The notes under the pieces: generated by a model | The model's input: only the letters and a program-made list of their open reading frames with translations | Told to the model about the DNA's origin: nothing | Database searches by the model: none | In this document: piece after piece, positions 1 through 64,000 of the stretch | How the letters are laid out: every line of letters begins with the position of its first letter | How positions within the stretch are numbered: position 1 is the stretch's first letter | DNA from: Takakia lepidozioides | Taxonomy: Eukaryota; Plantae; Bryophyta | NCBI GenBank assembly: GCA_030704615.1 | Contig: CM060733.1 | Span: 46,500,001 to 46,564,000, forward strand | DNA length: 64,000 nt | Direction of reading: 5' to 3' | Translations under genes and position numbers: made by a program

Positions 1-278
1 TGCTGGTGCATTGTGTGGAAGGAAAGCAACGGTCGTGCGCAGTGGTCGCTGCTTACATGATATTTGCAATGGGGCTTACCACTTCGCAGGCCAAAGACTA
101 CATCCTCAACAAACGCCCGGAGGCGTTTGACTCTGGTACCCGCATGAACTTTGCACCAGCATTGGAGCGTTGGGAGAAGACTGCAAGGAGCAGAAGCACG
201 TCAGCGACGGAGAAGAATTATTTACATGCCGGTACCCGTTCTGGATCAAAAGGCTCAAAAGTCCATCAGTCCTACTAA
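1..278 (+). CDS. Dual-specificity protein phosphatase, C-terminal part (5' end outside window)
   Basis: LVHCVEGKQRS matches the HCxxGxxRS (CX5R) active-site loop, followed by the typical AVVAAYMI..G.T...A...I..KRP helix pattern. Confidence 0.8.
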   Translation, partial: LVHCVEGKQRSCAVVAAYMIFAMGLTTSQAKDYILNKRPEAFDSGTRMNFAPALERWEKTARSRSTSATEKNYLHAGTRSGSKGSKVHQSY

Positions 279-1229
279 ACATGCACGCAAGCGTTAGAGT
301 GCAGATGATGGAGGTTGGTAGTCGAGGAGGCGGCCCTTAGGGCGTGCAGAATTTCATGCCTTCCCCTGATCTTATGGCAAGATTGAGCAATTGGACTCAA
401 TTTACTTTTGAAGAGAAGCATGTGAGATCTGTGTATTTCGGAAAATTTGCTGGATACGTAGGCATGATCGATGGGCTTCGTGGCCTCGGTGAATGTAAGA
501 GAACTATTTATCATGAGTACTGGCATCCGGAGTTAGGGGTTTTGGGGCTATGGGTTAGAGCTCTCGTGGGAAGTAATATAGTAATTTGATGTCAATTGGT
601 CTCTTTGGAGTGATGATGATGATGATGGAGTTGCCTGCACGATTGGTGTCGTGGGATTTAGATAGCAGGCAACAACGGAGAAGGTTTTTGAGGTGTGTGG
701 GGCACAGGTGAGTGAGTTTTGACTTCCATACACCTGTTGAATGTCTTTGTGCAAGTCTTGTGTTGAACTACTGTGGTCATGCTTCAATTCATGGGGTCTC
801 CTTCACATCATCATACATCATTGACAAGCAATATTTGATAAGTAGATAGTCACATTTTCCCCGAGTTCAAGTAACAGGTTGTGAACTCTACACCCCAGTG
901 CTGAAAGGAAGGATATACTTAAACTGCTACTAGCGGGCTTTTTGACGCACTGTTTATGTGTGACCAGGCTGTATGTGCGAACACACTCTTCGAGTCTCCA
1001 TGGCCTATTTACCCTTCGTTATCCGTGCTATGGTCCTCTCATGAAGGAAGGAGCAGTGTACAAATCAAGTGTTCATCATCATTAGTTTGGATAAAGTCGT
1101 CCCCGAGTGCCAACGCTTCATGTATGTAACAGATGCCCGTTGTCATGGGAAGAGGTGGATGCGGTTTGTCTCTCCCGGGTGAAAATGTGACTGACATGGA
1201 TGAAGTACGATTCAGGAAAAGCTTAGAAG

Positions 1230-1294
1230 ATTGAAGAACTTTGGGAGAAGTATTTTGCGAACCCTTCCCAGCGGTGGGACAACGAAGTTAACAA
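1230..1294 (+). pseudogene. Fragment resembling the PDF motif of organellar ssDNA-binding (OSB) proteins
   Basis: Translates IEELWEKYFANPSQRWDNEVNK, then a GT donor; compare the consensus LW..FF.NP..WWDNR..K. An in-frame stop lies just upstream. Confidence 0.5.
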
Positions 1295-1789
1295 GGTATC
1301 GCTGGGGCTACCAGTCAGTTGATGATAGAAATTCAATGCAAGTACGCAAAGAACAGATTCTACGCTTTCTGTTTCACAGAGTGTCCACAACCTTATACAA
1401 GCCAGAACTATTCTCCTCACTTGTTATGTAGATGGTCAAGCACAATGATGTGGAGCACTTGTAATTCCTCTTTGGACTCTTTTGGAGTGAGCCAGAGTAC
1501 ATTGTAGAGATTTCAGTATGAGATGGGGTGGTTCCTTGGACTTATCAGGTGGTCACTGGTGCAAATTTGTAGCATCCAGTGATGTGAAGGTGAGTTTTCC
1601 TGAGTCATTAACTGCTTCACGGATGTTCATGAGTACATGCAATGTACTTGGAATCAAGTTGGACAGACCTGACAAGGTAGTGAAGAAGAAAGTGCAGGCA
1701 GCTTTTGGTGTGCCAAAGGAGCCGAGTAATGTGGTCACTGGGGACCAAATTCTTAGTAAGGACTTGAGTGAAATCAGAAATGATTCTCC

Positions 1790-2236
1790 TTTGTTGCTCA
1801 CAAAAAGCATATATCGCAGCATATCAGGCTGAAGATGCAATGGAATTTTTCAATTATATGTGCCAAGAAGGTATGCACTTGGATTGGATTACTTACTTGA
1901 GCATCTTGACAGCATTTGGCAGTACAGCAGCTTTGAAATGGGGCAAAGAAGTTCATCCGTGCATCAGATATGATGGCCTTGAATCATATGTGCGTGTAGG
2001 ACCTGCTCTTTCTCTAGATGCGACAGGAAGGCTTCAAACCAAATGCAATCACTTTCGTGAGCATACTGAATGCATGTGCAAGCGCAGGGGCTTTGGAGTG
2101 GGTGGAGGTTCATAGCCATGTCCTGGAAGCAGGATTTGAGTCAAATTTGCATGTGTCCAGTGCACTTGTTCACATGTACTATGCAAAGTGTGGCAGTATC
2201 GATGATGCCAGACTGGTTTTTGCAAAGAATGTCTGA
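1790..2236 (+). pseudogene. PLS-class pentatricopeptide repeat (PPR) gene fragment, frameshifted
   Basis: MCQEGMHLDWITYLSILTAFGSTAALKWGKEVH and MRQEGFKPNAITFVSILNACASAGALEW-EVHSHVLEAGFESNLHVSSALVHMY-AKCGSIDDARLVF are typical L/S motifs, split over different frames. Confidence 0.88.
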
Positions 2237-3570
2237 GAATTGTTCAAGAGCCGGAATCAAGGAGGGCTGGAACCCTTATATACCCACCATTTTGAATGAG
2301 AATATGACTCTGGCACTACGTGTGTATTCATTGTGATGTACTATTATTTCATACATTCAGAATGCATAAACACTTCTATTATAAATGGTTATTTGAATTG
2401 AGTAATATCATGGCTTGTGTTACCTCAAAGAAGGAAGGGTATGATAGACAATTGAACAAAATATGCAAAGCCGAGGAGAAGCGGTTTGCAGTGTGTTGGA
2501 TACAGTGTGCAGTTTGGTCTTGGAGGCAATCAATTTTGTATTTACTCTTGTCATCCACTTGTAAGGTCATTCAGAAGATTTTGGGCTGATAAGTCCTTTT
2601 GAATTTTTTTTAATCAACATTCCTGGTCGACCTTGTCTTACTGTTATGAATTGGGAGCAACCAAAAATTTTAACAAAGATAGAGTGTAACACATACACAA
2701 TTAACGAAGATGTAAACAATAAATGATAAAATTACAAAATCAACACAGAGGTTTGGCACCATAACATTCATTAGCATACTCAAGGTTGGCCCTAGGCGGT
2801 GCAGAATGTGATGCATGGGATCTAGAATCTAACTTTAACTAAATTTGGGGACAGACAATTGTTGGCCATCGAGGGTGTGAAGCTTGCCACATATAGCTGG
2901 GCTCAAAAGATCTTGGATTTCAACATAGAATATTTGTTGTGCTAAATAGTCTATCCAAAAACCATCCTAGTGAAAGCTAATGAATGTTATGATGTAACAA
3001 TTATGAAGTTGATCAATCACAATGATGCAAAATAATCATCAAGCATAGTTTGACGTAAACTTTCGCATTCAGTTGTGGAGCTGGTACTCGATGCGTTTCA
3101 TAGCGTAATATTGGACTAAAATAAATTTGTATTTAGTTCGTTGTACTCTTCCATCAAGAAACAAACCACAACTAGATAAGTTTTACTTTACTAACTTCAC
3201 GTGACATTGTACACTTCCATGTTGAGTTAAATCCACTCGTTATACGAGTCAAATGGATGAAACTTCATTTCATCATCACGATGGGGGTTTTCACAATATC
3301 CATTGGGTGCGCTTATTTCGGAAAGAGAAAATGTAGCAAACAATTTAACGGAATTTTACATATTATGATTTTCATATTATGTGTATGTTTGCTCTGTTGA
3401 ACTGCCTGACATTAGAATTTTTCTGGAGAACAGCTTGATGGAGAACAGGGGGTTGTATACGCCTCTTCCAGAATATTGGTTGTGGTTGTAAAACCCAACT
3501 ACAACAATCATGAAGCTATTGCCCAATTGGAGCGACAATTGTGATGTAGTCTATACAAGAGCCAATCTAA

Positions 3571-4009
3571 GGGCCGTACCACACTACTGGCACACCAACT
3601 ACACTAATGTGGACGTTGCAGCCTAGGGATTGTTGATGATATAGGTCCATGTCACCAAGCGGCAATGAATTGGTTACCACACTATAGTAGACCCAACGGC
3701 AAAAGAATCGCAACCACCTTGTCTTTCATTCTAAAAATAACCAATTCCTAGAAACGTGTTGCGGGAGAATCCTGTCAGGACAAAGTGTCTTCCTAAAATT
3801 GTGGATTTCCAGGGGACACTACCTGGAAATCCGTATTTTTAGGGAATGTGACATGTAGGCGCCAAGTCTAAGCCATGTCAACGCCTCTCCGCCGGCAGCA
3901 GCACTAGTGTGGTAGGCAGAGCGGCACACTGCCCTCCCTTAAACCAATAGGAGGGTCTGAAATTGAGTGCCGCTGCCCCTCTTGCCGCTACTGTAGTACG
4001 GCCCGGCCC
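3571..4009. mobile_element. PIF/Harbinger (Tourist)-like MITE
   Basis: Imperfect TIRs GGGCCGTACCAC... / ...GTAGTACGGCCC(GGCCC), flanked by TAA on both sides. Confidence 0.5.
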
Positions 4010-4281
4010 TAAGAGCGTCTCCAACAATGTCTTTATACTTTGGTCCTCAATCACTAATGTCCCAAGCAATGGCCAATGTCTTTATTCACATCCCCAAGGT
4101 TTGAAGCCCCACTCCTCTCAATACACTTGGTTATTAGACTCCATCACATATTATTTCCTTAAATAAAAGGCCTTAAGTGGTCCCCGCTTGTCATAGTTGT
4201 TCCAAAAAAAGCAAGTCAAGGCTTAGACTCTCCCAACATATCTCATGGAATATATTTAAATAGAGAGGTAGCTTGTAGTAG

Positions 4282-4900
4282 CCAACTATTTTTTAATAAT
4301 AGCGTCTTCAATGCGCCTGTGGGCCCCGCCTATACGGCCCGGGCGTTAGCTCATAAGCGCACCACCCCGGGCCGCCCAGCCCAGGGGTCCATTGAATAGT
4401 CTAGTATGTTCTTGAGAGTCTATTGAAGGGTCCTCTAGAGTCTAGTCCACTCTGCAAGTCCGCTGGAGGGTCCACTCTACGTGCAGAGTGGACTGTGAGT
4501 CCACCTGCCCAGTCCGCTGGAAAGTCCGCCGCCGTAGAAAATTTCAGAAAGAACCATTATACAAAACAAAAAATAACACACAATACAACGGCCCATTACC
4601 ACCTGACAAGAGTTGAACACGAAATCTTGTGCTTGCTATGCATTGTTTTTAACCACCACACTATCCACTGCTTTCAACTAACCTTGGAAGTAACTAATCT
4701 TTATATCTGCATTCCCAGTACATGTTTTATGTGTTTTATGGGCCGCAGCAGACCTGCTTGCCCGGCAGACCTAGTAGCAGACTCAGCCGCAGCGGACCCT
4801 CCGGGTGTTGGGGCACTCCCACCCTCTCTGCTACACGTGGGTCCCACCGCAGGTACATGCGTGCGCATTGAAGTCGTTATTATCTTTCAATGAGAAGCTC
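4282..4900. mobile_element. ~610 bp non-autonomous DNA element, copy A (same family as 11527-12138)
   Basis: Colinear similarity to 11527-12138. Subterminal inverted repeat ATAATAGCGTCTTCAATGCGC / GCGCATTGAAGTCGTTATTAT. Confidence 0.75.
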
Positions 4901-5266
4901 CAAGTATCACCCCTCTTCAAAAATGCTCTTTCTATTTATTGACACCCCACTACTTTGGGATAATCTAATACCATTGTATATATTGGTATACGAAATGATC
5001 CAAGTTCCAATGCTTGGACCTGATTGGTATGCCAAAAACTCAATACCAAACCAATATTGGTATTAACCCTATGCATATTCCTTGTTTGTTTCTTTTGGCC
5101 ACATAGCAGACATGGACTATATGATGCGGAGGGGACAGATGTGAATACTGCGGACATCTCCGGCCCAAAGTTATCTTAGTTATTTCTCTTGATTTGGCAT
5201 ATATATATATATGTATTGCAAAGGGCTTTCGCAACATTTTTTTTTTTCTTTGGGAAATAAGTTATC

Positions 5267-5422
5267 ATATATATATATATATATAACGCCTCCTGAAGGA
5301 AGCGTAACTTATGGAGTCACTTCACCCCAAAGGTGGACACCTTCATGACACACCAGACCGTGGTTTGAACCCACATCCACACCCAACGTGGTATGTACCC
5401 ATTACCACTGGGCTACATGCTC
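5267..5422 (-). mobile_element. tRNA-derived SINE
   Basis: Minus strand has A-box TAGCCCAGTGG and B-box GGTTCAAACC about 35 nt apart, and ends in a (TA)n tail. A related 3' segment recurs at ~56841-56870. Confidence 0.65.
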
Positions 5423-5437
5423 GTTGTCAATAAGTTA

Positions 5438-6265
5438 TCAATATATGAAGCGAGAAGTTTGTTTTGTTTTGTTTTGTTTGTTTTGTAGATTTGAGACGTC
5501 CCAAACCGCGGGGCCCACCCTGAGTGCTTGGTTCCGTTGGAAAGCCCTCGACAAGGAGGGGTGCACGGGCTTGGTCTCACAGTTTTTGGACATGCGGTGT
5601 GGGAGATGTGGAATTTCAAGTACTTTGGGTCGCCGGAAATTCACGAAAAATTGCAAAATGGGCATTCCTGGGACAATGGTTGGAGCCTCGACGGGAGAGA
5701 TATTAAGGGAAAGGTCTCCGGTTCAAATCTGGTCGTAGGGTATGTGGAAAAAAAATGCATTTGGACTTAGATGACATAGGACACTTGGGCCAACGGCAAG
5801 CTACCCTAGAGACGGGAGACATATCAATAATGACTGGATATTACTACTCAATAAATTCATGAAAAAAAAAAAATGAGACCTTGACATGGGAGACGTACTT
5901 GGATACATAGGAGATTGCACACTGGGCCTCGACATAGGAGACGCACATGGGAGACGCACTTGGATATATAGGAGATGCACTTGGATACATAGGATATCGC
6001 ACTTGGGCTTAGATGACAGTGGACACTTGGGCCTCTACATGGGAGATGCACTTGGGCGTAGATGGGCCTTGACATAGGAGACACACAGGGATACATAGGA
6101 AATTGCACTTGGTCTTAGATTCCAATTTTTCACACATGGGCCAACGGCAGAGGCTACCCTAGAGGTCGTATTTGGGCGTAGACATGAGAGGCGTACTTGG
6201 ATACATAGGAGATTGCACTTGGACATAGGAGATTACACTTGGGCCAACAGCACAGGCTACCCTAG
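5438..6265 (+). mobile_element. Non-autonomous Helitron with ~22-bp minisatellite and three 3' termini
   Basis: Begins A|TC (TCAATATATGAAG) and ends with a GCC-AAC-GGC-type hairpin (GCC-AAC-AGC in the last copy) plus CTACCCTAG|T. Internal copies of the same terminus at ~5783-5808 and ~6135-6162. Array of ACTTGGATACATAGGAGATTGC-like units. Confidence 0.7.
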
Positions 6266-6302
6266 TGCTTGTAAATTGAAGGCATAATGTTTTGGCTACC
6301 AC

Positions 6303-6588
6303 CAATGTTTTTAAATCTAGCGAAAAATCACCAGATTTTGACCTAAAAAATGGGTCGGCTACTTTTATAATGGAATTATGGGACTAAAAATCGAAAACAT
6401 CGCCAAAATGCGCCAATGGGTAAATATCAAGAGCCAGAATTTTCCTATGTAGACCTGTTAAAATATGACACCTGTTATATAGCCACTTCTTTAAGCTTGT
6501 CACCTCGTTAGTCTCGCCACATGGGCACTGCGTAGAATTTACATGTAGCCTTTCTGGCGATTTTGGAAAAGTGAAAAAAAAAACACTA
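6303..6588. mobile_element. hAT-like MITE
   Basis: TIR CAATGTTTTT / AAAAACACTA with degenerate 8-bp TSD GCTACCAC/GCTGCCGC; same family as 18934-19207. Confidence 0.55.
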
Positions 6589-6768
6589 GCTGCCGCTCAT
6601 TTTTAAATATTTAACATTTTATATTATCTATTATTTATACCCAGGTTGATAACTGGCTAGTATTACCTTCAGAATACTACCAGTTTGCAAATCCAAAATC
6701 ATGCTTTTATTGAGAGCCAATGAATGTTAAGAGTTAATGACAATTTTAGTTTAATGTTTAATAAAGGA

Positions 6769-6944
6769 TAAAGGATAAAGTTCCTTTAACGTCCAATGAA
6801 TTTACAGAGCCTACTGCTGATCAATACACAGTGCCCCATCGTGCGCCAATGGACGGTTTGAAGGCACATGTTGAGGGATTGAACCCCGGATCACCCAGGT
6901 TATGCACAGGCAAGGCACAAATACCCAACCACTAGACTACCTGC
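6769..6944 (-). mobile_element. tRNA-derived SINE with 18-bp TSD
   Basis: A-box TAGTCTAGTGG and B-box GGTTCAATCC on the minus strand. Perfect TSD TTAATGTTTAATAAAGGA at 6751-6768 and 6945-6962. Short repeat tail. Confidence 0.8.
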
Positions 6945-8301
6945 TTAATGTTTAATAAAGGAGAAACACCCGGGAGTTAGCCTACCACACAAATGAGACC
7001 CTTTAGATATAGTGAGAGGAGAAAATAACCTAATTAGACACCACCCATAGGAAGGGGAGGGTTGTCAAAGAGTTGTAATAAGCAATTTGTCATGCTCTAC
7101 TAGGAGTTGCAAAACAACTAAGTTGGAAATAAAAAAGAGAACATTTCAGAGTCGCACAAAACTTAAAACGTTGCAATTAGCTGTGACCTCTAGCCAGGGG
7201 TTTCAAAATAAGGTTGGCTTTCATATCTTATGTTGTCAGATTTGCAATTTCTAGATCTGTGACGTTTCCTAATGACCAAGTAGAAATCTTAGATGAGTTG
7301 CAGATATGAATGGTTGGATGAGTGGATAATAGCCCTTCTGCAATATTTAAGTTGTTAAATCGTCACGAATCTCCGCCCCTCCTTGTCACTTATTGTTTTT
7401 TAGCATTAGTTCCTTGAAAGCGAGCTTCAAGAGTTCCGGTAAGAGTAGTTTATTGCACAGAATGCCAAAGACAACTTTAAAAGTCCAACTAAAACATTTA
7501 TGTCAATTGGAAAGGCAATGTGAAATATTTTCAACTTTCTTTCAAGGATTTGATTGAATCGAAGTAGTAGACGCTATTATCTTATAATGATGTATGTTGA
7601 TATCTAGCAGCCTACTATTTTGTTCTTCTATTTGTTTATTTATGACATTCATTATTAGCTAGCTTGAAACAAATAAAACTAAAAATTGCAATAGTTTGGA
7701 GAACCATACCTAAACTTTGTACGGGCCCTAAAATCCATCGTTACTAAGCACAATGCCCATTTTTACATACACTAGAATCCCCCCAACGTTATTCAAACAC
7801 ATCAAATGTGAATCAATGCAAGGTACTCAATGCTCATCTTCACGAGTCTTTTTATTTCAGATTCTCTCACTTTGTAATGTCCACCTCAATGGACTCTGTG
7901 GAGAGCAATATGCCTTGTAAATGTGATGGATGTTTAACACACTTTGTTTTTTTAATCCATTATGGACCCTCCATCCCCTGTTCTAAAAATAAAAATAAAA
8001 AAACCAAACCGGGACCGCAAATTGAGGTTGTCTGCAGCTTGGAGTTACGCATAAATTTCTCTCTTTCCAACCGCCACCAATGATCGTTGCAAGTCCATTG
8101 AACTGGTCAAAACACCTTGAGCTCCATTTTAATGGGCAATTCAATTGAATTGCGCGCACACTGAACTCAATTGAATTGGAATATGTATTTAATAATTTAT
8201 CATCGTATATATTATGTATACCCATAAAAAATTATATGTCATTACAGATATGTTATACACATGGCAATACTATATTTAAAAATGGAGGACACTAGGCATA
8301 A

Positions 8302-8625
8302 CTAGGGTAGCCTGTGCCGTTGGCCCAAGTGTCCAGTGTCATCAGCTAAGTCCAAGTGCAATCCCCTATGTATCCAAGAACGTCAGATCATATGTCGAGG
8401 CCCAAGTGCGACATCTAGGGTAGCCTCTGAAATATAAGACCAAGTGCAATTTCCTATGTATCCCAGTGCGTCTCCTATGTCAAGGCCCATCTAAGCCCAA
8501 GTGAAATCTTCTATGTATCCAAGTGCATCTCCCGTGTAGAGGCCCAAAATGTCCATTGTCATCTAAGCCCAAGTGCAATCTCCTATGTATCCAAGTGCAA
8601 TCCCCTATGCATCCAGAGACCCTAC
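8302..8625 (-). mobile_element. 3' part of the same Helitron family as 5438-6265
   Basis: Minus strand ends CTTGGGCCAACGGCACAGGCTACCCTAG|T, with the same 22-bp array and an internal terminus at ~8414. Confidence 0.7.
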
Positions 8626-9410
8626 AGTTTGTGAGATCTCATGTCATTGTTCCACCAATAGAATCATAGCATGGTGTTGCATTTCTCTTTTCGCCACCCA
8701 ATCTTTTGGTCGTCATTGTCATATACAAACAAATAATCGGACATTGAGATACCTACAACATTCAAAAGGTTCCCATCATTCTGATAAAGATGTTTTGACT
8801 TGTGGATAGTAGCATATCGAGGCACCAACAATTGATTGTACATATTTTGCATCAAATTATGGTGAATTTTGGGGCCATGTATCTATAGAAAGATGAGGAT
8901 GATGCCCAACTAAAGTCGACATAAATAAGAGCCTCTTCATCTTTAGGGTAGCGGACTCCCTTTTATGTTTTCTACACACACAGATATGTTGGTTACATGA
9001 ATTATTTCATAGAGTTTAGATCATGTACTACCAATAATCCCGATCTCATCTTCCTCGTCATTGTAGACTACATTTACGCAGAAATACCATCCGGAGCCAA
9101 TCGCTTCGTCAAACTGTCTCACACATAAAATAAGTAGATATAGCTTTTGTACAAATTGGACATCTCTATCAAATGTTTCCAAATAATAATTTGGTCAACT
9201 TTGAGGTTTTTGATGAAGTTGGTGTTAGTTAAGCGATGCATGTATTTATTTAATTCGTTTTTTCTATTCATGGTTTTTTAATAATTAAACATTATAAATA
9301 TGCTATATGGATCAGTGTACATGTGCATGGATTCGAAATCTTCATACATGTAGAACGGATTCTTTTGGAACTTACTTTCCATCTCAAGTAATTTTTAGGC
9401 AAAATTTCAT

Positions 9411-9875
9411 ATGTTGAATATCTATTTGTTTCAGCTGAAGAGCTTGCATATTGTTCAAATTCAAAAGTAACATATTGAAACATTGTCCCCAGGTCAAAGT
9501 CATGTGGTCGTTCACTATCACACATGTCAAGCAAAAATAGTTATTTGACATAAATTCAATTACTAATGTTGAATATCTATTCGTTTCAGCTGATGAGCTT
9601 GCATATTGTTCAAATTCAAAAGTAACAGATTGAAACATTGTCCCCAGGTCAAAGTCATGTGGTCGTTCACTATCACACATGTCAAGCAAAAATAGTTATT
9701 TGACATAAATTCCATTACTAATGTTGAATATCTATTCGTTTCAGCTGATGAGCTTGCATATTGTTCAAATTCAAAAGTAACAGATTGAAACATTCTCCCC
9801 AGGTCAAAGTCATGTGGTCGTTCACTATCACACATGTCAAGCAAAAATAATTATTTGACATAAATTCAAATACTA
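9411..9875. repeat. Three near-identical tandem copies of a 155-bp unit (intron end plus most of one protease exon)
   Basis: Units start ATGTTGAATATCTATT at 9411, 9566 and 9721. Confidence 0.95.
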
Positions 9876-11526
9876 ATTTATTTTAATCACTTCTATTATT
9901 CTTGAGCCAAGGTTGCACAATCACAAGTCATCCGTCATGTTGATATTATTTTATCTGATTTTATATACTTTTGTGTGATCTATATGCACCATAAACAAAA
10001 TATTTTATTTTTTTGAAGCCGAATTGGCAGGCTAAATATCAACATAAGATGATATTAGTATTGCAATAGGAAATGAAAAATACAAGTTGGTAATCTCCCT
10101 CTAACCTTTCCTTGTTTCTCCATTTTTTCTTTTGATATTTTCACAATATGTTTAAATTATTTATTTATGAGATTCATTCATCAAAGAAAAAAATATAATA
10201 TGAGTAACTGATGAGTTAATATGGGCCCATAAGCATATTCTGATGAAAGTCTGACAGCCAAAAGGATATACTAAAATTGAATATGTGATTCAAGTTAGTT
10301 ACTACCGTAGATTACGATCTTTCTCGTGATACGAACACGAACGATCTGCATTCGTTTCCGGATCGAGTCCTTCTATGTAACCATGAGAGAGAGCAATATC
10401 TTTTATCTGATCCCTACACGTGAAATACATGAGTTAAATCGTTCATAGTTTGAAAATGCATATTTAGAATATCTAAATATTTAAAAATAGATATTATGTG
10501 AATGAATGAAATTTAATGGTAATACAAGGTCATGGACTTACGATTACATATAATGGGTACCAAAATTTACTTGCCAAAAATGTGGGCTCAATGCTAGAAT
10601 CAAGGATATTATGATATATTGGCCAGTCATCTTGATTGCTTAACAATGTTGAATCTTCTATTGTTTGGTTGTGCCCATATTTTAGGGCGACAAATTTTGC
10701 ACGGCAAGCATCACGGTGGCTGCACCAAATCAAATTAATATATTTGTGTATATTGGAGTTTGATAATGTATTGGAGTAACATGGTGTTAAACTAATATAA
10801 TTATATATTAGATATATTATAGTCATATCATAAATATATAGAGTATAAAATTAGTACTGTAAATATATATCTTGAACCCATAAATTTTAGAATCTTTGCT
10901 AAAATAATTGTAGGTCTGTTTCCGATGCATAAATGATCTTTACTCAACCTAGTAACTTACATGAGACTTTCATAAGTGATCTTTTCGATATACTGTAGTA
11001 AAATAATAATAATAATAAATGATGTGAATTTGTAGTGTGTATTAAACTAAAATGTGAGAACTTGAACAGTGCTTTAAAATTTCAGTAAGATTGTATCGAA
11101 GCATAAGTTTACGAACCCATCTACGTTGACCATCCTCGTCCATGTTAGTTCATTTTTCAAAATTAATTCATGATCTCCAAAGAAAAGATAGCCCGATGTT
11201 GCATCATAGTCCTCTTCCAAATTTGCGCTTAGACAAACTCCTATAATGTTTTTGGTTATTAAACCTTTTGTTTTCAATTGCCACTGCAACGTTGACGCAT
11301 CCATGTTTATACCTAATAATCCGTCTGTCTCTTTATTGTCGTTTTCACCTAAGTTGTTATAGTTGTCCATGTTCATTTGCTTATTACTACATGTGCCAAA
11401 CCATTCACAATTGTCACAACATTTATATTTGTGGACTAGCTCATGTCAAATGAGATATACGTTGTTCAAAGTTGTAGAGGGAAACAATAACTTGTGATAA
11501 GATACTGAAAATATGATATGTTCTAG

Positions 11527-12138
11527 CCGACGCTTTTTTAATATTAGCGTCTTCAATACACCTATGGGCCCATGGGGTTACCTCATAAGCCCACCGCCCT
11601 TCCATTGGATAGTCGAATATGCTCTAGAGAGTCTGCTGAAGGGTCCACTTTACAGTCTAGTCCACTCTGCAAGTCCGCTGGAGGGTCCAGTCTACATGCA
11701 TAGTGGACTGTGAGTCCACCTGCCCAGTCCGTTGGAAGGTCCGCCGTTGTAGAAGAACAAGGATTTAGGCAAATTTCAGAAATAACCATTATACAAAACA
11801 AATAATTAATAACACACATTATCATGGCCCATTACCACCTGACAAGAATTGAATACTGAACCTCATGCTCATCATTAGTTGCTCTAAACCACTACACTAC
11901 CCACTACTTTATGCAAACCTTGGAAATAACAAATATTTTATCTGCATTCCCAGTCCATGTTTTATATGTTTTATGGGCCGCAACAGAGGTCTTGCTTGCC
12001 TAGCAGCAGACTAAGCCGCAACGGACCCTCCGACGGGTAGGGGCTCCCACCCTTCGCGACCCCCTCTACTACATGCGAGCCCTGCCGTAGGTACACGCGC
12101 GTGCATCAAAGACGCTATTAGCTTTCAATGAGAAGCTC
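11527..12138. mobile_element. ~610 bp non-autonomous DNA element, copy B, intronic, 8-bp TSD
   Basis: TGTTCTAG directly flanks both ends (11519-11526 and 12139-12146); homologous to 4282-4900. Confidence 0.8.
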
Positions 12139-15100
12139 TGTTCTAGTGCATACTAAACATCATAATTTTTTATATATTGGCTCCTTGAGACTCCAAATAA
12201 ATGCCAATATCAGTTTGATCATGTTCTACGTCCCCCTTCCTTGGTTGCACTAGAACGTGGTAGAAGTATATACCCATTATATATTCTTATCAGTGTTTTA
12301 ATTAATTATGGATGAATTTAGAGAGTCTTTCTATTCAAAAAAGGAAGAGCCATTATGCTTGTTATATTTTAAGACATGCTCACAGTCTATAAGTATATCT
12401 AAACTACTATAACATATATTGTCATATATTTGTAACAATACATGAAGTTGATACAAAAATACAAACCCAAATGCTAATTTGTCCTCAATCGGCTCTCCAC
12501 GGTTTAGTGATAAAATCCTCCACAACAATACCTTCCGAGACTGTAGTATCACCATAACTTATATGAAATGGACATAGAAAAGAATCTGCGTGCCAACAAT
12601 TTCGTACTAAATTTTCTCTTTGAAACGCTTGGCACAAATGTTGTTTGTGTTCGCAATTCAATACTTCTGATGCCGTGGCTATTTACAATTCATTTGGTCC
12701 ATATAAAGCAAGTGTCAACATGAGGTATATTTGTATATTTTAATCTGTTAATTTAATAGTTTTATTATGATGCTAAATAAATATCATTAGATCATTTAAT
12801 CAAATAATAGTATTGAAATATCTTATTATTACAATATCTGGTTTTATCAAATATCACCATTTTACATTCTGAACATTGCTCCAATATGATATGAGACAAA
12901 AGCTACCTTCCTCGGTGCTTGGCCGCCCCAGTTCCAACCAACCCAAATTATGCTACTACCAATATTGATATCCAAATAATATATTTTAGGAGGACGACCA
13001 ATCATTAATTTCACATAATATCCGCGAACCATCATTCCTAATTCAAAACATATGATACTTATAAAAAACTATTTGAAGTATAATTTTTAGTATACTATTG
13101 AGGACTGTATGTATATATATATATATATATCATCTTAATAAATGTGGGACATTACACAAACAATCAAGGGACGTATATACCTAAAAATTGTGACCAAATT
13201 TGTGGTTATAGCAAACATATTTGAGTCTAAAATTTTTTGCCAAAGTGGATGGAGCTTAGCGGGGATATATATATATATATATACCTTCTCTGATTTTTAG
13301 AACGCTCCTCCAAACCCCTCCAGGAAGGGTCACGCGACCCCGGTATGATTCTGCCATGATATTGTTGGGCAATCCCAGTACTCATTGAAAGATTCCAATT
13401 TTTTCTAAGATATAATTTGAGTAGAATTGATGAACGTTGATCATCCCTTGGGTTATAGTTACCCAAATACAAAAGAATTTTATGCCAATGTAAGAAGGTT
13501 ACAACTGAAATAATTATCAAGAAACTAATAAATCTCACAGCTCGCGCCCTTCGCCAAGGCATAGGGTTATCATGTTCCAAGTTGGACACCAACAACTCAT
13601 CAAGCTGCTGGTTCACAAAAAGAGTGCACCATTGTCAATATAATTGTTTGTCATCTAAGTATATCAGCATACCATACCCATCTTAGTACTCAAAAGGGTT
13701 AGATTAATATAAAGTCTTGCCAAGATTAAATGAGATACATATTACCATATTTTCTTTAAGCTTTGTTAGAGATCAACAAATAACATTTATTTCGAGCAAA
13801 CTTTGAGATCAATTGACATTCATCTATACATTCTTTGTATTTTATTTTATTTTTAACAAGAATGCAAAAAAAAAAGGAGGAGAAAAATCAAAATGCCATT
13901 CAAAGAAACATTAATTCTCTTCTTGTTTTAGGTTGACATTTGGAAATATGACATATACAACACTTCTTCTCTCGATTTTTTTTAATCAGTATTCAAAAAA
14001 AGTATTCAAAATTAATATAACATGAAATTGATATTGGCATTTGATTGGATTTTCTTATGAACATATTCGTATTTCTCATACTTAAGTTGAGCTTGAAATG
14101 ATAGAATTTCAAATATGTTGGATGTGCTTGCAACAATCTCATTTCTCAAAGCTAGGTTAGTCGTTTTAAATTTATTTCTATTTTAAATCTGAGTAATATA
14201 TATAATCTTAATACAACACAATAAGTAAAATAGTGTTGCTTCTAGAATGTCCAACTGTCACTATTTGTTGGTACACAAAATGTGAGAATATATTGCAAAC
14301 TTTGTTGCATCCATTTAGGCATTAAAAAATATGCATGTTCATTTGTCTACCATTGTCCAATATTCATTTTGAGTAGATTTTGAAAGAGGTCCTGTTGCGG
14401 TTACTCTATGCTTAAAAAACAAGTTTTGTGAACTAGTTTATTATAGATTTTTGGTATTTGTAATTTGCCCAAGCCAACCTTATGGAGTTAAAATACATTC
14501 ATTAACTATTATATCATATATATTCACTTTCAAACCTACCAATTCAAACAATCACCCAAATGAAGCAAATTCATGTGTGTGAACACCAATACCTCATCGT
14601 GCAATCGTTGTCTTGATACTAAATGAGAATGTGTGTGTGCAATGGCACCACGCTTCATTCTTGCAATATGTAATTTGAGGTCCAGTCTAACTTTTTAATT
14701 TTATGCCTTACATCTATCAAATTAGATTCACATTTTCAATTACACTGGACAAACTATGTGAGATAAATTTGAACTTGAGGACGGCCAGTACTACATTAAC
14801 TCTATAGATAATTACAAGCACACTATGACTTGTAAAGTGTCAGCATTATAGTGTATATACAACATAAAATATTGTTCTTTGAAAGTTTATACATATCGCA
14901 TGACAACGGAGAGTCACACCCATTGGAAGGTAATTGTCATGGGTTGAATTACTAAAGAAAACATAGTAAAGGGATAACAATAAGAGACATAAAACGAAGA
15001 AGGAAAATGAGAAAAAATTCTATTTTTTACAATTATATCTTAAATTGATAGTTCTGAAGTCCACACGATATGAATGATTACAGAAAAGGAAATTATCATT

Positions 15101-16859
15101 CCAAAGGCACAAACATATCATTTGATTGAGCATATGGCAAATCAATCACAAAGCCAACTTTCTTCACATCCCTCTCAAAGCCAACTTTGCAAAAGTAATC
15201 TTTTTTCATAATACTACCGCCACGCCATTTGATAGTGAAGACTTCATCCTCTTGACCGGTTGCAATCTTTTGTTCCACGGCCAAGTCCCCAGTTGGTATC
15301 TCAATCAGCTGTCTTAGATATCTCTCAACTAATTCTCTCAGCTCCTCCAGTTGTCCAATAAGATTGCACTTCTTACCACGTCCCCTCCACTCGTACAAAT
15401 ATTTGTCAAGTGGCCTTTGTAGCTGAATGACATCGTCCACCACAAAGGCACTGAATTGAAGAAAATGGTGCTGTTATCTTTCTCCAACTAGGTGTTGTGT
15501 AATTTATTTTCAAGAGCATCCAACATGCCACAATTTAATAAGTTTCAAAAAAATACCTCATTTCCAAAGTGCATTGCTCGATGCACACAACCACTCTTGG
15601 ACACTTGCACTGGTCGCATGATCCCCCCCCGTACCAACAGTTGTCTAATTTTACTGTCAAGATAATATTATCACATCACTACCATGAGCTACAACGTCAC
15701 TAGAAAGACTACGCAAAACAAAACAAACAGCCGAAAAAAAAATGTCGATTATGCCACAGATCATAAAACTACTTAGGGCTCGTAAGAAAATACCTGGGAA
15801 CATGTTGCTCCGAATGGTGATAGCTGCCGTGAGTGCTTGGTCTTGGTTTGCGACTTTTGATAACCGTGTTGTATTGAGAATTATTGAATTTGTTATGTTG
15901 ATCATGGTTCGAGTCCACTAGTCTCCACCATCCCACTAGAAGGCCTTCTCAGATCTTTTAGCAACATAGCAAATTTGGTTGACAACTTCCAGTCTCAGTT
16001 TTGCAATCCTCCAAGAACAAACGTCACGATGTAGCTTCATCAAGAGTCCTTCGAAGGCCGGAGAGAGTCGTATTGTGTGTTTTGTCCATCCCCTCAAACT
16101 TTTCATCAATCTTTTTGTCCATTCTGTCAAGCTTCTCACTGAAGCATAAAAGAGCCTTAGATAACCTCTCATCTGTCCTAGACTCCAATAATGAGATTCC
16201 AACAACGTTCCCAGATCGAAGATAGCACTTGTTTGTTTTTTAGAAAATCCAATCTGCTGAACCAAAGGACAGAAAAGCGGCTTCAAGGGGGCGCCACCCA
16301 TTACTCCGCCACTAGTTCCCTTCTTCTTTTCTGCATCACCTTGCATTTCCAACACCAAGATGAAATTTGACCTTCAGACATTGTGACCACCTTTCATACT
16401 GGCCCATATAGGGAGGCCACTGCTTACAGTCCTGCACACCGTCCAAGCTTAATAAAATACTAAGATATGTATTTTTTCCAAGTGCAAAAGACAATTTAGC
16501 TGTCATGCATGACTCAGCATTGAGGGCTCAGTTTTTTCTCTATGGCAGCTACGCTGCATTGGGGTTGAAAGTGCTTATAGATCTACAAGAGCGTGATTCT
16601 AGTTTTTTCATTAGCATTGTCCTCCACACAGACGCAGAGGAGGAAGAAGTGTGGAGTACTACTGTTTCCAAGGGTCGAGTCCGATCAGTTGGGCATGCGT
16701 CTACATCTAGATTTCCTACTAATGAGGGAGAAATTCAAAATACACTAACGAAGGTAACGATAAAACGAGGGCAATAGTATTGCCATTCAAAGTGTCAATT
16801 TGGAATATATATTTCTAAAAGATTTAATTGTTGTGTTTGGATAGCCTAAATTTCAGAGC

Positions 16860-18690
16860 ATATGGTGTTTAGAATATACAAATGTGCAAATTCCACCGTA
16901 CTCAAGGTTTTCCAAGTGTCGAGTGTGTTGGGAATATCGGACTTGCTTGGAAGAACTCTGCCCAAAAACAAGTTATACGTGAACATTTTCTTTTACATCA
17001 AACTTTGCAAATTGAAGAAATGAGAGATTACTGGCGGGCAAAAACAACTGCAATCCTCAATCCAACGGAATCATTGTGTTTGATTGTCGATGGAATGAAC
17101 CAAAATACTATGATGGTCCCAAAGTTGCGACAATCCGCCAAAGGCATCGAGGGGCGATATGTGAGGACTCATTTGTGTGGTGTAGTAGTACATGATGTGG
17201 GTTTATATATAGATGTTTCGATATATTCTCATCACAAACATGATAACAACCAAGTTGTGACGTCTATAATGCATGTTTTGGGTGACGTAAAAGCTCAACG
17301 AGGGAACAAACTACCACGATTACTACGCATTCAAGCCGGTAATTATGGAAGAGAAACAAAATCAATATATGTTTGCTCTATGCGCTTCATTGGTGGGCCT
17401 TGGATATTTTGCAGAAGTGCATCTTTGTTTTCTCATCGTTGTTCACTCTCATGAGGACATTGACTAAAGATTCAGCGTCATCTTAGGTACATTGAAACGA
17501 CAAGACATAGATTTTTTGAAAGACCTATTGCAACTAGTGACGGAATGAGCGTCACATACAGAATCGTTCGTTACATCATGTCACCTACAAAATGTGTGGG
17601 ATTAGAAGTCCTTCATTACGCCATATTTGAACACCGGCAGCGATGCACTTGTTGGCATCTCTATTCCCCTTCATTTTAGGTTATTTTTTAAGAATGAAAA
17701 ACCATTTGTTCAAACCAATAATTACGCCCGCGTTCGCATATGGAGTCCTCCAAACGATTATCGATGTTTGCAAGATATTCGAGAATCAAGATTGAAGCCC
17801 GAATTAGTACAAGTGGAAAAGGCAAACGAGACAAAGCTCAAGGCATTGGAGGAATTCATTCACATGAAAGAAAGACGCATTGCAAAAAATATGCATGACA
17901 AATGCAATTTGAATGCAATAGAGCAAAGTGAGTGGTTGCAATATCTTGTAGATTTTCCAAATAGACTTGATAGATCCAAAGGAGAAGCATGTCCATTTTG
18001 GCCAAAGGATACATCTGTACAAGCTTGAAATGCAAATCCAAACACGATTGGACCAACAAATGCAGAAGATTTACCACAAACATTGGGCGCTATAAATGAA
18101 GAAATGAGAATAATTTTGAATAACGTTCCCACGGTCGAACACGCACATGTTATTTTGGTCCAAGACATGACAAACCTCGAAACAAATCTACAAGACCTAC
18201 AAAAAAAAAACAAAGAAATATATCTAATATTCAAACAACAGATCAACTAGGATTAGAGGATGACCCTTTTCCAAAATATGATCCTACAAAACATGTGGAA
18301 CTAAGCCCATATATTGCCATGAACACATGCACGGAAGATAGAGAAGCTGACATATCTTTTTTTGTTGGAAAGGTAACAGCCTTAAAACGACGCAATTCAG
18401 AACTAGGTTCCATGATGGTTACATGGTTTTGGCCAAAACCCACAACAATACAAGATGAACCAGGCATGTGGACACTAAGGTATGAAAATTGCATGCAACG
18501 AAAATAGAAACCATCTTATGAGCAAGCGGATTGGGTTGATTTAGATACTGCAATCACGTCATGGACAAATATTGTGACCACGTCAACATAAACTTGTGTA
18601 GTTCGAAGGTGATTACAGAAAATGAAATGATCAAAGGCACAAACATATCATTTGATTGAGCATATGGCAAATCAATCACAAGCAATTGAC
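16860..18690 (+). mobile_element. Degenerate Sola-like (DUF7869-type) DDD/E transposase
   Basis: LCLIVDGMNQ ... HLCGVVVH ... HDNNQVVTSIMHVL ... LPRLLRIQAGNYGRE(NK)NQY ... FLIVVHSHEDID*RFS matches the DGMDQ / Q.DNC.RENKN / GHTHEDIDQ.FS pattern. Multiple stops and frameshifts. Confidence 0.7.
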
Positions 18691-18933
18691 AATGCTTCGG
18701 CACAAATGGAAAATTGCTGCACTTGGCTTCCCTTCGATAATATGTTATGGCACTAATGGATTTGAATGGGATTTGAAGCCTCCTTTTCACCTCTTCCTCT
18801 TTGTTAGTAGGACCTTGCCCCTCGTCCGCCTTTCAAGTCTTGGGTTCCTCCCAAATACTTTATGTGTTACGCCTCATGGTTTCTATATTTTCCCCATGGA
18901 ATAATAAGTTGCCAAGGGCCTGAGTCCACATAG

Positions 18934-19207
18934 CATTGTTTTTATTTCTGGCGAAATTTCGCATTTTTTCGACCTCAAAATTAAAAATATTCTGTCATAA
19001 ATTCCCTGTTTTCTCATGGATGAAATCGCCAAAATTCTCAAAATTCCCAAAAAAAATCTTGGATGAATTCGCCTAATATGGATGATATAAATGGATGAAA
19101 GTATAGAGGAGGAGGATTCTGTCCAGATTTCAGTGGATGAACAGAAAATGTGGGCAAAACTCAGTAGCCACTCCTGTTATTTTCCAAATTGGGAAAAAAA
19201 AACACTG
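18934..19207. mobile_element. hAT-like MITE upstream of STRAP
   Basis: TIR CATTGTTTTT / AAAAACACTG, 8-bp TSD CCACATAG/CCACAGAG, internal GGATGA motifs. Confidence 0.7.
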
Positions 19208-19848
19208 CCACAGAGTCCCCCCGAGTCGTGCCAAGGTAAAAATAAAATAAAATAAAAAATATAAATATAAAAGCATTTGAGAGCGGGAAACAACCTACAG
19301 GGAGGTTATAATAACAGGCTTTCCTCGTTTGTGTCCCAGAACCCTAAAGGATGACGGAGAGACTAGACGGGCCGGCCCAGAGTGAAGGCATCCTCCACCC
19401 GTCTTAATTCACGGCGGGGAGGGAAGTCGGGTATTCCCATTAGCCCGGCCCGGGCTGGGGTGGCCGGCTCCAAAGCTCGAGAACTCTGCGCAGGGGTTTG
19501 CCTTCGGAGCCCGTCTTTGCGAGCGCGAGTGCGAGATCATGCCCCTTTTGGCGATCTGCTGCGCGCACTCCTGGATGTCTGTGTTCAAGCTTGTGAATCC
19601 CTCGGCAGTTTTCGATTTTAAGAGGAAATAGACCAACAGAAAGACTACCGAGGGAGTAATGGATGTCCCCAGTTACCGCATCGTGCATAGCCTATATACT
19701 CCATAGTTTGCACACCATAAGGCGGGGACTATATCATTTGCTGCAAAAGAGAGTGTTGGATCCGAGGAAAGGCTCAGTGTGAGGCGGGGGTTTGGGTAGC
19801 TTCGATCGGATCACTCCATTTTGTTTTTGAGGGAGGAAGCAGGCGCTG

Positions 19849-22800
19849 ATGGAGAAGAGGAAAGCACAAGTGCCTTTGGTGTGTCATGGCCATTCACGTC
19901 CTATTGTGGATTTGTCATACAGTCCTATAACTCCGGATGGGTTTTTCTTGGTCAGCGCCAGTAAAGGTATGGGACCTGCAGTTTCATTCCCTTCAAGTCT
20001 TCTGTGTGTCCTTCAGTCCCCTCCCTCTCTCTTTCTCCTCTTTCCACAGCTAGGATATAGTCTATATGCCCATCGCACCACGGGAGTTGCGTGGTCCACG
20101 GCCTCAAGGCTAGGTCAAGCGCAACCTGTAGTCTCTCCCTCTAACTTGAGGATATGGAGGAGGGGGTTTGAGGCAACAATGTGGCTGGATGTAGCAGCGT
20201 CAAACGCAGATAGTTTTTATTCAGTTGGAAGCTCTTTGGCGGGTTTCTGAAATGCCTATGCCTATTGAAGATAGTTTCACTTTCTAGGTATGCTCCAAAT
20301 TCATGATTTGGTAGCAGTCTCTGATCAGCAGCCTAAGCTTCTAATCAATTCGGACTAAATTGAGATAGAGTAGGGGAGAAGATGTGCGGATGTTTGGCCA
20401 TTGATTCAAATATTTGTTAGCAGATGGTTATATTCTTGTCATGGCGTATTTCCTTCAAAAGGGAGGCATTTGGGTGAGGTTTTGTTGCTCTCAAGGATTG
20501 GTATATGGCCGTGTCTGTGGGGTGGTCTCTCTCTCTCTCTCTCACAGCTAGCTTCACTGATGACAGCAATTAGAGCTTTTTTGGTCAAATTTAGACAGGT
20601 AAGTTCTTTGCGTTACTTGATCAGCGGCAACTGTCTAAGATCACATGCTTTCGAAGTGACATTGGGAAGATGAAATTGTCAAGGTGTTACCCTCTGACTA
20701 TTTTTGTACTTTATCTGCTGAGCTTCAGCTCCTCTATCACGATCTTGCAGTGCTGTGAGTGCCTACCATAGGTTGCCACCATGAGTTCGTGCTTTGCACC
20801 AGAATTGTCCTTCTTTTAGATTTTCATTATCCCTTATGTCTATGAGCAGTCTGAGAGTGCTTCATGGCTGGTAAAATAGGTGTTGACATACAATGGAACA
20901 AGTCTTCTTTATTACTTCTCTTTAACCTCATTGGTGTCTCACTCTTTGAATGACTCCATACTCTATGTACATATATTTGGGTTTTACATCTAATGAAGGA
21001 AAGTGGGAAAGAGACGAGAGAGGAACTAGTTAGAACCTCTTTGTACGGAAGGCACACTGGGCAAGAGACATGGTCTTGGATGGACAAGTCCTGGATGTGC
21101 ACTTCCCAATCCTTGGGACTGTTCAATTGTAAAAAGTCCAGCATTGCTTGGCAGGATGTTGACATTTGTGTTGGAAGTGAAGGGTGCTCCTTGTATCATG
21201 TGTTACGGTGTCAAGCCACTTGTGACTAAGTTTAAGTCTGATTAGCAAATTACCCCAAGTTGGCCTACTCACAGGGGACTGTTAAATGGTATCTGACAAA
21301 GAAACAGATTTTCCGTACAGATGGGAAGCCCATGCTGCGAAATGGAGAGACCGGTGATTGGATTGGAACATTTGAGGGGCACAAGGGTGCTGTTTGGGCG
21401 GCCTGCCTGAATACACCCGCTCTTCGCGCAGCCACTGCTTCAGCAGACTTTAGCGCGTATGCTCTCTGTTCCTGATCTTGCAAAACATTTTCCATCACGC
21501 TCATGAGTAGAAATTCTGTGTATTGGAGCTCCTGTCCTTTTAGTTGGTTTTCTTTGGTGAGTTGATTCGTTTCATTGGGAAGCTGTATCCAACTTTTTCT
21601 GTAAATCTTCCATTGACAGTCTTAAATGAACAAATGAGACTCACTCGATCTAATGGGCATTCTGACATTGGGGCAATCAGCTGAACTTAGCACTAATAAG
21701 AGTAGCCTGCCTACTTCTGTACAGTTAATTCAAACAGGGTGAAACATGGAACCTATATGTTCATGCTGTATGGTAATGGGGATTAGAGTGCCATTGTAGT
21801 GGAGTATTCTGGATGAGAGGGACCTTTTGAAAGCATAGAAAAGAGTGTTACTGTACAACTCTCAGCTCAGTTCAAGAGGCTCCTGACACTGCCAATAGCA
21901 GCTCCCTCCTTCCAGGTTCACTTGTTTCACTCCACCTCTTTACTTGAGAAAAATTTGGAAGGGAAACTCCACTCCAGTTGAAAGGCCCCTCTCCCACTTG
22001 TGTGACTTGCATTGCAACCCTCATAAACATATGTAGAATGATTACCTGCTAGCTAGGAGAGGATGTTCAGGATGTTCATGCAACATACTAGAGCTGATCC
22101 TTGCAATTTCTGTTGGAGCTTGGCTACAGGAGAGTGTGGGATGCTTTGACGGGTGATGAGCTCTACTCTTTCGAGCATAAGCACATTGTTCGAACTTGTG
22201 CTTTCTCTGAGGTCTTGCTCTCCCTTCTGACTGGTTTAGGGGTTTGAATGATTGGTGAATTCTCATCAAATTACTGCAATATTAATGAGCTTATGGAAGG
22301 AAACTTTAATATCGAAGCAAAGGTAGGTTCTCCTACAGCAATGGCCTTTCTGTCATGGTTGCAATCCTTATTCTGATCTCCTCTCCTTAACCCCATTTTT
22401 GCGTTTTGTCAGAAGTGGATACAGGTAATACCTGAAGGAAAGTAAAATAAGTGGATCTCTCTCCTCGCTCTCCATTTCTCCATTTTCCTAGCACCTTTGA
22501 TTCCCTTCTCCTACCACCAACTTCCTTGTCAGTGTGATGACATGCCTTTCTCCAGTCAAACGAGGTTTGAAGTGATGGTGAAGATTTTTGCCATCTTCAA
22601 CACTACCTATTTTAGGGCATCTTGTTAACAGTCATGCTGTATTTGACATACAGAGCACGACACATTTGCTGACTGGAGGTGCAGAGAAAGTGCTCCGAAT
22701 TTTTGATTTGAATAGGCCAGATGCACCTCCAACTCTCATAGAAGGGTCACCAGGGATGCCAATACGGGCAGCGTTGTGGCATCACAGTGACCAGACAATT

Positions 22801-24309
22801 TTGAGCTCCTCCAATGACATTGGTGGTGTCAGGTATGCTTTGAAGTGTACGTGTAATATGGTGATGGTTGACATGCATGATGATACACCATTATTTCCTG
22901 CGAAAGTTGGCTGTACAAAGAGTTTTCAAATGTCAGAGGAGACCCTCTGGAACCTAATTCAATGTCCAGTCAGACGACTCTCTCCTGTATTGACCCCAGG
23001 TCGAGGGAGGTGTAGTCTACCTAAGCTCGTGGTGCAAGTTCAACCATCCCTGGATGTATGAGATTGTGCTCATACATGAAATGCACTGACAAAAAGGTAC
23101 TAAGGACTGCGACTGAAATGCAGAAATTCCATTTCCAAGCTGTCTTCCCACATGCCACCATGATGCATCAAACGACCAAGATTTATCAGAGCCCAGTGTG
23201 TTGATACGTCTGATAGATAAACGGTGTCCATATGCTTGTCATGTTAGAGATTGTTTTTAAAGGCAAGCTGTTGGGTGGACAGAGTGTGGGATGTGAGAAC
23301 AAGGGCAGTGGTTCGCACCTTGGAGACGAAGTCATCGTGCACAAGTGTGGAGGTGAGCCGAGATGGCCGTTACATCACAACAGCGGACGGCAATACTGTC
23401 AAGTTCTGGGATGCGAATCAGTAAGTATAGACGGCCTTCAGCAAGAATCACGCCCTCTCGTTAACGACTTCCAGTGGCAAAATTAGGAAGTTGGTGCAAG
23501 TGCAGAGCAGTGTCTGGTGTGGTCTATTTGTGTTCCAACAGATCACCACTTCTATACTTTGGAATGTAGGTAGGTGGGCACCAAGTTTTGGCCATCTTTG
23601 TAATAATATGCCACTTCGATTTGTTCTTTGACATGGCAAGAATTTGCTGCATATTCTAGGAAGTAGAGCCTGGGAGCTATGCCTAACAGACCTCTGGATC
23701 TGGTGGTTCATGCACACTGTATTTATTGTTCTACATGCTGGTGTGTTGACAGCTTTGGGCTTGTGAAGAGCTACACGATGCCCAGGCCCGTGGAGTCTGC
23801 ATCACTCTACCCAGCTCGGGGCAAGTTTATAGCCGGCGGGGACGATATGTGGGTCCGCTTATTCGACTTTGACACAGGAAATGAAATTGGTGAGCTCCTT
23901 GCATACTTCCATCATTTTGTTTGTTGGAGTCACATTGGACACGTATAGTAATTGGGCTTTCTGTCTCTATTCCTTGTCTCTTATGCAGCCAACCATTGGA
24001 GAGACCATCACTGGGAGTTGCCAGAACAGGCATGTCTGACAGTGGTTACTTGGTGGCATGTTTGTAGAGTGCAACAAAGGGCACCATGGACCTGTCCATT
24101 GTGTGCGATTTTCTCCCGGCGGAGAGTCTTATGCATCTGGGTCAGAGGATGGGACAATCCGCATCTGGCGAACTGTGGCGGGGGTCGATGAGTTGGAAGT
24201 TGGTAGCTTTGGTGATGGGGTTGGCAACCAAATCAGGGTAAGTGTCGATGAGGTTGTGCGGAAAGTGGAGGGCTTTCACATCGCGCAAGAGAATGGGTCT
24301 GAACAATGA
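19849..24309 (+). CDS. STRAP: Serine-threonine kinase receptor-associated protein (STRAP/UNRIP) WD40 protein, 7 exons
   Basis: Exons ~19849-19966, 21321-21456, 22130-22211, 22654-22832, 23283-23420, 23753-23889, 24069-24309 with GT-AG borders. They encode [46 protein letters not shown] and [31 protein letters not shown]. Confidence 0.95.
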
Positions 24310-26234
24310 AGGAGCTTTGCTGATTGCTTCTCCTTGACTTGGATTTTGCCAACCTTTGTGTAAAGAGACCAACCCTGGGGCTTTTTATCAATCCGAGGGG
24401 GGACCATGGTTGTGTTTGTTGCAATGTTTTGTGTCATTTAGGGGAAAGGCATTGGGGCTGGTTATCGCTATGGAGTACAATCACGTTTTTGTCTGTTTCG
24501 ACTGTGTGATATCTCTCATCCTAGATAAATAGCTTTGTTCGCCATGACCAACACACTCAATATAGTGAGATTGTGACCTGAACTGAGTAAGAGGCATGTC
24601 CATTTATAGCCACAATCAGCTTGTAGGCAGAGGCTCAAATCAGTTGCTGAACCAAACTCTACATATTCCGAGGAATGCTACCTAGCCAAGAGAGGCTTGG
24701 ACCAAAGGTTCATTCGGTTTGCAATTAAAGTGCATCTGGTGGTATTCATTACAGGAGGAACAGATATTTTTGAAGGAAAGATTTTGTTTCCTTGCAACTT
24801 CCCTCTAAGGAGGAATTCGCTTAGGGTGGCTTATTGATTTCTGATATAGACATTGTCGAAAAGGTTTTTGTTGGTGGCATGTCCTCATGCGAGAGAATTT
24901 CCATATACTTAAATGTGCAGGACTGGAAGTTCTTTCCCTGTCCCTACCTTTCCTTTCCAGTTATTTTTCTACTGAGTGCGGAGAACAAGCGGCTCCGCCA
25001 CAAGAGGCTCTGTCCTTTGGTGATTTTGTGGTTGTTGTTTTATACTTTTTTTAGGGCTTCATGAATCATTCCCATCAACCCTCCATAGACTAGGCTTAAT
25101 GGATAAGCCTAGTTCTCCGTTCTTCGCCTAGGCAAGAAGTCTCCACAATGCCTCTATCCCTTGCGGGACAAAGCCAACAAACTTCAACATAAGAACAGAG
25201 TGTTGTCTTTTTGGCCTGCCCTCGGACGAATCCAAGAAGGTTTGAATACAAGACATTATTGGCCATACAAAACACATTCGCGGCCTGCTCTGTGCGAGAA
25301 GATGTGATCCATGTACAGTGAAACAGCCTGCTCCTTCCGAAAGCGTGGGCATCTGCAGCTCAAAAGTCTCGGAACAGGAGAACCCGTTGTTTGACTGAAA
25401 TGGGCACTAACAACAATCTCTCAGACACATCAACTGTGTCTCAGTAATTCTAAGCAGCTGCGTGTCTGGTGCTTCATGCAAGCTTAGGATAAGGCATCAA
25501 ACATGAGATTATGACAAGGCACCCCCAATTAGAAACCAATTTTTCAAAGAAAAGAACAAACACGAGATCATAAGACAGGGGAAACCTACGCTGCTGAGAT
25601 CTCTCAAGGCAGCATTCCTGCCAAAGGCATCTTCAAAGCTGTCTCATTCAATCACACCATCAAACTCCACCGATAAACTCAAACTCTACCGCACGCAAAA
25701 CTCATCTTCTTTCCATATTACCCAACTCCAAACCCAACAAGCGATCGAAGAAGACACTCAAAACTAACAGACTCAAGACCCATGTTGCACGGTTGTACTG
25801 TTCTTGAGCAGGGTCTTAGAAGCAGGGGACAAACGGAAACACGAACCCGAACCTTCCCCTAACCTAATCTATAGGCTTGGCGACGCATCCGTGGGTATGT
25901 GAGGAATGCAAGGAGAACAGGGTGACCGAGAGGTTCTTATTGAAACAACCTGCATACGTGGCCGCTCATTTGTTTGTCAAGCTCCTAAGGCTTCAGCAAA
26001 ATCCAAAGCAAGTTCTTCCAAGCACCAGGGAAATGGTTAGCAGCGGAGTAGGACTACCGCATCCGTTCCGCTACATCGCGTTTATCTTCTCCGAGCAAAT
26101 CCGGCCTGCATTCTTAGACCCCTCATGGTTTTGGCAAGCAAAAATCGGGGCAGAGCCAACAACATAAGCTCAAAAAGAGGGTAACTTGGGCAGGATCAAA
26201 TTGAAAAGAGCCCGTATGCTCTTTTCGTGGCCGT

Positions 26235-27000
26235 TGAGCGATGGAGAGGCCTAATAGTGGGATCCTATCTTCGAGATGTTATCAGAAGGCACTCAACATA
26301 TACCAGTATTTGCCATGGACGTCGTGTCATCCGCTCCACCAAAAACGAGCATTTACCAGTGGTGAGTTACGCCAATACACTTTGAGAGACAGCACATGTG
26401 TAAGTTTTTTTGAGATCAGATGACTGTTCTATGAGCGACTGCATGCTCGAGGCTATCCAAAGTCTTTTATCTTGGAGTGTTTCATACTATGTAACTATTC
26501 ATAACGTGCTACAATGTTGGGTTCAGAATCCACTCGTAAATTGATGGATAGGTGGTCCCCCTTGGTTCTAAAACTTGAGCATTCTTGGTATAAGTTATTC
26601 AAGCTCTAAACCTTGGGGGAGTCCTAAACCCTAAACTGCATGAGCGTCTTCTGAAAGTTCACAGTTAGCATCTTTTGACAGACCTATGGTTCATTGGAAG
26701 AAAGCTAGGATTTTACATTTCTTATATTTAGTTCGTGTTAAGTTACAATAGACTCAATTATATTTAGGAGATAAGCTGAAAAAAATTCAGTTTTTAACGA
26801 AAAATACTTTTTCTGTTTTAGAGAGATTTTTTTCAGCTACAAGATACTTTTTAACTATCTTTTTATCTTATGCTTTTTTGAGACAACACTTATTTAGCAG
26901 TATATAAGCTGGGGGTAAGGTTCATTATACTTCACTCCGTTTCTTTCTTCCCACTAATGAGCTCAGATTTTGAGTGAAACTAGTTTGGGGCCCTTACAAA
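26235..27000 (+). mobile_element. Penelope-like element (PLE) 3' remnant: RT thumb/linker plus 3' region
   Basis: CYQKALNIYQYLPWTSCHPLHQKRAFTSGELRQY...F...R*LFYERLHARGYP is the PLE RT C-terminal signature. A hammerhead motif lies ~250 nt past the coding remnant. Confidence 0.8.
26950..26990 (+). ncRNA. Minimal type I hammerhead ribozyme (core G5>A, probably inactive)
   Basis: CCCA-CTAATGA-GCTCA(GATTT)TGAGT-GAA-AC(TA)GT-T-TGGG gives stem I, core, stem II, GAAA, palindromic ACTAGT stem III and a GUU cleavage site. Confidence 0.75.
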
Positions 27001-27041
27001 GATTTGCTGGTATTCTGCATTTTGTCTCACTTTCTTTTTTT

Positions 27042-28570
27042 GTGTTGTTGTACTTAGAGTTGCATGCTTTAGACTCTATGTCTAGTGTTGCACATGGTGC
27101 TATGTTTAATCTCCAGTGTGTGTTTTCTCTTCCATAAGACATAGGTTACAGTTTTCATGTTTTTATGGTGAAATAGTCTCAATTATACACTTTAGTCATT
27201 TGCATGTCTTTGCAGTTGCGCTTTGGAACATATCAACATCATTTATATCTTACTTTTCTGTCTTCAGAATCATCTCTTTGAGTTTTCATCTAGAAATCTT
27301 GAAGTTTTCTCCGGTGCATAACCGGCCATTCTAAAAAAAAATTGTGTTTGCAATGTGCTACTGGTGCATTCGCGGCACTAGAGTTTAAATTTGTTGTACT
27401 GCTACATCTATATTTTGAATCTTTTATAAACCTAAACATTTCTTATTATGTTAACTACAACTTTTGAACCTTCATCCTCGAAACGTCCTCGAATAGAAAT
27501 GGATACTGATGCTAATCGACCATCGTCTTCTTCTTCAATGGGGGAGTGCTCTCCTCCAAGTGGGAATGTTTTTCAACAAGATGGATCTAGTACATTTGTG
27601 GAAGCTACTTGCAAGTTATTGGACAATTCATTCATACATTACTAGAAGGATTTCAAGAGATTACAACGTTTCAAAGCAACTCTCGACCGACTCAGGTCTC
27701 AAGAAGTTGTCGGTGAAATCCCTCACGCTTGTATAAGTTTTTTTTCCCAAAGCTTGTCATTTCTTCTCGAGTCGAGCAATGAAAAGATCAGAGGATTTGC
27801 TCAAAGATGGTTAAGGAAAAAATGACAAGCTTTAGACAAGAAACTCTACAAGCATGAGGGATTTCACCGACAACTTATTGAGATTTGAGTCGGTCGAGAG
27901 TTGCTTGGAAACGGCAATCTCTTAAAATCCTTCTAGTATTGTATCAAGGAATTTGTCCAATAACTTGCAAGTAGCTTCCACAAAGGTACTAGATCCATCT
28001 TGTTGAAAAACATTCCCACTTGTGGCCTCGGAGAAGAGCCCTCCCCCATTTGAGAAGAAGACGATGGTCGATTAGCATCAGCAGCAATATCCATCTCTAT
28101 CCGATGACGTTTCGAGGATGAAGGTTCATAAATTGATGAAGGTTCAAAAGTTGTAGTTAACATAATAAGAAATGTTTAGGTTTATAAAAGATTCAAAATA
28201 TAGATGTAGCAGTACAACAAATTTAAACTTTGGTGCCGCGAATGCACCAGGAGCACATTGTAAACACAATTTTTTTTAAAGAGGCCGGTTATGCACCGGA
28301 GAAAACTTCAAGATTTCTAGATGAAAACTCAAAGAGATGATTCTGAAGACAAAAGAATTGGATATAAATGATGTTGATATGTTCCAAAGCGCAACTGCAA
28401 AGACATGCAAATGATTAAAGTGTATAATTGAGACTATTTCACCATAAAAAATATGATAACAGTAACTTATGTCTTATGGAAGAGAAAACACACACTAAAG
28501 AACAAATGTAGTAGCATATGCAACACTAGACATGGAGTCTAAAGCATGCAACTGTAAGGTACAACAACAC
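27042..28570. repeat. Long inverted repeat (arms ~725 and ~755 bp, spacer ~50 bp)
   Basis: 27042-27766 is the reverse complement of 27815-28570 with scattered mismatches. The mirrored ORFs MLTTTFEPSS... occur on both strands. Confidence 0.93.
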
Positions 28571-29079
28571 TTGACAAAATTGCTTCACTTCACACAAGAG
28601 GGTTTCCTAGCAAAGTCATGATCTTCCAACCACAGTTCTTGAGTGCCTATGCTCATCAAAATGTCAGCCACCACCATGACCCACTTAAATGCTTCTGCAA
28701 TCTAGAACATGCAATTTTCTTGAAACGTGCCCGGACTGCCCGAAAATTAACCGGAAAACAAACCGGAGAAAGGTGGTAATTGTGCGTTTGTCCCACCTCA
28801 AGCACCTCAAGTGTACCATAGCTAGATAACTGATGAATTTCTAAAACCCAGAAAAGTTTATTGGGATGGCCCTATGCGCTGTTTGGACATAAGCGACTTC
28901 ATTGACAGTGACAAGGCACTTGTGATAGATTACTGTTGAGAGCATAAGGTAAAATTATGGTTATGTCATATCCATGCGTTCTTGTGCAAGGTAATTAAAG
29001 ATTTTATGGTATTCACTTTATGTTTACTAAGTTGGAGTTTCCACTATGGAGTTCTTGACTGACATCATCGTTGTGACGT

Positions 29080-29378
29080 GTAGCTCGGGGCTTAGTTGGA
29101 TATCGTTGATGAAACTCTTGGACTTTGTCAGATGCATTGGCGAGGTTGGATGAAGGTTCCCACGTTCATTCGCTGATGTCGTAGCCTTTCCAATGTACGA
29201 AATACTCAAGACGTTTATACTTGATGCGAGAGTCTAGGACTTCGTCGACTTCATACTCAATTTCTTGATTGACTTCAATTGGTGGAGGTGGTACAGAGAC
29301 TCTCCCTGAAATATTCGATGGATGATACAACTCCAATAATGAAACATGAAAGACTACATGGATGCGCATACTTCGTGG
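29080..29378 (-). mobile_element. Chromovirus (Tcn1-like Ty3/Gypsy) integrase C-terminus with chromodomain, fragment
   Basis: MRIHVVFHVSLLE...PPPPIEV..EIEYEVDEVLDSRIKYKRLEYFVHWKGYDISE, continuing after a frameshift as (T)WEPSSNLANA...VQEFHQRYPTKP. Confidence 0.9.
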
Positions 29379-30644
29379 GTTAGAAAAAAAACAAAAGCTT
29401 CAACCTACAAAAAATATCTTAGATCTCTCGTTTACGTTTTTGGGCCTGAAAAGGGCTTGTTGACCGCTGACGCGGCAGGTAAACAAGCCTAAAACAGATT
29501 GCACTCCAAATGCCATTTTTGGCATAAAATTAGCAATTTTGGAAAATGAAAACTAAAAATTAGAGTTAAAAAAAAATTCAATATGCTACCTAGCCATTGA
29601 ATATTATAGGTTTTTATAGTTCTAGAAAACAAATGACACCCAAAATCCAAAAAACAAGATGAGCTATGGACTTTTCAAAAAACGCCTATTTTTTTTTACA
29701 TATATTAGTCCATATGAGTCAAATGACAAATGATTTTGCTACTTCAAATCCATACCTATGATGTGGACCAAAATGACCACCTTATGTCCAAATTTCAATG
29801 GAATTCACCAATGGCACATATGAGAACTTGAGTCAATTGTAATTCCATTCACTGCGGTAATAGTCCACAATGACGATGTTCAAAAGTCCATAGTGGAGTC
29901 ATTTCTTATCGGATTCATGATTGGAGAGTTGCTATGGGTGCGTATTGAAGCTAGGAATCCAATGTATAATGTTGTACATGGGGGGGTTAAAAATACCCCC
30001 TCCTTGCACGCACGTGGCTGGTACAGGTTGGCTGGGGTGCACCCCCCAGGCACTGATCACTCTTGGTGGCACGCCGGTTTTGCCAAACCCAGCTCATGTA
30101 TGCATGACATACCAAAAAGGGAGCCAAGTCCACCGTGGAAATTGTGAGATTAAAGCGTTTGCCCGGACCTCAAATATCATGTCCCAAAGAAAAAGTGAGA
30201 AAGAAATTGGTTTGACCAAATCAAAACCTAGCTTTCTCCAATTTTGCTTTCCCCAAGACCCACCATTTCCAAATCAATAGTGGAGTGGCTATGACCCCAC
30301 TAAATTGCAGGTCCAACTGATTATTTCACCTATGCTTGCTATTCATGCAATTACACGGGGGTTGAAATCTCAAAATTGACAAGAGAAAATGTGCCTCCAA
30401 ATGAAGTACTATTTTTTTTACAAATTTTTTAAAAGCCAATGGTGGATGTGTGTATGTAATGCTCACACACCACATGGTGAATGCTATAAGGCTGGAATCT
30501 CTGGATGATTTTCGGTAGGTTTCTAGGGGCAATTTACTGCAGCTGGGTACCCAAAATTGGTAAAAAGTCAAAAAATGGCTTTGGGAACTTAAGGGTTAAC
30601 CAAAGGATTTTCATGCAGGCAAATATGGAATGCCAAATGGAATC

Positions 30645-31845
30645 ATGTGACCAGCCTGGACCTACCCTGGAAGGCTATCTGGTCTGATATCTGGAGGAAA
30701 GATAGGGCCGCGAAAATCACAGGGTTTCTTTGGAAGATTGTTAATCGTATCCTGCCTGTCTCAAAGTTCATCGATGAAATCGACAAAGCATGCCATGGTT
30801 GCTCCGCTCTTGCACCTGCCCCCATACCAGAAACGATTGAGCATTGTCTGCCGCTCTGCCCGTCCCCGGCCAGGGCTTGGAACAAAGTTATTTCTTTTTA
30901 TGCCTTCTGGGATCAATTTTTATCCTTTCTCCCCGCAACGCTCCTCCTGAACGCTAATTCAAATGGCCTTTGTACCTCGTGCCCAGTGTGGGCTGCTCTT
31001 AGGGCATACACTCTATGGAACATTTGGAGATCTAGGTGCTCGTTGGTCTATGAGGGGAAGAGAGGATGCTTGAAAGTTATCTTGTTTAGAGTTCACTCAG
31101 ATGCTATGTCTAAGGCAAGGAAAGCTTGGTCTGTCATTTGTACTGCAGCTCTTCCCAGATGTTCCGAGGGGAGAAGAGAACAACTACTCTCTGACTTTGA
31201 TAGCACCTGGGCAAAAGGTGGTTGATTGTGTGCAAGAGGCGCTGGTACCACCATCTGGTGGAATGACAACATCCCGAAAGGCTGGGAGTTCGATTAGTAC
31301 TCGTCTCTCGCCAGTGGAGGAAGAGGAATCAGACACCAATCACCGTCATCGTCGGAGTTTCAGGAAGGGGAAATCGAAGGCGCAACTTTCTTATGATCCT
31401 GAGCCTGTACCTCGTAGAAAGAGAGGTCTCTAGTCTTGCAGGGTATTAATCTGGTTTTCCAGGCCAATAGTTATCTCTGTTGGCTGCCTGTAGTTTTCAG
31501 ATCCTAGGACTCGTCAGCTGCTCCTCCTCAGTTGCCCAGTATCTGAAGGCTAGCTTACTTAGCTGAATTTTGCCATCGCTCGCTTCAAGAATGCTCTTTG
31601 GCATCTACTACTCTTCCTCTTTTTATGGCTTCTTAGGAGCCCAACTTTAATATGCAGTTTAGGCCCCATGCCATCTTCGGCTCTTATGGTCTGATAGTGT
31701 TTCCATGGCTCTTCGTTGTTGCCATTCTCCCTGTCTCTTGGTCATGGGGCGGCGTCCCATTCATCAGCCTGCATGGCCTGTTTGTGAGGTTACTTTTTCC
31801 TCAGTAATAAATTAAAAGGTCCCTCTCAGACTGTGCGAGAAAAAA
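30645..31845 (+). mobile_element. 5'-truncated L1/Tx1-type LINE (zf-RVT region plus 3' UTR)
   Basis: W..IW......KITGFLWKIVNRILPV ... CHGC ... ETIEHCL..CP..RAW ... LWNIWRSRC..VY is the zf-RVT (CCHC) domain. AATAAA near 31806 and an A-rich end at ~31845. Confidence 0.85.
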
Positions 31846-34671
31846 TGAAATGTGTCAGCTTCTAGTAGGCATGGTGAAGAGCTCATGGTAACATGGTCAT
31901 TTTGAAAACAAGAGCATAATGGAGGGTGTCCAAATGGGTACACAACACAACTTACTCCATAGAGGGGGGTCCCAGATATAAGCTCCAAAGGGCAAAATCT
32001 TGTGAGTCCATCAGGGTATGCTTGATTTTACTTGATTATTTTTGAATAGATTGTGTTTGTTCGTTTGGTTCTTTTTGCCCTGTACCTTAAATCTGATGAT
32101 CCCCATCAAATTTGGACACCCTCTCTGGTGCTCATTTTTTCGGTCAAGAACCAGTGGAAATATAGTGCTTTAAGCCCCCCCACCTTTTTTATTTTCTTTA
32201 TTTTGGTCCTCCTCTCTCTCTCTCTCTCTCTTTCTCTTCTTCCACTCCCCACAAAAAAAAACAAAGCAAAGAGGGAGAGAGGGGCAGAAGAGAGGGAAGA
32301 TATTTTTTGTCATGTCAAGACAGACAGGACCCCTAGGGTCGTTGTCATGAAAGAATACTCAAACATATCAGCCACTTCACAATTGCACCATCCATCAATC
32401 ATCAAGCTTAGAAAATCCAGAATTACATCCATGCACAATAATGTGTTCATGTCAGTATTATTCATAACCCAAAGAGTATGCCACTGATGTTGATTGACCA
32501 CCAGTCATGATCATGATATACATTCAGAGGTATTTTGGCCTTGATGTGGTGCAGGTCAAATGGTCATACAGATTTACTGTCTGCAAGCTGTAATCCAAGC
32601 ATACTTACTCAAACCCCACAGGTGTCATGGAGGGGGGTTTTTTTTTTTTAATGAACACTTGGATATCACAGATTTAAATACCTTGCCCTGCCAGTATTTG
32701 TTTAGACTGGTCTGCAGCACCCCCACATGGGAGATGGATATGTTTGGTAAGTTTTCCAGAATACCCCTAAACCTTTATTTCTTGCTACAACTGAAAATCA
32801 AAGTTCATGACACAGCAAGGTAAAGATAAAGGACTGCATACACATCATGTGACAGTATATGATACTGTCAATACACCCTATTCACATCATTCCACATTTG
32901 ACCATGTCATTACACCATGTCCAGGGGGTATTTCCACTTGACCACCCTGGCTGCCTCAAAAACCAGTTACCAATTATATTACTGCCATATTTCAGTGTCA
33001 GACAAGCAGAAACTTCACCATACCCTGGCCTAAGCATCTAGCTAACAAAGCCATCCGGGTTGGAACATAACAGGGGTATTTTATCAACATGGGTACCCGA
33101 GTAGCTGCAGCAAACAGTTCCTTGCAGCTTCTCAATCTGTTTCCAACTACCATAAGGTAAACAAAGCAAACTAGGGCCTGGAAAACAGATGTGTGTCTCT
33201 CACACAAGCCATCATAAACCCGGCTGTCACAACAAAGCAGAGGTTTTCCACTGGCTGGGCCGAAAATAGCCCATTGTAGAAAGCATTACACTTGTTCTTC
33301 AAAAACTAAAGGAAGGAAAGAGGTAGGATCAAGAAAAACCATAGAGTAGTTTAGTGTTTCAACATTTTAAGATGAGTCCCTGGCAAGCGATTCCTTCCCT
33401 TGCTCTGCAATCCCACTTGGCATCCAGCAGCACCTAGACATCAGAATATTAAGTGGAAGCACTCACCTGTGCCCGTCCCAAAAACAACTACAACGCATTG
33501 TGAGTTAGTGAGGATGCACGAGGTGAGTAGCAGGCTTCCACACTTGCTATCGAGGTCAAATACACTTCAATCTAAGCACAGAGAATGCCAAAGAAAGCAG
33601 GGAAGCAAGACAAACAGAAAAAGAACCTTTTTTTTAGTGTTTGGGAGAGAGTCGTCATCTCTCCACAAGCCTAACCGTACAGGGAGGTCTTTGCCAGCAC
33701 CACAACACTGCTATCTTAACCAAAGCAAAGTCTTGCCAAGCACAAGAAGAAAGAGCTTGGTTTATAAAAGGAGGGAGAGAAAGACTTCCTTGTTCTACCA
33801 AGACGCCGCCATTCATCAAAGATCCAGAGGAGGGCTCATAGGGAAACGTCATAAGCATGCAGGTGGTACCTCCGTCATCACTGCCGCGGTTCCCTTGTGC
33901 AGCAAAAAAACAGACAAATGAGACAGTGAATCTTCCCTCATCTCTAAGCCACCGCCATCGCCTTAAAGAGCCCGCATAGGCGGCACTCACAGGAGCCATA
34001 AACACTCAAGGATTGGCAGCTCATTGTATCTGCAACATGAGCACCATCGCTCCTCCCAAGCCGCCATCGCGCGCGCTCTCGCGGCGCAAAAAGAAAGACA
34101 TTAGGGTTGCGCAGGGTTTTCCCCTGTCCGGCCCGTCATTCATCCTTCTCACGATGAAAAACATCCGCCAGCCTGTATGCCCAACAGACGTTGTCCGTTT
34201 CTCATTCGCGGAAGATGAAAGACATCGTGCGTTCATCCTGTCTTGAACTCGACGGATGCAGTCCGCTTTTCATCTAGGTTAGATGAAAAACATCGGGGTT
34301 TTTTTTTTAATAAAAACCTTTTTATACCTGTCTTGCCCCGTATTTAGATCCTGTCAAATGATGTCATTTTTTCATCCAGGTTGGATTGAAAAAATAAAAA
34401 ATGACGGGAGTTTTGCAATCAATATATTCCGGGTTGATGTTCGGATGAAGCAAAAAACAGGTATCAGTGAAGAAATGTTTCACTAAGGGGAAAAAAAAAA
34501 AAAAAAAAAAAAAAAACATCCAAAATTCCCTGCAACTCAATTTTTCAATTTTTCAATTTTTTCAATTTTTTCAAAGATGGAAGTCGGGACAACAATTCCA
34601 TAAACCCAGTTTCCATAGGGAGAGAGAGGGAGAGAGAGGGAATCCCGCCATCCAACCCCTGGTATGGCAGG

Positions 34672-34950
34672 CCCTTACGGAGTGAGTGTGGTATGCACTC
34701 ACCCCATAAGGGAGTGCATACCACACTCCTCTCCAAAAGGGTAATCTCTCCCTGCTCCTAGGCCAATCCTTCGGAAGATGTCCCGTAAAGGATTATCAGG
34801 CTACCCTTAGTCAAGCTAGGTATTCGAAACAAGTATATAAACCTTAATGGTGTGATCGGGGTATGTATTGAGCATAGACCTGAAATAAACTAGTTTATTC
34901 AAGGTGTTACAGGTGTAAGAAACCAGCTGCTTTATGCATGGTTTTCTTTC
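34672..34950. other. Cluster of stem-loops 3' of the orphan ORF
   Basis: Perfect 17-bp stem GAGTGTGGTATGCACTC (34684-34700) / GAGTGCATACCACACTC (34712-34728). Further stems AATCCTT/AAGGATT and AGAAACCA/TGGTTTTCT, and the palindrome AATAAACTAGTTTATT. Confidence 0.55.
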
Positions 34951-35023
34951 TTTTTGTTCCATCATTATTCAACAAATCTGCATACATAAGGGAAAGGACA
35001 TACCATTTTTAGGTTGTCAATGA

Positions 35024-36209
35024 TCATTCCCAGGCATCAAAGTTCCTCTTTTGGATTGGGGAGAACTCTCCTGCCATCTGCCTGGATCGGTTTGAACCAT
35101 GGCTCCCAATGTCGATTGTGGAGTAGGAATTGGATCCAGAGCCTCCATTGGATGTTCTGGTTGCGGACTTAGCATTCTCGGAGTTGGAGAAAGATTGTTG
35201 TCTCTGCCCAAACCTGCCACCTCTTTGGTAGCCCCCACGTCCTCTGAAATTAGCACCCCTGCCCCGGTTGGGTCTCCCTGTTTGCTGGAAAGTGTTCCCT
35301 TCAATGCGTTGCCATTTATAGCTATTAAACACAGGTTTGGGGAGGCTGTTGGAGAAGGATCTAGGTTTGATCAATCTCTCAATGAATCTGGCCCCTTTGG
35401 AGTCAAGTAGCCTATCAAGCAATTTTGCCTTGGAATTATCGGCAAAAGTTTCTGCTGCTTCCAATAGGAGCTCTCGGATCATTTGGAATGCTATTTGAGC
35501 CAGTATTGCAGATCTGGCAGCCCTCATCAACCATACAATGAAGCTATAGTACTTGCTTTGTGCGGAGGGGTATGTTGCATCAGGAAAAAATGCCCCAAGA
35601 TGGTTAATCATGTACCAGACCAAGTGATTGAACCAAGCCACACTTCCAACACATCCAGATGGAGCTACACCAGGTCCACAATTACATCTTAGATATGGCA
35701 TGTGCCAGTTCCAGAGTTGGCTTTTGTGATTCCGGGAACAGACAGATCTAGTAGGGGGATCATTTTTGGATATTGTCCCCTTTGTCACATAGCTTATAAT
35801 AAAATGTTTTTAAGAGCCATGCAACTGCGATGGGCTCCTTTTTTAATCTCTGGAAACCATCTATAACATCTTGATAGCAACGTAGGTGTTCAGCATCAGT
35901 GATGTTACCCCACTTCATCCACATCTCGATGGAGATGGGTGCTAAGAGGTTGATGTTGGCTTGCGGGTGCCACATCATGTGCTCGTTGTTGGCCACGTCG
36001 ATCTCAACAGAGCGAGGGGGTGTCCAAGGGACAAATTGCTGATTTCCCGGGGTAGCGCCTGCTGCCCTGTCTTGTTCCACCTGTGACATTTCCACATGCT
36101 CATAGAAATCCTTCACCGCATCAATTTCATGTTCGGAGAGACACATGTGACTTAAAAGCGGGTAATTGGTGAGGGAGGGGGTAAAATCCTGCTCAGCATT
36201 GGAGGACAA
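35024..36209 (-). CDS. Unidentified ~390-aa ORF split by one frameshift, with RGG-rich C-terminus
   Basis: Overlapping ORFs 35760-36209 and 35024-35788. Polypyrimidine/AG acceptor at ~36213 and candidate donor at ~36862. Contains GRGANFRGRGGYQRGGRFG. Confidence 0.45.
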
Positions 36210-36475
36210 TTTCTAGAGGGAGAGAGAGGGGGAGAGAGGGGGAGAGAGAGAGGGAGAGGGAGACAGGGTGCATGAAAAAAAAAAAAAAAAAAAAAAAAAG
36301 AGGAGGGGGGGGGGGACTGAGCAGCAGAAGCTGCTCAGTCAGTCCCCCCACCCCCACCTTCTTTTTTGTTTTTTTCTCCTCTCGCTCGCTCTCTCTCTCT
36401 CTCTCCCCCTCTCTCTCCCTCTCCCTCTCTCTGTCCCTCTCTCCGTCTTTGTCCCTCTCCCTCTCTCTCTCTCAT

Positions 36476-36556
36476 GTTTTTATTTCCATTTTCTCCCATA
36501 AGCTCTATGAGCTTCCCGCGGACATTATAACGCACCATTTCATTTCATTTCATTTC
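36476..36556 (+). mobile_element. LINE 3' tail (same family as 59706-61080)
   Basis: CCCATAAGCTCTATGAGCTTCCCGCGGACATTATAACGCACC(ATTTC)n. Confidence 0.7.
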
Positions 36557-38369
36557 TCTCTTCTCTCTCCCTCTACCCTTGTCCCTCTCTCTCCCTCTGT
36601 TTTGTCACTCCCCACAAAAAGGAACAAAGGAGAGAGGGAGAGGGAGAGCGCCTACCTCTGTGGCGTCGGCGTTGCTACCTACGGCGCGTGTCCCCACCCC
36701 CGGAAGGCCTCTCTCCCCCGCTCCGCTGCGCCTCTCTCCCTCTCTTGTGTTGTTGCTTCTCCCGCCTCTGCACGGCTTTCCTACCACCCAGGGGACAGAG
36801 GTGTTAGCACCCTCTTAGGGTTTGGAGAGGAAGAGTGGAAGTGAGAGAAAGAGGGAGCTTACCAGCGGGGTTGGAGCGGCGCTAGGGCGTCTCCGCGTGG
36901 CGACCACCTCGCGCTCAAGACGAGGTTAGTTTTTCCTCCACACTCTCCCCTACACTCTCAGCCCTGTCCCTCCCAAAGCAGAAAAGAAAACAAGGGGGGG
37001 GGGGGGGGGGGGGGGGAAGAGCAGGTGCTTCAAGCACTTAGAAAAAAAAAGACGATTTGCCACGCCCGGCCGTCGCATGTTGGCGCCCCGCCCTTTTTTT
37101 TTAATGTACATTGAAGCTTGCCACGCCCGGCCGTCGCAGCGTGCGACCCCCCGGCGTGGCAGGGTCAAAAAACCTGTCGCATGATGCGACGCTGGGTAGT
37201 GGCATGAATCATGGCAGGGCGTCACATGCCCAGGCTCCCCCTTGTATGTTGGGCAAGCAGGGGTCACTTTTTGGGGTTTAGGGTTTAGGGCCTTTTGGGG
37301 TTCATAGGTTTTGTTTTTTGTTTTTTTTGTGTCATGCCTTCTCAAGGCAGGACTACGGAAAGGGTTCAGCCGCATGAATGATCTGCATTTTTTTTTTTTT
37401 TCCCAGGCCCTTGGGCAATGTTGGACTGGTCATTTTGGGATTTTTTGTTTTTCTTTTTAGTATTTTTTTGATACTGGGTTCTGGAGTTTGAATTTTGTAG
37501 GGTCACTACGGCCTCCCGACGTTGGGGCGTAGAGACCCCTTGCTATTGTAGGGTGGAAAAGGGACATAGGCTTTTTTTTGCCAACGAGTTTTGAGAAATG
37601 AAAGTGCTGGTTGTGTGTATTAATTAGAATGCGATGGTGAGGAAACATCGACCCGTCTCCCTCGAGGATGGGGAGGCGGTACCAGAGATGGAATGGGGCC
37701 CAATTCCAACCGTGTTTTGTGGCGAGGAGCGACCCGTTGCACATTGAGGATGGTGGACACAATCGTAGAAGGGACCGGGCCCAATTTCAGGTGATGCGGA
37801 GGATGTTGACACTCTGGGATCCAGTCGGGCGCGCCGCGGGTTGCCCCCTCGTGGACCACCCCGTGGTGAGAGCCCTGCTAGTCTAGAGGCACAATGCCCA
37901 CGCACGTCCACCTTTGACCCCCCCCCCCCAGAGGATTTGGTGCACTAAGTGTTGGGCAATGATACCGCCGGGTGGCACCAGACCACCGAGGCGGCGACCG
38001 CATGTTGTCGAAGAGCATTACAAGAAGAGCCTGATTGCGGATGCGGCAAAGGTGTATTGATGCGTCGTATACTACGCATATTGTAGCCACAACTTGATGC
38101 CCAAGCTCGCAATCACATTGCATGGGAGCATTTCGCGCCGGTCTGCTTGCAAAATTTATGCCGGAGCCTGTGCCTGATGTGACCAGTTGGTTCCCCCAGC
38201 ACCACGTAGACGAGATGCATAGGGTCGAGGGGTATCGTAGGTGTCGCAAGCGTTATGGCCGGCGACGAGCAGGCCCCCCCCCCCCCCCCCCTCCGGTTTC
38301 CTCAGGCTGTCCCCCTGATCCAGTGTCCTCATCTGATTATTCTCCATGCCATACATGCAGTAGCAGCTT

Positions 38370-39124
38370 GCAAGCTAATTACTAGCACATGTCATCACAA
38401 ACATGTACATCCCTCACAATATATCGACGTATGACCACAAAAGCTCTCATGCCCATCGCTTCGCTCGTCCCATACTACATTTGTTCTCCTTAGGGTGACC
38501 AAAAGAACTGTTGACCAGCCCAGCAACATTGCCGAAGATATCGGGGTCACCATCACAAAATCTGATCTCAATGGGAGACAGCCCCCGTCTACGTACATCA
38601 TATCCGTTGACACACAAAACGTAGGGTAGGATATATGGGGCTTCGAGGCGTAATGTACGGAACTCCCCGGAGGTGTAGAATGGACCGTAGTAAGGAAACA
38701 AGTCCACCATGCTATTGCTCCCACGAGGAACCACAATTTCATCGACCGTGAATAAACCCCGACCCATAGCAGGGTTAGTAGCGGCTCTCACAACATACCG
38801 TCTATCCCAGTACTCGAACTCCACATTCTCTCGGATGGGGGTAGGATGGTCGAGATGATTCCCCCAACAACGAGGCTGAACGGTCCTCGGTAACATAGTC
38901 CTATGCGCTTCCCATCGCGAGCGAGGATCCGGCTCAGGCCGCCCAAGCCGAAGGGGAGGAAACCTAGGGCGAAGCCGACCCCTCCTAGGGGTTCGGGGGG
39001 CACATGCGCGTTGAGGTCGAGGTCGAGGTCGAGGTGGTACTGCTGGCGGAGGAAATGAAAGTGGAGGTGGTTGAGGATGTAATGCCGGAGGTACAACCGA
39101 GGGTATAACGTCCGGATCAGGCAA
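38370..39124 (-). pseudogene. SET-domain (lysine methyltransferase-like) ORF with Pro/Arg-rich N-terminus, C-terminally frameshifted
   Basis: MGRGLFTVDEI...LFPYYG (GxGLF..I...Y.G), YVL, CDGDPDIFGNVAGLVNSS (D....GN.ARF.NHS), then NVVWDE and FVMTCAS in shifted frames. Confidence 0.7.
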
Positions 39125-40328
39125 AGAAACAGACGGGGAGCTACTTGCATCATACGAGTTCTCCCGGGATGATTGGGACCTCCGATTATAGGGTAAATGG
39201 GATGTCTATGATAAAAATAAGGTTTCTTTGAGATAAGGATCGCGTAGATGGGCATTGTAGATATTCTCATGATGTACTTTGTATACATCCGATTAATCGA
39301 TTGATTTAAATATTTTTTCTTGTTGCTCGTGTGGGTTGCGACTTTGCATATGTGATCTGAACATACTTATGCACGTGTGGACCAAATATGAGCTTGAACC
39401 AAGTTCATTCAATGGGTCATTCAAGTGTTGAACGCAGCTACGTGTCGTAGAGACGGAAAACTGCATTTCGCCTGCACATGATTTTTTTTTATTCCATTCT
39501 GAAGCCATATGCTTAGTGACAGCATATGCAATGTGCGTGCACAATTTGGGAGTAAACAAAAGTCATTTGGACCCAGAACCATATTTTCTTCTCTCATTTG
39601 CACTCCAAAGTTGAGTTATCTTCAACTTCATGCACTCTTCATAGAGAGTTTTGCAAAAGTGACCCTAGAAACACATTTTATTTTATTTTTCTATTTTGTT
39701 TTTGTCCAATGTTTTGCATGGATGTAGTGGTGCAAATCCCCATATCACATAATAAAATAGAGCCAAAAATAAAATCATTACGCCCCTCAAAACCGCAATC
39801 CTATATTTTCTAAATCCAAATATTTATTTTAAATTCGATTTAATTCAAAATTGGTTCAAGGTGAGTGCGTCGTTGGGGAGGCAATTTATATATATATTGA
39901 ATCTTTTCACATGTAACACATGGGAAAAAATGAAGTTTGAGCCACATCCGTTTGATGGGTGCAATGGCATGAGAGGATTTTCTTTCACATTAATAAACAA
40001 AATTGGTTGATAGGGTGAACGCGTCCTTGGGGGGGCAAATGATTTTTTTTAGGTTTGAACTTTGCATGCGTGACGTTGCGCACATACATGTAATTACTGA
40101 ATGACATATTTGATGTATGCACACATTGAAGGTTTTTGTTTGCATTTCGCTTATGATAAATTATATGGTTGCAAGGACACATTATAATAAATGCCCGTAT
40201 GTTCATTTGTTCATATCAGGACTTTGTCCCTCCCTTCCCGGTTCTTTCTCATGGCACCCCATCCGAAAACAACCCAAGTACATCAGGTGGGAGCAATGGG
40301 CGAGACGCTGCCCCCACGGTACTGAACG

Positions 40329-42680
40329 ATGATGACGATGACAGTGACAGTGACAACAACAATGAGGATGGAATTAACCAGGATGCAAGCCGTGGAGGAT
40401 CTCTTAATGCATCACGTGGGCGCTGATGCATCTGATGGAGAGGAAACCCGGCCAATCAATGATCTGGATATGGCCCCCTCAAATGACATGGAGAGGGAGG
40501 CGAGAACTCCCTTATATGAAGAGGCGAAAGTGAGTCGACTTACAACAATCTTACTTTTGCTCAATCTTCAAATTCGATTTGGCATAAGTAATGTTGGGAT
40601 GTCTGCCATAATGCGAACTATTGCGGACTATATCCTTGCTCCACACTTGAAACCCAAGATGCCACGGTCGCGGAAAGAGTCGCGCGAAGTCTTGGACTTT
40701 GTGGGGATGGGCTATAAGATTTTTCATGCATGTCTATGTGATAAAACCTTATACTACGGAGATGATTTGCGTCTAACCAAGTGTCCAAAGTGCAAGAAAG
40801 ACCGATATCGAGATGATGTCCAAGGGAAAAAAAGTACCACGCAAGATATAAGCGTCATTCCCCCTCACATTGAAATTATTTTCTTTAATCTTTTCAATGC
40901 ATGTAAAGTGTATTCCACAAAGTTTAGGGTTTAGATAGTAGTACTCATGCAATATCTGATTGTGACTTTGGAAGGAATGAGTAATATTAGCGACGTTTGG
41001 TGTGATCTTTATTTTCCTAATAACGGAGATGGTGCATAAAGGGAAAGATATAAGGGTGTTGTATTATGTGTGCTAATGGGATGATTACATGTGGGGGACG
41101 TGGGGTACTTCATCCTAAAAATGCATTACTTTTCGATCATCCTGCGATTGAAGGCACAGTACCGAAGCCCCACATTGGCTGTTCTGATAAGATGACACGC
41201 CTCGCATCGGAGCCCCCCAAGAAAGGTGTGTAGGCCACAAGATTCACAAGCATGGAGGCATACTGAAGAGATGTGGCATTTTCTCTTGGAGGACCCACGA
41301 CATGTCCACCTCGGCTTCTCCTCGGATGGGGTCAACCCGTACTCTGTCCAGTCATTCCACTTGGCCGGTGACCATGGTGAACTACAACATCCCTCCGTAT
41401 CTTTCAATAAAAAAGAGCCACATCATGTTGGCTGCCATTGTACCAGGTGAGTGTTCCCATTTCATTCTTATTATTCCCTTGGACTTTACATTAATCTTCC
41501 GATCTCTGGCGCAATTCGGATGCAAGATTGATGAGTGACAGAATCATGGAGTAAGATGTGTAATTCATTATGTAGTATAATCATATTGGTGGAGCATTGA
41601 AACAATGATGTGAATGTCTCATAGGGAAAAAACAAGTGGCAAACATGGACACGTACTTGCGACCTCTAGTTGATGAACTTAAGCAGCTATGGAGGGGGGT
41701 CCCGGCATTAGATGCTTCACTTGACCCTATGGCCGGACAATCTTTTCAGATGAGAGACATCTTGTTTTGGACAATGCATGATTATCCAGGTATATTATGT
41801 TCCCCATGAAGAACCCGCGTACATTCACTTATCAAGGCCAGATAATATCGATGAGGATTGGGATTGATTGAAGTAGCGTCGATAGTCTTGTGCACCTTAG
41901 TTGGGTAGATGACATTATGGGCCATGCACATGATAACTTTTTGTCTTTGCTAAAGTGGCGGGATGTGTACAGGACTAACGGTTCGCTCGGGGCTAAGCAC
42001 CAAAGGGTACCATGCATGCTTGCATTGTGGCGATGATCTTGATGCACATAGCTCCCGCCATCTTCACAAGATGGTGTATCCGAACTATCGCAAGTTTCTT
42101 CCTATGAGCCATCGATGGAGAAGAAGAGAAAAACACTTGTTTGATGGCAAAGAGGAAGTACGTCCCCCCCCTGTGACACCATCCGGGCAGTTTTGGGAGG
42201 ACCGATGGAAGAAGGCCCATGCAGGCACGGTCGGTGAAGTAGACGTGCCCGGCATGAAGCGACTTTCAATCTTCTACGAGTTGTCATATTGGGCGGTACA
42301 TATTCCACAAAAACACCATCAATATCATTATGCATGCATGTGATATTGCACATTTTGTATGAGTTACATTGTCACTTTCATGTCAAAATATTTGTGTAAG
42401 TATTTGCGGGTGGGAGTATATGTAGGACCTGAAGATTCGTCATCTTCTAGATCCTATGCATATTGAGAATAATGTTTGCTCGTCCCTTTTTTCGGGTTCT
42501 TCATGGCACGCCGGCAAAGAAGGGAGTAGCTGCAAAAGCAGATTCTCTCGGTGTTAGAAAGGAGCTTGAAGAGCAGGGTCGCATGCGCCGTCTATGGGCC
42601 GAACAAAATGGTGTGGACCCAAAGGGTGTTGTATGGTGGAAGTATAGGCGCGCATCTTGGGATTTGCCATCGAAATAATA
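40329..42680 (+). pseudogene. CACTA Tnp2/Transposase_21-family transposase, intron-containing, degenerate
   Basis: TPLYE...LLNLQ ... IFHAC..DKTLY ... KCPKCKKDRY; DSQAW ... DPRHVHLGFSSDGVNPY; STWPV...YNIPP; MDTYLRPLVDELKQLW; WTMHDYPG; KGYHACLHC; LSIFYELSYW; HLLDPMHIE. Confidence 0.92.
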
Positions 42681-44964
42681 AGACGGTATTGTACCGTTCA
42701 GAACGAGGCCCCGAGATAGCATGAATAATTTGTTCTTAAATATATTGAGACCCAAAATATGTTGTGAGAATGGTTCGCTTGCGAAACAAATCAAACGGTT
42801 GGGATTTGCCATTGAAATAGTAAGTCCTCCGTCTTTCCCCAGAAAAGTACTTCAAGCTTTCGGGTGTGTGTCGGGTATCTGTCTGGAGTTGCACTCTCAT
42901 TCGACTCTATTTGTCTAGAGTTTCACAATCATGGCGCTCTGCATTTGACAACTACTAAAGGTTGGAAAAGTAATAGAGAAACAATTAGTTATTGTATTAG
43001 TCGTGGAATGACCATTCACAGAATATTATTACTACCAATTCTTCCAAGAGAAAGTGCTAACATGAGTGGGAAACTTAACCACTGAATGGGCCGTGAAGTA
43101 GTACTATGGGGAAACTCCCCCATAACCGTACGAAACCTGCAAACCAACTACCAAGGTAGACTGATAGTCTAGACGATAGTACTATTGGTTGCGAGGTTCG
43201 ATGAAAAGAGAGGAGTAGTGGAACTTAGTCCGCATTGACGAATGAATCATAATATTAAGTTTCTTATTATTATTATTTAAATTTTAGGGTACGCAGTCTT
43301 TTCGATTGTTAAGGACTAATGCAACTTCTTCCACCATTCTTGTATATATTAATAAGAATATTGATGAAAAATAATCATAAATTTTAACAGGTCTATGAAT
43401 GGCAATTCCACATCATCCACGACTATAGCACTAATGCAAAAATCCGTATAACATTGTCCCGATCTTAGGTGCTGGGAAACCCAGAATCCAATGAAGATTT
43501 CGTGAGCTGAAGTATCGAGCTAGACCATACATATAAAACCAGATATATTCATTATTTTCACTTGCGAAACCCTATTGGTAGATATACTTCGCTGCCGACT
43601 ACCGAGGATCCATGAAAAGAGGGGAGGATTGACGTTCACTATTAAAAATTACCTTTTGGTATTATTTACATGTTTTGAATTTGATGGTATGTGGTCTTTT
43701 TGATTGGAACCTCTTCCACGCTTGTTGTAGAGGACAACCAAGTCATAAAACCGATACCGTCGGAAAATCAAACAATAGGTAACAATTTTATTTGCTTCCT
43801 TAAACCTCAGATTCTACGTTGAGTTTTTTAATGCCTAACAAAACATTTGTTCTAATAATAATTGTGGTTATAACAATTTCCCAATTCTGCCTCATGTTTG
43901 ATTCACAACTGACATTCATGTTTCCAGTGTCTATCTTTCTTGAAATAGTGGCATCTCGTGGTTTCCTTGTTTATGGGTTAATGTTCTCTATCCCGTGGTG
44001 GATAATCATCTCGTGGCCTTTGATAACGATTACCCATATTGTATCGCATTGGTCCATCCGGTCCTCCCCGTCGGACTTGGATTTGGACTTGGACTTGGAC
44101 TTGGACTTGGTGTACCCCCACCTCTCGTGTGTACCCACTTTTCTTGGCCCGTTGATTGTAAATACAATGAATCATGTTTTGGATGTGACAAAGGCAGTAA
44201 AATATTAAAATAACATGAAACATTCGGAAGAGGTACTAGGGTAGTACTATAAGGTTTGGGGTGTAACTAGAGAAGTGCAATAAGGTTTGGGTTTACGGTA
44301 AAGGTAAGGGTTTAGGGTTTGGATTTAGGGTACAAAGGGACAAACATATGTGATGGACTCACACTCGGTAGAATTAAGAAATGGTTGAGGAATTTGATAT
44401 CCCTGTAATCATTCTATTATACCTTATCCAACAAAAGAAAATATTAAAAGAGCATGAAATATTGAGAAGAGGTAACATGGTAGTACAATAAGGTTTGGAG
44501 TGTAACTAGGGTAGTATATAACACAATTTTAATTAATTCTGGACTTTTGGCTTAAATCCGGACCCAACTTAATATATATTTGAATTAAAATTAATTAATA
44601 ATATTAATAATATCATGGTGTAATGTGTGATTGAACTTTGTGAAATTACAGGTGATGTCATACTTGTTTCAAAATGTGTCATATAAGAGGTCCATTTGAC
44701 ATTGAAGTACTTGTGAAGTAGCGGTACTGAACAATTCATTGAACATCCACTTGGAAGTCGAATAATGTAATATTCCATTATGTAATCATGATAAACAAAT
44801 GGGTCTCATCGAACATGGGGTAGAGACCTACTCTACCATACTCCATACAACTTGCTAGTAATTTTATTGATTGAATCTTCATATCAAGCACAATGTTCAC
44901 ATAAAGGGCTTATGGTAACATGGTCATTTTTGACAAAAACAGAGTAGAAGGGAGGGGTATCCAA

Positions 44965-47900
44965 GTTGATGGCGTTGACGAGCTTCAAAGTAAGCTTAAC
45001 GCATTTAGGCACGTTTAAAAATCTATGAGCAACTGCGACATGGTCGGGCGCAACTAGCTAGGGACACTTTGATGTGCCCTCTCGGAGGGCGTACTGTCAG
45101 TTCAAGATTCCTGGAAGTAGGTCCACGCAGATATAATCAAAGCTAGATTAGACTCATCTGTTAAACTTGGAGGCTGCCCTTGTTGAATATTTGCAAGAGT
45201 TCCAACGAAAGCCTGTCGAGAGTTTAAGGGAGGCTTACACGCGCATGAGACCATTGATAAATGTAACCCAAAGGATTACGGAAGCTCAAGCAGTCCAATT
45301 CTATTATGGGATATTGGACAAGAAGCTGAGGAGAAGGATGCGGGATGCAACTCTCATACATGTGGCCCAACCCACCTTAGCAAACGTATTTTTGCTGGCA
45401 GAGCGGATAGAGCTCAATATGGTGGAGGAGCGAGTGGTCATGGTGGGGTTTGGTCAGGAGACACAATGAAGTGGGGCTCCTAGCCAACAACAACCACTGC
45501 TCCAACGTGCTCAAGGCAACAAGAGGGCTCAGGCGAAGCCCAGGGAAGGGCCGAGAGGATCTCAATTGCAAATGTCACTTCCTTCATTCTCAGACCAACA
45601 ACAGTCGGGTGTGACATGTTGGGATTGTGGAGGACCCCATGTTAAGAGAGATTGCCCGGAAAGAGGCAAAGGGCCGGCACAGGCACAACTTACACAACTA
45701 CAATGTGGGCATTATGGCAAGTATGGGCATGAAGAGGCCCATTGTTATGATTTGCATCCTGAGCTACGGCCAGGCCAGTTCCAAGGGAACAATGGTGGCC
45801 GAGGACGAGACAATGTAGTCCAGAGAGGTAGAGGAGGCAGAGGTCGTGGTGGAGGTTGTAACCAAAACCAAAGAGCACAGGGTCAGGGTCAAGGTCATGA
45901 CCAAGGCATGGTGGATAGGCTTGCCCAGCTAGAGCAACGTCTTGCTACCATGGCCACTATTCATGTTGCGCCAGCTCCAAGGCCTGAGGTTCAAGCCTCG
46001 CCTGCACAACCTCCTATGCCTAGGGAAGACCAGATTGGTATGGGCTTCATGTGTGGAGCCACACTTGCAGGACCATTGCATGTGGACTCTGCAGCTGCTG
46101 TCACTCGAGCAGCAACGTGTGCTCCTGAGCCAAGAAGAGCGGATGTGGATTTTGATCCACAAAGAGGGGAAGCAAGTCGGCAGACAAGGCTTCCACAGTC
46201 TTTCACATTGGCTGAGACAATGCCAACTATGCCATCGATGGCACACGCTCGCCCAACTGTATCAGAGGTAGAGCCACGAGTGTCATTGGAGAGAGTTGGT
46301 ATGGCTCGGGAAATGCCAGTGGGTGGTACTGCAAAGCAAGGTGCAGCCAGTACATTGTTGGGGGCGGCTATAGCAATTTGTCAAGCTCCATTGTTTTCTG
46401 CCACGACAATTGCAATGCCGGAGATGCGGACAGCTGCAGTGTTTAGACTGGCAGTTGCACTCTGTGAGAGTGATGATGCATCGACACTATCTGCGGGGAT
46501 AGCGGATCAGATGCAGTGCATGGATGCCATAGATTCAAGGGTGAAGACAGCCACAGCTGCGCCATGGCAAGCGGCAGCTGCAAGGTGGCAGGAGTTGCCA
46601 GCTAGACCAACCATTGAGCATAGTATGGTGACTCCTAGGGTAGTCCTGGTGGACAATCAGAATGGTGTGTTTCAGTTGGGTGGCCCAGCCGGGAGGAGGT
46701 ATAGGCCACTGCGGGTTTTGTTGGACTCGGGAGCACAACCATTGATGTTGGGAAGAGTAGCAATTGTAGGCTTGGGCCTTACAGAGGCGGATTTGGAGCC
46801 TTGCCCTTTCCAAATTCAAACATCTTTGGGCGGTTCAGAGAAGGCACGAGGGATTACACACCATGAGCTCTTCATTCGATTGCAGCCAGATCATCCTACA
46901 GATGGCTCTGTCATGAGAGCTAAAGCCATTGTTACGGTTTCTATGATCCATCGCTACATTCCCAATAAACCGCACTGGGAGTAGTGCACGTCGACCATCC
47001 CCTGATTGCCATTCCGGCCTGTAGGATGCCGTTTCCTCCCAAAAGTCCAAAGTAAAGCCCATCGGGTATAACACAGCCCCACCAACAATCACATCATAAG
47101 ACATCGCATCGGCTGTATTCTCAGGAGTGGTGGCTTGGGGTGGTGAACTCTTGGAGGGCAATAGCAATGCAGATGATAGGCCACCACCTGATGAGGACAA
47201 ACAATTGGCATACAAGGCTTATTTGCTTCCTCATGTGCCTGTTCATATTCCACTATGGGGTACAGTTGGGAATTTGCATCGAATAGCAGACGAGTGTGTG
47301 CACCAAGCATGGCAGGATGCCTATCCATTGGCGAGTGAGGGGGGTTCAGTGACATCACCTGGACCTCCTTAGTTAGCTCCTTTGGATACAGTGCACATTA
47401 CCTGGCAACCACCTGACTCAGGGATTTGTTTGCTAGACCTGTTTGGAGGCATGAGCACTGGGCTTGCAGGAGTGTTGCAAGTTGAGATTAAAGTACAAAA
47501 GTACTTGTATGTGGAGAATGATGAGATAGCTCGGCGTATTTCTATGCGTCACGTTGTCTTGCTCACACACCAGTACCCTGAGTTGCTGCCTCTCTCAGCA
47601 ATTCAAAAGTACCAAAAAGCCTTGCCAGCAGACATTACCATGTTGGGGGCGGATGATTTGGGCCGGCATGGTGCCATTGACTTGGTGATAGCCGGATGGC
47701 CTTGCCAAGGACACTCTCCCGCAGGTCATGGGAATGGCTTGCATGATGCACGATCGCATTTGTTTTGGGAGATGTTGAGAGTGTTGCGTGACTTGTAGAC
47801 GAGGCAAGTGCAACCTCTAGCCTATATCTTGGAGAATGTTCCTCTTATGGGGGACTCTCGGGCCAGGGTTATGGCCAGTGTGCATCAGGTGCGGTCTTGG

Positions 47901-50780
47901 ATTGGATCGACGATGCTATTGGATGCAGCAGCGGTGGGATCATGCGCGCATCGACCTTGATTGTGGTGGACCAATCTTGCACCACCAGAGCTGCTCAAAA
48001 GAGCATATGATTCCATTCAACAGCCACCCAATCTCACGGTTGAGGGCATTTTGGACCAAGGGAGGCAACCACAGAGGGTGCGACATGATGACTGTCCACC
48101 TCTAGCAGTTGTCAATCGAGTGGGGCAGCCACGTACAGCCTTGCCTACGCTCATAAGCTTTCCCTCGTCTCATGCTTTTCGAGACAATGGTCCTGGGTTG
48201 ATTTGGGATAGTATGCTACAGCAATTGGTGGAGCCCAATGCGGATGAGCGCGAGCAGGCAATGGGGTTTGCCACGGGTACTACAGCTGTGCCAGCTCTGT
48301 CAGAGGCATCACGACGCCAGGTGTTGGGTCAGGCAATGGATCTCAATTGCATGATATGGGTCATTGGCTTGTGCATGGCTGAGCAACGGAGATTGCAAGC
48401 ATTGGTGGCTACTTCTGCACTTCCATTGGATATTGCACCATCTCTGCCAACCGGAACGTGAGTGGGGGCGAGCACAGGATCATGGGGTGCAAACACCCAT
48501 GGCAGATGTGGGATGAGATGCGGAAAGAGAGAGTCCTTAGATCTCTCAAGCAGCAATATGAGGAGTGGGGAGAGCCATACACTGAGGATCAGTTAGAGGC
48601 CAAGGTGACCAATGTTTTTGAAGAGGTTGAGAATGTTTCTTCCCCAGAGGATGTTCTCAAGGTGGCTATGGCGGAGCAAGTGGAGGCTACGCCACAGTCA
48701 GATTGGGCGGACAAGGCCCAAAAGGTTGCTATCTAGCAACCAAAGGATTCGTCTCCTACCTCCAAGCCTGGTGTACCCAAGGTTGCAGTCATTGAGGACA
48801 ATTGGGAACCAGATGTTGGACCTACAGTCACCGGAGGAGAGAGACAGAGGATCCAGCGATTTCTAAGGGCTTATAGAAATTGCTTTGTCTTCGGTTTGAA
48901 GGATTTGGGGAGTTTGAAGGGTCAGGAGATTCGTATTGATTTGACAAGTGACACGCCAATCTTTCGAAGGCCCTACCGGTATAGTGACATGGAGAGGTCA
49001 TTGATCTAGTCACGGACTATGAAGTTGTTCGAAGCTGGATTGGTGGAGTTGTCAGGCGGGGAATATGCCTCGGCAACGGTGATGCCAGCTAAGAAGGATA
49101 TCTATGGCAATTGGACAGAAAGAAGGAAGTGTGGGGACTATCGTCCTGTGAACCGTCAGACTAAGTCCCATAGATATGCCATGCCAACTCCAGAGGAAAT
49201 TTTTGATGCCATTGGGCATGCGAAGGTGTTTAGCACATTGGACTTGCGATCCGGTTACCACCAGTTGCCAATAAAAAAGGCTGACAAGCAAAAGATGGCA
49301 TTCTGGGGGATTAACCAACATGGGAATGATTGCTTGTACCAATGGCGCTTCCTACCGTTTGGGTTGAAGAATGCTCCTACAGAGTTTCAGAGGGTTATGG
49401 ATAGGATTCTCGCGGGGCTAGACTTTGTCCGGTGTTACATTGATGACATCATTATCTTTAGTGCTACGGTTGAGGAGCATGAGAGACACCTTCAGGTGGT
49501 GTTTGAGCGCTTGAGAACGCATGGGTTGAAATTGCACCCTGGGAAGTGCAAGTTCTTCCACAACCAGATTGAGTATCTGGGCCACATGATATACCCTGGA
49601 GGATTGGGTGTTCAAAAGACGAAGGTGGAGGCCATTGCACGCATTCCACGCCCCATAGATGTTAGCAAAGTTCGTGTTTTCATGGGGTTGACAAACTACT
49701 ATCGACGGTTTGTCAAGGAATTTAACAACATTGCAAATGCTCTTACCAAGTTGACCAAGGTGGGTTAGGAGTGGCAGTGGGAGGAGGAGCAGGAGGAAGC
49801 CTTTGAGGAATTCAAGGCTCGATTGACTTCTGCATCTATTCTGAGGCGGCCTATTCGGGGGCGGTCTTTCCAGCTACATACGGATTGGAGTATGCTGGGA
49901 ATTGGAGCAGTGCTCACACAGGTGGATGACAAGGGAAGAGAGTTCGTAGTGGCATATGCCAGCCACTCGAACAATGATGCCGATGCGAAATATAGCTCAT
50001 ATGAAGGGGAGTGTCTAGCTGCGATAGGGGCAATGACACATTTCAGATGCTACCTCTATGGCAACCTCTTCACCCTTGTCACGGATCACCAACCATTGAA
50101 ATGGTTGATGGAGTCAGACAAGCTTACAGGGAAGCTTGCATGGTGGGCACTTATGCCTCAAGAGTACGACTTCCAGGTGGTGCATCGAGCCGGTATAGTC
50201 AATCGGGATGCAGATGGGTTGAGTCGTAATCCATGTACGAGTGAGCATGATGATACTGGTGCTCGGTGGCATGGTGAGACGAATGAGGAGATGGTGCCAG
50301 GATGGCATGCATCTGTCTTTTTGTGCATCCTAGCAATGGGAGCTCAAGCTGGTCCATCCCATAACATTGGTCATGTAGATGGTGTGCATGACGATCCGGA
50401 GATCAGTGAGGAGCTTGGTGGTGCTAAGGATGTGCATGAAGATGCAGCAGTGTTGACCTACCTTCGCCAAGAGGTTCAAGTGGGAAGGGACTCACCTACT
50501 CCGAGTATGGGAGGATAGACGAGTGAGGATTGTGCCTCATCCAACACAACGAGCGCGATTGGTACGTCATGCCCATGAGGAGTTGGGACATTTTGGGGTG
50601 CAGCGCACTCATAGTTTGCTGCAAGGACAGTACTTGTGGCGAGGCATGCATACAGAGGTGCAACAGTTAGTGACAAGGTGCATGGTGTGTGATAGAGTGC
50701 GGGCTTCTTTCAATGCATCTACTCCACAATTGCATCTTTTACCCATTATGGGTTTGGGCTATCGTTGGAGTCTTGACTTC
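44965..50780 (+). mobile_element. Ty3/Gypsy LTR-retrotransposon internal region: gag-PR-DNMT-RT-RNaseH-INT(N), degenerate, no LTRs retained
   Basis: Zinc knuckle CWDCGGPHVKRDC; protease LLDSGA; RT CGDYRPVN, LDLRSGYHQ, PFGLKNAP, YIDDII; RNase H LHTDWS, EGECLA, TDHQPL, ADGLSR; integrase HEELGHFG..CMVC and WSLDF, cut at ~50780. Confidence 0.95.
47382..48400 (+). pseudogene. C5-cytosine DNA methyltransferase catalytic domain inside the Gypsy pol region
   Basis: One frame, motifs in canonical order: I LLDLFGGMSTG, II YVEND, III ADIT, IV IAGWPCQGHS, V DARSHLFWE, VI ILENV, VIII AHRP*LWWTN, IX EREQAMGF, X QVLGQAMD. Interrupted by stops at 47796 and 47958. Confidence 0.9.
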
Positions 50781-51332
50781 GCAAAACTTAGTATGAACAG
50801 TAGAACAAATAATAGATTGACAAACATTATCTTTGTTAGTCCATTCATCTTCATCTTCAGCATTCTCCTTGGGGCCTCTCCAGTAATAATTTCTAGAAGC
50901 TTTTTGGCACGAAGCATGACACTCATATGAAATTTCCACAATTGGAAATTTTCTTCATTGAACTTCTCAACGGTGACCAGGTCTCTAGGATCATTCTTGG
51001 TTGCCATGCTTGCTAAAGGGACTCTAGAAGAAATTGATCTCTAAAACAAATCTATGTACCACAAAACTAGCGTTTCTAACATACTGTCAAGAACGTGAGT
51101 AACTGTAGTAACAAAAGAAACAAGTCTGCCTATGGAAGTAATGGTCGTGGGCCCATAACCTATTGAAAACACTGACTTAGGACAGACTTGAGTTAGTCAA
51201 GAGATGCAAGAAGATCTTTACTCATAACTAAGTCACAGATCTAGCAAGCCTCATGCGCTCTGTATGGAATTGAGATACAACTACCTTGCAGGGTGTGACA
51301 CTAAATATGCAACGAGTATGCAACCCTCAACA
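50781..51332 (-). mobile_element. Ty1/Copia 5' fragment: LTR, PBS and gag start
   Basis: LTR TGTTG...CAATA (51332-51161); PBS GGTTATGGGCCC (half-tRNA-Met type); gag VEKFNEENFQLWKFHM..ML.AKKLLEIITGE. Confidence 0.85.
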
Positions 51333-51735
51333 CCGAAGAATGATTAAGTAACAGCATACTAGAGGGAAAAGAAGAGATCGGTGCTTAGCTATAAATAAGT
51401 GTAGATCGTAGCGGTGAGTAACTGGAGGTCGTGAGAGAGAGTGCTAACTAATGAGTAAGGCCGATCTGCAGTATTTTGAAGTACATATCCTACGGTCCTA
51501 CGTGCACACTAGCCACGGTAACTAGATACTTTCTACAATGCACAACCTTCCAAAATGTATCCATTGCGCATGACCTGATGGCAAAAACTACCTTCCGTAA
51601 GGTATAACACATATTTGTTTGGATATTATGTAAGTTAAAAAATGATAGAAACAACCTTCCGGAGGGTATACCAATATGTTTGGATTGAGCAATTCTAAAA
51701 TTGATATGAACAACCTCACGGGAGGTATCATCGAC
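51333..51735 (-). mobile_element. Probable LTR fragment
   Basis: Starts TGTCGATG on the minus strand and has a TATTTATAG box. No partner LTR is visible. Confidence 0.3.
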
Positions 51736-51788
51736 ATAACTCAGTGACAAAAATAATCTTTTGTAAGGTAAAAATATTTGTTTAGATT

Positions 51789-52157
51789 CTACTCAATTGA
51801 AAAATTGACAATCACAACCTTATGGAGGGTTTGAGGAATATTCAAAACTAGGAACAACTTTCCGTTGATTAGATTTGGGGGATACCTTATCTGGCGCCAC
51901 ATTCGGCTTGCAGGATGATAGAGCGTGATCAAATCTGCGTTCCTAGTAAACCAAAAGAAATATTTTTCCTTTTGCAAAGGGATTTGCTTACAGAGTTCCA
52001 AAAACTGAGGACTAGAAGGGAGGGAGTCCCATCGCTTGCACACTGACCTGAAGCGAGACAGACTTGGAACTGGCAAGTATGCCAAGACTACGTCTAATAA
52101 GTCGCAAGGCAACGTACTCCACAACTGCTCGTCTAGCTTCTCAGTATAATGATCCAT
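51789..52157 (-). pseudogene. F-box protein, N-terminal part, apparently truncated
   Basis: LDEQLWSTLPCDLLDVVLAYLPVPSLSRFRSVCKRWDSL..S..F followed by LYHPASRMW. The ORF ends just before the LTR debris. Confidence 0.8.
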
Positions 52158-55087
52158 AGCCTCTTGAATTGCACACAAACAAAAGCAAAGACCCACAAGA
52201 CTCAAGCCTGCAATCAAACTGACTTTCCAGTGCTCAGCGATGATCGTGTCGGTGGCTAACATACAATCACACAGTTTGCTGTGAAGGGCATACTTGTGTT
52301 GGGCAGCACCATGAAAAATTGAGGTCCAAAGAAGAAGTACTTGGTTCAGCCCACAGTGGGTTATACACACATGAACCAACACAAGTTTGAGAAAAGCATG
52401 CGGCTCTATTTTGTGTCCAAGTTTGCTGATTTTACATATCAGTTCACACTCCAGAGCTTTTTATGGGACAACTTTCTATTCTGTGCCAACTATTTCTTTT
52501 GTTACATTGTTTACTATGGATTGAGCTCCATAGTATCTTTTAGGACTGGTGTACCAAAAACAATGGATGGAGAAGCTATCATGGAAGAGGACCAGTGCAT
52601 AATTTTATGAGTTAATAGACAGTGACACAGAAGTCAACAGGCTGAAAGCCCGTAAAACAAGGAAACAGGATGACAAAAGGTCGTAGAAACAACAAGTAAA
52701 ATCGTAAACGTGAAGAGCTAATCATGAACACTAATTGTTAGCGGAAGTGGAATCAGAAGCCTTCGAAGAAGTCTGGACGTGCTTCCAATTGATTTCCCGA
52801 TCGAACACAGTGGATGGTAGCACGAAGGGCTCTCCAGTAGTGGTTGGGAGATTGTTTGTTCCACGGTGGTCCCTTGAAGCGCTGTAGCATATGATCTTTT
52901 GATGCACCTAGCTGGTTGCTCTGAAGGTAGCATAGAGCGAATCTGCATTGCGGGGAGCTATCTGGACGTCGGCACATACTTGCCTAGGCTTTTCTCGAAT
53001 CAATTCCTAGCTCTAGGTAATAGATTAGAGACAAAAGGGTAGAGACTGAGTAAGTTCGTCCTTAGAAAGTTTTGATGCATCCGGCTTTCCAAAAGGTGCC
53101 AAAGAGTGGAACCCCTGATGGTTACGAAAATTGGGCAAGGCGAGGCTCTTTGTTTGGTGGATTGATCGTAGTTGAGGAGCAAGTTCATGGTTGAAAGATT
53201 GACTTAAATAAGAGCCTCTTCCCATTGTGCCCTCTTTCAGGTGAATCTGACACTGATGTATATGATTAATAGAACTGCTTTGCTTTGCTTTGCTGCATTG
53301 TTTCCACTAGTTTGATGGCTTGGTCCCATCATCCATGTCAACCATAGATTGATGGACCTATCCCTCTGCTCCATCCTACCTTTGCTGTCTTCCTTACCTG
53401 TCTTTTGCAGACCTATGACGATGCATCACCAACACCAACAAAACTTTCTCTTTCACCTCTCACAGATGTTTCTGTCTTGGAAGGTTTCCAGAAAGTGTCT
53501 ATGACCACCAGGCTTACCAACCATCATCGCATGTTTTTTTCCACTGACTCCACTCTAGATGAAGCCAGCTGCTTGCAAATCAGTTTGGGTAAAAAACACA
53601 GGTGGTCTGCCGCTGTAGAAGACGTGTCAGTCCTTCACAGAACCATTCCAGGAACCATCACCAGTACTTCTTTGCCCTTTTCTAGAGTATACATGGCAGT
53701 AGGCTATTCAGGATGCCCCTTACTGATTCTACTTAAATCTGACTTGATTTGTTTTCTTCTTTGGCTTACTGGTGGCCTTTAAGTTCTGTGAAAGTTACTT
53801 CTGCTAAAGACGTGGTAACCATGTCGCGAATGTGGCAGTACCAGGTGAGACCTCAGCCTCTGCCCACCATATTCACCCCAAACAATGGAGTGCAAATTAA
53901 TGTATTGGGTTGGTATTCAAATTGGTTTGGGGGGCCCGAAGTATTACTCATTACACCATATTTCTCAGGATTTAAGACCTTCCAATGTATATGGGGTCCT
54001 GGGTATTCTCCCCTCATCTTGACGAGCCCACATGATGCAGAGTACCACCTGTACCATATGCCTCATCTCGATCACATACTCTTGACCAGAAAGGGTTTCC
54101 TCGTAGAGAATTGCATGTATGACTGGTTTGCAGTATCGTCCACTCAATGCAACTCCAAAGGCCATTCAAAACGGCTCAGGCATTGTCCCAGGAAAGCTCA
54201 GATGATTGTTGAGATTCTACCATTGTAAGATGATGTACTGCAGTTCAACATATGCAGTATATTGGAACGGGAAAATCAAGTTGTGGAGTGAATTTCCTGG
54301 GGGGTGGCAGAAAGTGCAGTGTCTTCCTCAGTCATCTGCCTCACTTTGAGGGGAGATTGGCGCCTGGTGTAGATACATGGGCAACTGGACCTTCCGCTGG
54401 CAAAGCAGGCTCATCAAAACAATCACATTCGGGCTCCTTGGTAGTCAGTATCTCATAGATAACCGTTTGCGCAATGCCTGGTTGCAGTGGTAGAATAACT
54501 GTTGCAAATGTCTGTTTGATATCTGAGCTGCCTGGTGTTGCTGGATTCGAATCTGTGCTCCATACGTCCATTTCTTGCAATGTGACGCTTGAATGCCCTG
54601 GGGTTTGGTGAGTAATCTTCCAAACCTCCCTGGTCGGTGTGTCAATAGAAGGATTAGGTAGTGATTCTTCTGAAGGGTAATCAATCAGTGGACAATTGCA
54701 GTCCAGGTAATCAATCACTGGACACTCGCAGTCCAGGGCAACAAAGTCTCCTCCCCTGGGACTCCATATTGGGTTGCGGGTCTGCACATCATACTCATCA
54801 ATTGAGAAAGAGCAAAGGAGGAAGAAGCCACATATTGCCCACAGGAGAACCCATGAGATATAGTAAGACACTAGAACACATCAAACTGCACATGTTGGAG
54901 GAAGATGGAGGACCTCATGCAGTTAAGCTGCTGAAGCACTTTGGGTCCTGATAACTATGGCATCTCGCAGGGAGGAAACGGCCAAGATGAGAGCATGACA
55001 AGGGGGAGGTTGGGATGTAGTGATCATGTACATGTCCGTCCAAAACCAACACTGGGTCTGTGAATAGGTGGGGTCCTGCATTGAGCT

Positions 55088-58000
55088 CAAGACACTCTGG
55101 ATTTCCACCCAGCAAAAAAGAGAACCTCAGCATTCTCAGCATCTAGACTTTGCTTTGGCATAGCCCATAGACCACATACCTGGTTAGAACAGAACAGAAA
55201 ACTGGGGGAATGGAGAGCATGCATATAGCTTCCCCTTATGGTTTCAAAGCACTCCTAAAAATCTGGCCCTCCACAGAAAGATCCAGAAGGAAATACGAAA
55301 TGAAATGGAATGGAACTTTATAACCAACGAAAGAAAGGAACCCTATGGAAAGCTGAGAGGGTCATGGACCACAGGAAAAAAGGAGCTGACACACTCTTTT
55401 GTCTAAGAATATCTGAGGACTGAGATTTGCTCAGTGTTGCCTCCATCACCTATTCACTGGCGAGAATTGAACTCTGTCAGCACACAATGGCAATTGCCAG
55501 ACTTTTCCCAGGAGGACATGTATAAGCGACATTTGCTACAAGACATAACATTTTTGAGATTGTCACTTACCCAATTGAGCCTATGGTCTTGACTGTCAGT
55601 TCTGTAGCCCAGATCTTGATATTTTCGAGTGGCCTTGCGATGTGCCCAACAGCATAACAGCAGTGTTGCAAGGAGTGTTCCAAGTATGATCCCTATCAAC
55701 TTTGCCAGAGATCCTGCATCAATGTAGTTCAGAAGTTCAATTAGGGCACCACCTTCTACGGGCAAGCAACTCAAAGTACTAAAAAATGTCATGTGTCCCC
55801 TCATACGACATTTTTTAAAACCATTCATTGTAGTTTTTTTATCTGTGTGTATCAGAAGTAAGTTCTTTCTTGTAGCATTTCATCAAGATGCTTCCTGCTT
55901 GTCTGGATTGCCCAATTTTCAAGAATCACTGGAAATACCGATTGGAGCTAGAGCATTTTTGTTGACAAGCCAGATATTGATGTGAGCGAGGGCAAGTTTT
56001 GGAACAGAAGTGACATTTGTACAGTTTCCAGAGCACGCAAAGTTGCCCATATCATCAACCACGAGGGAGAAATCCACCATTTTCGTCCTGTCAGATCCCT
56101 GCAAGCCTCCACATAAAAGTAAAGTTCTCCAGACGTGTAGGATATCACTCACCACATCCAATCATTTAAGAATGACTAAAAACGATGAGACAAGGTACCC
56201 CAAAAAATGTGACTAACAATTGGAAGTGAGCTAAAGTCTGTCAAGTATGTGCTGGGAGATCTGCAAAATCAAAATTGTAGGAGTTGCAATTTTCATCTGG
56301 ATCCTAGCAAATCTTGACTGATCTAGAAGGCCCCAAGGCTTGGGAGGTCTGCGCAATGCCAGTGGATTCATGTGTTAAATTGCATTGGGTCACGGCTATT
56401 GATGCAAATACGATGAGCACATGTTCTAGGGCAGAGTGGAAAAAGAAGAGGTGGGGACGCACATTCAGAGTCTGATACTTGATGGTGGCCAGAGCGCCAT
56501 TACAATCTTTGGTGGATGCCTGGAACTTAATGCCTTGGCCAATCACAAGAACATTACTGCTATCAACAGGCTGCCATGAACTGGACCCCTGCTGCCTGTA
56601 TGTTGCACTCAAAATAGTAGCATTTGGCAAGGTGACTTGTAGAGTTCCAGAGTTGACTTGCAGGGTTGCCTCCAACAGGTACTGTAGACCATCCCCTGCC
56701 ATACCCATGAAAAACCATGTGCACATCGTCAAGTACAGTGACCCACAACCACTGTTGAAAGAAAAGTTCAAAAGCTGGAGGTTCTTTGCTGCATGACCAT
56801 AGAGAGAGGAGGAGAGGAAGACTCTTGCCGAAGCAAGCCTAACTTATGGTGTCATTTCACCCCCAAGGCCTACTGCCTTCCTTTTGGAAGGTGGAACATT
56901 ACCACACACAAGGCTATACAGTCAGTTAGTTCAATAGTCCAGATACCACTCTTCACTCTTTAATAGACACGGATGTGTGATCACCTCGGGTATCCAGCTC
57001 ATCTGGGTCTCCAACATTGATTGCTGGCAAGGGTACAAGAATGCTGCCCGTGGGGCTGGACATCAACATCTGCGTTGAAGTCATATCCAGACTGGTGGGA
57101 GCAATAATGAAGGGTGGGTCATTCACAGGCTGTACAGTAGTTGAAAGTCTTCGAAAGTCTCCAATTCCCGTAGGATCCACTGCTTTCACAAAAGTTGTAT
57201 CTTGGCCATCAAAATTTTCACTCCTGCAAGCAGAGATGGATGACCTCTCTTTACTTACATATCCTTCAGCACTGAGAGTGAGCTCAACGTCGCAGAGTTT
57301 CTTCTTGTACTTCTACTTATCCCATGGGCGTCCCTCTTTGACTTCACAAGGTTTCTCTTGTTCTTTGTCGAGGGTGAGATTTTGAGGGGTGTGTGGAGGA
57401 AGTTTTGTCCATTCTGCAGATTCATCTCCATTTTGGGATGGAAAAAAAGAAATGTGACCACTCTCCAATCCCAGTGCCTCAAATCTGCCTTTGCATTGAT
57501 CCTGTCATTTCTCAGAAAAACAGTGGGCTGATGAACCCATTGGATGCAACAACTGAGAGTTAACTGTTCAGACCACAAGCATTGTTCCAATCAAAGAGTA
57601 AAAGAGAATGAAAGGCGCACAGACCCTATGTACTGAAGGGCCTGGATAGCTTTGTTTACAGAGTCCACGTTGCCCGAAAAGTGTAGGAAGCCCATGCCAG
57701 CCATGGGTGGTGTACTGGACATATCTGTGGCCATGTCAGGACTATGAACTGGAGATACTGGTCCAATGGTGGTCACGACAGGCTGCCAGGTTGTCTGAAT
57801 GCTAGTCACTGTCTGCCAATACTCAGACATGCCGGCTGCTGGATATATCCGCCCATTTTGTGCATTAACTTCCGCCAATATTATGGTCAAATGATCCGGG
57901 CACGCGACTGCCAAGCTGAGGCCCCTGTCCTATCCCTAAGTTTGAGTCTTCAAATCAAACATGATAATGCAAGATCAGTCTATCTTTGAGCAGCTAACCA

Positions 58001-61000
58001 ACTCAAACTTGAAACAAGATTTTTTTTTTGTTAACTACTAGGTATAGATGGTAAAGATCCAATAGGGACTATCGAATCTCAACAGTTCCCTTGGAAATGC
58101 CAATAACTGTGAACCACATAGTCAACCCTGAAATGGGGAAAGCTTGTCAAAGAAGCCTTCAACATAGAGTTTTGACAACAACATGAAGAAGTGCATACGA
58201 ATGATGTCAACAGGCTATATGGGTACCCCACACAAAACAGGTGCTCACTTAGAAACACGCAAGGGGGTTTCTAAGATGTGGCGATCAAGTTCATCCTGCT
58301 TGTGGGATTAGGTATGCCAAGCTCTGGCTTAAATAGGTGCTAGCTGCAGACATGTGTTTGGCTGATACAATTCTAAAGAGAGCTAAGTTGGACACCAACA
58401 CTGCTGGTGGGCTGCACTGATCTAATTTGTTGCAGAGGGAGAAGAGAACAACCAATTACCAGGCTGAAATGTAATGAATCATCCATCAGACTTGCAGCAG
58501 AATTCCTCCCTCAACGCTCAGACCCGATGCACAGGTGTGGAGTATTTCCTCTCAGGAGAAGTTACTCTGGAGCATGCACAAACTTAATGCCTACTTCTTT
58601 TCGTTTTCTTTATTGCTGGAATGAGCCAAGATGGGGCAAGAGGATGTACCCTGAGGTGGGTAGGGGTTGATCCTCCAAAGTTAGCAATGCAGACCCAGAG
58701 GGCGCTGAGTAAATATAGGGTTGCAACGGCACCACAGAAATGTACACGAACCCAGTATCTGAGGCATTCAAATCATCCAATATAAAGTATACCAAGGAAT
58801 CTGGGCCGATGTAAGTACCATTGGGGGTATAAACCACTGAGGAGCCATTCGCGGTTGCAAACCCATTGCTTGGACCCTGCGGTGAAGCTTCAAAAACATA
58901 GGTGTGGCCATTGCACCTGCCTCATTTTTGGCTTCTTGATTCTAATATTAGGACTTCGCCAGGTGAGTCCTACACGTTAGCTAGCATCTGGCAATGGTAA
59001 TATGTTCTTGTCCCACTCAAGTCCTCCCCCTCCCATGTGTTAGAATTTCAGCATGGCAAGCTAGCTACATCAAGAATCTTTGTGCTCTACTCATTTGTTT
59101 TCTCTGCCCTAGACTCTCTGATGTTTGTTTGGTTCCTTTGCATACTTGCTGAACAACGGTGCTACTTTTGTCTAGCATCTATATAGCTCTCTCCACTAGT
59201 TTCAGGTCACACCTGTGTGGATAGATAGTATGACATTGGTAGAACATTCTTCATGCATCTTTCTTCCCAAGTCAACCTATTCATTGGGTTACTCTGATCT
59301 TGTTTGTTTAAGTGGTGCAGTTTGCACAGATGGCTTGTGCTATTGGCCTCCGAAGCTCAGAAGACCTGATTGGGTCAGAGGGGGACTCTCAATCTCAGTT
59401 CCCCAATCAAGCACTTGGAATAACGACGAACCAGGGAACCAAGCCTGGTCACTTAAATCAAACATTGCTTACCTGGGAAATACCTCCAAGCATTATACTC
59501 ATTTCACTGCCCAAAATATCATTGTCCAGCACAGCAATGTTGACAGGTGTCCCAATCCAAGTCCACGCTGTGTCATCCACAGCCACGGGAGGAATGTGCT
59601 CTGGACATGCAATTATACCCTAAATATGTCAGCAAGTAGTCTTCAAGATAGCCCTTGCTCACAAGTTGCAACTCATGTTTCTGCAATTTGTATATCCTCC
59701 CTGAGACATGAAATGGTACTTTATAACGTCTGTGGGAAGGGCAAAGAACTTATGGGACAATAGGAAGAAGAAACAAGAAAGAGAGAGGGGCCACAAACAG
59801 AAAAGCAACTAAAGCTCAAGGGATTGTCTAAGAGTCGATGCTTCATGCCGGTAAGCTGCCAAGCAATTCTGATCCTCGAAAAGGAAGACCTCTGTGAGAG
59901 ATTGGGCATCCCAGAGTAGACAGTTGAATCTCACACGTAAAAGTGGTGCCCCCAACCACCAGCCACCACAACCATGCAACTACAACTCAACTTTGAAAGA
60001 AAGAATGAAAGAAATATGTTACATACACAGGAAGCCCATTGGGCACAGTAGAGAAATAACATGAAATAGTATTATACAACGTCCACGGAGAGCTCAAAGA
60101 GCTTCTGGGACAGAAATGAAATGAAATGGTACTTTATAACGTCCGACAAAGAAACAAGAAAGAGAAATGAAATGAAAGAACGAACAAAAGAAATTTACTA
60201 CGTCGATGGGAGGGCACAAGGACCCAAGGGTCACAGTAGAATATGCAGTAGAACCACAGAAAACTGAAAAATCCACAGAACAACTAGACCCACACATAGA
60301 CAGAGTACTCATGGGGGTAAGCTGCTAAGAGAAATGAAATGAGATGAAATGGTACTTTATAACGTCCAGAAAGAAAGAAAAGAAGAGCGAAAATAAATGA
60401 ATTTATGAAGAAATCTATAACATCCAGAGGAAGCTCAAAGAGCTTACAGGAAGAAAAAGGGCAGAAAGTAAGAAAGCAGGGTCCTCAAACGGAAAGGAAA
60501 ATGAAATGAAATGGTACTTCATAACGTCCGGCAAAAGCTCAAAGAGCTTATGGGACAAAAGGAAGCAAGAAAACAATAAAGAGAGCAGGGCCACAAGCAA
60601 GAAAAAGATGAACTGAAATTATTCTTCACAACATTCGCAAGAAGCTCAAACATCTTATGGGACGAGGAAGAAAGAAACAAGAGAGAGGGGGCACAAACAG
60701 CCCAAAATCAACTAAGCTCAAGGGATTGTCTATCAGTCTATGCTTCATGCAGGTAAGCTGCCAAGCATTTCTGAACCTCATAATTGAAGAGAAATGAAAT
60801 GAAATGGTGCTTTATAATGTCCGCGGAAAGCTCATAGAAATATGGGACAAAATGGAAATGAAATGAAATGAAATGGTGATTTATAACGTCCGCGGAAAGC
60901 TCATAGAGCTTATGGGACAAAATGGAAGAAAACATGAGAGAGGAAACAAAAACCAGAGCCAGAGATAAAAACTATTGTTCCAGTGATTGTCTAAGGGTGA

Positions 61001-64000
61001 GTGCCTCGTGCAGGTAAGCTGCCAAGCATTTCTGATCTTAAAAGTGGAAGACTTCAGTGAGAGATTGGGTTCCACGGAAGAGAGAAAGAAACTTTATTGC
61101 ACCTGCAGGAAGAACACTGGGGCCAAGGTGGAAAGCACTGGGTGTAGGGCAATCAAAGCTCACCTACCAAGAGGTGGAAAACTTTGGAGACATAGGACGG
61201 ACAGGACTCACGATAAAATTGGCTTACAGCAGGTTGAGCAGTTTGTACAGGTTTCAATCAACACCAATGGACTTCAAACAGCTCAATTGATCTACTCCAA
61301 ACAGCTTCAACCCAGGGAAGGGCTTTGCAATCACAAAAGTAACTCAGGAGAGTTTTGCAAGGTCCACAATCCTGGACCACCCAATTAACGCTTTATGGCT
61401 TACTACCCCAATGGTCTGATGTACTACAGGCGGCCGTATAAATGACTGTCTTGAGGAATCCTTGCCAGAAAACAGAGACTTATGTTTAGGTACCTCTCAA
61501 TCCCTTTATCCTGACTGCCTGGAGTGCATTTACAGTTCATTTTGAGCATGAGGATATAGAGGCGCTGCTTTAACCTGCTAAAACATCAATTTCATAAGGG
61601 CTGCCGTTGATAGGAACATCATCCAGGGTGATCTGCAGGCTGTATGGCCCTGGACTTGAGACTGTGAACCATGAAATGTAGCTTCCGTTTAGTAAGTCGG
61701 TTGTGTTTCGAATGGCATCCTCGGTAACAGGTGGAGGAACAACTTCTACCTGTCCAGGATTAAGAAAGTAGAAATGTTTGACCTTCCAGAAAAAAAGAAA
61801 TCACAGTTCCTAGCAGTTTGCTCCTCAATGCTGACTTCCCCACTTAGCAGCAATCAACATTTTATTTTGGACTGCTACTGGGTCTATGCTCAGTTCAGGT
61901 ATTTTGTTTTTGCTTTTGCTGTCTAATATACTAATCCCAAACCTCTCAATCTGATGTTTTTGATATAATATTTGATGCTCATCCCACAGTCTCCATGTCT
62001 CTTCTTGGAATGCTCCTTGTATAGGTATTTAGGTTTAAAGACCAGAGTTTCCTAGCAGCTGACCTTCACGTGGTGCTCTGGCTTCATGCAGTGTTGTAGG
62101 CCTGATTTTCCAGTGCTTTCTTTGTTTGGTATAAAGTACCACTTCATTTCATTCCTTCCTTCCTTCCTCAAAAGAACTCCAAGAACTAAGAGATGCCCAC
62201 TAGTTGTGGGATGTGCATTCTAAATACCCCAAAATTGGTTGGATTATCTTTAGTGTAGCTAAATCCATGTGCATGTGATGATCACAGGGAGGAGATGCTG
62301 TAGAGATATTGCTCAGGCAAGGTCAGTTTTTGGCAGGGAGCGACAGTGATAGTCAAAGTCTTCAGGTCCATGCTAACAGGCCACAAAAGGGTGGCAGGAG
62401 GGAGTTTTGTGAGTGTACCTTAAATGTCAACGGTATGCCCGAAATTGCTATTGACCCATTGGCAGTCTGAGTTGTTATGATCACAGCGGTGTGCTGTCCG
62501 ACTGTAGTATTTGGGCTGGGTAGTATTTGAGCTGAGCACAAGTTGGCTCCAACTGCCACACCTGAAAATTCAGCACCATTCAACATTGGGTTAAGTTGGA
62601 AAAAAATTTAGAGATGTATATCAATCATATTGTCCTTGCTAGAGTTACTTTATGGAAATTTTCCTTGTATCTTGATCCACTATCTGTTCCGTGAAAACCA
62701 ATCCTCACAGAAGTCTTCCATATGAGGATCAGAAATGCTTGGCAGCTTATCTGCACGTAGTTTGACACTCGGGCAATCCCTCGAGCAGTAGTTGCTTTTG
62801 GGCTGCTTCTGGCTTCACGCTGTCTTTTATTCTCTTTCTTGTTTTTTGTTTCCCTTTTGTCCAATAAGCTCTTTGAACTTTCTGCGGAGTTTATCAAGTC
62901 CCATTTCATTTCACTTCTTACGGGTGAATAGGTCATGGGTACGGTCTGTGGGAGAGCCACGTTTGTCTAGGAGGAAACCGTCGACGTCATGCCCCAGCAC
63001 CACCTGCCCCATTTGGACAGCTAAAAATGGTGGATGTGGTGGTTCACTTTTGGGCAGTATGCCTTTGGTACATCAGGAATAAATTCAGTACCTTGGCCCG
63101 CCCATTCAAGCTGAACTAGTACCACCACCTTACCCTAAGTACATTCTTCTCCAGTTTTGTTTACATACACAACTTATAAGCTAAGAAATATGTGCATCAG
63201 TCACTGACAGCCTTCAGTAACTTTAGAGAAAACGAAGATTCTACATCAAAATGAAAGGGTTTGCAAACCTAAAATGTGATGAAATCACTACTGAAAATGC
63301 AAAAATCTCCAGAAGTGCCAAAGCGTACCAGTGATGCCGTAAGAGAAAATAAAAGGCGACCCTGAAATGTTGACATTGGAGGAGTCCATAACATACAGAA
63401 GATATTGCCCAGGGTTTTGTAGGCTGAAAGTCACTTGCTGAAATTGATTCGACCCATTTCCAAATGCAGAATAAGTCATATCAGGCGTTGAGACAGGGTT
63501 CCCCAAATTGGTCTTGTCATATACCTGGGCGAAGAAGCTAGGAGCTGTGCTTGTCAACTGTGAGAACATACTCCCTTGTGAGGAATTTCCACCAGTATAC
63601 ACAGGATTTCCACAGGCGTCTCTTTGATCTATCAAAAAGGTAGCCCGGGTGCCAGCCCTAAAGAAGGGCACACCTTCTCGCCAATTCCCTTTGCAATTTG
63701 ATGTGAAGATTGGGCCTAGAAATTCGAACAAAGGACCAATAATCAACCAGGCACATAGCGAGAGATCCTCTAATAGCGCAAACTGTATTTCTGACTATTG
63801 CAATTGCTGAGTACACAGTGATGCTTGAACAGGTTGCACAAAATACCATGGGGGTAAAATGATGGTTTCTTCCCAGTGAAAGTGTGTTGAATGTTTGTCT
63901 TGACCCAGGATGTATTTCAGCCGAAGACCTACAAACAGTGCAAGAACATGGAAGGTGCCTGCAAGGTCTATTGGGTGAGAGGCTCTATACCAAGCTGAGG
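55088..64000 (-). CDS. GEX2: GAMETE EXPRESSED 2 (filamin/Ig-repeat single-pass membrane protein), 5' end outside window
   Basis: Exons ~63716-63330 (W....FRAGTRATFLIDQRDACGN...ISGSPF), 62562-62419, 61750-61575 (NGSY...PGPYSLQI...INGSPY), ~59600-59473 (PVAVDD...LDND), 58878-58652 (YTPN..YIGPD), 57910-57625 (F.GNV..VNKAIQALQY), 57225-56985 (VQPVNDPPFI, VGDPD), 56700-56475, 56090-55945 (VDDMGNFAC...C), TM exon 55715-55570, and a probable last exon 55181-55088. Confidence 0.88.
59706..61080 (-). mobile_element. Cluster of about 10 5'-truncated LINE (RTE-X-like) 3' ends in a GEX2 intron
   Basis: Repeated (AAATG)n-GTACTTTATAACGTCC..AAAGCTCA.AGAGCTTATGGGAC units. Longer copies include an ORF2 end like YE(D/V)QKCLAAYLHE. 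Confidence 0.75.
62688..62915 (+). mobile_element. Same LINE 3' end, opposite orientation
   Basis: CCATATGAGGATCAGAAATGCTTGGCAGCTTATCTGCAC ... ATAAGCTCTTTGAACTTTCTGCGG ... CCATTTCATTTCA. Confidence 0.7.

Follow-up and report, generated by a model that had tools for sequence, protein, structure and literature searches.

The window, a 64,000-nt stretch of the bryophyte Takakia lepidozioides (contig CM060733.1, positions 46,500,001 to 46,564,000), holds the remains of a CACTA-type transposon with a SET-domain gene on the minus strand (38896 to about 38350) and a TnpD-type transposase on the plus strand. The two genes lie back-to-back, as the earlier note had described, and both are broken (Table 1).

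Table 1. Features of the CACTA-type element in the window
Feature	Position	Strand	Basis
Left terminal sequence, CACTA-like, directed into the element	37035..37051	+	sequence; unique in window
Subterminal repeats: a 21-mer present twice, identical and in direct orientation, plus two inverted copies that are degenerate	37057..37204		repeat search
Repeated, GC-rich part of the left arm, potentially coding on either strand	37600..38260		high contig depth
Damaged C-terminal SET motif	38350..38380	-	contig comparison, read-through
Middle SET pieces (RRTNVVW...; YMFVMTCAS), between frameshifts at 38491 and 38410	38381..38490	-	indels absent elsewhere
SET gene, N-terminal two thirds of the domain (GxG, YxG, GNVAGLVNSS)	38492..38896	-	relatives and family profile
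Open Pro/Arg-rich leader, in frame with SET	38897..39205	-	ORF; relatives align weakly to about 39000
AT-rich spacer between the back-to-back genes, likely promoter region	39206..40219		contig depth, composition
Module of about 300 bp in the spacer, far more abundant than the rest	about 39350-39670		contig depth
TnpD-type transposase of the CACTA kind, broken and 3'-truncated, with about five exons	40220..42700	+	Transposase_21 in four pieces

The left end of the element reads CACTTAGAAAAAAAAAG at 37035 and was the sole CACTA-like end found by sequence scan in the window. It begins with CACTT, not CACTA/G, and taken alone it is weak evidence, since a one-mismatch match arose in 29 of 100 shuffles. 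The subterminal repeats cannot be attributed to chance: a 19-mer has three matches (37059, 37120, and, inverted, 37142-37160) vs 0.00 expected, and a fourth, degenerate copy lies inverted at 37184-37204. By analogy, these repeats are likely binding sites for TnpA. The CACTA terminus with subterminal repeats reported earlier thus stands, as a CACT terminus with direct and inverted repeats of the CACTA/EnSpm kind seen at one end. Because no right end, paired terminal inverted repeat, or 3-bp target-site duplication was found within the window, the pairing of 37035 with the transposase is putative. In maize En/Spm, a CACTA end and subterminal repeats in both orientations accompany a spliced TnpD within one transcription unit and, to our knowledge, no SET. 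The present element likewise has the CACTA end, the subterminal repeats, and TnpD, whereas neither TnpA nor a right end was found in the window.

Transposase_21 was matched four times above the cut-off on the plus strand between 41191 and 42340 (E from 3e-14 to 2e-8). Relative to other copies, the transposase carries indels at 40827, 41349, 41966, and 42487, and it is cut off near 42700-42800, with single-copy DNA at 42840-43790. A TnpA-type Pfam match was found in none of the 145 frame queries scanned, the element being truncated, and a word-index search, which is weak evidence on this point, returned no longer transposase relatives. For the GC-rich segment of the left arm, no Pfam match was obtained and the best protein-atlas score was 0.76; the differences listed are silent at five of seven sites in one minus frame and at four of seven in one plus frame. 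The observed/expected CpG ratio is 0.72-0.97 in the element, 0.47 in the neighbouring Ty3 element, and 0.88 in the single-copy stretch, and this difference was not counted because the single-copy stretch is also high.

The motifs on which the SET gene was originally recognized, MGRGLF, YYG, and DGDP..GNVAGLVNSS, do share one minus-strand frame (38450-39205), but this copy of the gene has no intact ORF and is a pseudogene. In the frame of MGRGLF, FVMT.A comes only after two stops, since the correct reading shifts frame at 38491 and returns at 38410. The C-terminal knot motif (38380-38356), which reads R-T-I-R-A-G-S-E-L-F in other copies, is damaged by additional small deletions, and by eye a Tyr codon at 38353-38351 lies roughly at the expected site of the catalytic Tyr. 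As in the earlier note, the NHS box reads NSS, and the interval from 37035 to 40330 revealed no pre-SET or post-SET cysteine cluster; nor did it yield a zinc-finger first exon. Against a profile of 40 relatives, the SET piece scored 105 bits and was the single match in the window; reading through the middle pieces with X raised the family-profile score by 21 bits, and the read-through of the window's SET scored 135 bits against the profile of the relatives. The piece itself matched nothing in Pfam or, by phmmer, among PDB sequences, and none of 29 candidates from a word-index search reached E<=0.01. When the 134-aa piece was folded (pLDDT 72.7), it gave no significant fold match, the best being a non-SET protein at Z 4.2 and SETs standing at 3.8 and below, as expected for a piece that lacks the knot strands.

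Searching 1.84 billion proteins with the SET piece returned 33 matches at E<=1e-3. One of them, a 2209-aa repeat protein (P0009), was dropped as unrelated, leaving 32 relatives at 29-44% identity; these comprise contigs and liverwort gene models, the latter dispersed and multi-copy, and the named sources are a liverwort and a whisk fern. PF00856 was detected in 19 of the 33 at E<=0.05 and in 10 above the curated cut-off. The model of one relative (P0018; pLDDT 90.5, pTM 0.86) has a SET fold with a C-terminal knot and gave 242 Foldseek matches in the PDB at E<=1e-3 (best E 1e-6), with all matches listed being SET or PR proteins. By VIA, EZH2 was its top match (Z 12.6, rmsd 2.9, 138 aligned), with Set1 at 11.9 and SET8 at 11.6, and activating and repressive SET classes match its structure about equally well. 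The SET identity of the family is supported by the PF00856 matches and modelled fold of these relatives. The minimal, divergent SET of the earlier note is therefore borne out through its relatives; the HMM check it proposed came out negative for the window's own piece and positive for the family, and structure prediction gave no significant match for the truncated piece and a SET fold for P0018.

In a set of 38 cluster representatives, the motifs of an active SET enzyme are largely retained: GxG in 35, YxG in 36, the Asn of the NHS box (scored as N/Q-S) in 33, and the final Tyr (G-E...Y) in 25, with G-E alone in 27. Most of the misses result from predictions that are cut off. The His of the NHS box is present in 0 of 38, so the change from His to Ser is universal in the family. 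With no His and no Cys clusters, these proteins are not canonical histone SETs of the SUV39, SET1, SET2, or EZ types; no recognisable host SET class appeared among the 33 matches, and the family is assigned to none. A quick tree that left out host, viral, and bacterial SETs grouped the window row with P0004 and P0011, and no inference was drawn from this placement because the row is long-branched and the support only 83. In a metagenome scan, 248 candidate stretches yielded one locus, where a CACTACAAGAAAA end accompanied by repeats of its own interrupts the SET at 228. We read this as another CACTA inserted into the SET, and the interruption makes the locus uninformative on layout. Among viral contigs, 0 of 26 stretches hold a SET relative.

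Among PDB sequences, the family profile matches Legionella RomA/LegAS4 best (8swi, 5czy; E 2.5e-5). This SET is likewise compact, has GRGLF and YxG, and lacks the His of the NHS box, which reads INFS. LegAS4 is described as an active H3K14 methyltransferase that needs its ankyrin repeats for H3 (PMC10653858, as far as the available text goes). It differs from the present family in this requirement and shares only about 21-23% identity, and the likeness implies no close kinship or gene transfer. This precedent bears on whether the SET has no catalytic activity and serves as a decoy or binder, as the missing His and the absence of a post-SET zinc site might suggest. We regard this as improbable, because GxG, YxG, the Asn, and the final Tyr have been kept across 29-44% identity, the His being absent family-wide, and because LegAS4 is active without that His. 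Of the two roles offered in the earlier note, writer or decoy, the decoy is thus weakened.

The SET gene is not confined to this copy, contrary to one possibility the earlier note had allowed for. By summed contig depth, which is not equal to copy number, the SET bins stand at 200-1200x the single-copy stretch in runs X1-X3 (one sample, possibly the source of the window itself), and the SET depth is 0.44-1.4x that of the transposase in four of four runs. Both frameshift indels (38491 and 38410) are absent from other copies, in which the C-terminal motif is kept. A 912-nt contig from X7, which we guess to be an RNA run and for which the strand is not known, spans 38380-38900 without either frameshift; by eye, it reads G-S-T where the DNA contigs read G-S-E. 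Relative to the family majority, among the 40 of 58 rows listed, third codon positions account for 15 of 27 differences (p=0.015), and 11 of 27 changes are silent vs 7.7 expected (p=0.11, not significant), which makes for a weak test of selection. A single capture of a host gene fragment, since carried along with no function, would fit a dead copy and the weak selection test. The high copy level, the intact frame elsewhere, the dispersed multi-copy liverwort relatives, and the lack of a host SET class among the 33 matches all stand against it, and this reading is largely refuted and highly improbable. Together with the CACTA-like end at 37035, the depths support a transposon-borne SET gene that is high-copy along with the rest of the element.

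No contig joining the two genes was found, and 52 X1 contigs leave the window's sequence at 39662, one of two points (with 39621) where loose ends are many. The module of about 300 bp is some 10-25x deeper than its flanks in X3 and X5. These observations, along with the missing right end and target-site duplication, would suit two CACTA units joined or nested, perhaps by way of this module, in a layout private to this locus. However, the depth is similar on either side of the module (2634 and 2089 in X3; 43 and 53 in X5), and among the 15 of 86 joints listed, the one opposite-strand joint (38372 to 39116) occurs at single-copy depth, so no family-wide inversion is apparent. The two-unit layout is accordingly unlikely, and even then the SET would remain inside a CACTA end. 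From the depths, it is very probable that SET and transposase belong to one element throughout the family.

SET genes carried by transposons have been described in HarbingerS, Phytophthora MuDR, and Helitron captures (cited in the accessible parts of PMC12730594 and 10.1101/2025.02.11.637652). The earlier note, which held that CACTA accessory ORFs are usually TnpA- or Ulp1-like, had missed such cargo in several groups of DNA transposons, Plavaka included. Like the present element, the three former are cut-and-paste or rolling-circle transposons with their own SET gene; they belong to other superfamilies and hosts, and the likeness is one of description, not of SET sequence. The closest parallel is the red-algal Plavaka, a CACTA/EnSpm-related DNA transposon with a separate accessory gene, PAG2, that carries a PF00856 SET and for which a chromatin role is proposed only (bioRxiv 10.1101/2025.02.11.637652, available text). 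Whereas PAG2 fuses its SET to an N6-adenine DNA methylase in a three-gene cassette (PAG1-3), the SET described here, compared by description only, is small, stands alone, and accompanies a land-plant CACTA of the Transposase_21 type, and no methylase domain was found in the left arm or the scanned relatives. In the published literature searched, we found no case of SET cargo in a land-plant CACTA. VANC of the Arabidopsis VANDAL (MuDR) elements is similarly an accessory gene of a plant DNA transposon, with a presumed role in controlling the epigenetic state of the element that carries it. However, it is described as a DNA-binding protein that triggers hypomethylation, whereas the cargo here, as predicted from sequence, is likely an enzyme without a targeting domain.

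We propose that a high-copy plant CACTA-type transposon holds its own SET gene on the strand opposite the transposase and that the 1-kb spacer they share would drive both genes. Intact copies would likely encode an active SAM-dependent lysine methyltransferase, which would probably mark histones on the chromatin of the element itself and so counter host silencing. No reader or DNA-binding domain was found in the small SET protein, which would thus require a partner, the simplest candidate being TnpA of the element, bound to the subterminal repeats. On its motifs, the enzyme is probably active, and a histone substrate is somewhat favoured. Alternatively, an active enzyme may act on a non-histone protein, such as TnpA or TnpD of the element or a host silencing factor. 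A SET that lacks a reader, pre-SET, and post-SET module is consistent with this, as is SET7/9, a largely non-histone enzyme, which scores at most about 1.3 Z below the top match. A liverwort gene model (P0016) predicted to join a SET to a TnpD-like start points the same way (19 of 47 identical, E only 0.45). Such a target is nevertheless unlikely given that histone enzymes head both the structural and the sequence comparisons, although this does not fix the substrate.

The outcome of the mark is a further matter. H3K27me3 can occur on transposons of early plants (10.1101/2022.10.24.513474, in the part available), and EZH2 is the top VIA row, from which one might suppose that the SET writes a repressive mark, restrains the element, and so reduces damage to the host. 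Matches within 1 Z count as tied, however, and the family is very abundant, so self-restraint seems a poor prospect, while anti-silencing is held tentatively, at somewhat less than an even chance overall. The complete reading, a decayed, 3'-truncated, high-copy CACTA with an opposite-strand SET gene that is likely histone-marking and anti-silencing, falls just short of an even chance. A CxCxxC finger is present at the N terminus of two liverwort relatives. More broadly, and doubtfully, non-seed land plants may hold an old, transposon-confined family of His-less SETs, which CACTAs use either as a transposase-spliced exon or as a separate, divergently oriented gene, and which would write a protective, anti-silencing histone mark.

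The idea of SET cargo is not new, as it has already been described in four other transposon groups, at least in the accessible reports. The His-less motif set defines a SET family of which Pfam detects only about one third of the members. Known counter-defence by a plant transposon (VANDAL) consists of DNA binding and loss of methylation, and a lone, high-copy SET in a land-plant CACTA offers a direct test of whether transposons write their own histone marks. The protein is about 200 residues long, relatives with intact frames are at hand, and liverworts and mosses are tractable. If the proposal is true, this gene would encode a plant transposon-borne histone writer acting as an anti-silencing enzyme.

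The F-box, PPR, GEX2-like and aspartic-protease-type domains recognized by Pfam mark the window as a piece of a land-plant genome. Its sole CACTA-like end, CACTTAGAAAAAAAAAG, is weak in isolation, with matches in 29 of 100 shuffles. Within 170 bases after it lie a pair of identical 21-mers and, in inverted orientation, two degenerate copies (subterminal repeat, 3 matches observed versus 0.00 expected), and because such repeats are the usual CACTA anatomy, we read it as a CACTA end, as the earlier note had proposed. The divergent arrangement described there was likewise found, since the minus-strand frame carries the SET motifs MGRGLF, YYG, and GNVAGLVNSS and four plus-strand pieces match Transposase_21 above the Pfam cut-off. 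The transposase, with a TnpD-like start, is broken and is followed by DNA of single-copy contig depth. No right end of the CACTA element was found within the 64-kb window.

Features of the window and of the related metagenome locus L001
Feature	Coordinates	Strand	Remarks
Near-perfect palindrome	27053-28558		arms up to 181 nt at 95-99%; ~750 nt per side overall
Satellite-like GAAATGAAAT family	36470-36560; 59700-61050; 62840		
CACTA-like end	37035		CACTTAGAAAAAAAAAG
Repeated GC-rich segment	37600-38260		two probable RNA runs cover 38153-38285; the element may have another exon or gene here, on either strand
Opposite-strand joint	38372-39116		single-copy depth, X1 and X2; seems to be one copy with SET region inverted or folded back
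SET frame	38450-39205	-	
78-base SET piece	38784-38861		same foreign flanks in contigs of two probable RNA runs (different studies); possibly a host transcript or other element having taken in a fragment
~300-bp module	39336-39670		far more abundant than the element; tandem in some copies (joint 39634 to 39336)
Transposase	~40220 to near 42700	+	Transposase_21 pieces between 41191 and 42340
Single-copy DNA	42840-43790		
Repeated stretch, type unassigned	43791-45058		could be a remnant of the CACTA 3' part
Broken Ty3/gypsy retrotransposon	45000-50930	+	
C5 cytosine methyltransferase piece	47373-47795		PF00145, E 2.4e-9; between protease and reverse transcriptase
GEX2-like host gene exons	58613-63794	-	filamin/Ig repeats
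L001, cutting CACTA end	228-1367		CACTACAAGAAAA with ATGACTA-type repeats

The HMMER (PF00856) and structural checks suggested earlier gave no significant match for the window copy alone and SET matches among its relatives. The window SET frame alone gave no match in Pfam or PDB, and the predicted structure of its 134-residue piece gave no significant match in a structure search. HMMER, run in full against 1.84 billion proteins, returned 33 matches at E<=1e-3 (29-44% identity), one of which, an unrelated repeat protein, was discarded; PF00856 was detected in 19 of the 33 at E<=0.05 and in 10 above the curated cut-off. The organisms looked up for 30 clusters included five Riccia sorocarpa gene models and one of Psilotum nudum. 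Two relatives carry an N-terminal CxCxxC finger and one a TnpD-like tail. The model of P0018, an intact relative, had a pLDDT of 90.5 and matched SET structures by Foldseek (E 1e-6) and VIA (Z 12.6, rmsd 2.9, 138 residues), and viral SETs at E 7e-7. A profile of 40 relatives, built without the window row, had just one match in the window, at 38887-38489 (105 bits), a score that is partly circular because the relatives were found using the window SET piece. With X placed at both breaks, the profile score was 135 bits instead of 114, and this read-through aligned RRTNVVW and MFVMTCA with the C-terminal half of the family, a part absent from the original query.

Four public runs, from two samples and two studies, supplied contigs that cover 37450-42840 without gaps, at a summed depth far above the single-copy stretch; the window itself may derive from X1-X3. 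In summed contig depth, which is not a copy number, the SET bins reach 200-1200x the single-copy stretch in X1-X3 and 0.44-1.4x the transposase in all four runs. Among 937 X1 contigs aligned to 38150-38900, nearly all depth carries most listed differences from the window, so the family is well defined and the window copy is an outlier that has decayed. Within the SET gene, just two frame-shifting indels were listed, at 38410 and 38491, and they are exactly the two frameshifts of the window copy; the high-depth contigs lack them, which argues against a random capture confined to this copy. A 912-nt contig from X7, a separate study and by our guess an RNA run, spans 38380-38900 with 41 substitutions plus gaps at both positions. 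Where the C-terminal motif of the window copy is damaged, the DNA contigs read R-T-I-R-A-G-S-E-L-F, matching the family 'TIRAGDELF', and the X7 contig reads G-S-T by eye, so that it, too, may represent a decayed copy. Contigs identical or near-identical to the window exist across 38278-38461; the lesions at 38410 and in the C-terminal motif are therefore real, and assembly error is not their cause. Third codon positions hold 15 of 27 differences from the family majority (p=0.015), and 11 of 27 are silent against 7.7 expected (p=0.11); selection on the SET gene is only hinted at.

Depth is similar to the left and right of the spacer, collinearity from 38238 to 38367 is seen in another copy, and only one opposite-strand joint, at single-copy depth, appears among the 15 of 86 joints listed. 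However, no contigs link the SET gene with the transposase, and the ~300-bp spacer module far exceeds the element in abundance, with 52 contigs departing at 39662. On balance, we consider it probable that the two genes lie back-to-back in one element across the family. In L001, the SET gene is cut at 228 by another CACTA end, and a minus-strand frame in 228-1367 has no Pfam match and by eye resembles the TnpA C-terminal domain.

GxG, YxG, NHS, and G-E...Y are SET core motifs. Of 38 representatives, 35 keep GxG, 36 YxG, 33 N/Q-S, and 25 G-E...Y, while the His of NHS occurs in none; NSS is therefore a family signature rather than decay. Compared with PDB sequences, the family profile matched best to LegAS4 (E 2.5e-5; eukaryotic SETs, E 0.05 and weaker), which reads INFS at the NHS position and methylates H3K14 (PMC10653858). 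With NSS family-wide, the core motifs kept, and a His-less SET enzyme active, the catalytically altered decoy also entertained earlier is disfavored, and the product of intact copies is likelier to be an active enzyme. EZH2, Set1, SET8, and SET7/9 all score within ~1.3 Z against the P0018 model, so the substrate cannot be read off the structure.

Pfam and a left-arm scan found no reader or DNA-binding part of the SET protein, which would thus need a partner for recruitment, most simply TnpA bound to the subterminal repeats. Transcription of the two genes would start in the shared 1-kb spacer and run outward in both directions, and the recruited SET would methylate nearby histone tails, keeping the element open.

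Two elements bearing chromatin enzymes are neighbors in the window, the CACTA with SET and the Ty3/gypsy with PF00145; PMC5890265 reports Ty3/gypsy with C5 cytosine methyltransferase for charophytes and dinoflagellates. SET cargo is itself already known, being described in HarbingerS and Phytophthora MuDR (PMC12730594) and in Helitrons and red-algal Plavaka (bioRxiv 10.1101/2025.02.11.637652), the Plavaka PAG2 differing as a SET fused to an adenine methylase. A survey found 823 TE-chromatin fusion gene models, SETs among them (bioRxiv 10.1101/2021.11.30.470311). Among the papers listed from outside subscription journals and Repbase, judged by titles and abstract beginnings, no land-plant CACTA with SET was found. 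The back-to-back layout of SET gene and transposase is likely new, and the TE-borne SET family in a land-plant CACTA is real, with the gene dead in the window copy.

Follow-up and report, generated by a model that had tools for sequence, protein, structure and literature searches.

The 64,000-nucleotide stretch of the Takakia lepidozioides genome analyzed here (the window) contains the remains of a Ty3/Gypsy retrotransposon that encodes a C5 cytosine DNA methyltransferase (DNMT), and comparison with related loci showed that the enzyme is a trait of the element family and not a one-off acquisition. The sequence-only reading of this copy had already taken the enzyme as an integral part of the element and implied a larger parent family, which was borne out by open Gag-protease (PR)-DNMT frames in Marchantia and by homologues in several genera. 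With a probability of roughly 0.6, we propose that Gag, PR, and DNMT are made as one product, that readthrough of a conserved stop adds reverse transcriptase (RT), RNase H (RH), integrase (INT), and a PHD finger, and that the DNMT is packaged at the level of Gag and likely methylates the cDNA.

Structure of the element in the window

The copy is dead, has lost both ends, and spans positions 45191–50783. Its start had been placed at 44965, but homology to full-length relatives begins at 45188–45191 and ends at 50783–50788, and loose ends together with this comparison ruled out 44965–45190 as element sequence. No terminal repeat is left within the window. On the plus strand, a Gag that lacks its 5′ part but retains a spacer and two zinc-knuckle-like motifs occupies 45191–46717 (stop at 45467) and aligns with residues 160–709 of the Marchantia protein P0004 (42%, tblastn), while a loose end indicates that the family gag goes on beyond 45191. 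The spacer of a relative, P0310, resembled DUF4100 clusters (score 0.91; family found on 13–17% of members), which we regard as a lead only. The retropepsin follows at 46718–46934, comprising the catalytic LLDSGA (46718) and the part after it, with Asp_protease_2 matches in relatives. The local inversion claimed previously is real: the minus strand at about 46935–47106 holds the missing C-terminal protease piece (75% to P0004 residues 711–758), and the opposite-strand joint 46934/47106 occurs in other contigs.

A conserved protease-DNMT linker (47107–47411, stop at 47370) leads to the unpermuted, intron-less DNMT3-like domain (47412–48392, stops at 47796 and 47958), and P0004 residues 759–1229 form one continuous alignment over 47046–48479 (57%). 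The ORF1 tail (48393–48733) includes a frame change near 48460–48480 in this copy; DNMT and RT share the same frame in most relatives. There follow a conserved leaky-type stop, TAG CAA CCA (48734–48742, UAG-CAR-YYA context), a long-range RNA stem predicted by RNA folding on its 3′ side (48745–48853), the RT (48860–49765, YIDD at 49436; PF00078, E 7.2e-33; stops at 49007 and 49766), RNase H (49769–50239; PF17917, E 1.3e-29), and an integrase zinc finger with the start of the core, frame-shifted and cut at 50783 (50457–50783; PF17921, E 6.4e-15). In other copies, a loose end shows the integrase going on past 50783, and loose ends at 49005 in X2, X5, and X6 continue without the stop at 49007. The methyltransferase thus lies between LLDSGA and YIDD on the same strand, with RT, RNase H, and the integrase zinc finger downstream, as had been read from the letters alone. 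The Ty3/Gypsy order Gag-PR-RT-RH-INT with a DDE integrase is present, and ORF2 of the related locus L049 had Ty3 Gag-Pol as its best PDB match (E 4e-98). Outside the element, a minus-strand Copia-type gag fragment adjoins the 3′ break (50784–51040; DUF4219, E 0.0036, and Retrotran_gag_3, E 0.007, both below the curated cut-off) and a CACTA-like element lies at 40326–43085, so that the neighborhood is a nest of broken elements.

A conserved stop codon separates the DNMT from the RT

The stops of this copy had all been attributed to decay, and intact relatives were expected to have a single open gag-PR-DNMT-RT-RH-INT frame. The stop at 48734, however, is not a product of decay: a stop followed by CAR-YY and then by a co-varying stem stood at this place in 27 of the 30 copies of clade A, with such a stop in none of the 27 of clade B, and is therefore a conserved family feature. 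In clade A, this in-frame stop splits Gag-PR-DNMT from RT-RH-INT-PHD, and the single-frame architecture was found only in sister groups. No variant with a share of at least 30% was seen at this stop and its context in host-species runs (summed depth about 1.2e5). The exact CAR-YYA is found in the window copy, L046, L049, L059, and L085, and 22 Sphagnum-type copies have CAR-YY followed by a C or T (+6); the contexts (CAACCA, CAGTTA, CAATCA, and CAACCC) vary almost only within the consensus of tobacco mosaic virus (TMV) type (PMC2754532, PMC3159437). Of the 27 copies with the stop, the majority are of Sphagnum type, nearly identical to one another, and share CAACCC (eight have TAA), so that only four to five of these contexts are independent. 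L049 has two open frames of 1369 and 1047 codons with TAG CAG TTA alone between them, and 48 of 59 catalogued Gag-PR-DNMT or PR-DNMT proteins stop 55–180 residues past the DNMT. The stem gave z values of −2.7 (L049), −3.0 (L059), and −4.5 (L085), and weak whole-region values of −0.79 (window copy) and −0.35 (L042). Pairing of its arms in the window copy (−24.2 kcal/mol) was the best among 223 control windows, whereas that of L046 was equalled by 37 of 178. The arms co-vary between lineages, pairing at −14 to −26 kcal/mol within a copy and at −6 to −13 across lineages. The conserved stop, its CAR-YY context, and the stem make it very probable that ribosomes read through this codon.

Given the order Gag-PR-DNMT, leaky stop, RT-RH-INT-PHD, the DNMT would likely be made at Gag level, in excess over RT, RNase H, integrase, and the PHD finger encoded behind it. 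The protease would then free the DNMT, which would be packaged at Gag level; we consider this release and packaging quite likely. Within the particle, the enzyme would methylate new cDNA, which is probably, though with less assurance, its main substrate, and the benefit would be that the arriving copy resembles methylated host repeat DNA, while the PHD finger of the integrase is a predicted reader of histone H3 at target sites. In sister groups the DNMT shares a frame with RT or is placed between RNase H and integrase, so not every branch of the lineage needs Gag-level dosage. Output at Gag level would far exceed the needs of one cDNA, and the authors of the study on related algal elements discuss host methylome effects (PMC5890265), so an active DNMT could instead have a nuclear role, modifying copies already integrated or the chromatin of the host. 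This seems unlikely to us, since neither a chromatin-reader, PWWP/ADD, nor any other companion domain was found on the DNMT, and in all architectures it is fused to Gag or to Pol, which indicates the particle as its place of action. The CpG observed/expected ratio (0.44–0.70) showed no departure from the background of the window (0.52); CpG/CHG depletion is therefore uninformative as a methylation signal, and self- and host methylation are not separable by it.

Slightly less probable again is that the stop is the true end of ORF1 and that pol is expressed by reinitiation or from spliced or subgenomic RNA. An AUG does occur beyond the stop, at codon 3 for six copies of the Sphagnum type, at codon 5 for L046, and at codon 14 for L059, and the +6 base of the Sphagnum-type copies departs from CAR-YYA; however, no Met precedes codon 85 in the window copy or codon 117 in L085 and L049 (in L049, inside the RT), and the frame, CAR-YY, and the co-varying stem are kept across lineages with differing linker peptides.

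The DNMT domain is DNMT3-like and under purifying selection

Motifs I (DLFGG), IV (PCQ, Cys at 47703), VI (ENV, 47832), VIII, IX, and X follow one another in a single plus-strand frame (47100–48458), confirming the full set seen earlier; introns and PWWP/ADD domains are absent, as also stated then. The stop at 47958 falls within motif VIII, and that at 47370 just upstream of the domain. The sequence matched PF00145 (E 3.6e-12), and its best PDB matches were DNMT3A (E 1e-10). A model of the relative P0147 (pLDDT 91.5) superimposed on DNMT3A with Z 29.1 (rmsd 2.5, 272 aligned, 22–26% identity in the structural alignment), compared with 25.2 for 4dkj and 24.1 for M.HhaI; a single-sequence fold prediction (pLDDT 34) was discarded. 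The DNMT3 assignment is based on PDB ranks and fold, the outgroups of the DNMT tree being phage-borne only. The DNMT is under purifying selection, as the dN/dS analysis suggested earlier revealed values of 0.11 (L049/L059) and 0.13 (L046/L049), and 0.09–0.13 among L046, L049, and L059 (Ka/Ks < 0.2), with dS saturated in comparisons with the window copy. In recent Sphagnum-type copies dN/dS was 0.5–0.7, which we read as decay after insertion.

Conservation of the catalytic residues makes it highly likely that the enzyme acts on DNA. The domain might alternatively be kept for cytosine binding or flipping, or for methylation of RNA or RNA:DNA hybrids, given that the Klebsormidium counterpart showed no DNA activity in yeast (PMC5890265) and that many relatives have ECQ for PCQ; with the catalytic Cys and the motif VI Glu invariant in 54 of 54 sequences and a fold nearest to DNMT3A/B (Z 29), we consider such a role improbable, more so than either alternative above.

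Split repeats and target duplications

Relatives flanked by LTRs had been anticipated. Full-length relatives do have TG..CA ends and 4-bp target site duplications (TSDs), but their termini are split repeats, A-coding-B-A-B, and not ordinary LTRs. The TSD was found in 6 of 11 related loci tested, the window copy having lost its ends. B-A-B is present at the 3′ end of nine loci and the whole A-coding-B-A-B in L065, L075, L076, L080, L086, and L108; repeats were arranged as A-coding-B-A-B or A-coding-B, not as two whole direct LTRs. No TGG-type primer site was seen after A in seven loci read by eye, and a purine tract precedes B. Where DIRS/PAT elements have a tyrosine recombinase and no TSD, these have an rve integrase and a 4-bp TSD. 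The ends trace to an internal att-att junction, CACGACA-NN-TGTCAYG, and there is about an even chance that this geometry lets the integrase open a circular or circularized intermediate at that junction. We rejected the alternative that a 2-LTR circle opens randomly at one or the other junction, as a same-strand B preceded the 5′ A repeat in none of 28 loci, four of which have under 400 nt of context. The combination of split repeats and DDE-type ends suggests that replication follows a course intermediate between those of LTR and DIRS elements.

Distribution and relation to known systems

Homologues 56–67% identical, with the same neighbors in all, were found in Marchantia, Calypogeia, and Sphagnum, each of which has Gag-PR-DNMT proteins; one Marchantia 90% cluster has 18 members, with several open Gag-PR-DNMT frames of 1278–1281 aa. 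The DNMT tree follows the RT tree (distance correlation r 0.73), these being quick trees from which plant DNMT3 and Klebsormidium sequences are absent. An RT-anchored search found a DNMT in 24 of 150 scanned proteins, mostly single-domain close relatives; P0413, P0442, P0444, and P0472 lack the relevant part, so that its presence is not readable there, and the search gave no instance of a close, full-length relative without it. One host contig jumps 47357–48458, with 24 letters on the short side. That a host DNMT retrocopy or nested element inserted into this copy alone is refuted despite the surrounding nest of broken elements, because the DNMT has the same position in dozens of loci from several genera and lies in a unit flanked as a whole by element-level TSDs, with congruent DNMT and RT trees. 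Neither of the refuting conditions set earlier, family members without the DNMT or a DNMT with its own TSD or a near-exact host-gene match, overturned its place as a part of the element.

In relatives from green algae, the DNMT is the same but is located between RNase H and integrase, and sister groups (P0101, Closterium P0123, and clade B) have it in one ORF with RT and RNase H, an arrangement not found in clade A. Viral contigs gave no match with a single query and only distant phage-type methyltransferases with an alignment, and no Klebsormidium-named sequence was among the homologue-search matches. A single ancient green-plant Ty3 lineage (chlorophytes, Zygnematophyceae, liverworts, and mosses), in which one DNMT3-derived enzyme was kept and moved between two polyprotein sites, with Gag-level loading into particles by readthrough in land plants, cDNA methylation, and att-att opening by a DDE integrase, is a tentative and, taken as a whole, rather doubtful extension.

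The kind of element is already known, as a Gypsy-borne DNMT3 with such repeats has been published for a charophyte, and the proposed link to Klebsormidium gained support. As described in PMC5890265, KnitGypsy-Dnmt3 of Klebsormidium nitens shares the Gypsy domain set, the unpermuted intron-less Dnmt3-related DNMT, purifying selection, and DIRS-like A-coding-B-A-B repeats; it did not methylate in yeast, a result its authors judged inconclusive. It comes from one charophyte and has its DNMT in the RT ORF, whereas the bryophyte family is from land plants and has its DNMT in Gag-PR-DNMT ahead of a conserved leaky-type stop; the bryophyte integrase carries a PHD finger. This comparison covers the domain set, ORF sharing with RT, selection, and repeats of KnitGypsy-Dnmt3. 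SymbioDIRS-Dnmt3 of Symbiodinium, which methylates CG in yeast (PMC5890265), is likewise a retroelement with a Dnmt3-type domain and A-B-A-B repeats, but has a tyrosine recombinase and DIRS RT in place of a DDE integrase, TG..CA ends, and a 4-bp TSD. EpiLTRs of Cymbomonas and Euglena are LTR elements that likewise encode a histone reader beside a cytosine DNMT, but the enzyme is a DNMT4 sister accompanied by Dam and a chromodomain, and they are called distinct from streptophyte Gypsy-DNMT3 (bioRxiv 10.64898/2026.05.21.726589). With TMV-type UAG-CAR-YYA readthrough (PMC2754532, PMC3159437), the family shares the hexamer, the in-frame stop between structural and polymerase frames, and a stem starting about 9–12 nt past the stop. 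Among gag-stop-pol retrotransposons, Tca2 and VdLTRE5 (PMC3441728) are Copia-type with UGA and without CARYYA, whereas here protease and DNMT precede the stop. PpDNMT3b (PMC6453930) and animal DNMT3A/B have the same fold and motif order, but the element enzyme lacks introns and PWWP/ADD and lies inside a polyprotein. Literature searches found neither the land-plant occurrence nor the expression mode of such elements in print, in line with the earlier statement that no land-plant family had been described.

The question of why a transposon should carry the enzyme by which it is normally silenced has stood open since 2018, and the hosts known so far are difficult to handle experimentally. Marchantia and Sphagnum harbor the lineage under the label of hypothetical proteins, which brings it within reach of methylome data and genetics, and Marchantia makes the function of such enzymes testable. 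With a leaky stop, far more DNMT than RT is expected to be made, which limits the possible functions of the enzyme. The split repeats would make the family invisible to LTR finders, and DNMT gene counts in bryophyte genomes may be inflated by such copies. If the broader reading of a single green-plant lineage is true, the open Gag-PR-DNMT copies of Marchantia would represent, in a model plant, de novo methyltransferases that have gone unrecognized.

The methyltransferase-bearing element copy and its family

Three-frame translation of the plus strand yielded, in order, a Gag-like part upstream of the protease motif LLDSGA (46718), a C5-methyltransferase (DNMT) in a single frame (47100-48458; Pfam DNA_methylase), reverse transcriptase (RT) with YIDD at 49436 (RVT_1), and, 3' of it, RNase H (RT_RNaseH) and an integrase zinc finger (Integrase_H2C2). 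The methyltransferase thus lies between retropepsin and RT, on one strand and in one frame, as the sequence-only reading had proposed. The copy is dead, as had also been claimed: it contains six stops (45467, 47370, 47796, 47958, 49007 and 49766; the stop at 48734 is a separate conserved site) and frame changes near 48470 and near 50470. The stretch of about 46935-47106 is inverted and holds, on its minus strand, a protease piece absent from the plus strand. Homology to full-length relatives extends from 45188/45191 to 50783/50788, so that the span first proposed (44965..50780) held at its 3' limit and began too early at its 5' limit. Contigs of other copies extend past both homology limits, and no terminal repeats of the element are left in the window.

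Using the window DNMT as the query, with stops read through as X, we found matching proteins in Marchantia polymorpha (56-69% identity), Calypogeia fissa, Sphagnum fallax, M. paleacea, Riccia sorocarpa and S. troendelagicum. One Marchantia 90% cluster comprised 18 members, several of them open Gag-PR-DNMT frames of 1278-1281 aa, in agreement with the intact parent family that had been postulated. Among the metagenome loci, of which the best 80 of 311 were kept, the order Gag-PR-DNMT-RT-RH-INT-PHD recurred wherever the contig reached, which argues against a one-off DNMT insertion into this copy. These searches were anchored on the DNMT; an RT-anchored search found it in 24 of 150 proteins, with four close relatives giving no call either way. 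DNMT-bearing copies are numerous in the host species: in the runs labelled with its name, of which X1 and X2 may be the source sample of the window itself, summed contig depth, which is not equivalent to copy number, was 0.9-1.8e5 over the DNMT versus 54-83 on unique flank. Differences between the window and X1 were skewed (A>G 174 and T>C 114, against 85 and 76), as expected if the window copy decayed through deamination. One X2 contig, weakly supported by 24 letters on one side, omits 47357-48458, nearly exactly the DNMT domain. Three family proteins (P0167, P0143 and P0346) carry bacterial labels (Obscuribacterales, Minisyncoccia and Leptolyngbya), probably because the metagenome bins contained DNA of plants or algae.

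Elsewhere in the window, a separate high-depth repeat lies just upstream of the element (43784-44919), and other contigs show it joined in tandem, with 44903 leading back into 44166. A decayed CACTA-like transposase (Transposase_21) occupies 40326-43085. A GAAAT-rich repeat family occurs in both orientations (59700-61050, 36470-36560 and 62720-62920), and host-type genes (F-box, GEX2-like Ig repeats and, presumably, a WD40/STRAP-like gene) and relics (DUF7869, LINE zf-RVT) occupy 19831-23058, 51789-52460, 56307-63794, 16873-17451 and 30593-31222. The GEX2 Ig domain and F-box neighbours of the element mark the host as a land plant, and the closest named relatives suggest a bryophyte.

The methyltransferase is DNMT3-like and under selection

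The best PDB sequence match of the DNMT was DNMT3A (E 1e-10), and profile comparison gave E 5e-18 for DNMT3A versus 1e-5 for M.HhaI. The structure model of an open relative (P0147, 68% identical; pLDDT 91.5) superposed on DNMT3A with Z 29.1 and rmsd 2.5 over 272 residues, versus Z of at most 25.2 for bacterial enzymes. The catalytic Cys and the motif VI Glu were present in all 54 domains. Comparison of related loci, as had been suggested, gave DNMT dN/dS values of 0.11 for L049/L059 (RT of the same pair, 0.03) and 0.13 for L046/L049, against 0.5-0.7 in recent decayed copies; comparisons involving the window copy were saturated. In trees containing no host DNMT3, DNMT and RT alike recovered the window's clade at 99 SH-aLRT. 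Patristic distances of the two domains correlated across 38 elements (r 0.73), and 12 supported splits were identical, while the 5 conflicts all fell inside the algal group.

A conserved stop separates DNMT from RT

In L049, open frames for Gag-PR-DNMT (976-5085) and RT-RH-INT-PHD (5086-8229) share one reading frame and are parted by a single TAG followed by CAG TTA. The corresponding site of the window (48734-48742) reads TAG CAA CCA, and no variant there reached a share of at least 30% in the host-species runs. A stop followed by CAR-YY, 96-103 codons ahead of RT, was present in 27 of 30 copies of the window's clade (19 TAG, 8 TAA; the three exceptions are deleted or shifted at the site) and in none of 27 copies of its sister clade. 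The single gag-to-integrase frame initially expected therefore holds for the sister clade, which is open through to RT, whereas the window's clade departs from it. Of 59 database proteins with the layout Gag-PR-DNMT or PR-DNMT, 48 terminate 55-180 residues past the DNMT. Public Marchantia and Sphagnum gene models (P0009, P0011 and P0039) omit the conserved-stop stretch, probably through a false intron.

UAG-CAR-YYA is the TMV readthrough consensus, with 32% readthrough in a plant reporter (PMC2754532), and stems 7-12 nt 3' of a stop raise readthrough in other systems (PMC3159437). Folding predicted a downstream stem in 5/5 cassettes; three copies with open frames gave z between -2.7 and -4.5, and two decayed copies gave -0.79 and -0.35. 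Pairing of its arms amounts to -14 to -26 kcal/mol within each copy but -6 to -13 when arms of the two lineages are combined, in a register that does not align base for base among copies. The stops represent just four to five independent contexts, and in Sphagnum-type copies an AUG lies three codons past the stop, so that Pol may, with lower probability, instead be made by reinitiation.

Termini and a possible circular intermediate

Full-length relatives measure 8.6-9.7 kb, start with TGTCAY and end with CRACA. A 4-bp target duplication was found in 6 of 11 loci tested; at L052 3/4 bases match, and the other four have right ends that are not firmly mappable. Their split terminal repeats, A and B, are arranged as A-coding-B-A-B (3' B-A-B in 9 loci) or A-coding-B, with a purine tract just ahead of B; inspection of 7 loci by eye revealed no tRNA-type primer site downstream of A. 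At the inner B/A junction, present also in L049 and L059, the right end meets the left end with two bases between, a spacing that corresponds to processed integrase ends and makes the opening of a circular intermediate at this junction plausible. The mirror form A-B-A-coding-B occurred in 0/28 loci, indicating that the choice between the two junctions is non-random. The A-coding-B form with a 4-bp duplication at L050:6012-14651 could stem either from B-repeat recombination or from integration of a one-repeat circle.

Relation to other DNMT-bearing elements

The sister clade (L071-L110), a second subfamily with an ECQ motif and no stop ahead of RT, sits in the same metagenome assemblies as the window's clade and has its own A and B repeats with the same junction. 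In Closterium and algae-like records, the DNMT type of the family precedes RT within one frame; Hariotina, Haematococcus and many further records have it between RNase H and integrase. The latter position, combined with a PHD finger, characterizes a green-algal Gypsy group (P0040, P0041, P0134, P0144 and others), some of whose polyproteins exceed 3000 aa and of which no description was found in the literature searched. Because motifs are shared between DNMTs at both positions, a single capture followed by relocation within the polyprotein would be a simpler reading of these sequences than two captures.

The nearest known system is KnitGypsy-Dnmt3 of Klebsormidium nitens, a link that had been anticipated; according to the searchable text of PMC5890265, it has a Dnmt3-related DNMT within the Pol ORF, DIRS-like repeats, Ka/Ks <0.2 and no activity seen in yeast. 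That text does not mention Marchantia or Sphagnum. Streptophyte elements are mentioned, citing PMC5890265, in the accessible parts of PMC12344493 and bioRxiv 10.64898/2026.05.21.726589, and those of PMC6317226, PMC6453930, PMC3441728, 10.1101/2022.10.24.513474 and 10.1101/363937 name no such element. In agreement with the earlier statement that no characterized land-plant family is known, we found no description of a land-plant DNMT-Gypsy, its leaky stop or its att-att (B/A) junction in this literature, though subscription papers, repeat databases and the PMC5890265 supplement could hold one. Like KnitGypsy-Dnmt3, the bryophyte family, in which the arrangement is real and family-wide, appears to work in the same way; unlike the published element, whose DNMT shares an ORF with RT, the window's clade has its DNMT in a separate ORF before the stop. 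The bryophyte family is likely a land-plant branch of KnitGypsy-Dnmt3.

We propose that readthrough of the stop would keep Gag-PR-DNMT well above Pol, that the protease would release the DNMT inside the particle, and that the PHD finger would direct integration. CpG depletion is no test of self-methylation, since in plants every repeat is methylated by the host. The freed DNMT would methylate the cDNA, and the new copy would then resemble methylated host repeats.
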